Assembly: GCA_041659845.1 (NCBI GenBank) | Contig: JBAZXM010000004.1 | Span: 1 to 57,268 of the forward strand | Reading direction: 5' to 3' | Length of the DNA stretch: 57,268 nt | Source: Minisyncoccota bacterium | GTDB taxonomy: Bacteria > Patescibacteriota > Minisyncoccia > Phycocordibacterales > UBA9973 | Shown here: piece by piece, positions 1-57,268 of the stretch | Numbering within the stretch: the first letter of the stretch is position 1 | Layout of the letters: the number at the start of each line of letters is the position of its first letter | Made by a program: the position numbers and the translations under genes | Notes under the pieces: model-generated | Told to the model about the DNA's origin: nothing | Database searches by the model: none | What the model saw: the letters and a program-made list of their open reading frames with translations, nothing else

Positions 1-17
1 CATTTGTAATTATTTTT

Positions 18-845
18 TTATGGCTGAGTCTGAGGACCCGTTATTATCACGTCTGTATCACCATCTATGCCTCCTCCAGTGCGATACCCTCCAGCTTGTA
101 TACTTATCTGCCCTACAGAATAAACAACTATTGTTCTAGTCAAATTTTTAGGAGATTTGATCGTAATTTCAGCGTCACAGATTGGTGTACCGGTAACTAG
201 AGGAATGGCTTTTTTGTTTTCGTAGCCAGACTGATTAGTGGTAAAATAAGCGTCATTATTCGGACGAGTAAAAACAATGGCGAGATCTTTACCCTTTGGA
301 AGAATTGCTGGTGGGCATGATGGATTGCTTGCTTGATTTTGATTTACAGCAATACTTGAAATACTATAGCCATTATTAATACTAATTGATTTCAAACATT
401 CAGTATTAGTTTCACCTTCACATGTTGAAGCTTCGTTACCCGTACTACCATATTTGCCATCGTTATCCTTGTCGGCAAAATAAATAAATTTCTTTGTCCT
501 ATCTGTTGGTGTCGTTTCTGTACTGAAATATAACCCATATGAAGGCTTTTTGCCTGCTTGAAATTTTGCAAAGCCTTCACCGGCAGTTGCAGAACTCTGT
601 GCCTGCTTGATTTCAAGCGCGATATCCTGAGCCAAATTGGAAAGAGTGATACTATCACCGAAACTTGAGAAATTAAAAAGAGTAATGCCAGAAATAATTG
701 CGAAAATACTGATAACCGAAATGAGTTCAATGAATGTCATACCGCGCTTCGCAGAATTATAAATTACGAATGACGAATTACGAATTGGGAAAAAGCTAAG
801 CTTTTTCCCTGCATTTTTATTTATAATTCGTAATTTATAATTCAT
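18..845 (-). CDS. type IV pilin-like / pseudopilin protein (prepilin-type N-terminal cleavage/methylation motif)
   Basis: 275-aa ORF. Motif AKRG|MTFIELISVISIFAIISG has G at -1, E at +5 and a hydrophobic helix. It is the last gene of the pil operon. The leader is 35 aa if ATG 845 is used. Confidence 0.7.
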   Translation of the reverse strand: MNYKLRIINKNAGKKLSFFPIRNSSFVIYNSAKRGMTFIELISVISIFAIISGITLFNFSSFGDSITLSNLAQDIALEIKQAQSSATAGEGFAKFQAGKKPSYGLYFSTETTPTDRTKKFIYFADKDNDGKYGSTGNEASTCEGETNTECLKSISINNGYSISSIAVNQNQASNPSCPPAILPKGKDLAIVFTRPNNDAYFTTNQSGYENKKAIPLVTGTPICDAEITIKSPKNLTRTIVVYSVGQISIQAGGYRTGGGIDGDTDVIITGPQTQP

Positions 846-859
846 AATTGATTTTATTT

Positions 860-1672
860 TTAATTAAATTGGAAAATACCAAGCAGTGTTCCGATATCCC
901 AATTATAAAAAAATACGAGTAAAGTTGCGAGTATTAGAAACGGCGCGAAAGGTATCTCGCTTTTCATCGTGTATTCCCTACCCTTAAATATCAATAGTAG
1001 CAAGCTTGCGGCTGCGCCTATCCAAAATGCAAATACTACTGCTGTAATACCGGATGAAAGCCCGAGCAGGAACCCGATACCTACCATAAGCTTCACATCG
1101 CCGAAACCCATCAATCGGCCATTAGAAAGTAGCCATATAAGGCCAAATGGTAGTGAGATAATAAATCCTGCTAAAAGATCAAGAGGTAAGGGTATTTCTA
1201 AATAACATCCGCTTGTATGGATAAAAAACGGCGCAAGCATTGAAAGCCCGATGAATGAGTATGCGCAAGAATCCGGAATTATCTTGTGCCGGAGGTCATA
1301 CACGGCAGTTACTATGAGGATACTGGAAATCAAAAGATAAAAGCCTGCTACGATAATAAACGGCAGCAAAGCTCCAAATATGAGCATGTATTGAAATTTC
1401 AAAAAAATAAACGCAAAAACAATACCGGTGAAAAACTCTACCCAAGAATATTGGGAAGAAATTTTTGAAAGACAGCGACGGCATTTGCCACGCTGAATGA
1501 AATATGAAACTAGAGGAATAAGCTCGAACCAGCGGAGTGGCTTGGCACAGGAAAGGCACATTGATCGCCCGCCGAGAGTCATGTTCGTATTCATCCGAAA
1601 GACAACGACATTTAAAAAACTACCGATGATTGTCCCGAATATAAAAGCGAAAAGAGTATAGGTAATCTCCAT
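860..1672 (-). CDS. pilD: prepilin peptidase (A24 family)
   Basis: 270-aa polytopic membrane ORF. N-terminal CLSC...CRRC zinc motif and FGDVKLM active-site motif. Adjacent to pilin genes. Confidence 0.9.
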   Translation of the reverse strand: MEITYTLFAFIFGTIIGSFLNVVVFRMNTNMTLGGRSMCLSCAKPLRWFELIPLVSYFIQRGKCRRCLSKISSQYSWVEFFTGIVFAFIFLKFQYMLIFGALLPFIIVAGFYLLISSILIVTAVYDLRHKIIPDSCAYSFIGLSMLAPFFIHTSGCYLEIPLPLDLLAGFIISLPFGLIWLLSNGRLMGFGDVKLMVGIGFLLGLSSGITAVVFAFWIGAAASLLLLIFKGREYTMKSEIPFAPFLILATLLVFFYNWDIGTLLGIFQFN

Positions 1673-1754
1673 GCTTAAATTATATCACTTTTTACATTCT
1701 CACCAAAACAAAAACCGCCCTTGGGCGGATTTTTGTTTTACTTTAACAGTTTCA

Positions 1755-2207
1755 TTACTGACAAGTTGAAGCTGAAATCTGAGAACCTTTAGCCATTGCA
1801 GTCCCTGTGCTATCAACACACCAGAAGCTTGCTGTAGGATCACTAGGCAAACTAGATGATACCGCCCATGCTGTGGTGTCTGCAAAACATGCAGGTATTC
1901 CGCCAGCATTAGCAATACCGGCAATCAGAACAGAAACATTATCTGTCCTTGTAGGATCAAATACCGATTCACCAGCAGAGCAAGTTATTGCTACACCGTC
2001 CGCATCAGCATATTGATTATTGTTTGCAGACACATAAAGCTCAGCTTGTGCTCGAATACTTGCGAGCTGAGATTTCACAGAAGCATCTTTACCTTTGTTG
2101 CGTGCACTACCGAGTGATGCGAGCACAACTGATGCCAAGATACCGATGATTGCGATGACCACAAGTAGTTCGATTAAAGTGAACCCTTTTTTGAATGTAT
2201 TTTTCAT
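1755..2207 (-). CDS. type IV pilin
   Basis: MKNTFKKGFTLIELLVVIAIIGILASVVLASLGSAR. I moved the start to ATG 2207, because the track start at 2261 is a TTG that overlaps the upstream pilin. C-terminal Cys pair. Confidence 0.85.
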   Translation of the reverse strand: MKNTFKKGFTLIELLVVIAIIGILASVVLASLGSARNKGKDASVKSQLASIRAQAELYVSANNNQYADADGVAITCSAGESVFDPTRTDNVSVLIAGIANAGGIPACFADTTAWAVSSSLPSDPTASFWCVDSTGTAMAKGSQISASTCQ

Positions 2208-2232
2208 AAATAACTTTAGGGTAAATAGTAAA

Positions 2233-2712
2233 TTATAGGCAAGTGGTTCCAGCAGCAGCAATCGAGGTAGTCAAGGTTGTAGTATATGCAGTACCAGTTT
2301 TACTTTTATCACTTGCATAACCTGTACTATCTACACAAAATGCTCCTGTACTTGTCTGCGCAGAAACAGCCCATGCCGCACCGTTGCTTGGTTGCCCCAA
2401 TGCTGATCCACAACGAGTATTAGCCAAAGTTAAACCGTTAAACAAACTACCAAGACCATTTAGGTTAACAGTTGTTTCAAATAATGTTCCTGCGGTTGTT
2501 GCACAAGTAGCAGCAGGGAATGCAGTACCAGTACCTGAGTAGATCTCAGCCTGAGCACGCATATTTGATAATTGAGACTTAGTAGCAGCATCTCTGCCCT
2601 TCGCTCGAGCAGAGCCAAGTGATGCGAGCACAACTGACGCCAAGATACCGATGATGGCGATAACCACCAAGAGTTCAATAAGCGTAAAACCTTTTTTCAA
2701 AGTTGATTTCAT
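2233..2712 (-). CDS. type IV pilin (tandem paralog)
   Basis: MKSTLKKGFTLIELLVVIAIIGILASVVLASLGSAR. The N-terminus is nearly identical to the neighbouring pilin at both protein and DNA level. Confidence 0.85.
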   Translation of the reverse strand: MKSTLKKGFTLIELLVVIAIIGILASVVLASLGSARAKGRDAATKSQLSNMRAQAEIYSGTGTAFPAATCATTAGTLFETTVNLNGLGSLFNGLTLANTRCGSALGQPSNGAAWAVSAQTSTGAFCVDSTGYASDKSKTGTAYTTTLTTSIAAAGTTCL

Positions 2713-2813
2713 ATTTTTTCTTTTAAATTCAATAATAAAATTAATAATTAAACGACTATTTTGATAGTAAATACATTATATCATACCTGTAAGAGGAGTG
2801 TGCAAGTGGAAAA

Positions 2814-4016
2814 CTACTGTATTCCCGATGCCAAATTGTAAATAGGCACAAGGACAGAGGTGAGCAAAAGCCCGACACCAAGACCTAAAAAGACGATCAT
2901 CACAGGCTCTATCAAACTGACCAATGTATCGATAGCCCCATCGACTTCACGCTTATAGAATTTCGCCAAAGTCTTTAGAATTGAAGATAGAGAGCCGGTT
3001 TCCTCACCCACTTTCATCATTTGGACCATTAGTGAGGGTACATGGATACTCTTGCCCATTGCGTCTGAAAGAGAACTTCCACCCTTCACTGCTTCAGTAG
3101 ATTCTTTCAAAATACTATGATAGACGCGATTGCCTACCACATCACCTGAAATTTCAATCGCGCGCACAATTGAGATACCGGAAGAAAGCATAGTATCGAG
3201 GTTGTCAGCAATACGCGCGAGGTAAACTTTTTTATATAAATCGCCCAAGCCGGGCAATGAGAGTTTAAGATTGTCCATATAGATTTTGCCGGATTCGCTA
3301 CGAGTGAGACGGAAAATGTAAAGGCCGAAGAGTATCAAAAAAATTATGAAAAATATGCCGTAATCAACAAAGAAGCTACTCATACCTATAACAATCTTGG
3401 TATAGAACGGAATATCTTGCCCGGATTCCAGAATAATCACAGAAAGTTTAGGAATAACGACCACCATCATTAGAGCCATCACAACGAAAAATGTAAAAAC
3501 AACGAATGCCGGATAAATAAGCGCGTTTTTGGTTTTTGAATTAAGCTCATACTGGCGATCAAGGTAATCTGCAAGATAAGAAAATGTCTGTGTAAGCTTG
3601 CCTGATTCTTCACCGGCGCGAACCATACTTATATAAAAGTCGGAAAAAACATCCGGATGTTTGGAGAGAGCACCAGAGATTGAGAATCCAGCCTGAAGGT
3701 CATCGACAACTTGAGTGAGTTTATGAGAAAGAAGATCGTTTTCAGCATTTGCAGCAAGAAGGCTAAAGGCCTTAAGCGCGGAAACATTCGCCTCAAATAA
3801 TGTCGAAATCTGGCGAGAAACCACGACAACATCTTTCACTGGAATGCGCTGGAAAAGATTGAGAGAAAACCCTGATTTGACTTGTTCTTCTTTAATTGAA
3901 ACGACCACAAGCCCTCGACGTTGTAATGCGCCAATAGCCAAATCCTTGTTGACGGAATCAACAATACCTTCTTTTGCCTCGCCTTTGTCGTTTAGAGCTT
4001 TATATTTAAAAATCAT
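2814..4016 (-). CDS. pilC: type IV pilus platform protein (GspF/PilC family)
   Basis: 400 aa with two T2SS-F-like repeats and three TM segments. Sits between pilT and the pilins. Confidence 0.9.
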   Translation of the reverse strand: MIFKYKALNDKGEAKEGIVDSVNKDLAIGALQRRGLVVVSIKEEQVKSGFSLNLFQRIPVKDVVVVSRQISTLFEANVSALKAFSLLAANAENDLLSHKLTQVVDDLQAGFSISGALSKHPDVFSDFYISMVRAGEESGKLTQTFSYLADYLDRQYELNSKTKNALIYPAFVVFTFFVVMALMMVVVIPKLSVIILESGQDIPFYTKIVIGMSSFFVDYGIFFIIFLILFGLYIFRLTRSESGKIYMDNLKLSLPGLGDLYKKVYLARIADNLDTMLSSGISIVRAIEISGDVVGNRVYHSILKESTEAVKGGSSLSDAMGKSIHVPSLMVQMMKVGEETGSLSSILKTLAKFYKREVDGAIDTLVSLIEPVMIVFLGLGVGLLLTSVLVPIYNLASGIQ

Positions 4017-4021
4017 GATAA

Positions 4022-5080
4022 TTATACTAATCTTTCAAGCGCTTTCGGATTCAATGAATGTAAGTAAGCGTTTTCAATGCTAATTTCGCCTTTTTGAACC
4101 AATTCGACCAATGAGCGATTCATATCGATCATCCCCTGCTCAAAGCCGGTTTCAATAACTACATCTATTTCGTGTGTTCTGTTTTCTCGGATAAGATTTG
4201 AGACTGCATTGTTATTCACTAAAAGTTCGTAAGCCGGGATGAGTCCTCCGGTAATACGCGGGATTAAGCGTTGAGAGAAAATTCCGATGAGAGAATTAGC
4301 AAGCTGAGACCTGATCTGGTTCTGCTGGCCAGATGGGAATGAATCGACGATACGGTCAATGGTCTGCGACGCGTTGTTGGTATGAAGAGTCGACAAAACT
4401 AAGTGGCCTGTTTCTGCGGCAGTTACCGCTGTGGCGATTGTTTCTGGTGATCGCATTTCGCCGATCATTATGACATTCACATCCTCGCGGAAAACTGATT
4501 TGAGCGCAATATTGAAATCCTTAGTATCAATACCTACTTCGCGCTGATCGATCATTGAGCGTTTCGGCTCAAAGAGGTACTCAATCGGATCTTCAATAGT
4601 AACGATATGCTCCGATCGTTCATTATTAATGAGGTCAACAAGCGAAGACATGGTTGTTGATTTGCCGTGGCCGACAGGGCCGACGATAAGAAAAAACCCT
4701 TGTTTTTTATGGGCGAAATTCTCAAGTATTGGTGGTAAATTAAGCTCTGAGAGAGTTTTTACTTTAGGGATCAATCGTAAAGCGATTGAGATAAGACCTT
4801 TTTGGAAAAAAGCATTGCCTCGCAGGCGCGCTTCACCGCGAAAATCATAAGAGAAATCAATTTCCTGATTCTCGATGAATCTCGCCATTCTGTCCTTGTC
4901 CAAGAATTCAGAAAGAATTTTCGGCATATCATCTTGCGTAGGTATCGGGTGCGTCACAAGAGAAATAAGCTCTCCTGCTACGCGAATCGCCGGATAGCGA
5001 TTGGCAGAAATATGAAGATCAGATCCGTTTTCTCGGATTACATTTTGGATTAATTCTTCAATTTCTTTTTTATATTCCAT
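4022..5080 (-). CDS. pilT: twitching-motility retraction ATPase PilT
   Basis: 352 aa. Walker A GPVGHGKST, Asp box, Walker B IMIGEMR, His box STLHTNNA. PilT-typical length. Confidence 0.9.
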   Translation of the reverse strand: MEYKKEIEELIQNVIRENGSDLHISANRYPAIRVAGELISLVTHPIPTQDDMPKILSEFLDKDRMARFIENQEIDFSYDFRGEARLRGNAFFQKGLISIALRLIPKVKTLSELNLPPILENFAHKKQGFFLIVGPVGHGKSTTMSSLVDLINNERSEHIVTIEDPIEYLFEPKRSMIDQREVGIDTKDFNIALKSVFREDVNVIMIGEMRSPETIATAVTAAETGHLVLSTLHTNNASQTIDRIVDSFPSGQQNQIRSQLANSLIGIFSQRLIPRITGGLIPAYELLVNNNAVSNLIRENRTHEIDVVIETGFEQGMIDMNRSLVELVQKGEISIENAYLHSLNPKALERLV

Positions 5081-5085
5081 ATGTA

Positions 5086-5478
5086 TTATTTTTTATCCTC
5101 AACGATTTCTTTTACTTTTAAAACCACTTCCGATGGAGTTGTCGATGCTTTAGTGATATAGCCGCTGGCACCTAGCTCCTCCCCACGAGTAAAGTCCGAC
5201 TGCGCCCCGCGGTTCGACAAAATGACTTTCACCGCATTTGTTGCAAGCTTTTCTTTATTGATATACTCAAGGAATTCAAAACCATCCATCTTCGGCATAA
5301 TGATATCGAGCAGAATAACATCGGGGTCAAGCCCAGCTTTAATCTTTTCCAAAGCAAACTCTGCACCGAGCATAGAGTGAACCTCGTAACCAGACTGACT
5401 GAATTTGAGCGCATACATATCAAGTAAAAAACTATCGTCATCAACAATCATTATTTTTATTTTCTTGTTTTCATCCAT
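5086..5478 (-). CDS. stand-alone response regulator receiver (CheY-like)
   Basis: 130 aa. IMIVDDD...ILLDIIMPKMDGFEFL...K receiver signature with no output domain. Confidence 0.85.
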   Translation of the reverse strand: MDENKKIKIMIVDDDSFLLDMYALKFSQSGYEVHSMLGAEFALEKIKAGLDPDVILLDIIMPKMDGFEFLEYINKEKLATNAVKVILSNRGAQSDFTRGEELGASGYITKASTTPSEVVLKVKEIVEDKK

Positions 5479-5506
5479 AAGTTCATTATACTCTTTTACT
5501 TTCTAA

Positions 5507-7240
5507 CTACAAACTATATGCTTCTTGCATGGGTACTTCTCCTTTCAAACTCTTAATTATGCCGTCTTCTTTCATTGAAATCATGCCTTTGGCACGAACC
5601 GTTTTATAAATTTCATTTTCAACAGGGTTTTTAAGAATGATATTCTGGACATCTTTATCAACTTTAAACATTTCATATACTGCCAAACGTCCGCGAGTGC
5701 CGGATGGACATTCGGACGATGGAATGGTTTCATACATTTCTGTACCGATATTGAGCTTAGCTCTGAATTCAGGGTTTAAATCGGCAAATTGTTTCTCAAT
5801 CATGATTTTTGTGCTCTCGTCTATCGGCATCGCCTTTCTCGATGATTCACATGTCATGCGTACCAAACGCTGAGCAATTGCTAATACCAACGTCGGGGCA
5901 ATCAAATACGGATCAACGCCCATATCAATCAAGCGAGGCACCACGCCAATCGCATTATTAGTGTGTAGTGTGGAGAGAACCAAGTGTCCGGTCAAGGCTG
6001 CTTGAATCGCAAGTTGAGCGGTTTCTTTATCGCGGATTTCTCCGACCATTATTATATTCGGGTCTTGACGGAGAACTGAGCGAAGACCTGAGGCGAAAGT
6101 GTACCCGATTTCCGGCATCACTTGTGATTGATTCACATCAGGCATGTGATATTCAACAGGATCTTCAAGTGAGACGACGTTTGCTTTTTCACGATCAAGC
6201 TCATTTAACATCGAATAAAGGGTTGTGGATTTACCCGAACCAGTCGGACCGGTAATAAGGATAAGCCCGTATGGGCGTGCTAGGGCTTCGCGGATAAGCG
6301 ACATATTTGCTTCGGATAATCCAAGCTCACTGAGCGGCTTGACGCCACGCTCTGAATCGAGAATACGGAGTACAACTTTTTCTCCGTAATAAGTCGGGAA
6401 TGTTGAGACACGAAAATCTATTTTCCTGCCTTCGATCTTTGCGGAAAAATTGCCGTCTTGAGGTTTACGTTTCTCGTCAAGACGAAGCTTCGCAAGAATT
6501 TTAATGCGAGCAACCACACCTGCATAGACATTGAGCGGCAAGACGAGGCTGGTATGGAGAATACCGTCGACACGGAACCTGACCTTCACTTTATCTCCAG
6601 TGTTTTCAATATGGATATCCGAGGCATTGCCTTCTGTAGCATGGCGCAAAATAACAGCCACGATTTTTATAATAGGCGCATCTTCGACAATCTTTTCTTC
6701 CTCGCCAGGCTTCAACTGATCCTGGAGTTTAGTCGTTGAAACTTCCACATCACCCGCTCCAATTTCACCCAGATCGGTATCAAACTCTGAGAGAGCTTGA
6801 TCGACTTCCCCTGTCATGCCCTTGTATGCATTCAAGATATTTTTGAAATCTGCCCGCGGAATCAAAAAAAGCTTGAAGGGGATGTTGGATTTCGCCGTGA
6901 TGAATTGCAGTGCATCCATCGCTTCGATATTTTCAGGGTCAATGATGCCGATTTCAAGCACACCATCAACAAGCCCGATAGGAGCGAATTGGTAATGTTC
7001 CGCGGAATCCTCCGGAACATACTTGAGTACGTTTGTCACAAACTTCTTTTGATCAATCGCGCGATATGGCAATTTGTAAAAAGCACTCTTTAGATCCATG
7101 AGTGATTGTTGCGGTAAACCAAGCTCTATGAGCGCTTCGTCTAAATCCCCGCCATGCTTCTCTTTGGCGAGGTGTTCGATTTCAGAAACTTGGCCTTCTT
7201 TAATGATGCCTTTATTGATTAGTTCTTCTAAAAATGTCAT
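5507..7240 (-). CDS. pilB: type IV pilus assembly ATPase (GspE/PilB family)
   Basis: 577 aa. N-terminal GSPII-like domain, Walker A GPTGSGKST, STLHTNNA, tetracysteine-like region. Confidence 0.9.
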   Translation of the reverse strand: MTFLEELINKGIIKEGQVSEIEHLAKEKHGGDLDEALIELGLPQQSLMDLKSAFYKLPYRAIDQKKFVTNVLKYVPEDSAEHYQFAPIGLVDGVLEIGIIDPENIEAMDALQFITAKSNIPFKLFLIPRADFKNILNAYKGMTGEVDQALSEFDTDLGEIGAGDVEVSTTKLQDQLKPGEEEKIVEDAPIIKIVAVILRHATEGNASDIHIENTGDKVKVRFRVDGILHTSLVLPLNVYAGVVARIKILAKLRLDEKRKPQDGNFSAKIEGRKIDFRVSTFPTYYGEKVVLRILDSERGVKPLSELGLSEANMSLIREALARPYGLILITGPTGSGKSTTLYSMLNELDREKANVVSLEDPVEYHMPDVNQSQVMPEIGYTFASGLRSVLRQDPNIIMVGEIRDKETAQLAIQAALTGHLVLSTLHTNNAIGVVPRLIDMGVDPYLIAPTLVLAIAQRLVRMTCESSRKAMPIDESTKIMIEKQFADLNPEFRAKLNIGTEMYETIPSSECPSGTRGRLAVYEMFKVDKDVQNIILKNPVENEIYKTVRAKGMISMKEDGIIKSLKGEVPMQEAYSL

Positions 7241-7270
7241 ATGAAAAAGAAAAGGTAGCGGAAGAGTACG

Positions 7271-7711
7271 TTAGCGTACTGTGCCGGAGCCGGTTGTAGA
7301 TCCTGCTGTTGGAGTAGAGGGAGTGGTAGAAACAGGAGTCGTAGGAGCTGGAGTAGAGGGAGTTGATGATTGTGCCGGCGTACTGATATCAGAACCGATC
7401 GGAGCAAATGGATTAGACCTGCCCGGATTTACTTCCGGAATGAGATTAATGGTGAAATCTTGCAAGCTCATGAATGTCGAACTGGAGAATAAAGAATTAT
7501 CAAGCTTGAGATTGTTGATATTGAGGAGCGTTGAAATAAACTCTCCACCCACAGATGATGCCGTACCGTCTGTAGTTGTTTCAACGCCTGGCGTGCCTGA
7601 AGTTAAGAGCCCTTCTGAAGACTGATCTTTCGCGAAAAACATCTGATACCCAACAATCGCGAGAATAAAGACGACAACAAAAATTATTATATTTTTAATG
7701 GTTGAATTCAT
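7271..7711 (-). CDS. membrane-anchored hypothetical protein with Ser/Thr/Pro-rich tail (pilus-cluster accessory)
   Basis: 146 aa with an N-terminal TM helix. C-terminus is TPAQSSTPSTPAPTTPVSTTPSTPTAG. Lies between the pilO-like gene and pilB. Confidence 0.5.
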   Translation of the reverse strand: MNSTIKNIIIFVVVFILAIVGYQMFFAKDQSSEGLLTSGTPGVETTTDGTASSVGGEFISTLLNINNLKLDNSLFSSSTFMSLQDFTINLIPEVNPGRSNPFAPIGSDISTPAQSSTPSTPAPTTPVSTTPSTPTAGSTTGSGTVR

Positions 7712-7713
7712 AA

Positions 7714-8286
7714 TTATCCTTTAAGCCAGTAAGTTTTAATTTTCATATCGTATTTATAAATACCACTCGCTGCAGCACTCGCGGTTTCGCTTGCTGTAAA
7801 TGAGAGAGAATTTATATCTACGATACGCAGACTCTTTTCCAGATCTCCCAAGAATGAATTGAAGTTAGCATATGATCCTTGAGTTGAAAATTCGAGATTA
7901 AAAGTGCCGTAGTCTTTATTATTCCCTCCCGTCGTAGTTGATTCCGCTTGTGTAATTCCTTTTGGAATGACATCAAACTTCACGTTGGTGAGTTGCATGC
8001 CATACTTCGCCGCCATTTGCTCGATCTCGATAATTAAGCGGATATTGTCGACATTATCCGGCAAGAGATTTTTCAAACGCTTAAGCGAATCCGGAGAAAA
8101 AGAGTTGTATTGAGAAAGCAAAGAATCTCTCTTTTCAATAAGCTTTTGTGAATTGTTGAGACCTTCATTGAGATCACTTTGTTTTACTCGCAGATCCTTT
8201 ACCTCGGTAAGGAGCGGGTTAGTAAAGAAAAAGAATGTCCCTACTGAGACTGCAACAAGTATGATTGGTGTAATAAATTGAAACAT
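7714..8286 (-). CDS. pilO: PilO-like pilus assembly protein
   Basis: 190 aa with an N-terminal TM, a coiled coil and an alpha/beta domain. Called mainly from its position after pilM-pilN. Confidence 0.6.
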   Translation of the reverse strand: MFQFITPIILVAVSVGTFFFFTNPLLTEVKDLRVKQSDLNEGLNNSQKLIEKRDSLLSQYNSFSPDSLKRLKNLLPDNVDNIRLIIEIEQMAAKYGMQLTNVKFDVIPKGITQAESTTTGGNNKDYGTFNLEFSTQGSYANFNSFLGDLEKSLRIVDINSLSFTASETASAAASGIYKYDMKIKTYWLKG

Positions 8287-8294
8287 AAAATTAA

Positions 8295-8885
8295 TTACTG
8301 ATTATTAGATGCAAGAGACTGGTAACGCAAGAAAGAAGGGTCGACCATAAATGACAAATCAAACGTCACATTCCCCCTATCATCCAAATTCAAATTTGAA
8401 AATACCGGATCTTTAATGTATTTGTTTTTGGCAAGAGCATCGGATTGTAGAGCGACAGATGTATAACTCCTAGCCTGTCCGGATAGCTTTATCGATATAC
8501 CTTGTTCACTGAGCGCAGAGTAATCAAATTTAGTGAATCTGACTGATTTCAAAGTCAGATCTTGAAGCGTCTTGAAGAGTGGCGAGAGTACTAGATGATT
8601 CGCAAGAATTTCTTTTGATGAGTTTAAGCGCTTATCGAGGTTTTGAAGATCTAGAATGAGACCAGGCTCAAACGCTTCTTTTGCGCGTTCAAGAGATGTA
8701 TTCATTTCAGCCACTTGCCGAGTCAGAACAATTTTATAAAAATACACACCCGCGCCCGAGACCAGGGACGCAAAGAAAATAACCGTCGCGAAAAATGAAA
8801 AGATATTAACCGGGCGCTCCCTAACTACGCGCTCTTCAGCTAAAGGCTTCTTCGGTATAAATGATGTTTGAAAATCTTTATCCAT
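8295..8885 (-). CDS. pilN: PilN-like pilus assembly protein
   Basis: 196 aa, bitopic, immediately downstream of pilM. Confidence 0.6.
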   Translation of the reverse strand: MDKDFQTSFIPKKPLAEERVVRERPVNIFSFFATVIFFASLVSGAGVYFYKIVLTRQVAEMNTSLERAKEAFEPGLILDLQNLDKRLNSSKEILANHLVLSPLFKTLQDLTLKSVRFTKFDYSALSEQGISIKLSGQARSYTSVALQSDALAKNKYIKDPVFSNLNLDDRGNVTFDLSFMVDPSFLRYQSLASNNQ

Positions 8886-8913
8886 AATGAAACGTACTCT
8901 TTTATTGTAACAC

Positions 8914-10035
8914 CTACTGTAATTTTCTTAAAGCAACTCCTAGAGCAACTGTGAATTCCGGACCGATTGTATCAAGAACCTGCTCGAGGAATGCCGGAGC
9001 CTCCACCTTCCTAAATGGATTGCCCATAGCCACCTCCGCGCTGAAATTCTCTTTTGCGGCTTGATGAAAGCCTTTCATGAGCGCGCCGCCACCTGTGAGA
9101 ATAACTTTACTGATCGTTTTATTATATCTCTTTTCATAATTTAAAACCACATTGTTTGTTTCCGAAAGAATAAAATCAACTGATAGCTTTATGATTTCAG
9201 CGATATTCTTGTCAGTCGCACTACCCAGAAGACCGAACTCCTTCTTGATCTCCTCGGCCTTATCAAATGAAATAGAAAGCGATTTGGAAAGATTATTAGT
9301 GATATCCACTGATCCACGCCCAACAATATGGAATGCGCGCACAATGCCATACTCAACAATTGATAGTTTTGTCTTTGACGCTCCGAAATCGACAAGCAGT
9401 ACAGGTGAGAGCTCGTGGCCAAAGACTGCGCGAATGGAAGAAAAAACTTCAATCTCAAAAAAGCTCGCGGTTACATCGACAGTCGTCGCGATACTTCGAT
9501 ACTTCGAAAGCGTATCGTTATGAATAGCGACAACAAGCACTTCATTCTTGCTCACCGTATCAGGATTGCCTTCGTCCCCTATCGATCCGTCGTGCCGAGG
9601 TATCGCCCACCAATCGAGTGAGACTTCGGATATCGGCACTGGAATATATTTGCGAGCTTCAGTCGGAACCACAGTGACATACTCTTTTTCGGAAACTTGT
9701 GAAGGCAATTCGATTAAGAAGATGAGACTCGCCGCCGAAGGAATAGAAAGAGCAGCGGACTTCGTAGTAACACCGGACTCACGAATGACATCGGAGAGAG
9801 CTTGAGACAACTTTTCAGCGGTAAGATTGGTGACTTTCCCGATTTCAACATCTGCATACGGCCCGAGTGAAAGAGCTCCGTACGTTTCAACTACAGCGCG
9901 GCCACCTTTTCGTTTTAATTGGACAACTTTGATCGATGATGCGCCGATATCTATACCGAGCACACTTTCTTCGTTACCTCCGGACTTGAGCGAGGTCAAT
10001 ACTGAGTCTAAAATTTTTTTAAACGGATTATCCAT
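8914..10035 (-). CDS. pilM: type IV pilus assembly protein PilM (actin-like ATPase fold)
   Basis: 373 aa. LGIDIGASSIKVVQL and DFGASKT phosphate motifs, LTGGGA motif. Confidence 0.85.
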   Translation of the reverse strand: MDNPFKKILDSVLTSLKSGGNEESVLGIDIGASSIKVVQLKRKGGRAVVETYGALSLGPYADVEIGKVTNLTAEKLSQALSDVIRESGVTTKSAALSIPSAASLIFLIELPSQVSEKEYVTVVPTEARKYIPVPISEVSLDWWAIPRHDGSIGDEGNPDTVSKNEVLVVAIHNDTLSKYRSIATTVDVTASFFEIEVFSSIRAVFGHELSPVLLVDFGASKTKLSIVEYGIVRAFHIVGRGSVDITNNLSKSLSISFDKAEEIKKEFGLLGSATDKNIAEIIKLSVDFILSETNNVVLNYEKRYNKTISKVILTGGGALMKGFHQAAKENFSAEVAMGNPFRKVEAPAFLEQVLDTIGPEFTVALGVALRKLQ

Positions 10036-10094
10036 GTGTTACAGTAAGTATATCATATCCACAATGAGTTCTAGCTCAAATATCCACACCATTT

Positions 10095-10745
10095 ATGCTC
10101 TCTACTATATTTTCATTCCTATTTCCGGATTATTGCCTCGGCTGTCGCAAAAAAGGCGAACTTCTCTGTAAGTCATGCCTCGCACATGCACCGCACTCGC
10201 TTGAAGATGCCGGCGGGCTTAAAGCCGCAAACGCCCGAGCGATATTTGCATACAAGAATCCGGCAATTAAAAAAGCACTTCACTTCTTGAAATATAATCG
10301 CGCGCGGAGAATTGCCGATATTTTCGGCTTGTATTTGTATGAAGAAATGATTGAAGAAGTCGCAGAAGAGCTTTTACTGCATGGGGATAATCCCCTATTA
10401 GTTGTGCCTATCCCTCTATACTCGAAACGCTTGCGCGAGCGTGGATTCAACCAATCTGAATTACTCGCCCGATCATTCGCTAAATATAATTTGGAAAAGT
10501 TAATCGTTGAACCGAGTGTGCTTATAAAAACCCGCCAGACGAAAAACCAAATGGAGCTCAAGCGCCGCGAACGATTGGAAAATTTGGAGGGATGTTTTTC
10601 TATTAAAAGTCCGGAAACAATCCACGGCCACATAATCATCCTCATCGATGACATCATCACCACCGGCGCAACTATGCGCGAAGCGAAAAAAGTTCTCCTC
10701 CAATCCGGCGCACGAAAAGTAATCTGCTTGGCGGTGGCACATTAA
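10095..10745 (+). CDS. comF: ComF-family phosphoribosyltransferase (competence)
   Basis: 216 aa. N-terminal CLGC...CKSC zinc finger and C-terminal PRTase motif IILIDDIITTGAT. Divergent from the pil operon. Confidence 0.85.
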   Translation: MLSTIFSFLFPDYCLGCRKKGELLCKSCLAHAPHSLEDAGGLKAANARAIFAYKNPAIKKALHFLKYNRARRIADIFGLYLYEEMIEEVAEELLLHGDNPLLVVPIPLYSKRLRERGFNQSELLARSFAKYNLEKLIVEPSVLIKTRQTKNQMELKRRERLENLEGCFSIKSPETIHGHIIILIDDIITTGATMREAKKVLLQSGARKVICLAVAH

Positions 10746-10801
10746 AAACTGACAAAAGTTGGTAAATATGATAATGTGCATTTGTAATTAAATATAAGTT
10801 T

Positions 10802-10889
10802 GGAGACGTGTCGGAGTGGTCTAACGTACCTCCTTGCTAAGGAGGCAGGGTGAAAGCCCTCGCGAGTTCGAATCTCGCCGTCTCCGCCA
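10802..10889 (+). tRNA. tRNA-Ser (anticodon GCU), CCA encoded
   Basis: Hand-folded. Acceptor ggagacg/cgtctcc, anticodon arm cctcc-ttGCTaa-ggagg, long variable arm, T arm gcgag-ttcgaat-ctcgc, G73, cca. Confidence 0.9.
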
Positions 10890-10894
10890 AAATT

Positions 10895-10981
10895 GGAGGC
10901 GTGGATGAGTGGTTTAAATCAACGGTTTACTAAACCGTCGAACCTTAATCGGTTCCGTGAGTTCGAATCTCACCGCCTCCG
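10895..10981 (+). tRNA. class-II tRNA, Ser-like, apparent anticodon ACU
   Basis: Hand-folded. Acceptor ggaggcg/cgcctcc, D stem gat/atc, anticodon arm acggt-ttACTaa-accgt, variable arm gaacc/ggttc, T arm gtgag-ttcgaat-ctcac, G73, no encoded CCA. Confidence 0.75.
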
Positions 10982-11082
10982 CATTGACAACATGTTAGTT
11001 TTGATGACCCATTTAGTTAGGTACTAAGTGCGACCCACAAAGCTTCATGTTGTAATAAAAAGAACGACGATTGTCGTTCTTT

Positions 11083-11613
11083 TTATTTTCTGCTTACCAA
11101 ATCAACATTCGAACCTTTTATCACCCTTCCTAGAATGGGTAGGAGTTTGTCTTGATAAGATTTAAATAGCTCTCGATCCTTGTCTGTCACCTTTCCTCTT
11201 TTCTGTAATTCAATTTCAAAAATAGTGCCGACACCTTTCACTGTATCGAGATGAAAAACTGTATTTCCTTTTTTCCAGACTTCTCGCTTCTTTTCAACAA
11301 CAGCTTTTACTCCGAGAACTTTTTGAAGGAATGGAAGAAGTTCTTGGTCTTTTACGACATAGAGCTTTATGTCAGCAAGAGCACCTTTTGCTTTTGTAAA
11401 ATCTGGTCTTTCGTAATAGACGAGTGTTTGCTCTTTACCTTCGATTCGTAATTTTAATCTTGGGGAATTATTTTTCTTTACTGGAGGTAATTCAAAGAAG
11501 TAATCCTTTTGATTTTTTACAACATCTTTCTTTGCACCGATTTGCTTCAGGACAGTCCTGATTTTTTGAAAATCTGAACAGTAGTGTTTTAGTTCGAGAT
11601 TTGTTTTGTTCAT
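11083..11613 (-). CDS. CYTH-domain protein (class IV adenylate cyclase / triphosphatase-like)
   Basis: 176 aa. Starts NLELKHY (ExExK-like). Has LKLRIEG and FEIELQ strands typical of the CYTH tunnel fold. Confidence 0.65.
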   Translation of the reverse strand: MNKTNLELKHYCSDFQKIRTVLKQIGAKKDVVKNQKDYFFELPPVKKNNSPRLKLRIEGKEQTLVYYERPDFTKAKGALADIKLYVVKDQELLPFLQKVLGVKAVVEKKREVWKKGNTVFHLDTVKGVGTIFEIELQKRGKVTDKDRELFKSYQDKLLPILGRVIKGSNVDLVSRK

Positions 11614-11742
11614 ATATTTTCTAAAGGATAGACCTCAAACGCCACTTCCTATTGTAAGTGGAGTATATCAGATAAGAATGGGAAATAAAAAAGCCTCATT
11701 ATGAATGTTCATAATGAGGCTTTAGGGGTGAGTGACCCATCT

Positions 11743-12411
11743 TTAATCATTTTGCAGATTAAGAGTTTTGGCATGCTCTTGAGTTTTCTTCAAATGAGCA
11801 ATGTCTTCTGGTTTCGTACTGCATAATTTATGCAAAGACGCTTCGGTCGCAAGAATTAGATGATAAATCTGTCCTAGTGTACCACCAGATATGGGCATCG
11901 CTGCCGCTGGGTCTTTTTTTCCTTTTTTAAAATAAGGATCAAGAATAACAGCAAGTTCTTTAACCGCATCGTCTTCCAATTTCATTTCTTCGCTCATAGC
12001 ATCCGGATTGAAATTTTGTATAGCCCATCCAATAGTCTTCATGCAAACATCTAAGACAGGCTCTTGCGTCATAGGATTAATGCCGGCTTCTTCAGCACTA
12101 GAAAACATTATTTTTGTATACGTCAGGAAGTCACTCGGCCTGCGTATGGTATCCCTGATTTGAATTAGAAAATATACTTCTATGTCTTCGTGAAGTTTTA
12201 TATTTTCCTGTTCCAAAGCTGGGGCAACGATACTGAAACGCAACCAAACGAAAAAATCGAATGGGCTCATTGTGTTGATTTGCTTGCATAATTTATCAAG
12301 TTCTCCTGATAATTCCTTGATCATTTTAGTGCGCTTCTTGGGTGTAGCTTTATCGAAATCATTACTGATATCAATTAGCCATTTACCAAATCCGTTGTCA
12401 TCTTTTTTCAT
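11743..12411 (-). CDS. hypothetical protein
   Basis: 222-aa ORF with its own downstream hairpin terminator (about 11687-11725). No recognisable motif. Confidence 0.5.
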   Translation of the reverse strand: MKKDDNGFGKWLIDISNDFDKATPKKRTKMIKELSGELDKLCKQINTMSPFDFFVWLRFSIVAPALEQENIKLHEDIEVYFLIQIRDTIRRPSDFLTYTKIMFSSAEEAGINPMTQEPVLDVCMKTIGWAIQNFNPDAMSEEMKLEDDAVKELAVILDPYFKKGKKDPAAAMPISGGTLGQIYHLILATEASLHKLCSTKPEDIAHLKKTQEHAKTLNLQND

Positions 12412-12723
12412 TATTTAGTGTTTTTAAGAGGTTTACATTTTATTGTTCGCCTTGAACAAACTGCGAACAGAATAACATACATATATATTAAAGTCAAGTA
12501 ATTGAAAAAGGCCTTAGTATGTCTCATTTGTCTCGTTTTTAACCAAAAAGCTATATATTCCAATAAACCAGTACCTGACTCACATGCCTCAATGAGACAA
12601 CTAAAATTGTGCTAGAATATCCTTACATGGATTGAGTCTCTGGGTACTGAACTCGCATGGCCCGCCAAAATTCGGAATTCAAATTTCCGCCAAAAATATG
12701 GTCGGCGCCGAGAGTCTCTTTGT

Positions 12724-13152
12724 CTATCCAAGTAAAATGTCTAAGGGTATATTTACAGGATGTCTGGGGTATGCAATATCGTGTCGTGTTGTTTTCGGCG
12801 GGTAAAGTTTACCCTCATTCACTTGTCTAATAATTTCTTCTTTAGTAATTGTTGGTTCATTCTCGCGCCAATTTCTAACTGTTATATTTTCATCTTTATA
12901 ATCCACAAGATGTACGGGTGCAAGAATGGCATTCATGCGTCGAAGTGCTTCAAATCTGTGGTGCCCGTCTATTACAATACCGGTCTCAATATCAGCTATG
13001 ATTGAGTAGTCAATAATTCCAATTTTTTGGAATTTATCCATCAGCTCTATAACATGTTCATTAATACATTCCTCATGAGCGTGTAGAAATAATATTGGGA
13101 CAAGACAATCTCGAGAATTAAACTTTTTATGATTACCGATAGAATCTTTCAT
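12724..13152 (-). CDS. ParB/sulfiredoxin-like N-terminal domain protein
   Basis: 142 aa. IDGHHRFEALRR motif and a PPKTTRH motif. Confidence 0.6.
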   Translation of the reverse strand: MKDSIGNHKKFNSRDCLVPILFLHAHEECINEHVIELMDKFQKIGIIDYSIIADIETGIVIDGHHRFEALRRMNAILAPVHLVDYKDENITVRNWRENEPTITKEEIIRQVNEGKLYPPKTTRHDIAYPRHPVNIPLDILLG

Positions 13153-13209
13153 AATTAAATTTTATGATGTTTTCATTTTGTTTATGCAAAGACGGTTCTC
13201 GCACAAACA

Positions 13210-13920
13210 CTAGATCACTTTATCAGTAAATACTACCAGTCGTTCGGAAGAACTTTTTGTAATATTATTCCAAATTCCCTCGCAGGTAATAAGGTTGAGG
13301 TGCGCCAATCCATCATTAGAACCAAATACACTTGAGGCATCCGCTTTCGGATTAAATGTACGAAATTCTCGTACCACAAATGTAGTAGTAACTCCCATAT
13401 CATTCTTAATATATACTTTGTCTCCCTTTTTTAATTTATATAAACTATCAAAAACCGCTGGTATGTTGTTTTTCCATCCAGAATGTCCGTCAATGACGGA
13501 ACTCCCCTTTTCTCCTGGACGCGGACCAAGGTTAAACCAAGCCGCATTTTCGGGACCCTTCGGTACATCCATCTCTCCACCCGAAGTAAGGCCGACATGC
13601 TCAATAGTAGCATCAACACCAATCGTTGGAATTATAATGCGCTCTGGGTTGCCAACTTTGGCACTGGTAGACGATGAAGGGTTTATTTGAATTAGTGGAT
13701 CTGTCTTCTGTAAACTTAGTCGAGGCACAGATGGGCTTGCCTTCTCTACAGGTACAATCACTTCTTGTTCGTAAATAGTGATGATCTTTGTTTCAGAAGA
13801 TGCCAAATTACTCTCTGTGGGACTTTTTAAAACAACAGGGAAAAAAGTTACAAATAATAGGGTAGATGTTGTAAGGATTACTATCAGTATTTGGATTAAT
13901 AAGTTTTTTGATAAGTTCAT
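13210..13920 (-). CDS. sortase-family transpeptidase (class F-like)
   Basis: 236 aa with an N-terminal TM. His (IDGHSG), Cys (LITCEG) and Arg (SERLVVF) catalytic triad in canonical order. Confidence 0.75.
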   Translation of the reverse strand: MNLSKNLLIQILIVILTTSTLLFVTFFPVVLKSPTESNLASSETKIITIYEQEVIVPVEKASPSVPRLSLQKTDPLIQINPSSSTSAKVGNPERIIIPTIGVDATIEHVGLTSGGEMDVPKGPENAAWFNLGPRPGEKGSSVIDGHSGWKNNIPAVFDSLYKLKKGDKVYIKNDMGVTTTFVVREFRTFNPKADASSVFGSNDGLAHLNLITCEGIWNNITKSSSERLVVFTDKVI

Positions 13921-13936
13921 AGCTATTATCCTTAAC

Positions 13937-14473
13937 TTATTTCAATGGCTCTGTTTCACCTATTGCCTCATCCGCCATATCACTATCAGCATCAGCCTTT
14001 GTGGTATGTATTCTACCATCGATATGATTGGGTGGCGCATATACGGTATATAGTTTAAGCGGAACAGTGCCGGTATTTCGAAAATTATGCTTGGTACCGG
14101 GAACTACGACAACGACATCCCCTGGCCCGATTGGAAACTTCTTACCATCAAGCTCTCCCTCGCCCGTACCAGAAAGAAAAAAGAGGGTTTGTTCGGTGTA
14201 TTTATGAGTCTCTTCCCCGATATCTGTGCCAGAAGGAATACTCATTACAACAAGTTGGCTCTTCGAACCGGTAAACAAGACACGGCGAAAATTTTCATTC
14301 TCTTCCGTATCTTTAATAATATTAGTGTAGTAACTCATAGGAATCCCTGACTTGTTCACATTCGACGATGTCGCCGATTTCTCAGTCAGAAAGAAAATAA
14401 GTAGTAAAGAAAATGCAATAACAACAATGCTTATAACGATTATAAACCATTTTAATGAGATTTTAAATTGCAT
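13937..14473 (-). CDS. membrane-anchored cupin-domain protein
   Basis: 178 aa with an N-terminal TM. Cupin motifs GEETHKY... and PGTKHNFRNTG. Confidence 0.7.
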   Translation of the reverse strand: MQFKISLKWFIIVISIVVIAFSLLLIFFLTEKSATSSNVNKSGIPMSYYTNIIKDTEENENFRRVLFTGSKSQLVVMSIPSGTDIGEETHKYTEQTLFFLSGTGEGELDGKKFPIGPGDVVVVVPGTKHNFRNTGTVPLKLYTVYAPPNHIDGRIHTTKADADSDMADEAIGETEPLK

Positions 14474-14548
14474 AAATTTTCAAACGATTATAGCGCAAAG
14501 GCCCTGCCGAAGCGGGGCCTTTTGTAGCACTGATTAAATCATTATATT

Positions 14549-16534
14549 TTAATAATGTGCGCTCAAGTAAGCTCGAGTTATCGGTCCGAAATTACCAAGT
14601 GGAGGATATATTCCTACGCTTGCCTGAAACTCAGCTAATGCTGCACGAGTCATACTACCGAAGTAAGCTGTTGCACCAACTCTAGCCAAGGCTTCCGCCT
14701 TCGGACCTTTGTTTTGAGAAATCAAAAACTCTTGGAGAATTGATACATTATTGCCTCGCCCACCCTGTCTGAGACTGATCGCAATCGTTCGAACTTGCTG
14801 GCCAAAATCAAAAGATGAAGATGCGGAAAGTCCTGTCCTTGGAAAACCAGGGGCAGCAACTACGACAGTTGCAATTGCGAAATCTCTCGCGGTGAAGCCG
14901 TTGGCATCACCCTGCGCTACCACTGTGTTCGTAGTGGTGCTTGCAAGATTAGACTGACAGATGTATGTCCATGTCTCACTAACATCAAGCTGTGAATTAA
15001 GATTCATGTCACCGGAAATATAGTTAACAGGACTGCACTTGTTGTCAGTAAGACGAACATTGGAAAGTGCAACAGTTCCCGGATTTGTGACTTTATTGGT
15101 GTATGTAACCATTCCCCCTGCTGCGGAGAGTGCTAGTGGGCTAGGAATTTTCGTAACGTGGATAAGCGGTGGAACTAAAGGTGTACCGACTACGACAGTA
15201 GCGCTTGCTATATCAACAGCGCTGATACCGTTAGCCCATCCTGTGGCAACGACGGTATTCGTATGAGTTGCTGACAAAGTTGTGGGACATGTATAAACCC
15301 ATGTTTCAGTTACATCAAGTCTTCCGTCACTATTAGTGTCACCGGATTGCAGAACAATAGGACTGCAAGTATCGCCAACCATGGTTACATTAGTCATCGG
15401 AACTGTTCCGATATTACGAGTAGTATACGTGTATGTCACAGGGCCGGGACCTAGAGGCAAATTCAAAGGACTAGCGACTTTCACCACGTCTATAAGTGGC
15501 GGTACAGGAGGAATAGCAGGTGCAGCAATATCATTATTCGTGATGATACAAAATGTGGCAAAACCGGGATTAAGATTCAATCCGCCAGTGGCATCACAAT
15601 CACCAGAGAATGTCTGAATATATTGGGCATTGGAAGTTTCAGAGATAATATAACGTCCAGGTGCGGAAAAAAGATTAGTAGTTCCGGAAGTAACGGATAC
15701 TCCGTTTACAAATAGAGGAAAGCTAGCGACTGTACTTGTTCCACCACCATCATTAACGACAGTTTTAACGACGTTAATTGATCCAGACTGACTCCCTTGT
15801 GAAGTAGCTGCACATGGTGTTCTAGTAACTGTAGTATTATTTAGTGTAACTAGTGCATTTCTTGCTAAAAGCCTTCCAGTAATAGTTGAACCGCCATCAT
15901 CTGTAATTGAATCCATGGCTAGTATATTTCCCTTAAAATTAGAACCAGTTCCAAGTGTTGCAGAACTACCAACTTGCCAAAACACATTACAAGCCTGGGT
16001 GCCATTAATCAAATTAACCACACTACTTGACGCTGTGGTGAGTGTAGAACCAGATTTAAAAATGAAGACTGCATTAGGGTCACCACCGCCATCGAGGGTA
16101 AGAGTTCCTGTAATCGAGAGTGAGTTTGGAGCATCATTCTCCTCATAGACGCCTGGCGTCAAAGTCCCACCGTTGAAAGTGCCAAGATCAGAGGTCACAA
16201 CACCGCCATTCACTCCACTATTTGCTTGACCAGCAGCGCCATATGCGGTGACTAAGTCTGTCTTCGCAGATTGCGTAGTTGCATCACCTGCGTGGTTCGT
16301 CCCGTTTATTGTGACAGTACCGAAACCAGTCTGAGTGGTTGTCGGGAATGACCCGACATCGCCGGTAATTGTCGTTGCGTCAGTGTTAGTAATACCAGAA
16401 CCGGCAAGAACAGCGAAGCTATCAGCAGTGCCGAGGCTTACCGCTGTCGCAGCTTTGACCAGATTGGCATCACTAAAGACAAGTGCGAGAGCCAATACAA
16501 ATATTGAAATCTTATTAAACTTAAATTTTTTCAT
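14549..16534 (-). CDS. secreted surface protein: ice-binding-like (DUF3494) domain + two DUF11-like repeats + C-terminal peptidoglycan-binding domain
   Basis: 661 aa with a signal peptide. LGTADSFAVLAGSGITNTDATTITGDVGS beta-solenoid start. Duplicated ~95-aa repeat (VTYTxxxxNxGTVxxxNVxxxDxxCSP...DVxETWxYxC). C-terminal PG_binding_1-like segment. Confidence 0.75.
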   Translation of the reverse strand: MKKFKFNKISIFVLALALVFSDANLVKAATAVSLGTADSFAVLAGSGITNTDATTITGDVGSFPTTTQTGFGTVTINGTNHAGDATTQSAKTDLVTAYGAAGQANSGVNGGVVTSDLGTFNGGTLTPGVYEENDAPNSLSITGTLTLDGGGDPNAVFIFKSGSTLTTASSSVVNLINGTQACNVFWQVGSSATLGTGSNFKGNILAMDSITDDGGSTITGRLLARNALVTLNNTTVTRTPCAATSQGSQSGSINVVKTVVNDGGGTSTVASFPLFVNGVSVTSGTTNLFSAPGRYIISETSNAQYIQTFSGDCDATGGLNLNPGFATFCIITNNDIAAPAIPPVPPLIDVVKVASPLNLPLGPGPVTYTYTTRNIGTVPMTNVTMVGDTCSPIVLQSGDTNSDGRLDVTETWVYTCPTTLSATHTNTVVATGWANGISAVDIASATVVVGTPLVPPLIHVTKIPSPLALSAAGGMVTYTNKVTNPGTVALSNVRLTDNKCSPVNYISGDMNLNSQLDVSETWTYICQSNLASTTTNTVVAQGDANGFTARDFAIATVVVAAPGFPRTGLSASSSFDFGQQVRTIAISLRQGGRGNNVSILQEFLISQNKGPKAEALARVGATAYFGSMTRAALAEFQASVGIYPPLGNFGPITRAYLSAHY

Positions 16535-16728
16535 ATTTTATATTAAATATTATTAATAATCTTATAATGCGACTTTATAATCCATACACCCCATTGTACT
16601 ACTACTACAAAAATTACAAATGTGATAAACATGGGGATAATAAATATATTCTAGTGCGCAAGAACCGTCCTTGCACACTTACCGCTTTTTTATTATTAGC
16701 ACACCAAATGACTATGCTAGTATCTATA

Positions 16729-16765
16729 TTGACTTATAAAACTATATACCCTATAGTATAGGGTA
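16729..16765 (+). promoter_or_regulatory. sigma70-type promoter (TTGACT-N17-TATAGT) overlapped by a perfect 19-bp palindrome
   Basis: TTGACT at 16729-16734 and TATAGT at 16752-16757. Palindrome TACCCTATA-G-TATAGGGTA at 16747-16765. Confidence 0.6.
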
Positions 16766-16796
16766 ATCGGCTGTGCGGTGAAAATACTAGAAATGA

Positions 16797-17261
16797 ATGT
16801 TAAAGAAGTTAATACTTATGAACAATAAAATTAAATTAATTACAATAATAACATCTATATTTTTTCTAAGCATATCTGTCTTCAGTCTTTTTTTTATGAA
16901 GGATATGAATAATATGGATATGGATCAATTTTCCAAAAACGAATGCCCTCTTTTTGTATTGGGAGGTGAAATCTGTCCAACTGGCATCTTAGGTGTTGTT
17001 CACCATATATCTGCATATCAGTCATTTTCTCATGTTCTAATTTCAGCCAAAAATTTTGAATTATTATTAATTATTGTATTGTCTTCTATTCTTGCATTAT
17101 TTTTGTTTAGTCGATTATTATTTTTTAATCAAAAAACGAACCTAAATTACTTAATCAGGTGGCAATTAAAAAAGAAACAATTTTCTCAATTAAAGTCAAT
17201 AAAAATGTCAAGGTGGCTGTCACTATTTGAGAATAGCCCATCTTATTTTAATAATGCATAG
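16797..17261 (+). CDS. hypothetical membrane protein (Met/Cys/His-containing)
   Basis: 154 aa with 2-3 TM segments. MKDMNNMDMDQ, CPLFVLGGEICP and HH motifs. Followed by two hairpin/U-tract elements at 17256-17299 and 17301-17324. Confidence 0.5.
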   Translation: MLKKLILMNNKIKLITIITSIFFLSISVFSLFFMKDMNNMDMDQFSKNECPLFVLGGEICPTGILGVVHHISAYQSFSHVLISAKNFELLLIIVLSSILALFLFSRLLFFNQKTNLNYLIRWQLKKKQFSQLKSIKMSRWLSLFENSPSYFNNA

Positions 17262-17342
17262 ATAAGCTTTTGTCGAAAAAGGTTTTTATCTATGCTTTTC
17301 AAATCCTCTCGTAAGGATTTTTTATTATTTAATTTTTAAAAA

Positions 17343-19100
17343 ATGAAAGAAAAAATTAAAAATTTTGCACAATATATAAAATCAAAACCGGCATATATTG
17401 TTGTAGTGGTTGTGACTATTTTAGTTATTATTTCCAGTGCAGTTTATGCCTTTTCCTCGGTAAAAAGTGATGATATTTCAAATACTACAAATAATAATTT
17501 TACCGGAAACAATGATATATCAATCGCTGTGGCTGGAGAAGAAAACTCATTAATTAATGGAAATGCTCAATCAAACAATTCATGGCCTGGAGAAATCATT
17601 TCTCTTAATAATCTTCAGGTACAGCCTGATCGAGAAGGAACAGTTTCAGAATGGTATGTGCATATTGGAGAACAAGTTAAAAAAGGCCAGGTTCTAGGCA
17701 GGCTCTCTCGCCCACCACAAACTCCAGATGCTATTATGTCTTTATCAGAAAAGACTCAAATGTTAGGAGAAGCGCGTACTAGTGTAGAAGCTTTGCGTAC
17801 ATATACAACAAAACGTATTGCACAATTACAACAACTTAGCATAGATACTGAAAATTCAAACAAAGAAAAAATTGATTTGCTTAAATCTGACACATTGCAA
17901 AATGATAGTTTAGCACTGTCATTAATCGCTTCAAAAAAGAAAATGGCACAAGTTATTCTTCGTGGATCAATATCAAAGGTTTTCCCGATAATAACTTACC
18001 AAACAATTGTTCCAACATCAATATTAAATTATTATAACATTCAGCTTAAGTGGCCTTTCGGAGTGACAGATTCCAGTTTGCGAAATAAATTTCCTAGTGT
18101 TTTATTTGGAGTGTTGTCAGATTTAGAAGATCAAAACATAGTGCCTGAAAAATATGGTCTATTATATTTTGAAACATTAATAAAGCTTGCAAACGCATCA
18201 ATTACAGATGGAGAATCATTATCAAACACAGACATAGAATCTCTTAAACAAATGTTAATTGAAGATCAGGCACAATTTGTTTCTGTGCTGGGAGAAATAA
18301 AAAGCATGGAAATTGAAAAGGCTGACGTGCAAAGAGACTCAATTGACAAGTTAGATGAGATAAATGCAATGATTGCCGAATTAGAAAAAGAACTTGCAAT
18401 GTCTGAAGGAGATCTTAAGGCAAAAGAGTTAGCATATTCGACTGTAAATAACTCAATTTCCGGAGGTTATTCAATTGTAGCGCCAAAGAGTGGAGTGGTT
18501 TCAAGTATTGATAAAAAACCGGGAGAATTTGTTGGTCCAGGTATGCCCGTTGCCACTGTTACTGCTGGGGATAGCGACAGCATACTAGTAAGAATTCGTA
18601 TTCCAAACAACATAAAAAAACCAAAAGTTGGAGAGTTGCTTTCTATTGTTCGTCCTGGTTTTGGAACAGATATACAGAGAGTGCGTCTTGTTGGAATAGG
18701 TAGTTCTCTTGATAGAGATGGGTCATATATGGCTGATGCAGTATTTACAGAACTAACAAAATGGTCAATAGGGTCTTCGGTTAGAGTATTAGCTCCCGTA
18801 GATTCGCCATCTGTCTTGATCAAATACTCATCAGTAATATGGGGTGAAGAAGGTGTCCCAACAGTATGGGCTGTTTCAGAAGCTGGCAGGATTTTCACAA
18901 AAAAAATAACTATTGGACGAACACTGGGTTCTTTAGTTGAAATATATACTGGTCTAAAAAATGGAGATCGATATATAGTAAACCCTACACCAGAAATAAA
19001 AGAAAATGCGCTTCTTGATGAAATAATAAAAAATGAAAACAGTGCAGATGATGGAAGTGGGTCGAATGAAAAGGATACAATGGGCGGAATGTCCATGTAA
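17343..19100 (+). CDS. efflux RND periplasmic adaptor (membrane fusion protein, HlyD-like), extended
   Basis: 585 aa with an N-terminal TM. Lipoyl-like halves GTVSEWYVHIGEQVKKGQVLGRL and IVAPKSGVVSSIDKKPGEFVGPGMPVATV separated by a long coiled coil. Precedes the RND gene. Confidence 0.75.
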   Translation: MKEKIKNFAQYIKSKPAYIVVVVVTILVIISSAVYAFSSVKSDDISNTTNNNFTGNNDISIAVAGEENSLINGNAQSNNSWPGEIISLNNLQVQPDREGTVSEWYVHIGEQVKKGQVLGRLSRPPQTPDAIMSLSEKTQMLGEARTSVEALRTYTTKRIAQLQQLSIDTENSNKEKIDLLKSDTLQNDSLALSLIASKKKMAQVILRGSISKVFPIITYQTIVPTSILNYYNIQLKWPFGVTDSSLRNKFPSVLFGVLSDLEDQNIVPEKYGLLYFETLIKLANASITDGESLSNTDIESLKQMLIEDQAQFVSVLGEIKSMEIEKADVQRDSIDKLDEINAMIAELEKELAMSEGDLKAKELAYSTVNNSISGGYSIVAPKSGVVSSIDKKPGEFVGPGMPVATVTAGDSDSILVRIRIPNNIKKPKVGELLSIVRPGFGTDIQRVRLVGIGSSLDRDGSYMADAVFTELTKWSIGSSVRVLAPVDSPSVLIKYSSVIWGEEGVPTVWAVSEAGRIFTKKITIGRTLGSLVEIYTGLKNGDRYIVNPTPEIKENALLDEIIKNENSADDGSGSNEKDTMGGMSM

Positions 19101-19117
19101 TTAAGCAATATAAATAT

Positions 19118-22100
19118 ATGTTTAATAAAATTATTTCATGGTCTCTTAAAAATAAAATTATAGTGCTTTTGATAGCTGGAATTGTAACGGTCGTTGGTGT
19201 GTGGAGTATAACTACAATGAAGGTGGATATTCTTCCAGACATAAACAAGCCGACGGTTACCATTTTCGCAGAGAGCGATGGCATGGCAGCTCCGGAGGTA
19301 GAGCGGCTTATCCTCAATCCAATTGAATCAGCTGTTGCTGGAGCTCCGGGTGTTGAAAGAATAAGAAGTAACGCTTCTTATGCCCAAGCAACAGTTAATA
19401 TGGAATTTGCTTGGGGAAGCGATACTTTGCGCAATAGACAGATTGTCCAAGAAAGATTATCGCAAGCAATATTACCTATTGGTGTAAAACCTGTGATTGG
19501 TCCATCTACTTCTTTATTAGGAGAGATTATGTGGATTGGAATAAATTCATCTGATTCAAAAATTTCTCCAATGGAACTTCGAACGCTTGCAGACTGGACA
19601 ATACGGCCAGCCCTTCTTAAAACCAAAGGAGTTGCAAATGTGCTTGTTATGGGAGGTGATGTACGTGAATGGCAGATAAATATCAACGCTGAACAATTGC
19701 GAAGATATGGGCTTATGCTTGAAGATATTCGTAAAAGCGTGGAAGATGCTCTAATAAATAAAAGTGGAGGACTTCTTACAGAGGAAGAGAAAGAATATCC
19801 TATTCGTATTCTTGTGGCACCAAATGAAGTTTCTGAATTAGCAGATATTTCTATTGGACGCAGTAAAGAGAACAACAGACCAATTCGCCTATCAGACATT
19901 GCTTCGCTTTCAGAAAGTCCAAGTATTATTCGCGGAAGCGGGGCTATCGATGGGAATCCTGGCGTTATACTTAGAATTATTAGACAGCCAGATGCTCAAA
20001 CCATTACTGTAACCGATGAAATAAACAAAACTTTCACATCACTTTCTGCTAGTCTACCAGAAAGTGTTGTCTTACATCCCAATCTTTTTAGACAGGAAAA
20101 TTTCATTCGCGCCGGACTCAGTAACGTTGAGGGAGCGCTTCGTGACGGAACGATACTTGTCATCATAGTTCTTATTATTTTTCTTATGAATATAAGAATG
20201 ACAATGATAACATTAACTGCTATTCCTCTATCTATTCTTGTAACAGCTATTGTATTTAAATCTTTTGACTTATCAGTGAATGTAATGACACTAGGAGGTA
20301 TTGCCGTTGCTGTGGGCGAGCTTGTTGATGACGCAATCGTGGATGTAGAAAATATTTTTCGCCGTTTGCGTTTGTGGATGTTTGATGGAAAAAAAGAAAA
20401 TCGAGAAAATGTTGTTTTGTCTGCCTCAAAAGAAGTACGAAATTCCATAGTGTATGCAACCATATTGGTTGCAGTAGTGTTTCTTCCGATTTTCTTTATG
20501 CCCGACATTGAGGGCAAATTGTTGATTGCTCTTGGTTCAGCATATCTTGTTTCGTTAATTGCATCAATGATTGTATCACTTACCGTAACGCCAGTCTTAT
20601 CTGCACTCCTGCTTGATGATAAAGCATTAAATGGACATGAAAAAGAAACAAAAGTTGTACAAAAAATTAAAGAAAAAATAACCCCATGGATTTACTGGTG
20701 TATTAATCATGTAAAAATTATTGGTAGTGTTACTATTATTGCTCTTTTGCTGACAGTTGGAGCTTATTTCTTTGCTGGTAAAGAAGGGATACCTCCATTC
20801 AACGAAGGATCTATGGTTGTTATGATTTTTTTACCACCCGGAACAGCTCTTTCAACGACTAATGAATATGTTACAAGATTTGAAAAGGCGCTGTTGGAAG
20901 TGGATGGCATAAGACAGGTAAGCAATATAGCTGGACGAGCACCCGCTGATCCTCATGGAGGCAGTCCAAACTCTAGCGAAGTGCAGATCGCTCTAAAGCC
21001 TGGATTTGAAGGGCAAAGAGATAGAATAATGTCTGACATACAAAAAGTGCTTGATAGGTTTGGCAATGCTGATTTTAGTTTAGGACAACCAATTACTCAT
21101 CGTGTTGAAATGCTCCTTTCAGGAGTAAGAGCACCTATCGTTGTAAAAGTTTTTGGCGATGATCCGGTAAAAATGGAAAGTGCAGCAAAACAGGTTGTTT
21201 CTGAGCTTAAAAAGCAAAAAGGAATTGAAAATCCTCGAATTCAACAAAATACTGTTGTCCCAGAATTTCGTATTTATGTTGATAGAAATCGTTTAGCTGA
21301 GTACGGACTGTCTGCAGGTATTGTGGCTAAAGATATTGAAATGGGTCTTATGGGAGATAAATTAGGACAAGTTCGTCTTGGTTCTGCTTCTGTAGATGTT
21401 GTTGCGAGATATGATGCTGAATCAAAAGGTACCATGGCTTCTTTGAGAGATTTATCATTACCATTTATGGGAGCAGACTCTTTAGGTAGTGTTAGTGATA
21501 TTAGAATCGAAGGTGGTATGAACAGTCAAGACCATGAAGGAGGTAAGAGAGTTTTAGTAGTTTCTGCCAACTACCAAGGAAGTGATGTTGTTGGTGCGGT
21601 TGATAGCGCCAAGACTTCACTTGAATCAAAAAAACTTCCAGTAGGAATTACTCTTTCATTTGAGGGAAACTATAAAAGCCAAAAGGAGAGTTCTCTTCGA
21701 TTGGGTTTAATATTTATTTTTGGAATATTTCTTATTTTCGGAGTATTATATTATGCCTTTAAATCGATATCGATTGTGCTTTTAATTATGACCAATATAC
21801 CGACTGTTTTGATCGGTGGAATGATTGGGATCTGGTTTACAGGAGGGTCAATTAATCTTGCACACTTGGTTGGTTTTATCTCATTGGCTGGAATAGTATC
21901 GCGAAATGGAATTATGTTAATTAGTCGAAGCTTGTCTCTTGTTCAAAAAGAGAACTTGCCGTTTGTTCCAGAAACAATAGTAATGGCAACCCTTGATCGC
22001 GTAGTACCAGTGTTGATGACCTCCTTAGTAACTGCTCTTGCTCTCATTCCATTACTTATTTCCGGCAGTGAGCCGGGAAAAGAAATGCTACACCCTCTAG

Positions 22101-22225
22101 CTGTCGTAATCTTTGGAGGATTAATGTCTTCCACAGCAATATCTTTGTTTTTAACCCCAGCATTATTTTATCGTTTTGGTAAAAAGTCGGCATTAAAAGC
22201 AATGGGGTCCGCTTCTGGATTCTAA
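19118..22225 (+). CDS. heavy-metal-efflux type RND transporter (CusA/CzcA family)
   Basis: 1035 aa with 12-TM RND topology. The N-terminus is colinear with CusA (ILPDINKPTVTIFAESDGMAAPEVERLILNPIE). Confidence 0.88.
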   Translation: MFNKIISWSLKNKIIVLLIAGIVTVVGVWSITTMKVDILPDINKPTVTIFAESDGMAAPEVERLILNPIESAVAGAPGVERIRSNASYAQATVNMEFAWGSDTLRNRQIVQERLSQAILPIGVKPVIGPSTSLLGEIMWIGINSSDSKISPMELRTLADWTIRPALLKTKGVANVLVMGGDVREWQININAEQLRRYGLMLEDIRKSVEDALINKSGGLLTEEEKEYPIRILVAPNEVSELADISIGRSKENNRPIRLSDIASLSESPSIIRGSGAIDGNPGVILRIIRQPDAQTITVTDEINKTFTSLSASLPESVVLHPNLFRQENFIRAGLSNVEGALRDGTILVIIVLIIFLMNIRMTMITLTAIPLSILVTAIVFKSFDLSVNVMTLGGIAVAVGELVDDAIVDVENIFRRLRLWMFDGKKENRENVVLSASKEVRNSIVYATILVAVVFLPIFFMPDIEGKLLIALGSAYLVSLIASMIVSLTVTPVLSALLLDDKALNGHEKETKVVQKIKEKITPWIYWCINHVKIIGSVTIIALLLTVGAYFFAGKEGIPPFNEGSMVVMIFLPPGTALSTTNEYVTRFEKALLEVDGIRQVSNIAGRAPADPHGGSPNSSEVQIALKPGFEGQRDRIMSDIQKVLDRFGNADFSLGQPITHRVEMLLSGVRAPIVVKVFGDDPVKMESAAKQVVSELKKQKGIENPRIQQNTVVPEFRIYVDRNRLAEYGLSAGIVAKDIEMGLMGDKLGQVRLGSASVDVVARYDAESKGTMASLRDLSLPFMGADSLGSVSDIRIEGGMNSQDHEGGKRVLVVSANYQGSDVVGAVDSAKTSLESKKLPVGITLSFEGNYKSQKESSLRLGLIFIFGIFLIFGVLYYAFKSISIVLLIMTNIPTVLIGGMIGIWFTGGSINLAHLVGFISLAGIVSRNGIMLISRSLSLVQKENLPFVPETIVMATLDRVVPVLMTSLVTALALIPLLISGSEPGKEMLHPLAVVIFGGLMSSTAISLFLTPALFYRFGKKSALKAMGSASGF

Positions 22226-22352
22226 ATTTATGAAACACATTAATATAGGGCGCGAACCTCCCAGATATAGATTTGAGAAAAATTATAAATTAAAAGATTA
22301 ACATATTAATTGGTAGCTATCTATAAAAAATATTTAGCGCCTTATAAAAATT

Positions 22353-22688
22353 ATGAAAAATACAACATTAGTTATCGGTATAATTATTGCACTTATTATT
22401 GGATCGGGAATAGGGTTTTCTTTAGGTAAAGGTTCAAGTAAAAATACTTCTGATGAAAAAAAATTGCAAGATTCAATTAGTATGATGAAAGAACAGTCAT
22501 TAAGTATTCAAAAGATGGGAGAAATGATGATATCCAGCGGGGTAATAATGCAAGAAGCTGGAATGAAATACAAAGATGATGAAATAATCGCCAACGGAAA
22601 AGATTTAGAAGCTATTGGTAATAAATATATAAAAGAAAATACTAAGTCGACAGAAAAAGATTCTTCCATGAAAGAAGTCATGAATTAA
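22353..22688 (+). CDS. small membrane-anchored Met-rich protein
   Basis: 111 aa with an N-terminal TM. SISMMKEQSLSIQKMGEMMISSGVIMQEAGM. Confidence 0.5.
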   Translation: MKNTTLVIGIIIALIIGSGIGFSLGKGSSKNTSDEKKLQDSISMMKEQSLSIQKMGEMMISSGVIMQEAGMKYKDDEIIANGKDLEAIGNKYIKENTKSTEKDSSMKEVMN

Positions 22689-22697
22689 ATTAATATA

Positions 22698-22743
22698 TGA
22701 CACACAAAAAAGAGCGATCATCATCGCTCTTTTTTGTGTGTCA
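22698..22743. terminator. bidirectional intrinsic terminator (21-bp perfect stem)
   Basis: tgacacacaaaaaagagcgat-catc-atcgctcttttttgtgtgtca, between convergent genes. Confidence 0.8.
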
Positions 22744-22754
22744 TTAAAATTATT

Positions 22755-25700
22755 TTAATAAGATGTTATCGAGCCTGGATCTGGAGCTGGCTCTGAAGCT
22801 GGCTCTGCATCAGGAATTGGTGATGGGTCGGGAGCAGCGGGTGGCGCTTCATCTACTGGCGGGGTATCTGATGGAGGAGTTGAATCAGATAGAGGTATTG
22901 AATCTGTGGTTGGTGTAGGATCTGGATTTGATGAAGGAATAGTAATTGGTGATATTGTTCCGCATTCCCCCGCCGTCTTTGCAAAGTCTCCATTTGTAAT
23001 CACTACGCAATAAATTTGTCCCGTGGCTGTGTCTTTGAATTCCACTCCATTTGTTTTAACAGTATTTGCAGTAATCGTCTCAGCAATAATATCTTTAACT
23101 CGCACAATGCCATTGATAATCTTCTCACCTGCATCAGCCAAGAATTGAGTGATGAGTGTTTTTAATTTTGAATTCCCTGTCCCGTCATCGAGAGTTTCTA
23201 ATCCTTTCAATCGAAGGTCGATCTCTTGAACAGATTTGATGAGTATCGGAGTGATGTCTTGGTAATTGATACCACGAGGAGTAGTACCATCTTCGTCGTA
23301 GAAGACGAGACGAGGATCAATAGTATTTACTTCTTCAGCAATTAGACCGAGGCGAAGATCATTGGTGTCGTTATAACGGAATGAGACTGGATGGAATTGT
23401 AAGAGTTCGTTAAGTCCAGCATCGAGATCGGTAATGTCGTGCTTCCATCTTTGTGATGATCCTCCGCAGGTTGTTCCTCTGGTGACTATCTGACCTGCTG
23501 TGGTGATACATAAGTAGTGGTCGGATCCTCCGGCATTGTCTGTGGTGAGGTTAAATAATGTGGTGTCTCCTGTTATGGTGAGACCGCCTTGATAAAGATT
23601 ATTTGCTGAGAAAGGAATGTAGTCGGTTTTACCGGAGGTCATAACGTCACTGGCTCCACTCTGTGCAACAGCTACAAAAACACCATTACCATAAGTGACA
23701 CCCATCCATGGATTATTTACAGCACTAGTGCGAGAAGTCCAAGTGATACCATCGGATGAAGTCATGACACGGTCACCCGTGCCAGTATTGGAAACCGCAA
23801 CAAACAGACCGTTGCCATAAGTAACACCAAGCCATTGATTATTTACAGCACTAGTGCGAGAAGTCCAAGTGATACCATCGGGTGAAGTCATAACGCGATT
23901 ACCTGTACCGTCAACAGAAACGGCAACAAAAAGACCATTACCATAGGTAACGGAACGCCAATCATTATCTGCAGAATTAACGCGAGAAGTCCAAGTGATA
24001 CCATCGGGTGAAGTCATGACGCAGTCCCCGGTGCAAGTATTGGAAACCGCAACAAAAAGACCGTTACCATAGGTAACGGAACGCCAATTATTACTCGCAG
24101 CACTAGTGCGAGAAGTCCAAGTGATACCATCGGGTGAAGTCATGACATTACCATTACCAGAAACTGCCACAAACAGTCCATTACCATATGTGACACTATT
24201 CCAACTATCGTCTGGAGCACCAGTACGGGAAGTCCAAGTGATACCATTAGGTGAAGTCATGACGCGATTGCCTGTGCCACTACTAGCCACAGCCACAAAC
24301 AAACCATTACCGTAAGTGACACTAGTCCAAGAGTTATCTGCCGCACTAGTACGAGATGTCCAATTGATACCATCGGGTGAAGTCATAACACCGTCTCCTG
24401 TGCCATTTATAGCAACAGCCACAAACAAACCATTACCGTAAGTGACACCGAGCCATTGATTATTTACAGAACCCGTTCTCGATGTCCACGCTGTTCCTTT
24501 TGAAATAATATTACCGACAACTACCAGTTTTTCTCCGGGGGTCGTGGTCCCGATGCCGACATTACCACCTCCGTTAAATATAGCATCGTAATGAGTTACT
24601 CCAGTTTTACTATTGTCATTATAAGTAGGACTAACCAATAGTGTTGTTAAGGATTGCGTATTTGCACCTGCAACAAGTGTAGGAGAGAATTTAATACCTA
24701 GTACAGTATCACTAGTTGTTGCTCTGCCAGTGATGGAAGTTCTGACAGTTAATCCTCCGACTTGATTGTTGTTTGTTGCAATAATAGAAGAATCAATATC
24801 AAGGAAAGATGCCGGGATATTGGTACCGATACCGACATTACCACCACTAAGGATAGTTAATCTTTCAGAGACGACACCCCCGGGAGCAGTCCACAAAGAA
24901 ATAGAGCTTCCCGCTAATCTTAAATCAGTAAAAGAATTTAAAATATCTACAGATCTAATATAACCAATACTACCCGCCACATCATAACCTAAATTTAAAT
25001 GTTTCCCTGTTGCCTCATTACCAAAACCTCCAGTGTCCCACGCAGGACCATTGCTAATATTTACAAGCCCTAAACTATCAATAAACATCTTTGTCGTTAA
25101 AGACTGCAGTGTTGTACCAGTTCCACCCGCAACAGAAGTCTGGAAAATAAGATTTCCCCCAAGAGCATTACCTGTCGCCTTACCTCCTGCAAAAGTGAAA
25201 TTACCTCCAGCAGTATCAGTACCAACAGCTCCTGTAGTATTAAAGGTAATTCCAGTTGGCTGAACACCTGAATTATTATCATTGGTTACACCTTGTCCAA
25301 AATAAGCTTGAGTGATTTTACCTGTACCTCCTCCACTATCTCCACCCATAACTAATTGATTAGAAGCAGTTGGTACTGAACCATAACCGACAGAAATAGA
25401 AGAATCAAATGTAGTAGCAATTGACCCAGCAAGAAATCCTATAGCTGTATTAAAATTACCTGTAGTATTGTTAAGCATTGCACCCATTCCCACAGCAGTA
25501 TTATCACCACCCGTATTTGCAAGGAGAGATTGATAACCCATAGCGGTATTACCATTTAAAGTAGTATTTGCAGTAAGAGCTTGATAACCTACAGCTGTAT
25601 TATTTAATCCAGTAGTATTAGCAGTAAGAGCTTGATAACCTACAGCAATATTCTGACCACCTGAAGTATTTGAACCAAGAGCAAAATAACCATTTGCAGT

Positions 25701-27260
25701 ATTATTGACACCAGTAGTATTTAAATTAAGAGCACCAGTACCAACAGCAACATTTTTATCTCCTGTGGTATTTGCTTTAAACGCTCTAAAACCAACAGCA
25801 GTGTTACTGCCCCCCGTCATTGTAAGATTTCCAGCATCAAGTCCTGCAAAGAAATTACTACCACCAAGAGTATGAAGAAGAGTTATACCACCCTGATAAA
25901 TAATACCAGAAGTTGCGGTGGTAGAAGGAAGAGCAAAATTTCCTGTGATTTCTAATTGTTGAGATGGAGTAGGAACACCTATACCGAAATTACCATTCGC
26001 AAGAAGCGTGGCTTTGGTCGTAAGTGTTTGCAGTGTAGTTCCTGTTGCTCCCGCATCTGAAGTTTGGAAAATGAGACTTCCCCCCACAGCATTACCTGTC
26101 GCTTTTCCGCCAGCGATAGTGAAGTTACCTCCAGCAGTGTTGAGTCCGAATGCACCTGTTGCATTAAACGTAATTCCATCGGGTTGGATTGCTTCATTTT
26201 GATCATTTATAACACCCTGCCCAAAATATGCATTAATAATTTTACCTAATCCTGCGCCTTCAGAGGCGCCAATTACTAACTGATTCGAAGCAGTCGCACT
26301 TGCTACTGAACCAATCATGATTGAATTAGAAATATCAACAGGAGAAAAAATTCCTGTAGCATATCCAATTCCTATATTATTACTTCCTGTAGTATTAAGA
26401 GTGAGGGCACTGACTCCAAGAGCTGTATTAAAATTACCCGTAGTATTTGCGAGGAGAGATTGATAGCCGTATCCCACATTACCAAATCCGGTAGTATTTG
26501 CGAGGAGAGATTGATAGCCTGTGGCAGAATTAGCATCTCCATCAATATTTGCAAAAAGAGCATTGGAACCAAAAGCGGTATTAAAATCTCCTGAAGTGTT
26601 TGAGTTAAGAGAATATGCTCCCATTGTCGTATTATCAACACCAACATCATTTGACGCGAGACCATTAACACCGACGGCTGTATTATTATTTCCTATTGTA
26701 TTGGCAAATAGTGCGGCGGCGCCAATAGCAGTATTTAATTGACCTGTTGTATTTGAAAGTAATGTATCAGTACCGATCGCTGTATTTCCTAGTCCTGAAG
26801 TAGTGCCGTTCATAGCTCCTTTACCTACGCTTAGATTAGCATTTACTGTATCTTGTTTTGCAAAAAATGCGCCGTTTAGATTGAGAGCTTTATTTGTATT
26901 ATCCCAAGTGAAATTCGTATTGTCTTGCGCGAGATTATTTGATGAGTCTACAAAAAGAATTGAACCTGAAGTTCCGGAAGTCACGGCATTGCCGATACCC
27001 ATACCGACAACGCTCCCCCAACTCGTCGTCGTGCCGTCAGTCGTCAAAAACTTTCCATTATTCCCGGTCTGAGTCGGCAAAATCTGCACAGTACACCCAG
27101 CTGACCCAGGGGTACAGTTCGGATCAAGTGTTTGACCGGGGGTGAAAGCAGCGAACAATGAAGTAGTAGCAGAGAATACTGCTAAAAAGGCAAGAGAAAA
27201 AGCTAGTTTTAAATTACTCTGAAAGAAATTTCTTATTTGACTGAAAAAGTGTTTCATCAT
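22755..27260 (-). CDS. giant secreted tail-fibre-like protein: Hep_Hag-like NTAxG repeats, duplicated ~300-aa module, 7 Asp-box propeller repeats, S74-type intramolecular chaperone domain, Pro-rich tail
   Basis: 1501 aa with a signal peptide. Repeats of NTAxGxxALxxNTTG. Seven repeats of WTSRTSAxxNxWxSVTYGNGLFVAV...VMTSPDGIT. SSQRWKHDITDLD...LGLIAEEV...INYQDITPILIKSVQE resembles the auto-cleaving C-terminal chaperone of phage tail fibres and endosialidases. Confidence 0.8.
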   Translation of the reverse strand: MMKHFFSQIRNFFQSNLKLAFSLAFLAVFSATTSLFAAFTPGQTLDPNCTPGSAGCTVQILPTQTGNNGKFLTTDGTTTSWGSVVGMGIGNAVTSGTSGSILFVDSSNNLAQDNTNFTWDNTNKALNLNGAFFAKQDTVNANLSVGKGAMNGTTSGLGNTAIGTDTLLSNTTGQLNTAIGAAALFANTIGNNNTAVGVNGLASNDVGVDNTTMGAYSLNSNTSGDFNTAFGSNALFANIDGDANSATGYQSLLANTTGFGNVGYGYQSLLANTTGNFNTALGVSALTLNTTGSNNIGIGYATGIFSPVDISNSIMIGSVASATASNQLVIGASEGAGLGKIINAYFGQGVINDQNEAIQPDGITFNATGAFGLNTAGGNFTIAGGKATGNAVGGSLIFQTSDAGATGTTLQTLTTKATLLANGNFGIGVPTPSQQLEITGNFALPSTTATSGIIYQGGITLLHTLGGSNFFAGLDAGNLTMTGGSNTAVGFRAFKANTTGDKNVAVGTGALNLNTTGVNNTANGYFALGSNTSGGQNIAVGYQALTANTTGLNNTAVGYQALTANTTLNGNTAMGYQSLLANTGGDNTAVGMGAMLNNTTGNFNTAIGFLAGSIATTFDSSISVGYGSVPTASNQLVMGGDSGGGTGKITQAYFGQGVTNDNNSGVQPTGITFNTTGAVGTDTAGGNFTFAGGKATGNALGGNLIFQTSVAGGTGTTLQSLTTKMFIDSLGLVNISNGPAWDTGGFGNEATGKHLNLGYDVAGSIGYIRSVDILNSFTDLRLAGSSISLWTAPGGVVSERLTILSGGNVGIGTNIPASFLDIDSSIIATNNNQVGGLTVRTSITGRATTSDTVLGIKFSPTLVAGANTQSLTTLLVSPTYNDNSKTGVTHYDAIFNGGGNVGIGTTTPGEKLVVVGNIISKGTAWTSRTGSVNNQWLGVTYGNGLFVAVAINGTGDGVMTSPDGINWTSRTSAADNSWTSVTYGNGLFVAVASSGTGNRVMTSPNGITWTSRTGAPDDSWNSVTYGNGLFVAVSGNGNVMTSPDGITWTSRTSAASNNWRSVTYGNGLFVAVSNTCTGDCVMTSPDGITWTSRVNSADNDWRSVTYGNGLFVAVSVDGTGNRVMTSPDGITWTSRTSAVNNQWLGVTYGNGLFVAVSNTGTGDRVMTSSDGITWTSRTSAVNNPWMGVTYGNGVFVAVAQSGASDVMTSGKTDYIPFSANNLYQGGLTITGDTTLFNLTTDNAGGSDHYLCITTAGQIVTRGTTCGGSSQRWKHDITDLDAGLNELLQFHPVSFRYNDTNDLRLGLIAEEVNTIDPRLVFYDEDGTTPRGINYQDITPILIKSVQEIDLRLKGLETLDDGTGNSKLKTLITQFLADAGEKIINGIVRVKDIIAETITANTVKTNGVEFKDTATGQIYCVVITNGDFAKTAGECGTISPITIPSSNPDPTPTTDSIPLSDSTPPSDTPPVDEAPPAAPDPSPIPDAEPASEPAPDPGSITSY
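23640..24500 (-). repeat. tandem coding repeats, period ~126 bp (7 units)
   Basis: gcactagtgcgagaagtccaagtgataccatcgg(g/a)tgaagtcat(g/a)ac recurs at 23722, 23848 and 24100, with diverged copies between. Confidence 0.85.
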
Positions 27261-27391
27261 GAATGTGAAAATCCGCCCTGAAACAGAAAGAATACACTTA
27301 TATTATACTACAAAAAATAAAATTGATTTCCAGAATAAAGGACAAAAACTGTGGATTAGTATTCTCTGAGGAAACATGGAATAATACGGAT

Positions 27392-28138
27392 ATGGAAAAA
27401 GAAAACTTGCAGCAAGAAAATGAGGAGATGAAAAAAATTATTTCGGCGAAATCTGAACTCCTTTCACTCTCGGCGCACCAGCTGCGCACCTCCCTTTCCG
27501 CACTCAAGTGGACATTTAAAATGTTCCTAGACGGCGATGTCGGCGAACTCGCACCAGAACAGCAAGCCCTAATCAAAAAAGCTTCCGATAGCAATGAGCG
27601 TATGATTGCACTTGTTTCTGATATTCTCACACTTAACAAAACTGACGCCGGCACACTGCCGTATCATATCGAGGAATTCAATATCGTAAGCCTGATTGAC
27701 GAGACTCTTTTTGAATTCATCGGAGAATCATACAAGCGCGGAATTGAAATAATCTTTCTTAAACCAGACTCACCTATTCCAAACATCAGTGCCGATAGGG
27801 AAAAAATTCGCGTGGTATTCGAGAATATAATTGAAAATGCTCTTAAGTACAGCAGTAAGGGTGATAAGATTTTTATTTCCATAAACATTAGAGATGCAGA
27901 AGTGGAAATTGCAGTTAAAGACAATGGTATCGGCATCAAAGAAGATGAAGCATCGAAAATCTTTACTAAATTCTTCCGAACATCAGAAGCCGAACAGAAG
28001 GATACTGTCGGCACCGGGCTCGGCCTTTTCACTACGAAAAATATTGTGGAACATCATAATGGAAAGATCTGGTTTGAAAGCGTTTCTAATAACGGTTCCA
28101 CTTTTTTTGTAACACTTCCCATAAAGCACAATGGATAG
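27392..28138 (+). CDS. sensor-less histidine kinase (HisKA + HATPase_c)
   Basis: H-box LSLSAHQLRTSLSAL plus N, G1 (DNGIGI) and G2 (GTGLGL) boxes. No TM or sensor domain. Start is ambiguous: ATG 27392 or TTG 27323. Confidence 0.8.
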   Translation: MEKENLQQENEEMKKIISAKSELLSLSAHQLRTSLSALKWTFKMFLDGDVGELAPEQQALIKKASDSNERMIALVSDILTLNKTDAGTLPYHIEEFNIVSLIDETLFEFIGESYKRGIEIIFLKPDSPIPNISADREKIRVVFENIIENALKYSSKGDKIFISINIRDAEVEIAVKDNGIGIKEDEASKIFTKFFRTSEAEQKDTVGTGLGLFTTKNIVEHHNGKIWFESVSNNGSTFFVTLPIKHNG

Positions 28139-28171
28139 TATACTTGTGGGGTATTAATAATTATTACACCT

Positions 28172-28564
28172 ATGAAAAAAATTCTTATCATCGAAGACGA
28201 TAGTTTTCTCCAAGGGCTTGAGTCAACCAAACTTAAAAAAGAAGGTTACGAGACTATTGCCGTATCTCATAAAGATGAAATCTTAAAAGCAATCGACACT
28301 GAAAATGCTGATGTCATCCTACTCGACCTCATGCTTCCTGAAATTGACGGATTCGATGTACTTAAAAAAATCCGAGAAAACCTAAAATTTGTAAAAACTC
28401 CTGTCGTTGTCTTTTCTAATCTCTCAGAAGATAAAGATATAGATAAAGCGAAAGCGCTGGGAGCGAATGAATTCATGGTCAAAGCAAGCTTCACGCTTGA
28501 TGAATTGGTTGAGAAAATCAAAGCATTGCTGGCTGCACAGACTACGAGCGAAGATCAGCCTTAA
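28172..28564 (+). CDS. stand-alone response regulator receiver
   Basis: 130 aa. ILIIEDD...ILLDLMLPEIDGFDVL...K. Confidence 0.85.
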   Translation: MKKILIIEDDSFLQGLESTKLKKEGYETIAVSHKDEILKAIDTENADVILLDLMLPEIDGFDVLKKIRENLKFVKTPVVVFSNLSEDKDIDKAKALGANEFMVKASFTLDELVEKIKALLAAQTTSEDQP

Positions 28565-28592
28565 TCATTAAATTAATTAAAAGTATTTAAAT

Positions 28593-29069
28593 ATGAAAAA
28601 AATCTACATAATTATTGGAGCTATTATTGTTGCAGCTACTCTATATCTCGCTCTCTCTCCAAAAAATAGTCCGGAGTCTACAGATATTTATAAAGACAGT
28701 ACTGATTACGCAAATCCTGAATCAACGCCTTTAAATACAAACGGCCCGACTTCCGGCAAACAAATGGAAGATGGCACTGTATCCGTATCTATAAATGAAG
28801 AGCCTGTCGTAACTTACACTGATAACGGCTTCTCCCCCGGGGTGCTTACTGTCGCTATCGGCACCAAAGTAAAATTCATCAATGAAAGCAATGGTGGCAT
28901 GTGGGTGGCTTCTGCTCCTCATCCGACACACACGGCCCTACCTGGCTTTGATGAAAAAATGGCAGTACAAAAAGGTGGAACCTATGAATATACATTCACT
29001 AAAGAAGGTACGTGGAAATATCATAATCATGTTTCAGCTAATCATTACGGATCGATTATCGTTAAATAA
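28593..29069 (+). CDS. membrane-anchored cupredoxin-like domain protein
   Basis: 158 aa with an N-terminal TM. GFSPGVLTVAIGTKVKFINES...HPTH...YHNH...GSIIV. Confidence 0.65.
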   Translation: MKKIYIIIGAIIVAATLYLALSPKNSPESTDIYKDSTDYANPESTPLNTNGPTSGKQMEDGTVSVSINEEPVVTYTDNGFSPGVLTVAIGTKVKFINESNGGMWVASAPHPTHTALPGFDEKMAVQKGGTYEYTFTKEGTWKYHNHVSANHYGSIIVK

Positions 29070-29225
29070 AAAAATCGTCTCGGTAAGTGTTTAGCGGGGA
29101 CTTGCGAGCGCGACTGGCGCGAAATGAAAAGCAAACTACTTTGCTTTTCATCCGGTTCGCGGAGCGAAACTGTTATTATGAGGCTTTAGCCGAATAAACA
29201 GTAGGCGAAGGAATTTCCTAAATCA

Positions 29226-29585
29226 ATGAATAATAAACTTTCAATTTTAATTTTAAGAATCGGTGTAGCGTTTGCATTTATCTACCCAGCAATAGCCGGA
29301 TTCATTAATCCTGACAACTGGATAGGTTACTTCCCTTCATTTACACGAGGATATATTCCTGATACAATACTACTTTTGATTTTTGGAATTGTTGAAATTT
29401 TAATTGCGCTTTCCATCCTTTTCTTAAAAAACATTCGCATCCCGTGCATCATCGCATCACTCATGCTCGTCGGCATAATCGTATTTAATTTTCCACAAAT
29501 GGATGTCATTTTCCGCGATGTTACAATCCTTGCTCTGACAATAATGCTCGCAATAGAATCAAAAAAGGAACAGATGATGCAATAA
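29226..29585 (+). CDS. small integral membrane protein (DoxX-like)
   Basis: 119 aa with 4 predicted TM helices. Confidence 0.45.
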   Translation: MNNKLSILILRIGVAFAFIYPAIAGFINPDNWIGYFPSFTRGYIPDTILLLIFGIVEILIALSILFLKNIRIPCIIASLMLVGIIVFNFPQMDVIFRDVTILALTIMLAIESKKEQMMQ

Positions 29586-29639
29586 AATCAAACAGGGCTA
29601 AGCTATAGCTATGCTTGATTATGTTATTATAAAAGCACT

Positions 29640-31802
29640 ATGCAGCCGAATGATTTGATTGAAAAACTTTTTCGCTTGATAGACAGTCAAAAAAAAGCGC
29701 TGAAAAAGCTGGGGGTCGTGACTATTCATGATCTCCTTTTTCACTTCCCATCGCGTTATGGCGATACGGCGGAATTTACAACGATTAATAATATTTCCAA
29801 AGGCGAAACGGCTGTCATTTTCGGCAGGATACGCGGATTAAAAACCGGCAAAGCATTCGTGAAAAAAACCCCAATGTCCGAAGCACATATAGATGACGAC
29901 ACAGGTAGTATCAAAGCAATCTGGCTCCATCAGCCCTACATTGCCAAGATGATCCATGACGGCGCACTTGTGCGAGTGGAGGGTAAAATTTCTGAACGCA
30001 AAAACGAGCTTTCGCTTGTAAATCCAAAAATCGAAGTCATCGGCAAATTACCTATCGGAGTCGGTGATTCTCTTTTCGGCGACGGAAGCGCAGGTCACAC
30101 TCTCTACCCTGTATACCCCGAGAGCCGGGGTATCACTTCTAATTGGCTATATCATGCAATGCAGAAAATTTTCAAAAGCGGAATTTTAGAAACACTTATC
30201 GACCCGATACCGAAAAATATTCTTGAAAAATATAATTTACCAACTCTTAAAACTGCTCTCATCTGGATCCACTCTCCGCATAAAGAATCCGACGCACTCT
30301 CTGCTCGCAAGCGCTTCGCATTTGAAGAAGTTTTTTTTATCCAGCTCCACAAACGCCATGACCGAATGCTCTTTGAGCAGAATAAGGCATACACTGTCGC
30401 TGTAGAGCAAAAAGATACAGATGAGTTTATGGTGCGCTTCCCATTCCATGCGACTGATGCGCAAAAAAAAGCGATTGACCAGATCCTTGAAGATTTCAAA
30501 AAAGAAAATCCAATGTCGCGCCTTCTCGAGGGAGATGTCGGATCTGGTAAGACGGCAGTCGCTGCAACTGCAGCGTATAGCGTGATTCGTAGTCGGCCGA
30601 CAAATCAAAGTTTCGGAAATCTGCAGGTTGCCTACATGGCACCGACGGAAATTCTCGCCACTCAACATTTCGAATCATTCATCCAATACTTTAAACATTT
30701 AAATATCAATATCGGACTTCTAACAGGCAGTGGCTGCAGGAAATTCCCCTCAAAAGTCGCATCAAATGCAAATGGATGGACACCGATTTCCCGCGCTCAA
30801 CTTTTAAAATGGGTATCGAATGGAGAAATCCCGATACTCATCGGTACGCATGCGCTCATTCAGAAAAGTGTAAAGTTCAAACACCTTGCGCTCGTGGTTA
30901 TTGATGAACAGCATCGCTTCGGCACAGAACAACGTAAAAAATTAGCAAACAAAGAAGGCTTTGCTCCGCATTTATTATCAATGACTGCAACACCTATCCC
31001 CCGCACGCTTGCACTCACAATCTATGGCGACCTTGATTTGACCTTACTTGATCAAATGCCCGCAGGCAGAAAAACTGTCGTGACTGAAATCGTCACTCCA
31101 GAAAAAAGAAACGATACTTATGAAAAAATAAAGCTGGAGATGTCGAGTGGTCGACAACTGTATGTAATCTGCGCGCGTATCGATGATGCTGATCCGGACA
31201 TGGAAATAAAACTGAATCTACGCTCAGTCACAAGTGAAGCCGAACGCTTGAAAAAAGAAGTTTTCCAAGATTGTGAAATCGGCATTCTGCACAGTAAGAT
31301 GACGAAAGATAAAAAAGAAGAAGTCATGAAAGATTTTTCCGATGGGAAAATCGATATTCTAGTCGCAACATCGGTAGTGGAAGTCGGAGTGAACGTACCC
31401 AATGCAACAATAATAATAATTGAAGGCGCAGAGCGCTTCGGCCTCGCCCAACTCCACCAGCTCCGCGGGCGCGTAATTAGAAGCTCGGACCAAGCATACT
31501 GCTATGTCTTTGCCGAGACTAAAACACAAAAGACTATTGATCGCCTGCGTGCATTAGTCACCGCGAAAAATGGCTTTGAATTATCTGAACTTGATTTACA
31601 ATTGCGTGGTGGAGGCGAGCTCGCTGGAAGAAAACAGTGGGGCCTCTCCGATCTCGGCATGGAAGCGATAAAGAATTTAAAAATGGTAGAAGCTGCTCGC
31701 ACTGAAGCGACAAATATAATTTCTTCGGATCCAGAGCTTACTAAGCATCCACTCCTTAAACAGACTCTGTCGCATAAAAAATTCGATATTCATTTTGAGT
31801 AA
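29640..31802 (+). CDS. recG: ATP-dependent DNA helicase RecG
   Basis: 720 aa. Wedge/OB N-terminus, GDVGSGKT, DEQHRFG, SMTATPIPRT, QLHQLRGRVIR. Confidence 0.9.
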   Translation: MQPNDLIEKLFRLIDSQKKALKKLGVVTIHDLLFHFPSRYGDTAEFTTINNISKGETAVIFGRIRGLKTGKAFVKKTPMSEAHIDDDTGSIKAIWLHQPYIAKMIHDGALVRVEGKISERKNELSLVNPKIEVIGKLPIGVGDSLFGDGSAGHTLYPVYPESRGITSNWLYHAMQKIFKSGILETLIDPIPKNILEKYNLPTLKTALIWIHSPHKESDALSARKRFAFEEVFFIQLHKRHDRMLFEQNKAYTVAVEQKDTDEFMVRFPFHATDAQKKAIDQILEDFKKENPMSRLLEGDVGSGKTAVAATAAYSVIRSRPTNQSFGNLQVAYMAPTEILATQHFESFIQYFKHLNINIGLLTGSGCRKFPSKVASNANGWTPISRAQLLKWVSNGEIPILIGTHALIQKSVKFKHLALVVIDEQHRFGTEQRKKLANKEGFAPHLLSMTATPIPRTLALTIYGDLDLTLLDQMPAGRKTVVTEIVTPEKRNDTYEKIKLEMSSGRQLYVICARIDDADPDMEIKLNLRSVTSEAERLKKEVFQDCEIGILHSKMTKDKKEEVMKDFSDGKIDILVATSVVEVGVNVPNATIIIIEGAERFGLAQLHQLRGRVIRSSDQAYCYVFAETKTQKTIDRLRALVTAKNGFELSELDLQLRGGGELAGRKQWGLSDLGMEAIKNLKMVEAARTEATNIISSDPELTKHPLLKQTLSHKKFDIHFE

Positions 31803-31822
31803 TTATTTGATATACTTAAATA

Positions 31823-32053
31823 ATGCCATTTCACGAACATAGAGGAAGATCCTTGGCTAAAGCGGCGACATATCGTCTTGTCAGTCTTATATCTGATGGT
31901 ATTATTGTTTTTGCCATTACGCGAGAATATTCCATAACACTCAAGGTTGTCATTATATCTAACATTGTAAGCATTCTTCTTTATTTCATACATGAACGAG
32001 CATGGAATAAATCCGCATTCGGAAGATTGCGCAAAGAAAATCTATTTAAATAA
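31823..32053 (+). CDS. DUF2061-like small membrane protein
   Basis: 76 aa. RSLAKAATYR...HERAW signature. Confidence 0.6.
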   Translation: MPFHEHRGRSLAKAATYRLVSLISDGIIVFAITREYSITLKVVIISNIVSILLYFIHERAWNKSAFGRLRKENLFK

Positions 32054-32125
32054 ATTTAAAATAAGAACCGTTCTTATTTTAAATTTATGCACTATAAATA
32101 CGCTATAGCGTATTTATAGTGCATA
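32050..32125. repeat. two abutting perfect palindromes (19-bp arms with a 1-nt centre; 20-bp arms with no loop)
   Basis: 32050-32088: aaatttaaaataagaac-c-gttcttattttaaattt. 32086-32125: tatgcactataaatacgcta|tagcgtatttatagtgcata. Confidence 0.85.
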
Positions 32126-32191
32126 TGCAAAAAATATACAAAATAAAAAACCCTCAAAAACTTTCGTTCTTGAGGGTTTGTAAATTAAAAA

Positions 32192-33718
32192 TTATTGAAT
32201 AATCAGCTTGCCTAAACCAATAGATTTACCTTTTTCGGACACTATTCTGTAAAGATAAGCGCCGGAAGATAATCCTTCGCGGTCGATTTCGATATTTTCA
32301 ACACTACTCACCTTTTTTACTTCCCTACCCATAAGGTCATAGAGTTTTAAAGTGCGCATAATGTTGTCAGAAAATTTAATTTCTGCGTGGTTAGACATCG
32401 GATTGGGAGATAATGTAAACAATCCTTTTCCTGATTGATTTTCAAAAATCCCAGTAATCTCTTTACAATTTACATATACTGGATCACTAACGGCTTCACA
32501 TTCGTATTGGTTTTTTACCTTTACAAAATAAAAACCTGCGGTATCGGTAGTATAGAACTGAGAAGTTGCTCCAGCAATCACAGAATCGCGAAAACACCAT
32601 TGGTATTTCTTTGCAAAACTCGACGCTAAGTCACAATTATTCTGTGCAATTTTTGGTTGAGTTGGTAAATCATGGAATATAATATTCGCATTTGTGTTAC
32701 CACTACAGCCATACTGTGTTCGAACATAGACCCCATAGACTCCGGAATTTGTAATAATTCTAGTTGACATAGTGTCACTAATAGTAATGTCGTTCCACTG
32801 GAATGATTCGTATTGATCTGTCTTTTCAAGAGTCAGAGATATAGAATCACCACTGCAATAAAATTGCTTAATGGGAGACATGGTAATAACAGGATTGGGT
32901 AATGAGTGCACAAGCAAATAAATAGAATCTGAATTTGCCTTGCAACCATTTGCGTCCGTTATGTTTACTTTTACTATTCCAGAATTTTTACTTTGATAAT
33001 TCCACGCATCTGTGGAAGAATCAGGCCATAAAGCAATCAGAGGACTAGCCCACCATCCTTTGTATGATGTGTAGACTGAACTCCAATTATTATTACATCC
33101 ATCAATCGTATCAATTACAAGACCTTTTCTTATTTGACTGTATGCAGAAAGCGAAACAGAAAAATTGGATTTGTAATTTAAATATGCATACGCCTGACTA
33201 ATACAACCAACAGTATCACGAATCACAACCCTGTAACTTCCTTGAGTTGTGGCAACGAGACTATCAGCGATACCTCTATCTATGGTGTCGTTCTGAAACC
33301 ATGCATAAGTACTGCCTGACATAGCACTCACTTTAAATGTAATTTTCTCCCCCGGACAAACATTTGGAGGATTATTGGATGTAATCGAAACAGTTGGACT
33401 AGGATATACGGTAATAACCATACTCATCATTTTCACCTGACTGGTGGCAGAATCAGTAATATTTAAATACACTGTATATATACCAGGGTTACTAAAAGTA
33501 ACAACTGGCGGTGTTTTTGTATTCCAATTCCACGGAGATCCTCCGTTAAACGACCACTGCCAATTTGAAATTGAACCAGTTGAATTGTCGGTGAACTGAA
33601 TAGAAGAATTCTGACAAACAGAAGTCTTATCTGATGTGAAATTTACATCAGCTTCTTTGGCTTTTGAAGTCAAAGTCATGGCACAAATAAATGCGCTAAC
33701 AAACAATAATTTTTTCAT
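32192..33718 (-). CDS. secreted PKD-domain protein with a T9SS (Por) type-A C-terminal sorting domain
   Basis: Signal peptide MKKLLFVSAFICAMTLTSKA (ATG 33718; the track start 33742 is TTG). PKD motif VNFTSD...IQFTDNSTG...WQWSFNGG...GIYTVYLNITD. C-terminus LSPNPMSNHAEIKF...LKLYDLMGREV...LSSGAYLYRI...GKLIIQ. Confidence 0.8.
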   Translation of the reverse strand: MKKLLFVSAFICAMTLTSKAKEADVNFTSDKTSVCQNSSIQFTDNSTGSISNWQWSFNGGSPWNWNTKTPPVVTFSNPGIYTVYLNITDSATSQVKMMSMVITVYPSPTVSITSNNPPNVCPGEKITFKVSAMSGSTYAWFQNDTIDRGIADSLVATTQGSYRVVIRDTVGCISQAYAYLNYKSNFSVSLSAYSQIRKGLVIDTIDGCNNNWSSVYTSYKGWWASPLIALWPDSSTDAWNYQSKNSGIVKVNITDANGCKANSDSIYLLVHSLPNPVITMSPIKQFYCSGDSISLTLEKTDQYESFQWNDITISDTMSTRIITNSGVYGVYVRTQYGCSGNTNANIIFHDLPTQPKIAQNNCDLASSFAKKYQWCFRDSVIAGATSQFYTTDTAGFYFVKVKNQYECEAVSDPVYVNCKEITGIFENQSGKGLFTLSPNPMSNHAEIKFSDNIMRTLKLYDLMGREVKKVSSVENIEIDREGLSSGAYLYRIVSEKGKSIGLGKLIIQ

Positions 33719-33829
33719 TTCTTTTAAGTTTTTAAAGGTCAATTTTTGCTGTAAAAATATCCTTACAGCTAGATTTGTCTTTATTTAAGACTTTTTAATC
33801 ATAGCACCTTTTATATAAAAAGTCAATAG

Positions 33830-34984
33830 CTACCTCACTACCACAGCTTGATTGCTTAATTCACCGAAGATATTCATATGGTCGATAAGTTTGTCCGCGC
33901 GCCAATATTCATTCGAGCCCAACTTAGCTTGTGGGTCGTGAACATAAAAACCTATTGGATTTTCTTTTTCTCCAACCATACCGACAACTGTTCGGGTATG
34001 CTCTCCTTGATAGGCTGTGATTTCTTTACCGCTATCGGTTTGCCATTTAAGAATCTTCACTGGCAAACTTGCATTGTATCCCCAGACTACGACAGGATAC
34101 CCTTCTGATATATTCTCGGCTAAAAATTGAGCTGATATGTTGGTATAAGATTCTGCCGAGCGACCGAATGATTGTGCCGCACGAGCAATGGGTGCACGGA
34201 ATGCGCCGTATCCAGATCGAGCACCATCGACAAATCCGACAAACTGTTCATCTGGATCATCCCAGATATTTTCAGATCTGTTCCATGCACGAGGGCTGTA
34301 TCCAACTTTTTCAAGAATTGAAAAATCTGTCTCTTGAATGCCGTAGTATGCGAGCGCCATCCTAAGAGCAGACTCTTCACAACTTCGAGCATAGGTCTGT
34401 TTGAAATATGGAACCGCGAGACGTTTAATGGACGCTTGTGCGATAAATGTCCTTGTACTTACCTTATCATTCGATGTACCACTTTGGGGTAAAACTCCTC
34501 GACTAACCGAGACTGTATATGAAACACCCTTCTCAAGTGAAGATGGCAACCATGTCATGACTTTGCCGTTCCATGAAAAATCTCCTGAAACAAAAGGTGT
34601 TATCGAAAATGCTTTCTCCGCACTCTTTTTGTCTACATTCATATTAAATATCACTCGAACACCTTTTGATTGTCCAAGCACAGTATCAAATGAAATATCT
34701 ACAAGAAGTTTGGGCGAATAAACAACAGGCTTTGGAACTTTTGGAGATTCTGTTTTGGTATCAGTTTTGGCAATCAATTCAGGCTCAACAAAATTGTTTA
34801 GATTTTGCTCGACAGCTACAAGAGTCGTATCCGACACCATGCTTGTACTAGGAGGATTGTCATATATTGCAGTTTTCTCAAAAGAATTTATATTTTCTTT
34901 AGGCTGAGAGGGTTTGAAAATTATAGGAGAGAAAGCGAGAAAAACTATAAAGAGCCCTAATTGTAAAATTTCTCGAATACTCAT
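33830..34984 (-). CDS. membrane-anchored C39-like cysteine peptidase with Ig-like domain
   Basis: 384 aa with an N-terminal TM and an SbsA-Ig-like segment. VPYFKQTYARSCEESALRMALAYYG has the catalytic Cys context. A His lies later in the sequence. Confidence 0.7.
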   Translation of the reverse strand: MSIREILQLGLFIVFLAFSPIIFKPSQPKENINSFEKTAIYDNPPSTSMVSDTTLVAVEQNLNNFVEPELIAKTDTKTESPKVPKPVVYSPKLLVDISFDTVLGQSKGVRVIFNMNVDKKSAEKAFSITPFVSGDFSWNGKVMTWLPSSLEKGVSYTVSVSRGVLPQSGTSNDKVSTRTFIAQASIKRLAVPYFKQTYARSCEESALRMALAYYGIQETDFSILEKVGYSPRAWNRSENIWDDPDEQFVGFVDGARSGYGAFRAPIARAAQSFGRSAESYTNISAQFLAENISEGYPVVVWGYNASLPVKILKWQTDSGKEITAYQGEHTRTVVGMVGEKENPIGFYVHDPQAKLGSNEYWRADKLIDHMNIFGELSNQAVVVR

Positions 34985-35011
34985 TGTGATATAAGTATAT
35001 CACGCTTATTG

Positions 35012-35085
35012 TCCATCCTCCTGGACTCGAACCAGGGACCCTCGAGGTATAAGCTCGATGCTCTAACCAACTGAGCTAAGGATGG
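35012..35085 (-). tRNA. tRNA-Ile (anticodon UAU)
   Basis: Hand-folded reverse complement. ccatcct/aggatgg acceptor (C1:G72), TA-GCTC-agttggtta-GAGC, tcgag-ctTATac-ctcga, cctgg-ttcgagt-ccagg, A73. Confidence 0.8.
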
Positions 35086-35177
35086 ATACGTTTTGATATT
35101 ATATTATTTTGAGGTCTACCGCAATAAGGAAAATAAAAAAAATGCGCGTCGTACGACGTGCATTTTTATTTTCTAAT

Positions 35178-37070
35178 TTAAATTACTTCTTTCTTTTTCG
35201 GTATTATTCCATGAGCGATAATAATCTGTTCATATTCTGGTTGTTCAAGAGTTTCCATTTCAATCAATTTTTGTGCAATCGCATCTAATGCCGGCCTGTT
35301 ATCTTTAAGAGTCTGGCGCGCGACTGCAAATGCATTCTGCATTATTTTTGAAACTTCTGCATCAATTTTTGCCGACATGCTTTCAGAATAATTCTTATCA
35401 TCAACTCCTCTACCAAACATAGTGCGTCCACCGTCGGATTCAAGTGCAATAGGCCCAATATCATCTGACATCCCCCATCTAGTCACCATCGCGCGTGCGA
35501 GAGCACTTGCGACTTGTAAATCATTAGACGGGCCGGTAGTTATATCACCGAAAATCATTTCTTCCGCCACATATCCGCCAAGCGACATCGCAATATCATC
35601 TAAGAATTCTTTTTTTGATTGGAGCTTGCGTTCTTCAAGCGGAAGCTTGAGTGTATAACCACCTGCACGACCACGAGCAACGATAGAGACTTTGTGCACT
35701 GGATCTGCGTAAGGCAAAACTGACGCCACAAGTGCATGCCCAGCTTCATGGTATGCCGTAATTTCTTTTTCTTTCTTGGTCATCAAATGACTCTTTCTTT
35801 CTGGACCCATCATCACCTTTTCAATTGAGCGAATGAGGTCATATTGTGCGACTGTTTTACGGTCTTCGCGTGCAGCTAAGATCGCCCCTTCGTTCATAAG
35901 CGAATAGAGGTCAGCACCCGAGAATCCTGGGGTACGCTCAGCAATTAATTCCAAATTTATATCCTCAGCAAAAGGCTTTTTTACCGAGTGAACTTGCAGG
36001 ATTTCCAACCGATCCTTGCGGTCAGGCAAGTCGAGTACCACTCGGCGATCAAATCTGCCTGGGCGGAGTAGTGCAGGATCAAGCACATCAGAGCGATTAG
36101 TTGCGGCCATAACAATAACCTTTTCGTTCGGTTCGAAGCCGTCCATTTCCACGAGAATCTGGTTTAACGTCTGTTCACGTTCGTCATTTCCCCCGCCTAC
36201 GCCAGTGCCACGTACACGGCCAACAGCATCAATTTCATCAACGAAAATAATAGATGGTGCGGATTTTTTCGCCATTTGAAAAAGGTCACGCACGCGCGAT
36301 GCACCGACACCGACAAACATCTCGACAAATTCTGACCCAGAGAGATGAAAGAATGGCACCCCCGCTTCGCCCGCGACTGCGCGCGCAAGTAAAGTCTTGC
36401 CTGTGCCCGGTGCACCTGTTAAAAGCACGCCTTTCGGAATTCGAGCTCCGATGTCTAAAAACTTTTTTGGGTTTTTCAAGAAGTCCACAATTTCTTTCAA
36501 TTCTTCTTTCGCTTCTTTGCAGCCGGCGACATCTTTGAAAGTCACACGGTTATTATGATCATCAGGCGATGTGATGCGCGCTTTGGATTGTCCAAAAGTA
36601 AATGCTTGCATTCCCGCGCCTTTGACTTGGCGTGTGAGCATCCAAAAGAAGAAAATAATCACAAGCACAGGCAGAGCGAATGGTAAAATATTTAAAAGCC
36701 AAAAACCAATACCACCCTCACTCTTAATATCGATAGTCGTACTCGCAAGCTCCTCAGGCTTAACCCCATAATTTACCAGCGTCTGCGAGAGTGAAGCTTC
36801 AGACTCTTTTTTTGATTTCTTTACCGTGCCATCCTTATAATCAATAGAGAGGTCTTCACCATCAACTTGGATATTTTTCACGAGGCCTGCTTGTATATTC
36901 TGAGTAAGTTCAGACAGTGAAATAACCGGAATATCTTTGTGATTGTTCGCAATGATAGAGTAAAGCACCACAATCAACATGAAAATAAGCACCATAGTCG
37001 TCGCGTGGCGCATAACCGGAAGCTTGCCTTTCGGCATATTCTTTTTTGACTGTTTTTTCCCCCCTGCCAT
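35178..37070 (-). CDS. ftsH: ATP-dependent zinc metalloprotease FtsH
   Basis: [26 protein letters not shown] region, HEAGHA zinc motif. ATG 37070 is preferred over TTG 37088. Confidence 0.92.
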
Positions 37071-37161
37071 AGTACGGTCAGTATACAATAAAATTAAGAA
37101 ATATGGAATAAAAATAAAATAAAAAAAGCGTGTGATGAATTACAGTATAAAACTGCAACCA

Positions 37162-39951
37162 TCACACGCTTTGTAGTATGGAATCATAAACAGGAATCTG
37201 TTTATGATATTTCTTCCAATACCCGTTGGCATCTTTATAATCCACACCCGGATTTTTTTTCAAAAACCCTGCAGTAAAATCATAAATCTCGCCCTTAAAG
37301 CCTCTTTCTCGAAGAGACTCGGTCAAAGTAATTGTATTCCTCTGCCCGGTCAATCCAACTTGGCGACCATCAGGACTTACCTTTTCTTTATCATAGTCAA
37401 AAGCGATTATGATATTCCCAGAAAACCCAGCAAGCAATTCGAAGAGAATTTTATTATTCACTCCGATGATTGCCGTCGCTGCTTTGATATCACTCTTTTG
37501 AAGGAAAGTATCAGCATCAATTGGCGCTTCTGTGACCAGAATATCAGTATTTCCCTCACTCATCGCTTTCGCCATATTAAAGGCGCCGTGCGGAATGTTG
37601 TGTATACCTTTCAAAAGTTTACGATGAAGCAAACCTTTAGGACACCGTGGGTCAACTGACCGCCCATAGAAACTGTCTATGATTCCTCCGAGTTCAAGCG
37701 GGTACGTTAATCGATTTTCAAGAATAGAATAAGGCAAACCCATCTCTTCGACAATCTTCCCATTAACTCTTTTGGGGATCGGCCGCATAAGATCACTTAG
37801 TGAATAGCCGTGTTGCTTTAACAAAGTGACAAGACCACTTCTTTCTGAGATCTTCGAGGAAATTCCTAGTAAACCATGATTGAGAAGCTCCTCATAACTA
37901 AACTTGCGCTCAAGCAATCCATGAATGAATCGCTCGTCTGCAAACCCTGCACCAATACTAAATGACATATCCGGATCAAGACCTCGTTCATTTCTAAGAT
38001 ACCGCTCCCCTTTACTTCCCTTGAATGCTTGCTGGAGAAGTTCTTGAGTATGGAGCATAATCTCTTGATGCCTAGTCGGAATAATCAACTTTTCTATTTC
38101 ATTACTCTGTACTCGCGCCGGTTTAATCAGAAGACGCACGTCATCTGGAATGGACGACTGCACAAACCTGCCAGCCACGCCGCAGCTAAAGCATTTAAAC
38201 ATACCCTTACTGAATGAAACTGATAGTGATGGAGAATCTTCATTATTATGCACAAAGCAACTTACAAATCCTCCACGCGCTCCATTAAATTCTCTTGATG
38301 CCTGTACTCTGCCATCTTTAATCGCTCCGAAAAGACGATCGAGATGCATTTCGCAAACCTCCTTACCATTATCCAAATCAACAATTTCAATAATCTTATG
38401 CTCATCCTTAAACTTCTCAGTTTGAAACTGGCTAATGATTGTAGCGAAGGTGCTCTTCGGAACTGATATGGTTTCAACTGAAGTAAGAATTTCTTCAAGC
38501 TTAGTTTGCAGACCATGATCGGATTTCTGAAGGGTGATAGGAGTGTCGGTATTCGTCATCAATTTAATGGCGTGATTCGCAAGTGCGTTGCCTGTATGCC
38601 TGATGAATGACCTCCTGCGAGCGCTTTTGAAGTTCGCAACGATTTGCTTTTCAAATGCGAGCTTGATTTCCTCCGGAGTTAAAACCACATCGTGAATAAT
38701 AAACTTCTCGGGTAATAGATACACAAGCTGGCCTTTAATGCTGAATGATTTCGTCTCCCAAATTTTCTCAATGTCTTCGATAGGAGCCTTTGACGCAAGA
38801 GCATGGGATAGCACCGCCATAGAAATGTATCTTCTGGCTTGAGCATCATGCTCTTTAAGCGGACGATCTCTTAATTCTTCAACATCCATGATATTCTGCT
38901 TGCCTTTGCGCCGCATCCCTTTCGGACCGTCGCCGACTGCAAACTTCCAATCACGAATCAGAAAACTAAGATGACCACCGAAGGTTCCTAACAGTTCATC
39001 CATAATGTGTCCGACTGAAGCAAATCTCTCTGTTGTCATTTTTCTAATGATGCGAGACTGTTCTTCTGTTGGAGCTTTTCCGTTAATGCCACTTAATTCA
39101 AGCACATCTAGCCTGCCTGCTCCGAGATCATATTCATACGGCAACATCGGCACCTCACGAAAGAAGTTTAAGTTTCCCGATAATTTATGAACAAGTTTAT
39201 AACAATCCAGAGCTGATGCCCAAGTCATGAGCGTTAAGAACGCCAAGCGTTCATCTTCAAGTACGCTGTGATTTATCACTTTCAGTAAGTGATCACCAAA
39301 AATCTTTTTCAGATTATTGCGAAATTTAAAAAATAACGGAGTATGTAATGGTAATATTTCTCCATGCATACCATCTTTTAACTCACACCATTGGTCAGTG
39401 ATCATCTCTATAAGCGCCTTCGCACGAGAACCTGTGTAACGCTTTTTATTCTCCGGAAATGTTTTTATTCCGGAAAATAAATCTTGCTCGTCATTTGCCT
39501 TAGGGAAAAGATTAAATTGCTTTGAGAAAGCATTTTTCTCTTTTTTCACCCGTCGAGGCGAATCAAGATTGATGAGATTGCCAAAGAAAAGTTCAGGTAT
39601 AGCCACATGCCCGATGACACCATAGTATCTGGTGCGATCATGGTGTGAAGACGCTGTTCCCTCTCCGGTAATAAGCTCATTAAGAGCGCGGAATAATTTG
39701 TTACTGTTGGATGTTCTTGAGATGTCTCCCCAGCTTACCTTGTGATCTTTTTCATAAATACTGAAACAAGTAGCAAGATATTCAAGCGCTTCGACTTTCG
39801 TATTCGCGCGAGCTGATTTTATGATTCCCTCTATGAGCAAATCCAGTTGATCCTGCTCAAATGCATGCCATACCCAAATCCTAAAATCCGGGGATGGTAT
39901 ACCTTTGATACCACTTGCGACTTCGTCCGCAGTAATAGGTGTGTACGACAT
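37162..39951 (-). CDS. fusion protein: unknown N-domain + RecB-like PD-(D/E)xK nuclease + DnaG-type primase core (CHC2 zinc finger, RNA-polymerase subdomain, TOPRIM)
   Basis: 929 aa. D282 (RLDVLEL), D334-x-K336 (IRDWKF) and Q371-x3-Y375 form the RecB-family motifs. C565-x2-H568-x18-C587-x2-C590. RYLRNERGLDPDMSFSIGAGFA and NRLTYPLELGGIIDSFYGR are DnaG-like. TOPRIM residues are E808 (ILVTEAP) and D852-x-D854 (AFDYDKE). No DnaB-binding C-terminus. Confidence 0.7.
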   Translation of the reverse strand: MSYTPITADEVASGIKGIPSPDFRIWVWHAFEQDQLDLLIEGIIKSARANTKVEALEYLATCFSIYEKDHKVSWGDISRTSNSNKLFRALNELITGEGTASSHHDRTRYYGVIGHVAIPELFFGNLINLDSPRRVKKEKNAFSKQFNLFPKANDEQDLFSGIKTFPENKKRYTGSRAKALIEMITDQWCELKDGMHGEILPLHTPLFFKFRNNLKKIFGDHLLKVINHSVLEDERLAFLTLMTWASALDCYKLVHKLSGNLNFFREVPMLPYEYDLGAGRLDVLELSGINGKAPTEEQSRIIRKMTTERFASVGHIMDELLGTFGGHLSFLIRDWKFAVGDGPKGMRRKGKQNIMDVEELRDRPLKEHDAQARRYISMAVLSHALASKAPIEDIEKIWETKSFSIKGQLVYLLPEKFIIHDVVLTPEEIKLAFEKQIVANFKSARRRSFIRHTGNALANHAIKLMTNTDTPITLQKSDHGLQTKLEEILTSVETISVPKSTFATIISQFQTEKFKDEHKIIEIVDLDNGKEVCEMHLDRLFGAIKDGRVQASREFNGARGGFVSCFVHNNEDSPSLSVSFSKGMFKCFSCGVAGRFVQSSIPDDVRLLIKPARVQSNEIEKLIIPTRHQEIMLHTQELLQQAFKGSKGERYLRNERGLDPDMSFSIGAGFADERFIHGLLERKFSYEELLNHGLLGISSKISERSGLVTLLKQHGYSLSDLMRPIPKRVNGKIVEEMGLPYSILENRLTYPLELGGIIDSFYGRSVDPRCPKGLLHRKLLKGIHNIPHGAFNMAKAMSEGNTDILVTEAPIDADTFLQKSDIKAATAIIGVNNKILFELLAGFSGNIIIAFDYDKEKVSPDGRQVGLTGQRNTITLTESLRERGFKGEIYDFTAGFLKKNPGVDYKDANGYWKKYHKQIPVYDSILQSV

Positions 39952-39953
39952 AA

Positions 39954-40035
39954 TGCCTCCTTTTTTTAGAATTGGTTTAATTTTTTAAATATCAGATTTG
40001 AACAAATACTACAGTAATTTAGGGGGATGTCAAAT
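39954..40035 (-). promoter_or_regulatory. promoter/5'UTR cassette copy A (TTGACA-N16-TAGTAT, ~50-nt leader, AAAGGAGG RBS)
   Basis: -35 at 40028-40033 and -10 at 40006-40011, read on the minus strand. About 94% identical to 40656-40736. Confidence 0.7.
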
Positions 40036-40054
40036 TATCGAAACACTGTGAACA

Positions 40055-40090
40055 AAAATAAAAACGCTCACAGTTTCGTGAGCGTTTTTT
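40055..40090 (-). terminator. intrinsic terminator after the 186-aa gene
   Basis: acgctcac-agtttc-gtgagcgt, flanked by A and T tracts. Confidence 0.75.
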
Positions 40091-40091
40091 A

Positions 40092-40652
40092 CTATAACTT
40101 CATATGATTTCTTTTTATGGGCGTTTCGTCGAGATGTTTGAGAAAGTGTGGAAGAAGTTCTAAAACTTTACCAGTTTCAGTATCTAAATCTATTTCAAAA
40201 TACTTTACAAAGTCTTCATGATTATCTTTGTGAGATTTTTTAGAATCCATTGAAATTAGATTGAGATCCCATATAGTGGAAAGAATTATTGCTTCGCAAA
40301 CTTCGTGCTTAAAGCCGGCAAGAGTAATACTTGCATTTGCTGAAATTTTCACAGAAGCGACACTTTTTACCCTCTCTGTAGTTTTTTCGTAGAGAAACTT
40401 TTTCAATAATTTTCGTTTCCCATAATTTCTCAATAAATTTTCTGCATCTTCTGCATAGCCTGCATACAACTCAAGATAAGCCATTCTGTCTGAGTACTGA
40501 GAACCGATGGTTATTTTAGCGAGGCTATGGCCATATTGGTCACTGATAGATAAGTGCGCAACTGGATCCTTTGGAACAAAAGATAGTTTTCTTAAATACT
40601 CAATTTTTGAGATTATTGAACTTACTGTTGCAATTATTTCTTTTATATTCAT
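40092..40652 (-). CDS. hypothetical protein (orphan, 186 aa)
   Basis: ORF with a strong RBS, its own promoter copy and its own terminator. No recognisable motif. Confidence 0.6.
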   Translation of the reverse strand: MNIKEIIATVSSIISKIEYLRKLSFVPKDPVAHLSISDQYGHSLAKITIGSQYSDRMAYLELYAGYAEDAENLLRNYGKRKLLKKFLYEKTTERVKSVASVKISANASITLAGFKHEVCEAIILSTIWDLNLISMDSKKSHKDNHEDFVKYFEIDLDTETGKVLELLPHFLKHLDETPIKRNHMKL

Positions 40653-40655
40653 CTT

Positions 40656-40736
40656 TGCCTCCTTTTTTAGAATTGGTTTAATTTTTTAAATATCAGATTT
40701 GAACAAATAATATAGTAATTTTGGGGAATGTCAAAT
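40656..40736 (-). promoter_or_regulatory. promoter/5'UTR cassette copy B (TTGACA-N16-TATTAT, leader, AAAGGAGG RBS)
   Basis: -35 at 40729-40734 and -10 at 40707-40712, read on the minus strand. Near-identical to copy A. Confidence 0.7.
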
Positions 40737-40773
40737 AAAAAACACCATTCGAAAATGGTATTTTTTATTTTTG

Positions 40774-41162
40774 TGGAGATGTCGAGAATCGAACTCGAAT
40801 GCAAAAGATATTTTAAAGAGGGTCTACATACTTAGATTATTTTTTGTTTTAGGTGGTTCGCGTGAGAAATAAACAAAACCGCGAAACACCGATTCTCTGC
40901 AATCTCAAAATCAAAGCGAGAAAGACTTTGACTTCCAGTCCGAAAATATAATACCTCATTCCTTTTTTCGGACAGAAAAAGAAGAGATACCAGATTGGCT
41001 TAAATTAAGCGAATGCTGGAGCAAAATCAAACTTACCGAAGTAAGGAGATTTTACCTTTGCGACTTTGTTTGCATTTAGTCTTTTGTACATTTTTTACAA
41101 GATCTGTACGAACTTGATATGCGCTCTTTAAAGGGTATAAATTGTCTAGGCCGATCATCCCC
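40774..41162 (-). ncRNA. ssrA: tmRNA (SsrA)
   Basis: 5' GGGGATGATCGG pairs with 3' CATCTCCA, including the G3:U pair. T arm tcgag-ttcgatt-ctcga. Internal tag ORF GCA AAC AAA ... TTC GCT TAA. Adjacent to smpB. Followed by a terminator at 40737-40768. Confidence 0.88.
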
Positions 41163-41163
41163 A

Positions 41164-41607
41164 TTAATTTTTCAAGGTTCTTTGCAATTCACGCTCGGTA
41201 TCGCGCTTCTTTATCGTCTCGCGCTTATCAAACTGCTTCTTCCCGCGTGCGACTGCAATGCTTACTTTAACCTTACGCCCTTTATTATACATTGCAAGTG
41301 GCACAATTGTCAACCCTTTCTTTGAATCAATATCTGCGAGTAGAATTATCTCCTTTTTCATCAAAAGAAGCTTGCGTGTACGATCCGGGTCATACTCTTT
41401 AGGCGTATTAGCAGGCTGATACGGCGGTATATGCATACCTACTATATATGCCTCCCCTCCGCGCACTATTATATGAGCGCCTTCAAGCGAGCCCTGGCCG
41501 CCTTTAATAGCCTTGACTTCAAAGCCAAGCAACTCAATCCCGGCTTCGTATTTTTCCAGGAACTCGTAGTTGAAGTGCGCTTTTTTATTAGTGATAAAAT
41601 TAGACAT
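41164..41607 (-). CDS. smpB: SsrA-binding protein SmpB
   Basis: 147 aa. NKKAHFNYEFLEKYEAGIELLGFEVKAIK and KLLLMKKEI motifs. Confidence 0.92.
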   Translation of the reverse strand: MSNFITNKKAHFNYEFLEKYEAGIELLGFEVKAIKGGQGSLEGAHIIVRGGEAYIVGMHIPPYQPANTPKEYDPDRTRKLLLMKKEIILLADIDSKKGLTIVPLAMYNKGRKVKVSIAVARGKKQFDKRETIKKRDTERELQRTLKN

Positions 41608-41704
41608 ATTAGAAGTATATACGACTCAAGGATACATAACTATAGTATTTATCTCAAAAACGTGCCACACTTACGGAAACAAGAACATCTTTAAAAACAA
41701 AGAA

Positions 41705-42310
41705 ATGAAACGTGTAGCGAAAGTATGCCTATTGCTTATGATTTTTGCATTTCAAAATGTATATGCTCAATCACTGCAAGGATCTCCGGAATCAATGCAA
41801 AAGCAAAACCAAGAAGCTGATAAGGAAAATTTGAGTAGGATTAAAAACGACGCCGAACTTGCAAGAATGAAAAATAAAAAACTTCTTGTTCATTTACCCG
41901 TAAATAAAACAATTCGAATAGACCCACGACTAGAGGAAAAATATCGCTGGTGCCGCCCGTGGACAAGTGAGTTCTTAATTCATCTTGGTTCTGATTTTTA
42001 TGCCCACATGGGAAATCAAATCCAAATCAATTCAGCAGTTCGAACCATTTCTTACCAGCGAGTATTGCAGAGGAAAAATCCAAATGCTGCCCCAACGGGT
42101 GGAATTGAGGCTTCATCTCACCTAACCGGCAGCACAATAGATATAGCCAAAAAGCACATGACCAGAGGAGAAATTCGCTGGATGCGAAAATATCTTCTTT
42201 CACTTGAGGAAAGAAATCTAATCGAAGCCACTGAGGAATTCAATCAAACGGTCTTCCATATCATGGTCTTCAAATGCTATAGCAACAGTAAAGCCTCACT
42301 TAAAAAGTGA
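41705..42310 (+). CDS. secreted LAS/M15-like metallopeptidase (DUF5715-like)
   Basis: Signal peptide MKRVAKVCLLLMIFAFQNVYAQ (ATG 41705). SSHLTGSTIDI matches the SxHxxGxAxD zinc-ligand motif of VanY/M15-type enzymes. Confidence 0.6.
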   Translation: MKRVAKVCLLLMIFAFQNVYAQSLQGSPESMQKQNQEADKENLSRIKNDAELARMKNKKLLVHLPVNKTIRIDPRLEEKYRWCRPWTSEFLIHLGSDFYAHMGNQIQINSAVRTISYQRVLQRKNPNAAPTGGIEASSHLTGSTIDIAKKHMTRGEIRWMRKYLLSLEERNLIEATEEFNQTVFHIMVFKCYSNSKASLKK

Positions 42311-42460
42311 GGTTTTTCTTTACTCTGTTGGCAAGCGACGTAATGGTCCCTATTTTATATTTGTAATAAAAAGAAAATTTTTTCCTGTCTGGAATAAGCT
42401 TTAAAATATAAAGGTTATATAGGATTTAGACTGACAAAGTTTGAAAATTAGAGAAAAGCG

Positions 42461-42489
42461 TTGACAGTATTTCAAATATGGGTTAGTAT
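42461..42489 (+). promoter_or_regulatory. sigma70-type promoter TTGACA-N17-TAGTAT
   Basis: Consensus -35 and a near-consensus -10, about 235 nt upstream of ATG 42723. Confidence 0.6.
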
Positions 42490-42722
42490 CTCTCCTGCAC
42501 TGTTCTTTATAAAACGTCATAAACTTTTTTCGCTTGCACGTGACGTTGTTCGTTTGTGGGAAGCACACAGGATATTTGCAAAAGTATTTTGTGTGCTTTT
42601 CATTTGGTGAATAACGCGCGCAGATAGCCAATGAGAACCGTCCGAGCTTTACGTGAAAGCCGATCAAATTTCATTACCGAATCCGTTCAAACAAAAGCGG
42701 GTTTAAAAAACAAAAAAAGTTT

Positions 42723-43490
42723 ATGAAAAAAATCACAAGCATCACAGCAAAAGTTGTAAGTCTAAGAATCTTCTTAGCAATTTTCATCGCCAGATTAGTG
42801 GCATCAATCAGTGAAACTAAATTCCCGGGAATAACTACGGCTACACCCGTATTAGCAGAAGGAAATACTGCTCCTGATGGAACATTGATGATCGACGACA
42901 CGAACCCTAAAAGTCCGTTAGCAGGTATGAATGAAAATAATGCCGACAGTGAAATGATAAAAACCCTGGGACTTGATAATTTTACACCACTACAATTGGT
43001 GAAAAAATCCTCAGATGAAAGCAACCAGAACCAGTACAGCTTGAATAAAGCATATGAAAATCTGGCTCGCAAATACAAAGGGTTTGTTGCATTATTTATT
43101 CCAGTACTTGCAATGATCACCCAGTATTTCAACGCTGCAGTGACATTCTTAACGAATGTTGTTGCAACTTTCATCGAGAAAGGATGGAATGTTGTGGCAT
43201 TGGTATTGCCTGTGAACGTTAACCTGGAGTTAATCTGGGATGCTGCTCAAAATAACGGGCACAACTTAATGATCGCGAAAATAACCAGTGATGATGAAGT
43301 CATCATCCAATGTGATGCTCAAAGATTCGAATTAGCAAAAACCGGCTTATACGAAGCATTGAAAAATATCGGTAAGGTGCACCTAGACGAGAAGAATTTT
43401 TCTTTCACTCTGGAAACACAACAATCGATTGAAGAAGTTACTGCCTGTGTAAAACAATATGTAACTGAATCTGCTTCAGTAACTGCCTAA
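42723..43490 (+). CDS. hypothetical membrane/secreted protein (orphan, 255 aa)
   Basis: N-terminal signal/anchor and a central hydrophobic segment (FVALFIPVLAMITQYFNAAVTFLTNVVATFI). Terminator at 43523-43549. Confidence 0.55.
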   Translation: MKKITSITAKVVSLRIFLAIFIARLVASISETKFPGITTATPVLAEGNTAPDGTLMIDDTNPKSPLAGMNENNADSEMIKTLGLDNFTPLQLVKKSSDESNQNQYSLNKAYENLARKYKGFVALFIPVLAMITQYFNAAVTFLTNVVATFIEKGWNVVALVLPVNVNLELIWDAAQNNGHNLMIAKITSDDEVIIQCDAQRFELAKTGLYEALKNIGKVHLDEKNFSFTLETQQSIEEVTACVKQYVTESASVTA

Positions 43491-43644
43491 GTTTTAAATT
43501 ACGCATACAATATGCGCGCAAACCCCCCTTATTTATAAGGGGGGTTTTTACTTGACTTTTTTATAATATTGTGATAATATATATGAAGTAGATCACACGA
43601 GTTGATCTTATCTTTAACAAACAAATACTAAAAAAGGAGGCAAA

Positions 43645-44520
43645 TTGAAAAATCAATCACTACCAGCTGTATCTTTTGAATTAGGAAAACTAATAAAAGT
43701 AAAAGACAGCGAGGAAAAAATCGTGCCTGCGATAAATAATCCAGGCAATCCACAGGTTTATTCGTATAACTACGAAATTATTTTTACACCTGTCGGAAAA
43801 TTGGGATTAGGAAAATATGAACTTAAAGTTGCCGTTAGTTCGAAAGAAAAGGACAAAATCTTCTGCATTGCAGTTGATGGGAACAAACATGTGAGTTTAA
43901 GAAAAATGCTCCCTACAGATGAAGAGGGTGTAGAATATTGCAAAACTAAAATCATGGTGAAGGAAGGAAATGACAAAACACATCACACTGAGCCGGTTGA
44001 AAACAATATTCGCTTCCTCAGAATACTAGGGAAGGGTGCGATGGAGTTATGGGAAGTAGCACTCATTTCACAAGGCGGTTCATTTTTTATCACCGCTCAA
44101 TGTGTGTACAATTTCAGATGCTATCGTAACAACAATGATGGTGTACTTTGTCCACAATTTGAAAGGTGGCCTGAAATGATTGTCCTTGTAGAATCCCTAA
44201 TACTCCTCTATGGTGATGTGAAAGAATTACCATCCATTAATGGATACATGCCAAAGAAAAATAAGGTGGATGGTTTTAATGGGCAGCTTGATGAAAAAAC
44301 TGCAATTACAGATTGGTTTAATCTTGTAAATGGTTACGGAGCAGCTCGTAGCCGTTTCGGGGCCAGAAGAGTTCATTGGTCAGAATTGCCTAAAAGGAAA
44401 GGTTTGGCATTTTTATTAAAAAATGAAAAATTTATCTACAAAAAGGCGATTCTTCCTAAAAACACAAAAGCCAATAAGACTGCTTTCAAAAGAGAGTTGG
44501 TGGGTTGTTCTTTAATTTAA
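43645..44520 (+). CDS. hypothetical protein with degenerate cold-shock-like C-terminal segment (orphan, 291 aa)
   Basis: TTG start 6 nt after AAAAGGAGG. Own promoter TTGACT-N17-TAATAT (43552-43580) and terminator (44550-44578). C-terminal DWFNLVNGYGAA...RVHWSEL. Confidence 0.6.
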   Translation: MKNQSLPAVSFELGKLIKVKDSEEKIVPAINNPGNPQVYSYNYEIIFTPVGKLGLGKYELKVAVSSKEKDKIFCIAVDGNKHVSLRKMLPTDEEGVEYCKTKIMVKEGNDKTHHTEPVENNIRFLRILGKGAMELWEVALISQGGSFFITAQCVYNFRCYRNNNDGVLCPQFERWPEMIVLVESLILLYGDVKELPSINGYMPKKNKVDGFNGQLDEKTAITDWFNLVNGYGAARSRFGARRVHWSELPKRKGLAFLLKNEKFIYKKAILPKNTKANKTAFKRELVGCSLI

Positions 44521-44637
44521 AACTGGCTTAGGTAATAACCTAAGGACAAGGGGTACGTTAAACACGTACCCCTTTTTTATTTGACTTTAAAGCCTAAATA
44601 GGCTATTATCCCCTATAAGGTTTAATCGCTATTTATT

Positions 44638-45150
44638 TTGAGAGAACGAATCAATAATCAAATACGAGCATCAGAACTTCGTGTTATCGACAGTGAGGGT
44701 GTTAACCTTGGCATTTTAAGTACCAAAGAAGCTCTTGAAAAGGCATATGCGGAAGGGCTCGATCTCATTGAGATCTCCCCCAATGCCGTACCTCCTATCG
44801 CTAAAATCACAGATTACGGAAAGTACCAGTACGAGCAGAATAAAAAGCAAAAGAAAGCAAAAGCCAACGCAAAGCCGACTGAAACTAAGTCAATCCAGGT
44901 GAAAGTTGGCACAGGCGAGCATGACCTTGATTTAAAAGCGAAAACCGCTTCCAAGTGGCTCAAAGAAGGCCATAGAATCAAAGTTGAACTTTTCCTTTCA
45001 GGCAGATCAAAATACATGAACGATGCATTTCATAAAGAGCGCCTCGAAAGAGTGCTCCACTTGATCACAGAGAATTATAAAGTCGCCGAGCCGTACAAGA
45101 AAAGTCCCAAAGGCGTAATGATTATGATTGAAAGAGATACTAAAAAATAA
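44638..45150 (+). CDS. infC: translation initiation factor IF-3
   Basis: 170 aa. INNQIRASELRVIDSEG... Non-ATG start (TTG 44638, or in-frame ATT 44635), as is typical for infC. Promoter TTGACT-N17-TATTAT at 44581-44609. Confidence 0.9.
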   Translation: MRERINNQIRASELRVIDSEGVNLGILSTKEALEKAYAEGLDLIEISPNAVPPIAKITDYGKYQYEQNKKQKKAKANAKPTETKSIQVKVGTGEHDLDLKAKTASKWLKEGHRIKVELFLSGRSKYMNDAFHKERLERVLHLITENYKVAEPYKKSPKGVMIMIERDTKK

Positions 45151-45154
45151 TTTT

Positions 45155-45340
45155 ATGAAAACCAATAAATCATACACAAAACGATTAAAGATGACAAAAA
45201 GCGGAAAGCTTCTTGCGCGCAAGCCGGGCTTCAACCACTTCAACGCTAAGCAATCACGCGTGACTCAGCTCGGCGGGAGAAAGATGAAAACAATCACAAT
45301 CCCGACAAAAGCTAAGACTCATCTCTTACCATTTATTTAA
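45155..45340 (+). CDS. rpmI: 50S ribosomal protein L35
   Basis: MKTNKSYTKRLKMTKSGKLLARKPGFNH. I moved the start to ATG 45155. Confidence 0.85.
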   Translation: MKTNKSYTKRLKMTKSGKLLARKPGFNHFNAKQSRVTQLGGRKMKTITIPTKAKTHLLPFI

Positions 45341-45353
45341 TTAATCAAAAAAT

Positions 45354-45698
45354 ATGACACGAGTAAAAGGAGGGGTAAATGCGCTCAAGAGGCGTAAAAA
45401 TGTTTTAAGACAGACAAAAGGCTTCCGTTTCGGCAGAAGTACGAAAGAGCGCCAGGCAAAAGAAGCATTGGTGCATGCAGGTTCGTACTCCTTCGCGCAC
45501 AGGAAGGATAAGAAGGCGGATAATCGCAGATTGTGGCAGGTCAGAATCAACGCAGCAGTCCGAACATTCGGAACTACCTACAGTAAATTCATCGATATGC
45601 TCAAAAAGAAAGAAATTGAAGTCGATCGAAAAATCTTGGCAGGAATCGCCGAGACAAATCCGGAAACATTCGCACGAATCATGGATACAGTGAAATAA
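45354..45698 (+). CDS. rplT: 50S ribosomal protein L20
   Basis: MTRVKGGVNALKRRKNVLRQTKGFRFGRS. Confidence 0.92.
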   Translation: MTRVKGGVNALKRRKNVLRQTKGFRFGRSTKERQAKEALVHAGSYSFAHRKDKKADNRRLWQVRINAAVRTFGTTYSKFIDMLKKKEIEVDRKILAGIAETNPETFARIMDTVK

Positions 45699-45743
45699 AT
45701 AAAAAGTGCCCAGACCTTGGTCTGGGCACTTTTTATTTATTAT

Positions 45744-46334
45744 TTATTTTACAATTTCATACTCTTTTACTTTGTCTTTTTTCACGAGTGCGATGACTTT
45801 TTCAACTAAACGCTTAGGGTCTGAATCATACACGATTTTATTATTCGGGCGATGACCTTTTTCCACTATGTATTTTATTTCTTCATCCATGTCCCAATCA
45901 CCTTCCAATACGCCAATCGGCTTGTCATCTTCAAATGCGATAGTGAATTCATGAATTGTTCCAATTCTTCCGCATCCGATAAAAACAGCATCTGTAGATT
46001 TTGTTAGAATTAAATCCCTGCCCGGGTAGCCGAACCCTGTGTAGATAATCAAATCCATATAATCAATCGGTAATCGATACACATCTACATGTTCATTTTC
46101 ATTTGCAGCCGGTGAAAAACCGATCGAAAATCCTCCTTCTTCCTTCACGCCCATAGCCGACCAAAGAGGAAATCCTGTAGTTGCCCCAGTCACAATAACC
46201 GCTCCTTGCCGAGCAATTTCTCGGCCAAGCTCTTTTGCTTTTTCAAGCGCATCCTTTCCGCAATGCCCCGTCTCTGCCGCGCCGGAAACGCAAAGATTAA
46301 TTTTTAAATGCCCATGTTTACCAGTATTTTCCAT
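45744..46334 (-). CDS. TIGR00725/LOG-like Rossmann-fold protein
   Basis: 196 aa. VSGAAETGHCG...IVTGATTGFP...GCGRIGTIHEF. Confidence 0.65.
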   Translation of the reverse strand: MENTGKHGHLKINLCVSGAAETGHCGKDALEKAKELGREIARQGAVIVTGATTGFPLWSAMGVKEEGGFSIGFSPAANENEHVDVYRLPIDYMDLIIYTGFGYPGRDLILTKSTDAVFIGCGRIGTIHEFTIAFEDDKPIGVLEGDWDMDEEIKYIVEKGHRPNNKIVYDSDPKRLVEKVIALVKKDKVKEYEIVK

Positions 46335-46348
46335 AATTTAATTATATA

Positions 46349-47716
46349 TTATTCACAGTCTAAAACCACGACTTCTCCCTTAATTGGTACGTAAGCCTCA
46401 AGAGCCAAATAATCCTTAACCTTTTGCGCAAAATACAGAGATGATTTCGGCTCACCCATAACAACAAAAATTTTCTTTACACTCTCAGCCACATCTTGTG
46501 CAAAATTTAGAAGCCCATCAGAATCTTTGTGGCCTGAATATCCACCAATGGTGACAATTTTTGCTTTTACATCAACATATTCTCCTTTAATCTTTATAGA
46601 TTTCGCTCCTTCTTGAATTAGGCGTCCCATCGTACCTAAAGACTGATACCCTGTCAAAAGAATGGTGTTGTTAGGATTCGGTAGATAATTATGTTCATGG
46701 TGGACTATGCGCCCGCCATTCGACATACCGGAACCAGCAATGATAATTTTTGGATTAGGTGCATCGATGATCATCTTTGATTCCTCGGTACGTAGTGTCG
46801 AACGAAGCCCTGGGAAAGTAAATATATCATCGCCAGAATGAATTATATCTTTAGCTGTATCATTGAAGTAATCTTCAAATTCTTTATATATCTTTGTCAA
46901 TCGGATTGCCAATGGAGAATCGAAAAAAATTGGCATCGTGGGAATCTTCTTGTTTTCAACAAGGCCATCAATTTCAAAAAGAAGTTCCTGACTGCGTTCA
47001 AGAGAGAATGTCGGAACAATCAGCGTGCCTTTATTCTTATAATTATCTTCGATTACTTCTTCCAGCTTCTTACGGCGCTCATGACGATCTTCGTGATTGC
47101 GATCTCCATAAACACTTTCCATAATCAGATAATCAACCCCTTCCAGTTTTTCTGTGTCGCGAAGCAGTGGTGATGGCGAATTACCGAGATCTCCTGTAAA
47201 GACTATTTTTTTACCATTATAAGTGAATTCAATCATGGCTGACCCAAGAATATGCCCTGCATCGAGTAGTCTTGCGGTGAGTCCTTCCGTGATTTTTATA
47301 GTATCGTGATAAGGGAAGCCCTCCCATAAACCGATAATCTGATGAACAATTTCTTTAGTAAAGAAATCATGTACACTCTGTTCATGATATTTAGAAAGTA
47401 TAAACACAGTGTCATCAAGCATGGGTTCGGCGAGAGCTTTGGTCGGTATGGTGGAATAAATTTTTCCATGGAAGCCATCATGGATTAGTTTCGGAATCCT
47501 GCCTACATGGTCAACGTGAGCGTGAGTGACAAAAAGAATATCGATAGATGTCGGATCGTACTGGAATGGCTCCCAGTTCTCATCATCAGCGAGCTTGGTA
47601 CCCTGCGAGAGTCCGCAGTCAACTAGAATTTTTTTACCTTCAACTTCTAATAGAAAATTGGCCCCTGTTACAGAACCCGCCCCACCGCAAAATGTTAGTT
47701 TTAATTTCTTTTCCAT
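46349..47716 (-). CDS. MBL-fold beta-CASP ribonuclease/hydrolase
   Basis: 455 aa. HAHVDHVGRIP motif 2, with beta-CASP and C-terminal RNA-specificity-like regions. Confidence 0.8.
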   Translation of the reverse strand: MEKKLKLTFCGGAGSVTGANFLLEVEGKKILVDCGLSQGTKLADDENWEPFQYDPTSIDILFVTHAHVDHVGRIPKLIHDGFHGKIYSTIPTKALAEPMLDDTVFILSKYHEQSVHDFFTKEIVHQIIGLWEGFPYHDTIKITEGLTARLLDAGHILGSAMIEFTYNGKKIVFTGDLGNSPSPLLRDTEKLEGVDYLIMESVYGDRNHEDRHERRKKLEEVIEDNYKNKGTLIVPTFSLERSQELLFEIDGLVENKKIPTMPIFFDSPLAIRLTKIYKEFEDYFNDTAKDIIHSGDDIFTFPGLRSTLRTEESKMIIDAPNPKIIIAGSGMSNGGRIVHHEHNYLPNPNNTILLTGYQSLGTMGRLIQEGAKSIKIKGEYVDVKAKIVTIGGYSGHKDSDGLLNFAQDVAESVKKIFVVMGEPKSSLYFAQKVKDYLALEAYVPIKGEVVVLDCE

Positions 47717-48168
47717 GATTTAATTATACACCATCTCGGACGCGAGGAGAAAAAATACAAAAGAGCAAAAGCGCCTCCAGACAGATCAAAAAAGATATCA
47801 GAAACAGAATCAATCGGATCCGCCAGATTCGCTCCGGGAATAAGATGCTGTACGGTATATTCAAATACTTCCCATAAAAATCCTATGGCAAAAACAATAA
47901 TCATCGTACGGAGTACGAGCTGCTTATCACTAGAAGTGGAAGAAAATAAGCCTGAATAAAGAAGTGCCCAAATACCTGCCAATCCTACCCACACTCCTCC
48001 TAAAAAATGCATAGGCATATCGAACCACCAAAGTATTGAATACCAATAAAACCTCATCGCCACGCTATTTATAAGAAAAATAAAGAAAATCAGAAAAAAA
48101 ATAGCGTTAGTAAGCTCTTTTTTCGGAAGTATATCCAATTTTTTAATGAAAAAATATTTAGAAAACAT
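47701..48168 (-). CDS. hypothetical integral membrane protein
   Basis: 155 aa with 4 TM. DMPMHFLGG and WEVFEY motifs. Confidence 0.5.
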   Translation of the reverse strand: MFSKYFFIKKLDILPKKELTNAIFFLIFFIFLINSVAMRFYWYSILWWFDMPMHFLGGVWVGLAGIWALLYSGLFSSTSSDKQLVLRTMIIVFAIGFLWEVFEYTVQHLIPGANLADPIDSVSDIFFDLSGGAFALLYFFSSRPRWCIIKSWKRN

Positions 48169-48212
48169 ACCTATATTGTACTATGAATATTTCAATAACA
48201 AAAAGTGACAAG

Positions 48213-48395
48213 AAAAAACCGCCAGTATTGTGGCGGATTCTTCTTACGGCTATCGGGGCCATATTACCTTAGCTTAAAGCTAGGTGGGTGCCTGAGCGAT
48301 CTGCCAAAGCAAGAACGCTACAAATAAATAAGATTGGCTCCCGTATGATTATTGTTTCTAGGTAATACTCCTACAATAACCGTACTTAAAGTATA
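48213..48395 (-). ncRNA. candidate structured RNA / riboswitch-like leader (unclassified)
   Basis: Read on the minus strand: putative TTGCAG-N16-TATACT promoter (48390-48417), about 170 nt with 5'/3' end pairing, then terminator ccgcca-caatac-tggcgg-TTTTTT (48213-48238) about 45 nt ahead of the membrane-protein start. Confidence 0.4.
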
Positions 48396-48491
48396 CACCT
48401 GTATAAATTCCCTGCAATCTGGACGGAGAATTTTTTTTGTATCTGAATTGAATAATAAAAATACCGCGAGATATCTCGCGGTATTTTTATT

Positions 48492-49013
48492 TTAGTGTTT
48501 TTTCTTTGGCTGTGTAAAATGGTCGTGCACAGTTTTATAAGAGAAAATTTCACTCTCGCTAAACCAGTGAGCAATTTCTAGCTTTGCTTCATCGGCATCC
48601 CCTGATGCATGAATCAAATTGGGAACTCCCATATCAGCCTCATCAGCTCGAGAAAAGCTCATATGAGAATAGTCTCCGCGAATGGTCCCGGGCAGAGCAC
48701 TTTTAGGCTCTGTAGCGCCAACCATTTTCCTAACAAGAGAAGCGGCGTCAACCCCTTCAAGTACAAAAGCGACAACAGGGCCGGCATTCATAAATTCAAG
48801 AGTTGTATCAAAAGGCTTTTGCCCACGACGAGAAATCATTTTCCCTATATTTTCATAGTGATGAAAATAGTGATCGTAGTCAGGCTGAAGCATTTTTGTG
48901 GCAACAATTTTAAGCCCCACTTTTTCAAAACGGGAAATAATCTCACCGATAACCCCCCTTTGAACAGCATCCGGTTTTAAAATAATAAGTGTTTGCTCGT
49001 CTTTTGTGTGCAT
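48492..49013 (-). CDS. ndk: nucleoside-diphosphate kinase
   Basis: LIILKPDAVQRGVIGEIISRFEKVGLKIV and the HASGD active-site His context. Terminator at 48455-48490. Confidence 0.88.
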   Translation of the reverse strand: MHTKDEQTLIILKPDAVQRGVIGEIISRFEKVGLKIVATKMLQPDYDHYFHHYENIGKMISRRGQKPFDTTLEFMNAGPVVAFVLEGVDAASLVRKMVGATEPKSALPGTIRGDYSHMSFSRADEADMGVPNLIHASGDADEAKLEIAHWFSESEIFSYKTVHDHFTQPKKKH

Positions 49014-49049
49014 ACTGGTATAAATGATTACTGATATGGGATGAGTATA

Positions 49050-51779
49050 CTATTTTTGTTCATATTTTCCAAATATCTCCGCTTCGACTTCTTCGCGGTC
49101 ACGGCCGTATTTAAGATAGGAAAGCTCTTTTAATTTGTCGATGATTTCTCTATTACCTTCTGGATTTTTAGCAGTCACCATATTGAATGGTTTTGATGCT
49201 GGTGCTCCATTGATAATCATGCTGACATAAGCATTATAATTTTCGAGTTTAATAATATCTGACGAAGTAAATGTTGGAGAAAATTTCGGCTCCAAAACTT
49301 TCGCATCTTCCGGTGAGACACGGAAAACCGCCATTGACCCCACATTACCAAAAACAGCATTTTTGATTTCATCAGTAAGTTGAGCGATGTATTGGTGAGC
49401 AACATTGAGAGACAAGCGATACTTGCGCGCTTCGGAAAGGATTGAGGCTATTGAAGGTGTTGTGACATTTTGAAATTCATCGATATACAGATAAAAGTCA
49501 TTCATCTTCTGCCCGAACATATCCACGCGAGATAGCGCTGCCATCTGGATTTTACCGACAAGAATGAGGCCGATCAAATTGGCATTGATATCGCCAAGTC
49601 TGCCTTTTGAAAGATTCACGAGTAATATCTTTTTCTCATCCATAATCTTTCTGAAATTAAGTGAGGAATGTTGCTGAGCAATAACCGGACGCATGATGTC
49701 GTTGGAAATAAGCGGATCAAACTTACTCGAAATATACGGCACAAAATTTGCAAGCCCTTGATCGCCGGTTGTCTTTTCAGCAGTTTCCCAGAATTGCCTG
49801 ATAATAGGATTTCTACAATGCGAAAGTTTCATGTCGCGGAATTCTTTGTCGGCCAAGACACGCGTTACCTCAAGCAAAGTTGAGCCTGACTCCGGATGTT
49901 CCATCACTAGGAACGCAGAGTTTTTGAAATACTGCTCGAACATCGCCCCGCCGGAAATTTTCAAATCAAAGAGCTGGTTGAAAATATTCATCATTTCATT
50001 CACCACAAAAGTCTTTTGCTCCGGATAATTTGGATCATATTCAAGCATATTGAGCCCCATTGGCCGCGCAGTGTAAGCCGGATCGAAATAAATCACATCA
50101 TCAATGCGCTCCGGCGGAATGTATGAAAGAATGTCTTGAATATCCGATCCGTGGGGATCGATGAAACAACAGCCATCACCATTTGCAATATCTTGAGCGA
50201 TTAAGTTTTTCAAAATTGAAGTTTTACCCGTACCTGTCTGTCCAACGACATATAAGTGGCGTACACGGTCTTCGCGTGCCATTCGGATCTCTGTGCGAAC
50301 TCCACGGAAATCATTGTAGCCAAGTAATATCCCATCCTTACCCATTTCAAGCGGAGCTGGACCTTCCCCAGCGCGTGCAGTCTTTAATTGCGGAGTACTG
50401 CCTACGCCCAATGGAAAATGGAAAACAGTTGCCAATTCTTTCAAATTAAGAGGTATTTCTTTACCTTCATCAATTGTTCGATAGGAAAAATTATGAGTGA
50501 ATTCCTTTATCTTTTTGTCTTCAATTTTTTTGAAAATGAATTTATTACTGCCGGCTTCAGCAAATTGGTTGAAGGCAGATTCAAGCTCCACCACAATCTC
50601 TTCGGCTCGTGATTTCGTCTCAGCTCCAGCAAGTACCCGGATGTGAGACGACATAATCGTGGACTTCATCTTTTCAGTGATATGCGCGACTGCAATCTCA
50701 TCAATCTTTTTTTCTTCTTCTTTTTTCTTATCATGGGTGCCAAAAATAAGGTGCTTCACCGCGCCGGCAAATTGTCTGTCGAATTCACCGAATAATTCAG
50801 AAGCTTTCTTAAAATCCATACCTTCTTTCACTTTTTGCAGTATGCTTGTGAATTTCTTTATGAATTTGTCGCCTGTAGGAGTGATTATAATCTGAATTGC
50901 CGCACCTTCACCTTTGGTTTTCATCTTGGAAAATACCGAAAGCATAGTTTGGATGGGATCGTGATCAATAGATTCGTATGTCTTTATCGGAAGTACTTCA
51001 CTCTCAGCAAGCTCTGCGTATGCACCTGACGCCACTCCCCCATCAGAGAAAATATTGTAATCATCCGTAACTTCGCGAATTTTCGCCCCACCGTAAAGCC
51101 CGAGTACTTGCTTCTCGAAGAGCGTAGCGGAAATAGAAGGCACAGAAGCATAGAAAACCACGTGGTCACTATCACCGGAAAGCGCGATCTCAAGCGTATA
51201 ATAATTTTTGGCGTAATTTTCCGGATCACTGCCTACTGATTGCATGCCTGCATAGAACTGCTCCATCATGGAAATAAATTCTTTGATTGGACGCTTATCA
51301 TCTTCCAGTTTTTCAGGCAGTGTAATTTCAAAAAGCTTCATATGGAGCGCTTTAAAAAGCGGAGTACCTTCTTTAAGAGATGGGACTGTTGCAGATTGGA
51401 TATATTGAATAAGAAAGCGATGAAAGTCATCATCCAAATGAGGATTGCCTATTTTCATGACTATTTCAAGAGCATTTTTAATCCCATTCGTTAAAAGGAT
51501 ACCTAAGAGTTCTTCCATCTTCGTATCGTGACTTTCTGGGCGCAGACGCAAAACAATATTCGCCGATTCTTCTTCGGGAATTATCTGTGTTTTAGGCAAC
51601 ACCTGCTCCTTGGGCAATATCGCATATTCCTTAACAACTTCATGTGCTGCGACCTCGGGCTTATTATGCCCACTTTCAATCAGAGCTTTTTCTCTCTCGG
51701 CAATATGGGCGCGCAGAAATTGCAATTCCTCTTCAGGAGATTTGAATTTGGGAATTTCCTTTGTAAAAAGGTTTTCCAT
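49050..51779 (-). CDS. large soluble FtsK/HerA/VirD4-like P-loop ATPase (T4SS coupling-protein-like C-terminal half)
   Basis: 909 aa. Walker A VVGQTGTGKTS, Walker B LYIDEFQN, and RKYRLSLNVAHQYIAQL. No N-terminal TM helices. Confidence 0.7.
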   Translation of the reverse strand: MENLFTKEIPKFKSPEEELQFLRAHIAEREKALIESGHNKPEVAAHEVVKEYAILPKEQVLPKTQIIPEEESANIVLRLRPESHDTKMEELLGILLTNGIKNALEIVMKIGNPHLDDDFHRFLIQYIQSATVPSLKEGTPLFKALHMKLFEITLPEKLEDDKRPIKEFISMMEQFYAGMQSVGSDPENYAKNYYTLEIALSGDSDHVVFYASVPSISATLFEKQVLGLYGGAKIREVTDDYNIFSDGGVASGAYAELAESEVLPIKTYESIDHDPIQTMLSVFSKMKTKGEGAAIQIIITPTGDKFIKKFTSILQKVKEGMDFKKASELFGEFDRQFAGAVKHLIFGTHDKKKEEEKKIDEIAVAHITEKMKSTIMSSHIRVLAGAETKSRAEEIVVELESAFNQFAEAGSNKFIFKKIEDKKIKEFTHNFSYRTIDEGKEIPLNLKELATVFHFPLGVGSTPQLKTARAGEGPAPLEMGKDGILLGYNDFRGVRTEIRMAREDRVRHLYVVGQTGTGKTSILKNLIAQDIANGDGCCFIDPHGSDIQDILSYIPPERIDDVIYFDPAYTARPMGLNMLEYDPNYPEQKTFVVNEMMNIFNQLFDLKISGGAMFEQYFKNSAFLVMEHPESGSTLLEVTRVLADKEFRDMKLSHCRNPIIRQFWETAEKTTGDQGLANFVPYISSKFDPLISNDIMRPVIAQQHSSLNFRKIMDEKKILLVNLSKGRLGDINANLIGLILVGKIQMAALSRVDMFGQKMNDFYLYIDEFQNVTTPSIASILSEARKYRLSLNVAHQYIAQLTDEIKNAVFGNVGSMAVFRVSPEDAKVLEPKFSPTFTSSDIIKLENYNAYVSMIINGAPASKPFNMVTAKNPEGNREIIDKLKELSYLKYGRDREEVEAEIFGKYEQK

Positions 51780-51829
51780 TAATAAAAGTATATCATAAAA
51801 CCTTGCGAGAGCAGGTGTTTAGCGGAGAC

Positions 51830-52600
51830 TTATGATGTTTTAGTTAGAATTTCAGGCTCACTTTCAGTAATTAAAATAGTGCATTCAAAATGCGCGCTCT
51901 TTTTACCATCTGCAGTGCGGACGGTGTAGCCGTCATTGTCAAAAATTATACTTTTGGTGCCTTCATTTATCATTGGTTCGATTGCTACCACCATGCCCGG
52001 TCTTAAAATAGCTCCTGTACCCTTTTTACCAAAATTCGGAATATATGGATCTTCATGAATTTCTCTGCCTACACCATGACCAGAGAGCTCACGAACAATG
52101 CCATATTTGTGAGGTTTGATGAATTTCTCAATTGCCGCGCCAATATCACCCACGCGCGCACCGGCTACAGCCTCATTAATACCCACGTAAAGTGTCTTTT
52201 CCGTAACTTCCAAAAGCTTAGCCGAGGCTTTACTTATAATGCCTACAGGCACAGTAAGAGCCATATCAGTATAAAGACCTTTATGTTTAAGCCCTAGATC
52301 TATAGAAATAACATCGCCTTCTTTTAAAACACGGTTGATTTTAGGGATACCATGAACTACTTCATTGTTTATAGAAGTACAAAGAGATGCTGGGTATGGG
52401 TGTGACGCACCTTCCGGTTTGTAATTCAAAAAAGCTGGTTCATCCCCTCCTCGCCTGATAAGCTCATACGCGTATAGATCAAGTTCATGAGTTGAAATAC
52501 CGGGTGCGACTTTATCTTTAACTTTATATAAAATTTCCGCCAAGCGCTTACCGCCCTCGCGTAATTTTTCTATTTCTTCAGGAGTTTTTATAAATATCAT
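51830..52600 (-). CDS. map: type I methionine aminopeptidase
   Basis: 256 aa with metal ligand contexts D..D, H, E, E (VISIDLG, SGHGVG, AIEPMI). Confidence 0.9.
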   Translation of the reverse strand: MIFIKTPEEIEKLREGGKRLAEILYKVKDKVAPGISTHELDLYAYELIRRGGDEPAFLNYKPEGASHPYPASLCTSINNEVVHGIPKINRVLKEGDVISIDLGLKHKGLYTDMALTVPVGIISKASAKLLEVTEKTLYVGINEAVAGARVGDIGAAIEKFIKPHKYGIVRELSGHGVGREIHEDPYIPNFGKKGTGAILRPGMVVAIEPMINEGTKSIIFDNDGYTVRTADGKKSAHFECTILITESEPEILTKTS

Positions 52601-53202
52601 AATGAAAGTTTAGAAAGAATTTCCGCATGAACTTCCTCAATCGTCTGCTCTCCATTGATTTCAAGCACTTGGTAAAGTGGGCTATGTTTCATATGATCAA
52701 TCGCGGGCACGACATCAGTATCAAACCACGAGAGTCGCTTCTCAATATCTTCATTCTTAATATCGTCTATCCGGCCTTCAATCTTCGCTCGAGTATGCAA
52801 ACGATCCAATGACCAATTTTTAGAAACATTCAACAAGATCACTGTCGCTGATTCGCGATTATAAAATCGGAGAGCAGTATCAAGCACTAAAACTTCAGGC
52901 AAGGTGCGGCAAATACCATCCATAAACAAATGCTCTATTCCTTTAAATTTTTCAATCAAGACATGCGACCATATATGAACAGCGAGGAATGCCGGCTGAA
53001 GACCACCAGTCTTATACACCCCTAAAGAGAGCGTACTGGTATAATTTTCTTCTTTGATGAATTCTCGGAACATCGCCCCGGTTTCCAGGTGGAAAATTTC
53101 CCGTTCAGAATCGAGCTTCTTCAGAGCTTCGGAAAGCAGGCCAACCTGTGTTCCTTTGCCACAGCCCGATCGCCCAATAAAAATAAAAGTTTGAGGAGTC
53201 AT
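52597..53202 (-). CDS. adk: adenylate kinase-like nucleoside monophosphate kinase
   Basis: P-loop FIGRSGCGKGTQ. Lies between secY and map. ATG 53202 is preferred over GTG 53208. Confidence 0.75.
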   Translation of the reverse strand: MTPQTFIFIGRSGCGKGTQVGLLSEALKKLDSEREIFHLETGAMFREFIKEENYTSTLSLGVYKTGGLQPAFLAVHIWSHVLIEKFKGIEHLFMDGICRTLPEVLVLDTALRFYNRESATVILLNVSKNWSLDRLHTRAKIEGRIDDIKNEDIEKRLSWFDTDVVPAIDHMKHSPLYQVLEINGEQTIEEVHAEILSKLSL

Positions 53203-53220
53203 GCGCACAGTATACCACGC

Positions 53221-54498
53221 CTAGTATTCACGCATAGAGATTTGCGCTTCGATTTTTTTGATCAAATCAGTAACCACCGAAACAACAATCAAGAGCGCAG
53301 TACCACCGATAGCAAGCGAGGTAATACCTGTAAGTGATTGCATAATGAGCGGAAGAACTGCAATGAGACCTAAAAATGCGGCACCCATAAGCGTAATGCG
53401 ATTTAAAATTTTTGACACGAAAAGCGCGGTCGGCTCACCAGGACGAACTCCTGGGACGAACGCTCCGTTTTTCTGTAAATTTTCTGCCATAGCTTCAGGA
53501 TCGAATGTAACTGCAGTGTAGAAAAATGTGAAGAGAAAAACAAGCACAAAATATGTTATGGAATATGCCCACGGATTCTGTACGAATGCGATAAGTGCAT
53601 GAGAAATCGATTGCAGTATGGAATTAGCCGAGGTTGCAAAGAATGCGCCAAGCATTTGTGGAAACATCAGTATAGATAGAGCGAAGATGATTGGAATAAC
53701 GCCAGCCTGGTTAATACGAAGAGGTATGTAAGTAGTTGAACCGCCACCGTAAGCACTCCCTCCGCTACGTGCTTGGCGCGCATAAGTGACGGGAATCGGA
53801 CGCTCGGCCTCAGTGACAATAACCACACCGGCAATAATTAAAAGACCGACGATTGCAAATAGGATAACGTAAGGAATCTGTGAAGTTTCAAATGACAATA
53901 AGAATTGGCTTATATGTGTAGGAATTGCCGCTACGATACCAGCGAAGATTATTAGTGATATGCCGTTACCGATACCATATTCTGTTACAAGTTCACCAAT
54001 CCACATCAAAAGCATTGAACCTGCTGCAACAATGGAGACATCGGTGATAAATTCAAAAATCGTAAGAGCAGGGAGAATATCTTGTCGCTCAAGTAAAACT
54101 ATGAATCCAACAGCCTGCACAATAGCAAGCGGGACGGTAAGTAAACGTGAATACTGAGTGAATTTCTTCCTGCCAACCTCGCCTTCGTGCTGACTGAGTT
54201 CCTTTAAGCGAGGAATCATTATAGTCATAAGCTGCATGATAATTGAACTGGTGATATAAGGTCCGACACCAAGCATAATGATTGAAAGGCTTGATAATCC
54301 GCCACCGGAGAAAATATTTAAAACTCCCAAAAACTGGTTATTTTCAAGTAAGCGAGCGAGTTTAATAGCATCAATACCCGGAATTGGGATAGCAGCAAGC
54401 ACCCGGAAAATACAGAGTGCAAAAATGACAAAAAGAATCTTATTGCGAAGACTCTTGTCTGTGAAAATCATTTTTATTTTTGAGATAAATTTTTCCAT
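53221..54498 (-). CDS. secY: preprotein translocase subunit SecY
   Basis: 425 aa with 10 TM in a conserved position. Confidence 0.92.
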   Translation of the reverse strand: MEKFISKIKMIFTDKSLRNKILFVIFALCIFRVLAAIPIPGIDAIKLARLLENNQFLGVLNIFSGGGLSSLSIIMLGVGPYITSSIIMQLMTIMIPRLKELSQHEGEVGRKKFTQYSRLLTVPLAIVQAVGFIVLLERQDILPALTIFEFITDVSIVAAGSMLLMWIGELVTEYGIGNGISLIIFAGIVAAIPTHISQFLLSFETSQIPYVILFAIVGLLIIAGVVIVTEAERPIPVTYARQARSGGSAYGGGSTTYIPLRINQAGVIPIIFALSILMFPQMLGAFFATSANSILQSISHALIAFVQNPWAYSITYFVLVFLFTFFYTAVTFDPEAMAENLQKNGAFVPGVRPGEPTALFVSKILNRITLMGAAFLGLIAVLPLIMQSLTGITSLAIGGTALLIVVSVVTDLIKKIEAQISMREY

Positions 54499-54520
54499 AT
54501 GCGCAAACCCTTATGAGCCA

Positions 54521-54958
54521 TTATGAAACACTACCACCAACTTTTTCGATTTTTGCTTTTGCTGCGGTAGAAACCATACAGCCGGAAACAACTAACTTCT
54601 TCTCGATATTTCCATTGCTTAGAATTTTAACAGGAGGAGTGAGACCGCGCTTCTTAGAGATAAGCTTTGCCGCCAAGAGAATGTTTGGATTGACCTTTGC
54701 GCCGTTATCAAAAATATTAAGATCAGCCAAATTAACAACCGCAGACTTCGCTTGAAAAGACTGGAAAATGTTCTTGCCGCGGCCGCGCAATTTCGGAAGC
54801 TTCTTGATTATATCACGCATTTCCGGGCGCTTCTTCCTACCTGCGCGCGAATTCTGACCTTTAGTACCACGGCCGGAAGTCTTACCACGAGTGCCACCAC
54901 GTCCGATGGTCTTCTTTTTTCTATTTTCAGTTTTTCGTGCGAGATTATGGAGCTGCAT
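54521..54958 (-). CDS. rplO: 50S ribosomal protein L15
   Basis: GRGGTRGKTSGRGTKGQNSR. Confidence 0.92.
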   Translation of the reverse strand: MQLHNLARKTENRKKKTIGRGGTRGKTSGRGTKGQNSRAGRKKRPEMRDIIKKLPKLRGRGKNIFQSFQAKSAVVNLADLNIFDNGAKVNPNILLAAKLISKKRGLTPPVKILSNGNIEKKLVVSGCMVSTAAKAKIEKVGGSVS

Positions 54959-54980
54959 ATTAGTGTATTAAATAAATAAA

Positions 54981-55580
54981 TTAATCAGTTGGCGCTGTAA
55001 TTGCTGGTGCCGGCGCCGGTGCTGGAATAACCGCTGAACTGCGCTTGGTTGCTATTTCACTTAGAGCTTTCATCGCGGCACGCGCAGTATTTAGTTTATT
55101 CTTACTTCCGGAAAGAACTTTTGCAGTGACATTTTTCACACCTGCGAGAACGAGAAGATCGCGAACCGCAGAACCTGCTACAAGACCCTTACCTTTGTTT
55201 GGCATAATCATAACACGAGAACTTGAGAATTTTGCCTTTACTTCATAAGGGATAGAAAATCCTTTCGTTGTTTTCAAGGTGATCATGCTTTTCTTTGCAT
55301 TCTTAACAGCCTTCTGAATAGCGAGCGCAGTATCACCGGCTTTACCGGTACCAACACCGACGCTTCCCTTCTTATCACCGAGAGCAAGTGCGATAGCAAA
55401 GCTGAATCTTCGGCCCCCGGAAACCACACGTGTTACACGCCTAACAGCGAGAATTTTCTGATCAAATTCCGGCTTTGGTCTGTCAAATGATGGACGAGGA
55501 CGATCACTACCACCGCTTCTCCCGCGAAAAGGCTTGCGATCTCCTGTATTAGTTTGATTGTTTTGTGCTTGAGTATCCAT
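54981..55580 (-). CDS. rpsE: 30S ribosomal protein S5 (with basic N-terminal and Ala/Pro C-terminal extensions)
   Basis: VRRVTRVVSGGRRFSFAIALALGDKKGSVGVGTGKA. Confidence 0.92.
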   Translation of the reverse strand: MDTQAQNNQTNTGDRKPFRGRSGGSDRPRPSFDRPKPEFDQKILAVRRVTRVVSGGRRFSFAIALALGDKKGSVGVGTGKAGDTALAIQKAVKNAKKSMITLKTTKGFSIPYEVKAKFSSSRVMIMPNKGKGLVAGSAVRDLLVLAGVKNVTAKVLSGSKNKLNTARAAMKALSEIATKRSSAVIPAPAPAPAITAPTD

Positions 55581-55588
55581 AAAATATA

Positions 55589-55939
55589 TTAAAAAGTAAG
55601 TCCGGCTTTGCGCGCTTCATCAGCAAGCGCCTTCACTCTACCAGTATACTTGAAGCCGTTACGGTCGAAAACGACCTTAGTAATACCTTTGGCAATCGCA
55701 GCTTTCGCAACTTCAGCTCCAGTCTTTTCTGCTCGTTCTGTCTTTGTGCCAGTCTTTGCCTTTATGTCAGAAGCAGAAGCCAATGTAATGCTCTTTGAAT
55801 CATCGATCACCTGCGCATAGATATAATTGTTTGATTTGAAAACTGAAAGGCGTGGCATCTCTGAAGTACCTGAAACTCGCGCTCGGATACGTTTCTTTAA
55901 TCTAATTCGCTTTTCTGTTTTTTTGTTTACTGTTTTCAT
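55589..55939 (-). CDS. rplR: 50S ribosomal protein L18
   Basis: [18 protein letters not shown]...[26 protein letters not shown]. Confidence 0.92.
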
Positions 55940-55961
55940 ATGCTTTATAAATATTTATGCA

Positions 55962-56495
55962 TTATGCTGCCTTCTTACCCTGCTTGCGGCGAATAACTTC
56001 ATCGTCATAGCGCATACCCTTACCCTTGTAAGGCTCAGGCTTCTTGAGTGAACGGATCTTTGAAGCGAACTGCCCAACGAGCTCCTTATCAATACCAGTA
56101 ATCGTCATGACATTCTTCTCTGCAATCATTGTGATGCCTTCCGGAATAGGGACAACAACAGGGTGAGAGAAGCCAAGAGCCAAATTCAAATTCTTCCCTG
56201 CAACTTCTGACTTGAACCCGACACCTTCCAAGATTAATTTCTTTTGGAAGCCGTTGTTCACACCTTCAATCATATTCTTCACATGAGAAGCCGTAGTACC
56301 CCAGAGAGCTTTGGCGAAGGTTGTGGTTTTCTTCAGAGAAAATGTTACTACACCATTGTCGATTTTGATCTCGATCTCATCGCGGAATTCGCGAGAGAGA
56401 GTGCCTTTAGGGCCAACGACTGTCAAAGTATTGCCGTCTTTTGTAACGGTTGTCTTTTCAGGGATTTGAAGTTGTTGTTTTCCTACACGTGACAT
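55962..56495 (-). CDS. rplF: 50S ribosomal protein L6
   Basis: MSRVGKQQLQIP...EPYKGKGMRY. Confidence 0.92.
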   Translation of the reverse strand: MSRVGKQQLQIPEKTTVTKDGNTLTVVGPKGTLSREFRDEIEIKIDNGVVTFSLKKTTTFAKALWGTTASHVKNMIEGVNNGFQKKLILEGVGFKSEVAGKNLNLALGFSHPVVVPIPEGITMIAEKNVMTITGIDKELVGQFASKIRSLKKPEPYKGKGMRYDDEVIRRKQGKKAA

Positions 56496-56512
56496 AAAAA
56501 TAAATTAAAAGA

Positions 56513-56905
56513 TTACCAAAGTGTGAATAACGCTTCGCCTCCGACCATTTCCTTGCGAGCTTGTGTGTTTGTTAAAATCCCTTTTGGAGTTGAGAGTATG
56601 AGTATGCCTTTGCCATTCCTGATAGGGCGAAGTTCCTTCACTCCCATATATACTCGGCGGGAGGTCTTGGAAACTCGCTCTGCGTGAATGACACGAGGAC
56701 TTCCATCGGAATTATAGAGTACGCTGACTTCAAGTACAGGGTGGCCTTTTTTAGTCTTCTTTGAAACAGAAGCGATATAGCCGACATTGAGCAAGCAAGT
56801 TAAAATTGCATGCTTGATTTTAGAATATGGAACAGTAACAAGCGGACGCTCTGCTGCGCCGGCGTTCTTGATCATTGTGATTAATGCTGCGATTGGATCA
56901 GTCAT
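56513..56905 (-). CDS. rpsH: 30S ribosomal protein S8
   Basis: MTDPIAALITMIKNA...LSTPKGILT...GGEALFTLW. Confidence 0.92.
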   Translation of the reverse strand: MTDPIAALITMIKNAGAAERPLVTVPYSKIKHAILTCLLNVGYIASVSKKTKKGHPVLEVSVLYNSDGSPRVIHAERVSKTSRRVYMGVKELRPIRNGKGILILSTPKGILTNTQARKEMVGGEALFTLW

Positions 56906-56915
56906 AAAATAAATA

Positions 56916-57101
56916 TTACCAAGACGACTTACGAACGCCAGGGATCATTCCCTCGTTAGCAAGTTCGCGGAAGCAGATTCGGCATAGGCCGAAATCACGC
57001 ATGAAACCTCGACCGCGGCCGCACTTAAAACAGCGATTCTTCGCTCGGGAGCTGAACTTTGGAGTCCTTTGTGATCGGACGACGACGGAGGTTTTTGCCA
57101 T
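56916..57101 (-). CDS. rpsN: 30S ribosomal protein S14 type Z (zinc-binding)
   Basis: MAKTSVVV...[23 protein letters not shown]...W, 61 aa. I moved the start to ATG 57101. Confidence 0.9.
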
Positions 57102-57208
57102 AATGAAAAATGCTCGTTTCAAGTATCAATATCACACGCTTTTTCTTGTAAATTCCTTAAAACTCACAAGGAGAAGCGTGGATTGAATACTTCAAAACCA
57201 GTCCCCCT

Positions 57209-57237
57209 ATCCTAGCAGAAGAGGGCTTGAGTGTCAA
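57209..57237 (-). promoter_or_regulatory. sigma70-type promoter TTGACA-N17-TAGGAT upstream of rpsZ
   Basis: Read on the minus strand. It precedes a ~100-nt leader containing ccacgctt...aagcgtgg-like pairing. Confidence 0.5.
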
Positions 57238-57268
57238 ATAAAAGAACTAGATGATATACTTCTTACAA

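Follow-up and report, generated by a model that had tools for sequence, protein, structure and literature searches.

DnaG-type primases are thought to work through the replicative helicase, and those without a helicase domain are typical of phages and plasmids. The plasmid primases Sog and TraC prime complementary-strand synthesis in recipient cells. Combinations of a nuclease and a TOPRIM domain are common in defence systems, e.g., OLD and Gabija. CPR bacteria cannot yet be grown alone, they are presumed to rely on DNA uptake, and their genome maintenance is poorly understood. A partnership of a RecB-like nuclease with the sliding clamp has been described for NucS/EndoMS, which uses a short clamp-binding peptide (PMC6159521). 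The accepted consensus for binding to the β-clamp is QLxLF (PMC4549789). Here, we describe a protein family from CPR genomes in which an apparent nuclease module carrying a clamp-binding-type motif precedes a DnaG-type primase core.

Gene Structure and Immediate Surroundings

The window, i.e., the whole stretch of 57,268 nucleotides that was analysed, encodes a 929-amino-acid protein whose reading frame starts with ATG. The features of the gene are collected in Table 1. A preliminary description had read the protein as a nuclease-primase fusion, and the complete ORF, the DnaG core, the conserved nuclease motifs and the Foldseek matches presented below bear this out.

Table 1. Positions in the window of the features of the 929-aa gene and its product.
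Feature	Position	Strand	Evidence
Complete 929-aa ORF: nuclease module, clamp-motif loop and DnaG-type primase core (nuclease assignment and clamp binding predicted)	37162..39951	(-)	
Own promoter TTGACA-16-TAGTAT, 5′UTR and AGGAGG RBS	39962..40035	(-)	
N-terminal helical region, residues 1-100, with near-invariant D76	39652..39951	(-)	AF2 four-helix unit, pLDDT 72-94
Apparent RecB/Cas4/MGME1-like PD-(D/E)xK nuclease module, residues ~103-466	38554..39645	(-)	AF2 model, conservation, Foldseek
Invariant helix motif G111-x3-H115, a probable counterpart of the N-terminal helix motif in RecB/Cas4-type nucleases	39607..39621	(-)	
Disordered loop, residues 130-172	39436-39564	(-)	pLDDT <50 for 130-170/172 in both models
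Q145-F-N-L-F149, β-clamp-binding-like pentapeptide in the disordered loop	39505..39519	(-)	
D282 (motif II, GRLD), invariant (101/101)	39106..39108	(-)	
D334-W-K336 (motif III, (D/E)xK), followed by invariant G340-D341	38944..38952	(-)	
Q371-ARR-Y375 (QxxxY motif of RecB-family nucleases)	38827..38841	(-)	
Linker: end of a long helix, low-confidence stretch and conserved β-hairpin ahead of the zinc domain	38287..38553	(-)	
CHC2 zinc-binding domain, C565/H568/C587/C590	38152..38286	(-)	Pfam PF01807, E 1e-5
DnaG RNA-polymerase domain, N-terminal subdomain: YLxxxRGL, GAGFA, TYPL, FYGR, HRK	37552..38085	(-)	
TOPRIM subdomain to C-terminus: E808, D852-x-D854, D907; no helicase-binding domain	37165..37551	(-)	
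Terminator-like hairpin GCGTGTGATG ... CATCACACGC followed by a T run, overlapping the stop codon	37121..37169	(-)	Read from sequence

A 95% identical copy of the promoter/5′UTR/RBS segment is located at 40663-40736, ahead of a 186-aa ORF, and this 74-nt duplication is the sole notable repeat around the gene. The terminator-like hairpin was not called by the terminator scan because its loop is longer than 8 nt. The 929-aa gene lies downstream of the tmRNA gene (ssrA). The two had been described as adjacent, but the 186-aa ORF (40092-40652) intervenes. Its product had no match in Pfam, NCBIfam, PADLOC or PHROG and showed no similarity to the 929-aa protein, and tblastn retrieved no homologue from the 15 related loci compared. 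The two proteins did not co-occur in these loci, and the neighbour was rejected as a functional partner.

The preliminary description had also raised the idea of a replication-initiation or nicking enzyme from a decayed mobile element integrated by ssrA. The tmRNA gene is a classical integration hotspot, the GC content is lower (0.36) across the 39-41 kb stretch, and a DnaG-type primase devoid of a helicase domain is what phages and plasmids typically encode. However, the window includes neither an integrase nor a duplicate of the tmRNA 3′ end, only the promoter duplication, and an ssrA-integrated island was rejected on these grounds. The ssrA, ftsH and 186-aa neighbours are conserved in none of the 15 related loci, and the homologues are placed among housekeeping genes. 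A scan of IMG/VR with one close-subfamily pattern found no family member, and tblastn searches of INPHARED phages and PLSDB plasmids produced no match to the N-terminal module and only weak, generic matches to DnaG. A viral or plasmid origin was rejected on the basis of these scans, and the mobile-element reading as a whole is, in our judgement, extremely unlikely.

The Primase Half

The C-terminal half of the protein is a DnaG-type zinc-binding domain followed by an RNA-polymerase/TOPRIM core without a helicase-binding domain. Conservation was counted in a set of 101 full-length proteins, each representing one 50%-identity cluster. Within the zinc motif, C565-x2-H568-x18-C587-x2-C590, each of the three cysteines is found in 101/101 representatives and the histidine in 90/101. 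The primase landmarks listed in the preliminary description (Y651-L...R656-G-L, G667-A-G669-F-A, F761-Y-G-R764, E808 and D852-x-D854) are all present, although the spacing of the first is YL-x3-RGL rather than x2. In the TOPRIM subdomain, E808 is kept in 100, D907 in 99, D854 in 98 and D852 in 85 representatives, with asparagine replacing the latter in another 14. Overall, the DnaG motifs are kept in 85-100% of these divergent members. The β-hairpin of the linker has its own conserved residues, D516, I521-E522, G529 and M535-H536.

Profile and structure comparisons agreed with this assignment. Pfam Zn_ribbon_DnaG was matched at E 1e-5, while the Toprim_2 match (E 0.012) was below its cut-off. 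A profile of the family C-terminal half matched the Aquifex DnaG structure 2au3 (E 6e-19), and Foldseek searches with the AF2 model retrieved the DnaG RNA-polymerase domains 5guj, 1dd9 and 4e2k (E 4e-9 to 1e-5, target-normalised TM about 0.57) as well as the T7 gp4 primase fragment 1nui (E about 1e-3). Residues 564-915 matched the phage primase phrog_47 (E 6.4e-15, 55.7 bits). The cut-off of TIGR01391, the equivalog model of bacterial replicative DnaG, is 283.6 bits and was not reached by the 929-aa protein (37.4 bits), the scores obtained lying between 37 and 49 bits. As previously noted, the DnaB-binding domain is missing: Pfam DnaB_bind had no match in the protein, and the chain ends 75 residues past the DxD motif. 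A word-indexed profile search with the C-terminal half for primase-only relatives returned canonical DnaGs only and did not recover the family itself.

The N-Terminal Half

The N-terminal half is apparently a RecB/Cas4/MGME1-like PD-(D/E)xK nuclease module, and it seems catalytically intact. In the AF2 model (pTM 0.79), the elements of the core follow the order β1(E266)-β2(D282)-[helical insert]-β3(D334xK336)-α(Q371xxxY375)-β4-β5. The motifs thereby fall on the elements where a putative αβββαβ restriction-endonuclease-like core would carry them. The residues D282, D334-x-K336 and Q371-x3-Y375, pointed out in the preliminary description, are 96-100% conserved in the 101 representatives: position 334 is acidic in 99 (D in 80, E in 19), and K336 is found in 100, Q371 in 97 and Y375 in 100, to which E266 can be added (99/101). 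The catalytic motifs are also kept, in the same order, in 26 highly divergent nuclease-only and window sequences. The first ~270 amino acids had been considered unrecognizable. Part of them belongs to the predicted nuclease module, which takes in the helix with G111xxxH115 as well as the long helices ahead of β1. G111 and H115 are both kept in 101/101 representatives, and D76, in the preceding helical unit, in 97/101. The family has no conserved cysteine in the N-terminal half and therefore no Cas4-type Fe-S cluster.

The model matched almost exclusively RecB/Cas4/MGME1/RecE-type nucleases, with borderline E-values (1e-3 to 1.6 across the lists that these nucleases dominate). The best PDB matches in Foldseek were MGME1, Cas4 SSO0001, the AdnAB nuclease, ACE1, I-C Cas4 and RecE, at E 0.14-1.6, none below 0.1, and with probabilities up to 0.75. 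In BFVD, the top list consisted mostly of PD-(D/E)XK, Cas4, RecB, RecE and YqaJ proteins (E 1e-3 to 0.1, best 1.2e-3, probabilities up to 1.0). At the level of sequence, the N-terminal half had no match in Pfam, NCBIfam, PADLOC, PHROG or PDB. None of 26 family members matched a Pfam nuclease profile (PDDEXK_1, Cas_Cas4, etc.) at E<=1, and the family N-half profile retrieved nothing relevant from PDB sequences. An hhalign comparison with one PDDEXK_1 protein from L014 set G111-x3-H115 on its GTLLH helix, but the match was not significant.

A Clamp-Binding-Type Motif

The disordered loop inserted in the predicted nuclease module carries a clamp-type pentapeptide, as replication and repair factors typically do. 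QLxLF was found in the loop of 32/145 members (shuffle mean 0.4, maximum 4) and the relaxed form QxxLF in 68/145 (shuffle mean 3.6). The density of the motif within the loop is ~50-fold above that in the rest of the protein, with Q-L-S-L-F-(E/D) as its local consensus. The sequence found in the window, QFNLF, is a variant of QLxLF, and a QxxLF-type match is present in only about half of the members. Neither form was found in any of 27 canonical DnaGs. Given this enrichment, the loop motif is probably a docking site for the β sliding clamp (DnaN). Since transposases also carry clamp-binding motifs (PMC4549789), a point that would suit a mobile-element origin as well, the motif is no proof of a role in host repair.

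Distribution of the Family

A search with the N-half profile yielded 206 representatives of 50%-identity clusters at E<=1e-3. The family comprises about 200 sequence clusters, so far all in Paceibacteria-type CPR genomes. Six full-length homologues share 39-49% identity with the 929-aa protein. Most members are fusions, whereas in 26 of 150 representatives the nuclease module stands alone, with the loop motif still present; a neighbour-joining tree grouped the nuclease-only forms mostly, but not strictly, in one clade. One homologue is named "hypothetical protein" at NCBI and "Zinc finger CHC2-type domain-containing protein" in UniProt. Literature searches on CPR/Parcubacteria primases and on nuclease-primase fusions turned up no description of the architecture. 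Together with the lack of Pfam, NCBIfam, PADLOC, PHROG and PDB matches for the N-terminal half, this agrees with the earlier statement that no described family covers it.

Genomic Neighbourhoods and the Co-Resident dnaG

The family occurs in varying housekeeping neighbourhoods with loose synteny. In about 19 distinct loci, the neighbours include leuS, tsaD, bipA, ftsZ, obg, priA and recG, and no defence island was seen next to the gene. The persistence of loose synteny over deep divergence indicates vertical inheritance. These results bear on the second function that had been put forward, a single-gene anti-phage or conflict protein that would detect foreign DNA, or act on it, through its zinc finger and TOPRIM part, with the PD-(D/E)xK module as the effector. 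Such a protein would be in line with the pairing of nucleases and TOPRIM domains in defence systems, with the higher score of the primase half on phage phrog_47 (55.7 bits) than on TIGR01391 (37 bits), and with a weak PADLOC match to 'RTasDnaG-like' of DRT systems. The latter, however, is the sole PADLOC match and covers only the zinc finger (E 4.5e-5). The housekeeping context, the vertical inheritance, the conservation of primase-specific motifs outside TOPRIM and the clamp-type motif all speak against a defence role, which we regard as improbable. Since no signatures of mobile elements or defence were found, the functional suggestions of the preliminary description are unsupported.

On one contig, L031 (L010 is the same DNA), a canonical dnaG followed by rpoD is located 3.7 kb from a family member that retains every catalytic residue. 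This DnaG scored 358.6 bits on TIGR01391 and had a weak DnaB_bind match (E 7.6e-4, 20.1 bits) just under the 20.6-bit cut-off. The family C-half HMM scored it no better than unrelated DnaGs. The family member is therefore a second, anciently diverged primase paralogue alongside the canonical DnaG and not the normal primase of the cell, with the co-residence seen in one genome lineage. The family primase is thus not the only dnaG of that lineage.

The arrangement on this contig also weighs on the possibility that the protein is the replicative primase of the organism in the window, i.e., that in some Paceibacteria the canonical DnaG was replaced by a DnaG that acquired the nuclease/clamp module and lost the DnaB-binding domain. 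In favour of this, the full set of primase motifs is conserved, the gene is a single chromosomal one with housekeeping neighbours, and clamp tethering could in principle replace helicase tethering. No canonical dnaG was found within the 57-kb window, but this length is too short to call it absent from the genome. In addition to the bona fide dnaG-rpoD pair, the low TIGR01391 scores (37-49 bits) and the existence of nuclease-only forms are at odds with a replicative function, and ~206 clusters seem few for a phylum-wide essential gene, although this is a matter of expectation and not a count. We consider the replacement quite improbable.

Other replication genes are found at some distance: four to five lineages have priA within 5-8 kb, and two, the window included, have recG within 0.5-5.4 kb, but these proximities, like that of dnaG, are of kilobases rather than operons, were picked post hoc and partly reflect inherited synteny. 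The window also encodes a T2SSE/PilB ATPase of a type IV pilus or competence-type machinery (5507-7240). With the presumed reliance of CPR bacteria on DNA uptake in mind, the protein could be imagined to process incoming or scavenged DNA, the nuclease trimming the imported strand and the primase starting the complementary one, like plasmid Sog/TraC in recipients. This proposal is purely speculative and, as the related loci that were inspected showed no com or pil genes linked to the family, very unlikely.

Discussion

The gene is best explained as a genuine, long-resident chromosomal gene that encodes a clamp-recruited nuclease-primase for replication repair or restart, working beside the canonical DnaG; we put the chances of this explanation at about even. 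We hypothesize that the protein would be recruited by clamps left on the DNA instead of by the replicative helicase. The nuclease would then trim or cleave a DNA end, a flap or a strand of a stalled fork, and the attached primase would synthesise an RNA primer on the single strand thus exposed. Together, the two activities would amount to a "cut-and-prime" step, either in restarting replication or in repair coupled to it. A more specific version, which we offer tentatively and consider possible but doubtful, is that of an unrecognized Paceibacteria restart or gap-repair device, in which a β-clamp-tethered, helicase-independent pair of RecB-like nuclease and DnaG-type primase acts sequentially on the same end or stalled fork.

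If true, the protein might make up for end-processing or primosome components missing from minimal genomes, and recruitment by the sliding clamp, in place of DnaB, would be a first for a DnaG-family primase. A helicase-free, nuclease-fused DnaG paralogue with a clamp motif would represent a new deployment of the bacterial primase, conceptually parallel to the eukaryotic repriming and fill-in systems. The N-terminal module would constitute a new family of PD-(D/E)xK nucleases, with about 200 clusters, which existing profiles do not detect and which also stands alone. The family offers a testable handle on CPR replication and repair.

Comparison with Known Systems

NucS/EndoMS, the clamp-dependent mismatch endonuclease of Archaea and Actinobacteria, is comparable in the way it works only. 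There is no detectable homology (no Pfam match), the clamp-type motif is internal here and C-terminal in NucS, NucS has no primase, and the protein described here has no sign of mismatch specificity. With the RecB/AddB/Cas4/MGME1/RecE nucleases (PDDEXK_1 clan), the N-terminal half shares hhhE, GxhD, (D/E)xK and QxxxY on β1, β2, β3 and the next helix, in spite of the lack of a profile-level sequence match. It differs from them in a helical insert of about 50 residues between β2 and β3, a helical/disordered insert of about 130 residues with the clamp motif, and an extra N-terminal helical unit, and from Cas4 sensu stricto in that the four conserved Fe-S cluster cysteines are absent.

The phage and plasmid primases (T7 gp4 1nui, phrog_47, Toprim_2) likewise combine a zinc-binding and an RNA-polymerase domain without a separate helicase-binding domain. 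Here, the fusion is to the predicted nuclease instead of a helicase, and the genes are chromosomal and were not found in IMG/VR (one close-subfamily pattern), INPHARED or PLSDB. Finally, bacterial replicative DnaG (TIGR01391; 2au3, 1dd9, 5guj) has the same succession of CHC2 domain and RNA-polymerase domain (N-terminal subdomain and TOPRIM), with motifs 1-6 conserved. The protein described here departs from it by its predicted 560-aa N-terminal nuclease module, by the missing C-terminal DnaB-binding domain, by a clamp-type motif that the canonical DnaGs lack, and by the residence of a family member next to a true dnaG-rpoD pair.

Results

The C-terminal half is homologous to DnaG primase

Single-sequence profile searches with the 929-aa protein gave weak matches to Zn_ribbon_DnaG (E 1e-5) and Toprim_2 (E 0.012) in the C-terminal half (residues ~556-929), a weak match to PDB 2au3 (E 3e-4), and 37 bits against TIGR01391, the replicative DnaG profile, whose cut-off is 283.6. 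Despite these scores, the homology of this half to DnaG primase is secure because a profile of 15 C-terminal halves from the family (relatives in CPR bacteria, both fusions and nuclease-only forms) matched Aquifex DnaG at E 6e-19 as well as eight further DnaG structures, Foldseek matched the AlphaFold model (pLDDT 75-94 in this half) to DnaG RNA-polymerase domains (E 4e-9 to 1e-5, target-normalised TM ~0.57) and T7 gp4 primase (E ~1e-3), and the landmark residues are conserved. All residues listed in the preliminary description were found in the ORF. In a set of 101 full-length relatives, each representing a different cluster at 50% identity, C565, C587 and C590 are conserved in all, R764 and E808 in 100, Y651, R656, Y762 and D907 in 99, H776, K778 and D854 in 98, and D852 in 85 (N in another 14). 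Since primase-specific motifs are kept besides the TOPRIM acidic residues, the half probably works as a primase and not as a TOPRIM nuclease. Only 75 residues follow the DxD, and DnaB_bind has no match in the protein. Its score against phrog_47, a phage DNA primase (55.7 bits, E 6e-15), is above that against TIGR01391.

The N-terminal half is a predicted PD-(D/E)xK nuclease

A profile of residues 1-545 retrieved 206 proteins at E<=1e-3 from 1.84 billion representative proteins, all of one family. D76, G111, H115, E266, D282, K336, G340, D341, P364, Q371 and Y375 are invariant in the window protein and 25 nuclease-only members aligned at 19-28% identity. The same columns are likewise conserved in the 101 fusions, where position 334 is D or E in 99; the D/DxK/QxxxY signature proposed earlier is a property of the family. 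In an AlphaFold model built on the alignment of the window protein with the nuclease-only members (pTM 0.79, core pLDDT >90), E266 lies in β1, D282 opens β2, D334-x-K336 closes β3, and Q371xxxY375 falls in the following helix, after which come β4 and β5. Nucleases of the RecB/AddB/Cas4/λ-exonuclease type have a known topology and motif order, and the model appears to share both.

Foldseek searches leaned towards the nuclease fold that had been suggested, with one-sided match lists at borderline E values: MGME1, Cas4 SSO0001, the AdnAB nuclease, ACE1, type I-C Cas4 and RecE in the PDB (E 0.14-1.6, probability up to 0.75), and phage proteins of PD-(D/E)XK, Cas4, RecB-family, RecE and YqaJ kinds in BFVD (E 1.2e-3 to 0.1, probability up to 1.0). 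At the sequence level, neither the N-terminal half of the window protein nor those of 26 divergent members matched anything in Pfam, NCBIfam, PADLOC, PHROG or the PDB. We predict, with moderate to high confidence, that this half is a PD-(D/E)xK nuclease. It is not Cas4 proper, since cysteines are not conserved.

A candidate clamp-binding motif

Both AlphaFold models show residues 130-172 as a disordered loop, within which family alignments have a recurrent Q-L-x-L-F, often in two copies. With loop bounds set by profile alignment, QLxLF was present in 32 of 145 members (shuffle mean 0.4, maximum 4), QxxLF in 68 (mean 3.6, maximum 10) and Qxx[LIMF][FLW] in 94 (mean 26, maximum 41). The density of QLxLF per 100 aa was 0.29 in the loop versus 0.006 in the rest of the same proteins, and neither QLxLF nor QxxLF was found in 27 canonical DnaGs. 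The loop consensus is Q-L-S-L-F-(E/D); in the window protein the motif reads Q145-F-N-L-F149. The consensus generally accepted for β-clamp binding is QLxLF, a motif also used by transposases (PMC4549789). The loop is a probable docking site for the β clamp.

Gene organization

The gene is a stand-alone transcription unit, as first described, since a promoter-like TTGACA-16-TAGTAT and an AGGAGG ribosome-binding site precede it and, by sequence reading, its stop codon lies within a hairpin and T-run element. It is not immediately next to ssrA; an orphan ORF intervenes. The copies of a 74-nt direct repeat (95% identical, just two copies in the window) flank this 186-aa gene and its terminator, and put the same promoter, TTGACA-16-TA(G/T)TAT, 5′UTR and ribosome-binding site before both genes. 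The repeat could stem from a cassette insertion that duplicated the promoter, or the two genes could be co-regulated.

Other features of the window were recorded. The tRNA-Ile(UAU) would decode AUA directly, a codon usually read by a lysidine-modified CAU tRNA. Two tRNA-Ser genes of 88 nt lie in tandem, 5 nt apart, one with an unusual ACU anticodon. The composition of a 1501-aa protein resembles that of a phage tail fibre or surface adhesin. The T9SS sorting domains, found with PKD or dockerin, are unexpected in apparent CPR genomes, as CPR bacteria are thought to have no outer membrane, and the RND pump pair, too, is unusual in a genome of the CPR type.

Coordinates of features in the window and in other loci carrying family members (L numbers)
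Feature	Location	Strand	Remarks
929-aa ORF	window 37162-39951	-	ATG start
186-aa ORF	window 40092-40652	-	orphan
74-nt direct repeat	window 39962-40035, 40663-40736	-	
ssrA (tmRNA)	window 40773-41162	-	
smpB	window 41164-41607	-	
ftsH	window 35178-37088	-	downstream of 929-aa gene
tRNA-Ile(UAU)	window 35011-35085	-	anticodon tat
tRNA-Ser pair	window 10802-10889, 10895-10982	+	anticodons GCU, ACU
HlyD-like membrane-fusion protein, adjoining RND pump	window 17343-22225	+	pump full-length, AcrB-type, E 1e-221
1501-aa protein	window 22755-27260	-	EPTP and DUF6242 repeats, Peptidase_S74 (endosialidase-chaperone)
909-aa protein	window 49050-51779	-	weak TrwB/type IV coupling-protein DNA-binding domain, E 2.7e-6
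Por_Secre_tail (T9SS C-terminal sorting domain)	window 32192-33742	-	
Por_Secre_tail	L031 20352-21683		
recG	window 29640-31802		
recG	L019 505-2784		
Family member, 921 aa	L031 9968-12733		every catalytic residue kept
Canonical dnaG, 569 aa	L031 16406-18115		TIGR01391 358.6 bits
Family member to rpoD	L031 9968-19330 (= L010 1864-11200)		9.4 kb
priA	L006 11687-13825		
priA	L035 7743-9596		
priA	L009 14163-16031		
priA	L007 871-2778		
priA	L014 9297-11189		
Nuclease module, 508 aa	L014 220-1746		complete, stand-alone
PDDEXK_1-family nuclease, 257 aa	L014 1748-2521		Pfam E 9e-5

Distribution and inheritance of the family

All 13 loci from one-genome-per-species contigs belong to CPR MAGs, labelled Nomurabacteria, Yanofskybacteria, Paceibacterota, Minisyncoccia and, loosely, 'Saccharibacteria'; metagenomes contributed 18 more. 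Fusions make up 99 of 150 representatives and the nuclease module alone 26, the latter mostly clustering together in a neighbour-joining tree. At L014, the nuclease-module gene is convergent with and abuts a separate nuclease gene.

No neighbour is conserved family-wide among the related loci examined, and the 186-aa ORF, whose co-occurrence had been raised as a check, recurs at none of them, nor do the window's other neighbours. The surrounding genes are housekeeping ones (leuS, tsaD, bipA, glmS, ftsZ, obg, metK). Partial synteny is found even among distant members, which points to vertical inheritance. These surroundings and signs of vertical descent weaken the earlier suggestion of a defence protein. 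The companion suggestion, a mobile-element relic, is weakened by the lack of matches in one IMG/VR scan with a close-subfamily pattern and, for the N-terminal module, in INPHARED phages and PLSDB plasmids.

A canonical dnaG accompanies a family member

A tblastn search with canonical DnaGs against the window and collected loci identified a second primase gene on L031, a Minisyncoccia contig that is the same DNA as MAG contig L010 (99.99% identity). The segment encodes, in order, the family member, a 175-aa ORF, obg, an ABC transporter pair, dnaG and, directly after it, rpoD. The second protein matches Zn_ribbon_DnaG, DNAG_N and Toprim, and weakly DnaB_bind (E 7.6e-4, 20.1 bits versus a cut-off of 20.6). 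The family member coexists with a canonical dnaG in one genome lineage and is not the housekeeping primase. This weakens the reading as a sole replicative primase. The family C-half HMM scored the co-resident DnaG at 88 bits, no better than unrelated bacterial DnaGs (63-104 bits); therefore, the paralogy is old.

Proximity to replication-restart genes

Genes for PriA (TIGR00595, 147-312 bits) lie 5-8 kb from the family gene at L006/L035, L009, L007 and the nuclease-only L014, the distance to recG is 0.5 kb at L019 and 5.4 kb in the window, and dnaG-rpoD is 3.7 kb away on L031. At least six lineages have priA or recG within 0.5-8 kb. By our rough, uncomputed estimate, the priA/recG/dnaG proximity exceeds the one or two cases expected by chance for ~19 lineages; the link is loose, was picked after the fact and is in part inherited synteny.

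Discussion

The best-supported reading is that the family acts in replication restart or replication-coupled repair. The loop motif would recruit the protein to β clamps loaded on DNA, the RecB-like nuclease would shorten or cut a strand at a stalled fork, a flap or a DNA end, and the tethered, helicase-independent DnaG-type primase would then prime the exposed strand. The DnaG identity of the C-terminal half, the residue conservation, the motif enrichment and, in one genome lineage, a standing apart from the essential primase are established, and the nuclease identity of the N-terminal half is predicted with moderate to high confidence; clamp binding, both enzymatic activities and the pathway are what we infer from them. 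Processing of imported DNA by the same protein is a weaker explanation than clamp-recruited restart or repair.

Within the libraries and literature searched, no description of a nuclease-DnaG fusion was found, in keeping with the initial impression. The order nuclease, clamp motif, DnaG core appears undescribed there, as do the profile-invisible nuclease family and the presence in CPR bacteria of a second, conserved paralogue of DnaG. The separate parts are of known kinds. A RecB-like nuclease assisted by the clamp has a precedent in NucS/EndoMS (PMC6159521), which the family would resemble through its putative use of the clamp.

Follow-up and report, generated by a model that had tools for sequence, protein, structure and literature searches.

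A promoter-leader cassette shared by a DnaG-type primase gene and an adjacent ORFan on a Patescibacteria chromosome fragment

Two neighboring genes on a chromosome fragment of an uncultivated groundwater Patescibacteria bacterium, one for a long primase of the DnaG family (ORF929) and one for an orphan protein of 186 residues (ORF186), are preceded by near-identical copies of a cassette of about 82 nt. The window, which is the whole 57,268-nt stretch of DNA analyzed (contig JBAZXM010000004.1), holds two such copies, and each reads as a complete expression signal with a predicted promoter, a long leader and a perfect Shine-Dalgarno sequence (SD). The explanation that we favor, with moderate confidence, is a local two-copy duplication of this signal, in which copy A is ancestral to the primase gene and copy B is a recent copy driving ORF186; put differently, the expression signal of the primase itself was probably copied onto an ORFan. 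A duplicated promoter and leader would by itself be routine genome evolution. The locus is of note as what appears to be a clean case of an ORFan gaining a ready-made expression signal from its neighbor.

Table 1. Coordinates of the features discussed (positions in the window; promoters, transcription start sites (TSSs), SDs and terminators are predictions).
Feature	Position	Strand	Remarks
Terminator after primase	37120–37172	−	hairpin and T-run over the primase stop codon; ΔG −16.7 kcal/mol
ORF929, long DnaG-family primase	37162–39951	−	929 aa; led by cassette A
Cassette A	39954–40035	−	82 nt; predicted to drive the primase, ATG at 39951
Cassette A promoter	−35 TTGACA 40033–40028; −10 TAGTAT 40011–40006	−	putative TSS near 39999
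Cassette A 3′ part	SD AAGGAGG 39962–39956	−	A/U-rich leader of ~48 nt, A7 run, SD
Terminator after ORF186	40050–40089	−	13-bp stem, 4-nt loop, T-run (stem scan 40089–40060); ΔG −17.2 kcal/mol
ORF186	40092–40652	−	led by cassette B; own terminator
Cassette B	40656–40736	−	81 nt; predicted to drive ORF186, ATG at 40652
Cassette B promoter	−35 TTGACA 40734–40729; −10 TATTAT 40712–40707	−	putative TSS near 40700
Cassette B 3′ part	SD AAGGAGG 40664–40658	−	leader as in A, A6 run, SD
Terminator after tmRNA	40738–40768	−	ends 2–3 nt before the −35 box of cassette B; ΔG −13.3 kcal/mol
tmRNA (ssrA)	40771–41162	−	Rfam RF00023, 114 bits; directly upstream of cassette B
smpB	41164–41607	−	PF01668, 2e-50
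Third SD-led, terminator-insulated unit	43552–44520	+	orphan ORF291, TTG start at 43645
ORF291 promoter	43552–43580	+	TTGACT-17-TAATAT; leader of ~58 nt with a 5′ hairpin

Extent and copy number of the cassette

The near identity of the two cassettes, which the original prediction had pointed out, is borne out by alignment, by a repeat finder and by gapless comparison. The copies differ by four substitutions and a 1-nt indel in the A-run (a T-run on the plus strand), corresponding to 95% identity over 82 nt, and the repeat finder returned them as a single family (D6; 39962–40035 against 40663–40736, 74 nt, 95%). Beyond the repeat, the 100 nt on each side show no relation between the copies (gapless identity 30% and 37%), which places the limits of the repeat at the −35 box and at GGAGGCA. 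All four substitutions lie within the first 28 nt, the promoter part, and none within the leader of about 52 nt (P≈0.014), a clustering that may reflect extra constraint or gene conversion acting on the leader beyond recency.

No further full copy of the cassette was found in the window or in any public collection searched. A 44-nt string identical in both copies has exactly two matches in the window with 0–3 mismatches allowed (0.00 expected from 100 shuffles), and neither nhmmer nor blastn detected degenerate full-length copies. Across the window and seven loci from relatives, nhmmer and blastn-short yielded only one further match, a partial one of 26 nt described below, and an exact-pattern scan with leader cores of 26–30 nt gave no match in GTDB genomes, JGI metagenome contigs or IMG/VR. 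The structure is reproduced by the Logan unitigs of the source run, an independent assembly, which break inside each cassette. The collapsed unitig of 47 nt (40663–40709) has a depth of 18.8, compared with 8.69, 7.6 and 7.3 for its neighbors; this ratio of about 2.4 shows that the repeat is no assembly artifact and that the organism carries about two copies of the cassette. A loose end at 40652 was considered as a variant arrangement in the source sample and rejected, the matches concerned being short, below 90% identity and from unrelated organisms.

Predicted promoters, leaders and terminators

In line with the promoter, leader and RBS described earlier, a motif scan finds in each cassette a near-consensus σ70-type promoter followed by a leader of about 48 nt and a perfect SD (Table 1). 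The spacer measures 16 nt in both promoters, whose consensus scores, as sequence matches only, are 10/12 for the TAGTAT copy and 11/12 for the TATTAT copy, and AAGGAGG is located 4–5 nt 5′ of the ATG in both cassettes. The activity of these promoters, of the terminators and of the SDs, as well as the TSSs, is predicted from consensus; the three runs that hold or accompany the sequence are all DNA. Folding of the leader RNA gave minimum free energies of −0.9 and −1.9 kcal/mol, less structured than shuffled sequences (z +1.0 to +1.3). The cassettes matched no Rfam family at the gathering score or at E≤1, reading of the leader disclosed no convincing palindrome, and no terminal inverted repeats or palindromic structure were found in the cassettes.

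The terminator that had been proposed between the two units was recovered as a strong hairpin. This terminator, upstream of copy A, and the one upstream of copy B share no similarity, and neither is part of the repeat. The hairpin after ORF186 would insulate the primase unit, and the one at 37120–37172 would separate the primase from ftsH. As a terminator of its own ends each gene, the two are predicted to be read as separate monocistronic units from nearly the same promoter and to be translated via the same open, SD-dependent region. Independent transcription from duplicated control regions, as put forward in the original prediction, is thus the natural in silico reading of the promoters and terminators.

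The primase and its orthologues

ORF929 had been named a "nuclease-primase" in the original prediction, and the second half of that name is well founded. Residues ~545–860 comprise a CHC2 zinc ribbon, an RNA-polymerase domain and Toprim, as in primases of the DnaG type; PF01807 is present in 7/7 members of the family and Toprim_2/Toprim_3 in most. The family profile matches 2au3 (E=4e-12), and Foldseek aligns ORF929 with DnaG cores at E=4e-9 to 1e-5 (TM ~0.57–0.59, target-normalized). Residues 1–540 form a conserved domain confined to Patescibacteria, with no sequence match in Pfam or the PDB and no assigned function. Within it, D282 and W335-K336 are invariant, in a [DA]WKFAVGD motif (D...DWK), and the fold matches other than primases are to MGME1 and the Cas4 family (E=0.3–0.9, probability <0.3, in a part of the model with pLDDT 60–85). 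These weak PD-(D/E)xK hints, namely the D...DWK motif and non-significant Foldseek matches, are all that the nuclease half of the name stands on.

The closest relatives of the primase come from Parcubacteria MAGs (Nomurabacteria, Paceibacterota). The nearest is 49% identical and not syntenic, orthologues in other Patescibacteria range from 29 to 49% identity, and the primase has different neighbors in every relative lineage, such that the state before duplication was not recovered. What is conserved among the orthologues is an architecture consisting of an own promoter, a long leader and often an SD: most have a TTGAC promoter of their own, a −10 box of the GTAGTAT/GTAATAT type and an A/T-rich leader of 45–70 nt. 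Copy A retains the CTGTAGTAT context of the −10 box, as does one orthologue (L003), and copy B departs from it.

Conservation of the leader sequence among orthologues was suggested by MAFFT alignments and rejected, since a search with a profile built from relatives only was negative. In that nhmmer search, with primase-orthologue leaders alone, the cassette ranked 13 at E=42; the reverse search of the cassette against the orthologues gave E=0.029 and E=1.4, values driven mostly by the promoter hexamers. Conservation of the leader sequence beyond composition is thus not supported.

The orphan genes and their setting

The orphan status claimed for the 186-residue product is confirmed by exhaustive searching: among 5.8e9 clustered and 1.84e9 representative proteins, word-indexed and exhaustive searches returned only ORF186 itself. 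It matches no family in Pfam, PHROGs or PADLOC, and tblastn against the loci of relatives and against the window revealed neither a match nor a paralogue. The protein lacks a transmembrane segment and looks soluble, and its single-sequence AlphaFold model is unusable (pLDDT 38). The reading frame behaves as coding sequence, scoring 0.133 where the other frames score −0.15 to −0.43, with in-frame statistics typical of the genome. Its GC content of 0.33 is the lowest of the ORFs tested and falls under that of the lowest confident reference gene (0.353), the gene mean being 0.42.

A third SD-led unit, also insulated by terminators, encodes ORF291, which is likewise an orphan. The 26 nt before its start codon (43619–43644) share 92% identity with the 3′ terminus of cassette B (AAACAAATACTAAAAAAGGAGGCAAA), and this 3′ module, AAAC[C/A]AAT[T/A]CTAAAAAAGGAGGCAAA, is common to the cassettes and ORF291 (blastn E=1e-4).

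The cassettes lie between smpB-ssrA upstream and ftsH downstream. A phage origin of the contig was rejected in view of these housekeeping genes and of the lack of any megablast match in 50,697 phage records, and no phage or integrase genes were found near the cassettes.

Scarcity of Shine-Dalgarno sequences

A perfect SD (−11.6 kcal/mol) precedes only 3/53 ORFs of the contig, namely ORF929, ORF186 and ORF291, with the next best at −7.5. Misplaced start codons were ruled out as the reason for the calls lacking an SD, given that a re-scan of all alternative starts within 60 codons returned the same three SD-led genes. The remaining genes are without an SD and appear often to be of the leaderless type; some 14 ORFs have a −10-like box ≤13 nt from the start codon. 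These SD calls assume a functional anti-SD, the 3′ end of the 16S gene being located off this contig; among 16S genes of Parcubacteria, no more than 48% had a detected anti-SD motif (PMC9297842).

The scarcity holds for the 57-kb contig and for the loci of relatives (6–15 kb), which show the same pattern. The primase is SD-led in 6/14 lineages, compared with roughly 5–10% of other ORFs, an enrichment that is not universal; varying with how many ORFs are taken as the denominator, the Fisher P value lies between 1e-4 and 3e-3 if the window is counted and between 2e-3 and 2e-2 if it is left out.

Origin of the repeat and competing explanations

Local duplication would account for the locus as follows. 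A signal comprising a σ70-type promoter, an unstructured A/U-rich 5′ UTR of ~48 nt, an A-run and a perfect SD was copied, copy A being most likely the original signal of the primase and copy B a recent copy that would drive the adjacent, low-GC ORF186. Copy B may have arisen by duplication of the signal, or the ORFan unit may have entered by homologous recombination through the cassette; we infer both the mechanism and the direction (A to B), the latter from weak comparative evidence. The identity of the leaders would then reflect mainly recency, together with a role as an unstructured ribosome-loading region.

The original prediction had drawn another conclusion from the identical leaders, that a shared operator or RNA-level control site, read by a protein, an sRNA or a sensor of ribosome state, keeps them alike and co-regulates ORF186 and the primase. 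The skewed substitutions (four within the 28 nt of promoter, none within the ~52 nt of leader; P≈0.014) speak for it, as do the 26-nt 3′ module recurring at the SD-led ORF291 and the restriction of SDs to three genes of 53, which might make up a group whose control depends on how available the anti-SD is, like rpsU of Flavobacterium (PMC9976891, PMC7797042). The leader is, however, unstructured (z ~+1.1), with neither the stable structure nor the curated-family match of a structured cis-regulatory RNA; it contains no convincing palindrome, the orthologue leader profile places it at rank 13 (E=42), and the neighborhood has no evident regulator gene. A young duplication, with 95% identity over 82 nt, suffices for an identical leader without constraint. 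A folded riboregulator or a demonstrable operator is therefore not supported, and co-regulation through such a site is unlikely. Mobility of the ORFan itself is decidedly unlikely. Here the 701-bp unit of cassette, ORF186 and terminator would have entered as circular or foreign DNA by recombination with the primase cassette, as PeSL- or moron-like elements might, and could leave likewise, making the repeat an ORFan-shuffling module. The ORFan is indeed bracketed exactly by direct repeats, has its own promoter and terminator in the unit, lacks homologues and deviates in GC (0.33 vs 0.42); excision would formally fit the de Bruijn graph (rec1-R-rec2-R-rec5), and a precedent is set in T4-type phages by PeSL cassettes, which lie on either side of ORFans and form mini-circles (PMC2839356). 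Only two copies exist, though, and the 57-kb contig has no other cassette-flanked ORFans; the genome is cellular, no phage or integrase genes lie nearby, and the donor sequence is not known. The ORF186 unitig (depth 7.6) equals its flanks and so gives no sign of a subpopulation with the deletion or the circle. This is a comparison of depth: at k=31, below the 47 nt of the identical core, recombinant junctions would leave the set of k-mers unchanged.

Two further origins carry very little weight. An AT-rich intergenic site and the partial 26-nt match at a third gene might suggest that the cassette is a dispersed intergenic repeat, be it a REP, a MITE or a generic consensus of strong promoters, of which this locus has two copies by chance. 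This idea, a case that had been named at the outset as telling against co-regulation, is largely refuted and hardly credible: the depth of the shared unitig is ~2.4 times that of its flanks and not tens of times, no further copies occur in the window (≤3 mismatches, nhmmer) or in the GTDB, JGI and IMG/VR sets, and the multiple copies, terminal inverted repeats and palindromes of REP or MITE elements are missing. The 3′ end of tmRNA genes is a classic integration hotspot, and ORF186 lies directly downstream of one, such that the repeat could be an att-like duplication at the edge of a genomic island. That origin is disfavored and highly improbable, as the repeat does not overlap ssrA, the tmRNA 3′ end has no second copy in the window, no other flanking repeat occurs within 11 kb, and no integrase is present, the downstream genes being the primase and ftsH.

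A broader reading, quite unlikely but of wider consequence, concerns the SDs. With SDs scarce and genes largely leaderless in these Parcubacteria, the few genes whose open A/U-rich leader retains a perfect SD might constitute a separate, conditionally used translation channel headed by the lineage-specific long primase, on the pattern of rpsU in SD-blind Flavobacteriia. ORFans newly arisen or acquired, ORF186 and ORF291 among them, would enter this channel by taking up a copy of the module, and the duplicated cassette would capture one stage of recruitment to a minimal "SD regulon" coupling replication priming to the state of the ribosome.

The setting adds to the value of the locus. How Patescibacteria initiate translation is poorly understood, and on this contig ~50 genes lacking an SD contrast with three that have a textbook one; in distant relatives the primase tends to stand out likewise. 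Should SD-led initiation be a reserved and regulated route in these organisms, the locus supplies natural test constructs (one cassette, two genes and a partial third) and would point to replication priming as a controlled process.

Comparison with known systems

The closest analogues of the cassette-ORFan unit appear to be PeSL cassettes and phage morons. PeSL (promoter-early stem-loop) cassettes were described in T4-type phages by Arbiol et al. 2010 (PMC2839356) and Comeau et al. 2014 (PMC4122927). Like the present cassette, they are repeated intergenic sequences in which a strong σ70-like promoter occupies the 5′ end and an SD with the start codon the 3′ end, and they are found directly ahead of ORFans as well as of a gene for replication (the phage g43 polymerase is bordered by PeSLs). 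In both systems direct repeats bracket an ORFan, which recombination could delete or circularize. The differences are in number and structure: PeSLs reach ~50 copies per genome, clustered in a phage hyperplastic region, and contain a stable stem-loop inside the motif, whereas the cassette has two copies in a cellular Patescibacteria chromosome, its stem-loops lie outside the repeat, and the repeated unit is a promoter with a long unstructured leader.

A phage moron is a gene that has been inserted between two others together with a promoter and a terminator of its own. ORF186 is similarly an autonomous promoter-gene-terminator unit of deviant, low GC, inserted between ssrA and the primase, but it sits outside any phage or prophage, and its promoter, as far as can be told, copies that of its neighbor.

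With respect to translation, lineages "blind" to the SD are known to contain rare SD-bearing genes, such as rpsU of Flavobacterium johnsoniae (PMC7797042, PMC9976891, PMC13000453). Shared features are an SD-poor setting and a few genes with an extended perfect SD, and the SD on the key gene recurs here in part of the relatives (6/14 lineages); the lineage (Patescibacteria) and the gene (a DnaG-type primase and not bS21) are different. In Escherichia coli, dnaG is embedded in the rpsU-dnaG-rpoD macromolecular-synthesis operon and kept low. Both cases concern the expression of primase, but the logic here appears to be the opposite, with a primase gene predicted to be monocistronic and to carry the strongest type of promoter-plus-SD signal on the contig.

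A duplicated putative promoter-leader-SD signal

A direct repeat, with the minus-strand sequence ATTTGACAT...GGAGGCA, precedes both a 929-aa primase (ORF929; cassette A) and a 186-aa protein (ORF186; cassette B). On alignment, four substitutions distinguish the copies, and their A-runs ahead of the Shine-Dalgarno (SD) sequence differ in length by one A; a repeat finder returned them as a 74-nt family at 95% identity with a spacing of 701 nt. With up to three mismatches allowed, the window (57,268 nt) contains a 44-nt leader string at these two places and nowhere else (0.00 expected in shuffles). Since the 100-nt flanks of the two cassettes are unrelated (gapless identity 30% upstream and 37% downstream), the repeat starts 2-3 nt before the -35 box and stops just past GGAGGCA. 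Its limits coincide exactly with one predicted expression signal.

An assembly artefact is disfavoured by Logan k=31 unitigs, assembled independently from the 2022 groundwater metagenome run that supplied the source reads. The unitig graph at the cassettes is the pattern expected of a two-copy repeat, with a collapsed 47-nt unitig at ~2.4 times the depth of its neighbours; the remaining unitig pieces in this region are short matches of <90% identity from unrelated organisms. The same depth ratio argues against a dispersed repeat, as do the searches: exact scans with 26-30-nt leader cores gave zero hits in one genome per GTDB species, JGI metagenome contigs and IMG/VR, and nhmmer and blastn-short over the window and seven related loci detected no additional full cassette copy. 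The near-identical duplication described in the original prediction is thus confirmed by alignment, repeat finder and unitig graph, and the collections searched show no sign of a common dispersed intergenic repeat.

Gene neighbourhood

The minus strand reads smpB, tmRNA, terminator, cassette B, ORF186, terminator, cassette A, ORF929, terminator, ftsH. Given this arrangement of cassette, gene and terminator, ORF186 and ORF929 are each predicted to form a separate, monocistronic and insulated unit, and the terminator originally proposed between them was recovered. An ssrA-targeted island is disfavoured, no att copy having been found in the window. The window spans an entire contig, since the protein database lists that contig at 57,268 nt. 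The contig is cellular and not viral: it encodes S8, L6, S5, SecY, Adk, Map, IF3, NDK, RecG, AcrB, a type IV pilus cluster and a sortase, and a phage collection search with the window returned no match.

Only 1 nt separates the end of smpB from the start of the tmRNA. The sole 12/12 promoter match in a scan of 34-46 kb, TTGACA-18-TATAAT at 41284-41313 (-), lies within the smpB coding sequence and precedes the tmRNA 5' end (41162) by ~120 nt. It probably serves ssrA as a dedicated promoter inside that gene.

Features of the cassette locus, SD-less gene examples and Logan unitigs
Feature	Positions	Strand	Detail
smpB	41607-41164	-	PF01668, 2e-50
tmRNA	41162-40771	-	114 bits
Terminator after tmRNA, before cassette B		-	dG -13.3 kcal/mol
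Cassette B	40656-40736	-	promoter TTGACA-16-TATTAT (consensus scan)
ORF186	40092-40652	-	186 aa
Terminator after ORF186, before cassette A	40089-40060 plus T-run	-	dG -17.2 kcal/mol
Cassette A	39954-40035	-	promoter TTGACA-16-TAGTAT (consensus scan)
ORF929	37162-39951	-	929 aa
Terminator over ORF929 stop codon, before ftsH		-	dG -16.7 kcal/mol
ORF291	43645-44520	+	TTG start
Leaderless-type or SD-less example	860-1672	-
Leaderless-type or SD-less example	2814-4016	-
Leaderless-type or SD-less example	5086-5478	-
Leaderless-type or SD-less example	46349-47716	-
Leaderless-type or SD-less example	49050-51779	-
Logan unitig	38500-39991		depth 8.69
Logan unitig	39979-40692		depth 7.6
Logan unitig, collapsed, 47 nt	40663-40709		depth 18.8
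Logan unitig	40680 onward		depth 7.3

The two genes behind the cassettes

The C-terminal half of ORF929 is a DnaG-type primase, with CHC2 zinc ribbon and Toprim matches, a profile match to Aquifex DnaG (2au3, E=4e-12) and Foldseek matches of the model to DnaG catalytic cores (E=4e-9, TM ~0.58 normalised to target). The N-terminal ~540 residues are conserved across the family, with D282 and W335-K336 among the invariant positions in a [DA]WKFAVGD motif (pattern D...DWK), and have no Pfam or PDB sequence match. Their only non-primase Foldseek matches are PD-(D/E)xK nucleases (MGME1, Cas4-family) at a non-significant E=0.34-0.9, so that of the nuclease-primase originally proposed the primase stands and the nuclease stays a hint. 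This small family is restricted to MAGs of Patescibacteria, with identities of 48% in Nomurabacteria, 46% in Paceibacterota and 30-40% in Saccharibacteria, and further members in Minisyncoccia and Yanofskybacteria.

ORF186 is an orphan, as had been proposed: neither 5.8 billion clustered proteins nor, by exhaustive phmmer search, 1.84 billion representatives yielded a match other than the protein itself. Pfam, PHROG and PADLOC gave no match, and the contig encodes no paralogue. The ORF has gene-like codon statistics, scoring 0.133 in frame versus -0.15 to -0.43 in the five other frames (minimum for confident genes, 0.114). Its GC content of 0.33 lies below the lowest confident reference gene (0.353; mean 0.42).

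SD-led genes on an otherwise SD-less contig

When the sequence upstream of each of the 53 main ORFs was scored for anti-SD pairing, an SD was present in three, ORF929, ORF186 and the orphan ORF291, each at -11.6 kcal/mol (next best gene, -7.5). The same three emerged with any alternative start within 60 codons allowed, and we infer SD function at their sites. Operon-internal genes of the window lack an SD, and in ~14 of the 53 ORFs the start codon is preceded, at no more than 13 nt, by a TATAAT-like box (often TGnTATAAT), a leaderless-type layout which suggests that leaderless mRNAs are widespread on the contig. SD-independent initiation is a known trait of the group: for Parcubacteria 16S genes, the anti-SD motif has a reported detection rate of only 48% (PMC9297842). 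In our view, a rare class of SD-led genes in an otherwise SD-less Patescibacteria genome is more interesting than the cassette itself.

The ORF291 unit (43552-44520, +) is monocistronic and terminator-flanked, and its TTGACT promoter stands ahead of a ~58-nt leader that contains a 5' hairpin (z=-2.1) and ends in an SD. Its 26-nt 3' module (A-run/SD) is 92% identical to that of cassette B (blastn E=1e-4). ORF291 matched only itself in a 5.8e9-cluster search.

Primase orthologues (29-49% identity) reside in differing gene neighbourhoods. Most carry a TTGAC -35 of their own, with a -10 of GTAGTAT/GTAATAT type and an A/T-rich leader of 45-70 nt, and the primase is the SD-led gene of its locus, or among very few, with SD-less neighbours. 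Counting as an SD any GGAGG or AGGAG core that lies 3-9 nt ahead of the start, the primase is SD-led in 6 of 14 independent lineages versus about 15 of 150-280 other ORFs (Fisher P 1e-4 to 3e-3; 2e-3 to 2e-2 without the window). This stand-alone leader-plus-SD mode of expression therefore appears to be old in the primase, so that cassette A is probably the original, from which cassette B was copied. A CTGTAGTAT context found in one orthologue (L003) is likewise kept in copy A. In the closest relative's locus (L001), the only other strongly SD-led gene encodes an AIRS/AIRS_C-domain protein (4823-5950, +; AAAAAAGGAGGAAAAATCATG), possibly a further member of the class in this lineage.

Duplication or shared regulation

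The original prediction took the leader identity to reflect shared control through an operator or RNA element, and this part of it is not supported. The inferred leader of ~48 nt, ending in A6-7 and then AAGGAGG 4-5 nt ahead of the ATG, is essentially unstructured: over 61 nt its MFE is -0.9 to -1.9 kcal/mol, which 175-187 of 200 shuffles equal or better (z +1.0 to +1.3). It matches no Rfam family at gathering score or E<=1 and contains no ATG and, on reading the sequence, no convincing palindrome. A profile from orthologue leaders alone ranks the cassette 13th in the window (E=42), so leader conservation is not demonstrable. The single statistical hint of regulation is that all four substitutions fall within the first 28 nt of the cassette (P≈0.014), which may stem from constraint on the leader or its gene conversion, or from the two -10 boxes having been tuned. 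Judged by its sequence, the leader has the properties of an open ribosome-loading region, not of a riboregulator.

The findings are best explained by a recent local duplication of the primase promoter-leader-SD signal, and the cassette itself is an ordinary case of an expression signal duplicated not long ago. The copied signal would now also drive the adjacent low-GC ORFan ORF186; alternatively, the ORFan unit may have been inserted by homologous recombination through the primase signal. As a consequence, ORF186 and the primase would be expressed in parallel but separately, with promoter type and SD-dependent initiation region in common. Nearly all other genes on the contig would initiate differently.

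Other features of the window

Within 42461-42725 (+), a canonical promoter, TTGACA-17-TAGTAT at 42461-42489, is followed by ~230 nt without a convincing ORF. These ~230 nt fold far better than shuffles (MFE -75.3 versus -49.7±4.4 kcal/mol, z=-5.8) and include a ~22-bp hairpin plus T-run near 42551-42597. No Rfam family matches them at E<=1, and they are a candidate for a new structured leader or small RNA ahead of an unannotated 255-aa ORF (42723-43490). Tandem tRNA-Ser genes with anticodons GCT and ACT lie at 10802-10982 (+), an A34 Ser tRNA being unusual, and a tRNA-Ile with anticodon TAT lies just downstream of ftsH (35011-35085, -). A 1501-aa ORF (22755-27260, -) has internal repeat arrays with periods of 51 nt (17 aa) and 126 nt; its Peptidase_S74 (endosialidase-chaperone) domain suggests a fibre- or adhesin-like surface protein. 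Two DnaA-box-like ATATCCACA motifs lie in the divergent intergenic region 10036-10094, which is flanked by pilM (8914-10035, -) and by a gene with a phosphoribosyltransferase domain (10095-10745, +). A 661-aa protein (14549-16534, -) of this groundwater Patescibacterium carries an ice-binding-like domain (PF11999, E=6e-52).

Comparison with known systems

The SD-exception pattern resembles that of rpsU in SD-blind Flavobacteriia (PMC7797042, PMC9976891), in a different gene and a different lineage. Among described systems, the PeSL cassette of T4-type phages comes closest to the duplicated cassette; it is a repeated motif with a sigma70 promoter and an SD that stands before ORFans and around a replication gene and recombines (PMC2839356). 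Two defining PeSL features fail here, in that the stem-loop lies outside the repeat and many copies in phage hyperplastic regions are lacking; the locus would thus work like a PeSL or a moron while being a member of neither.
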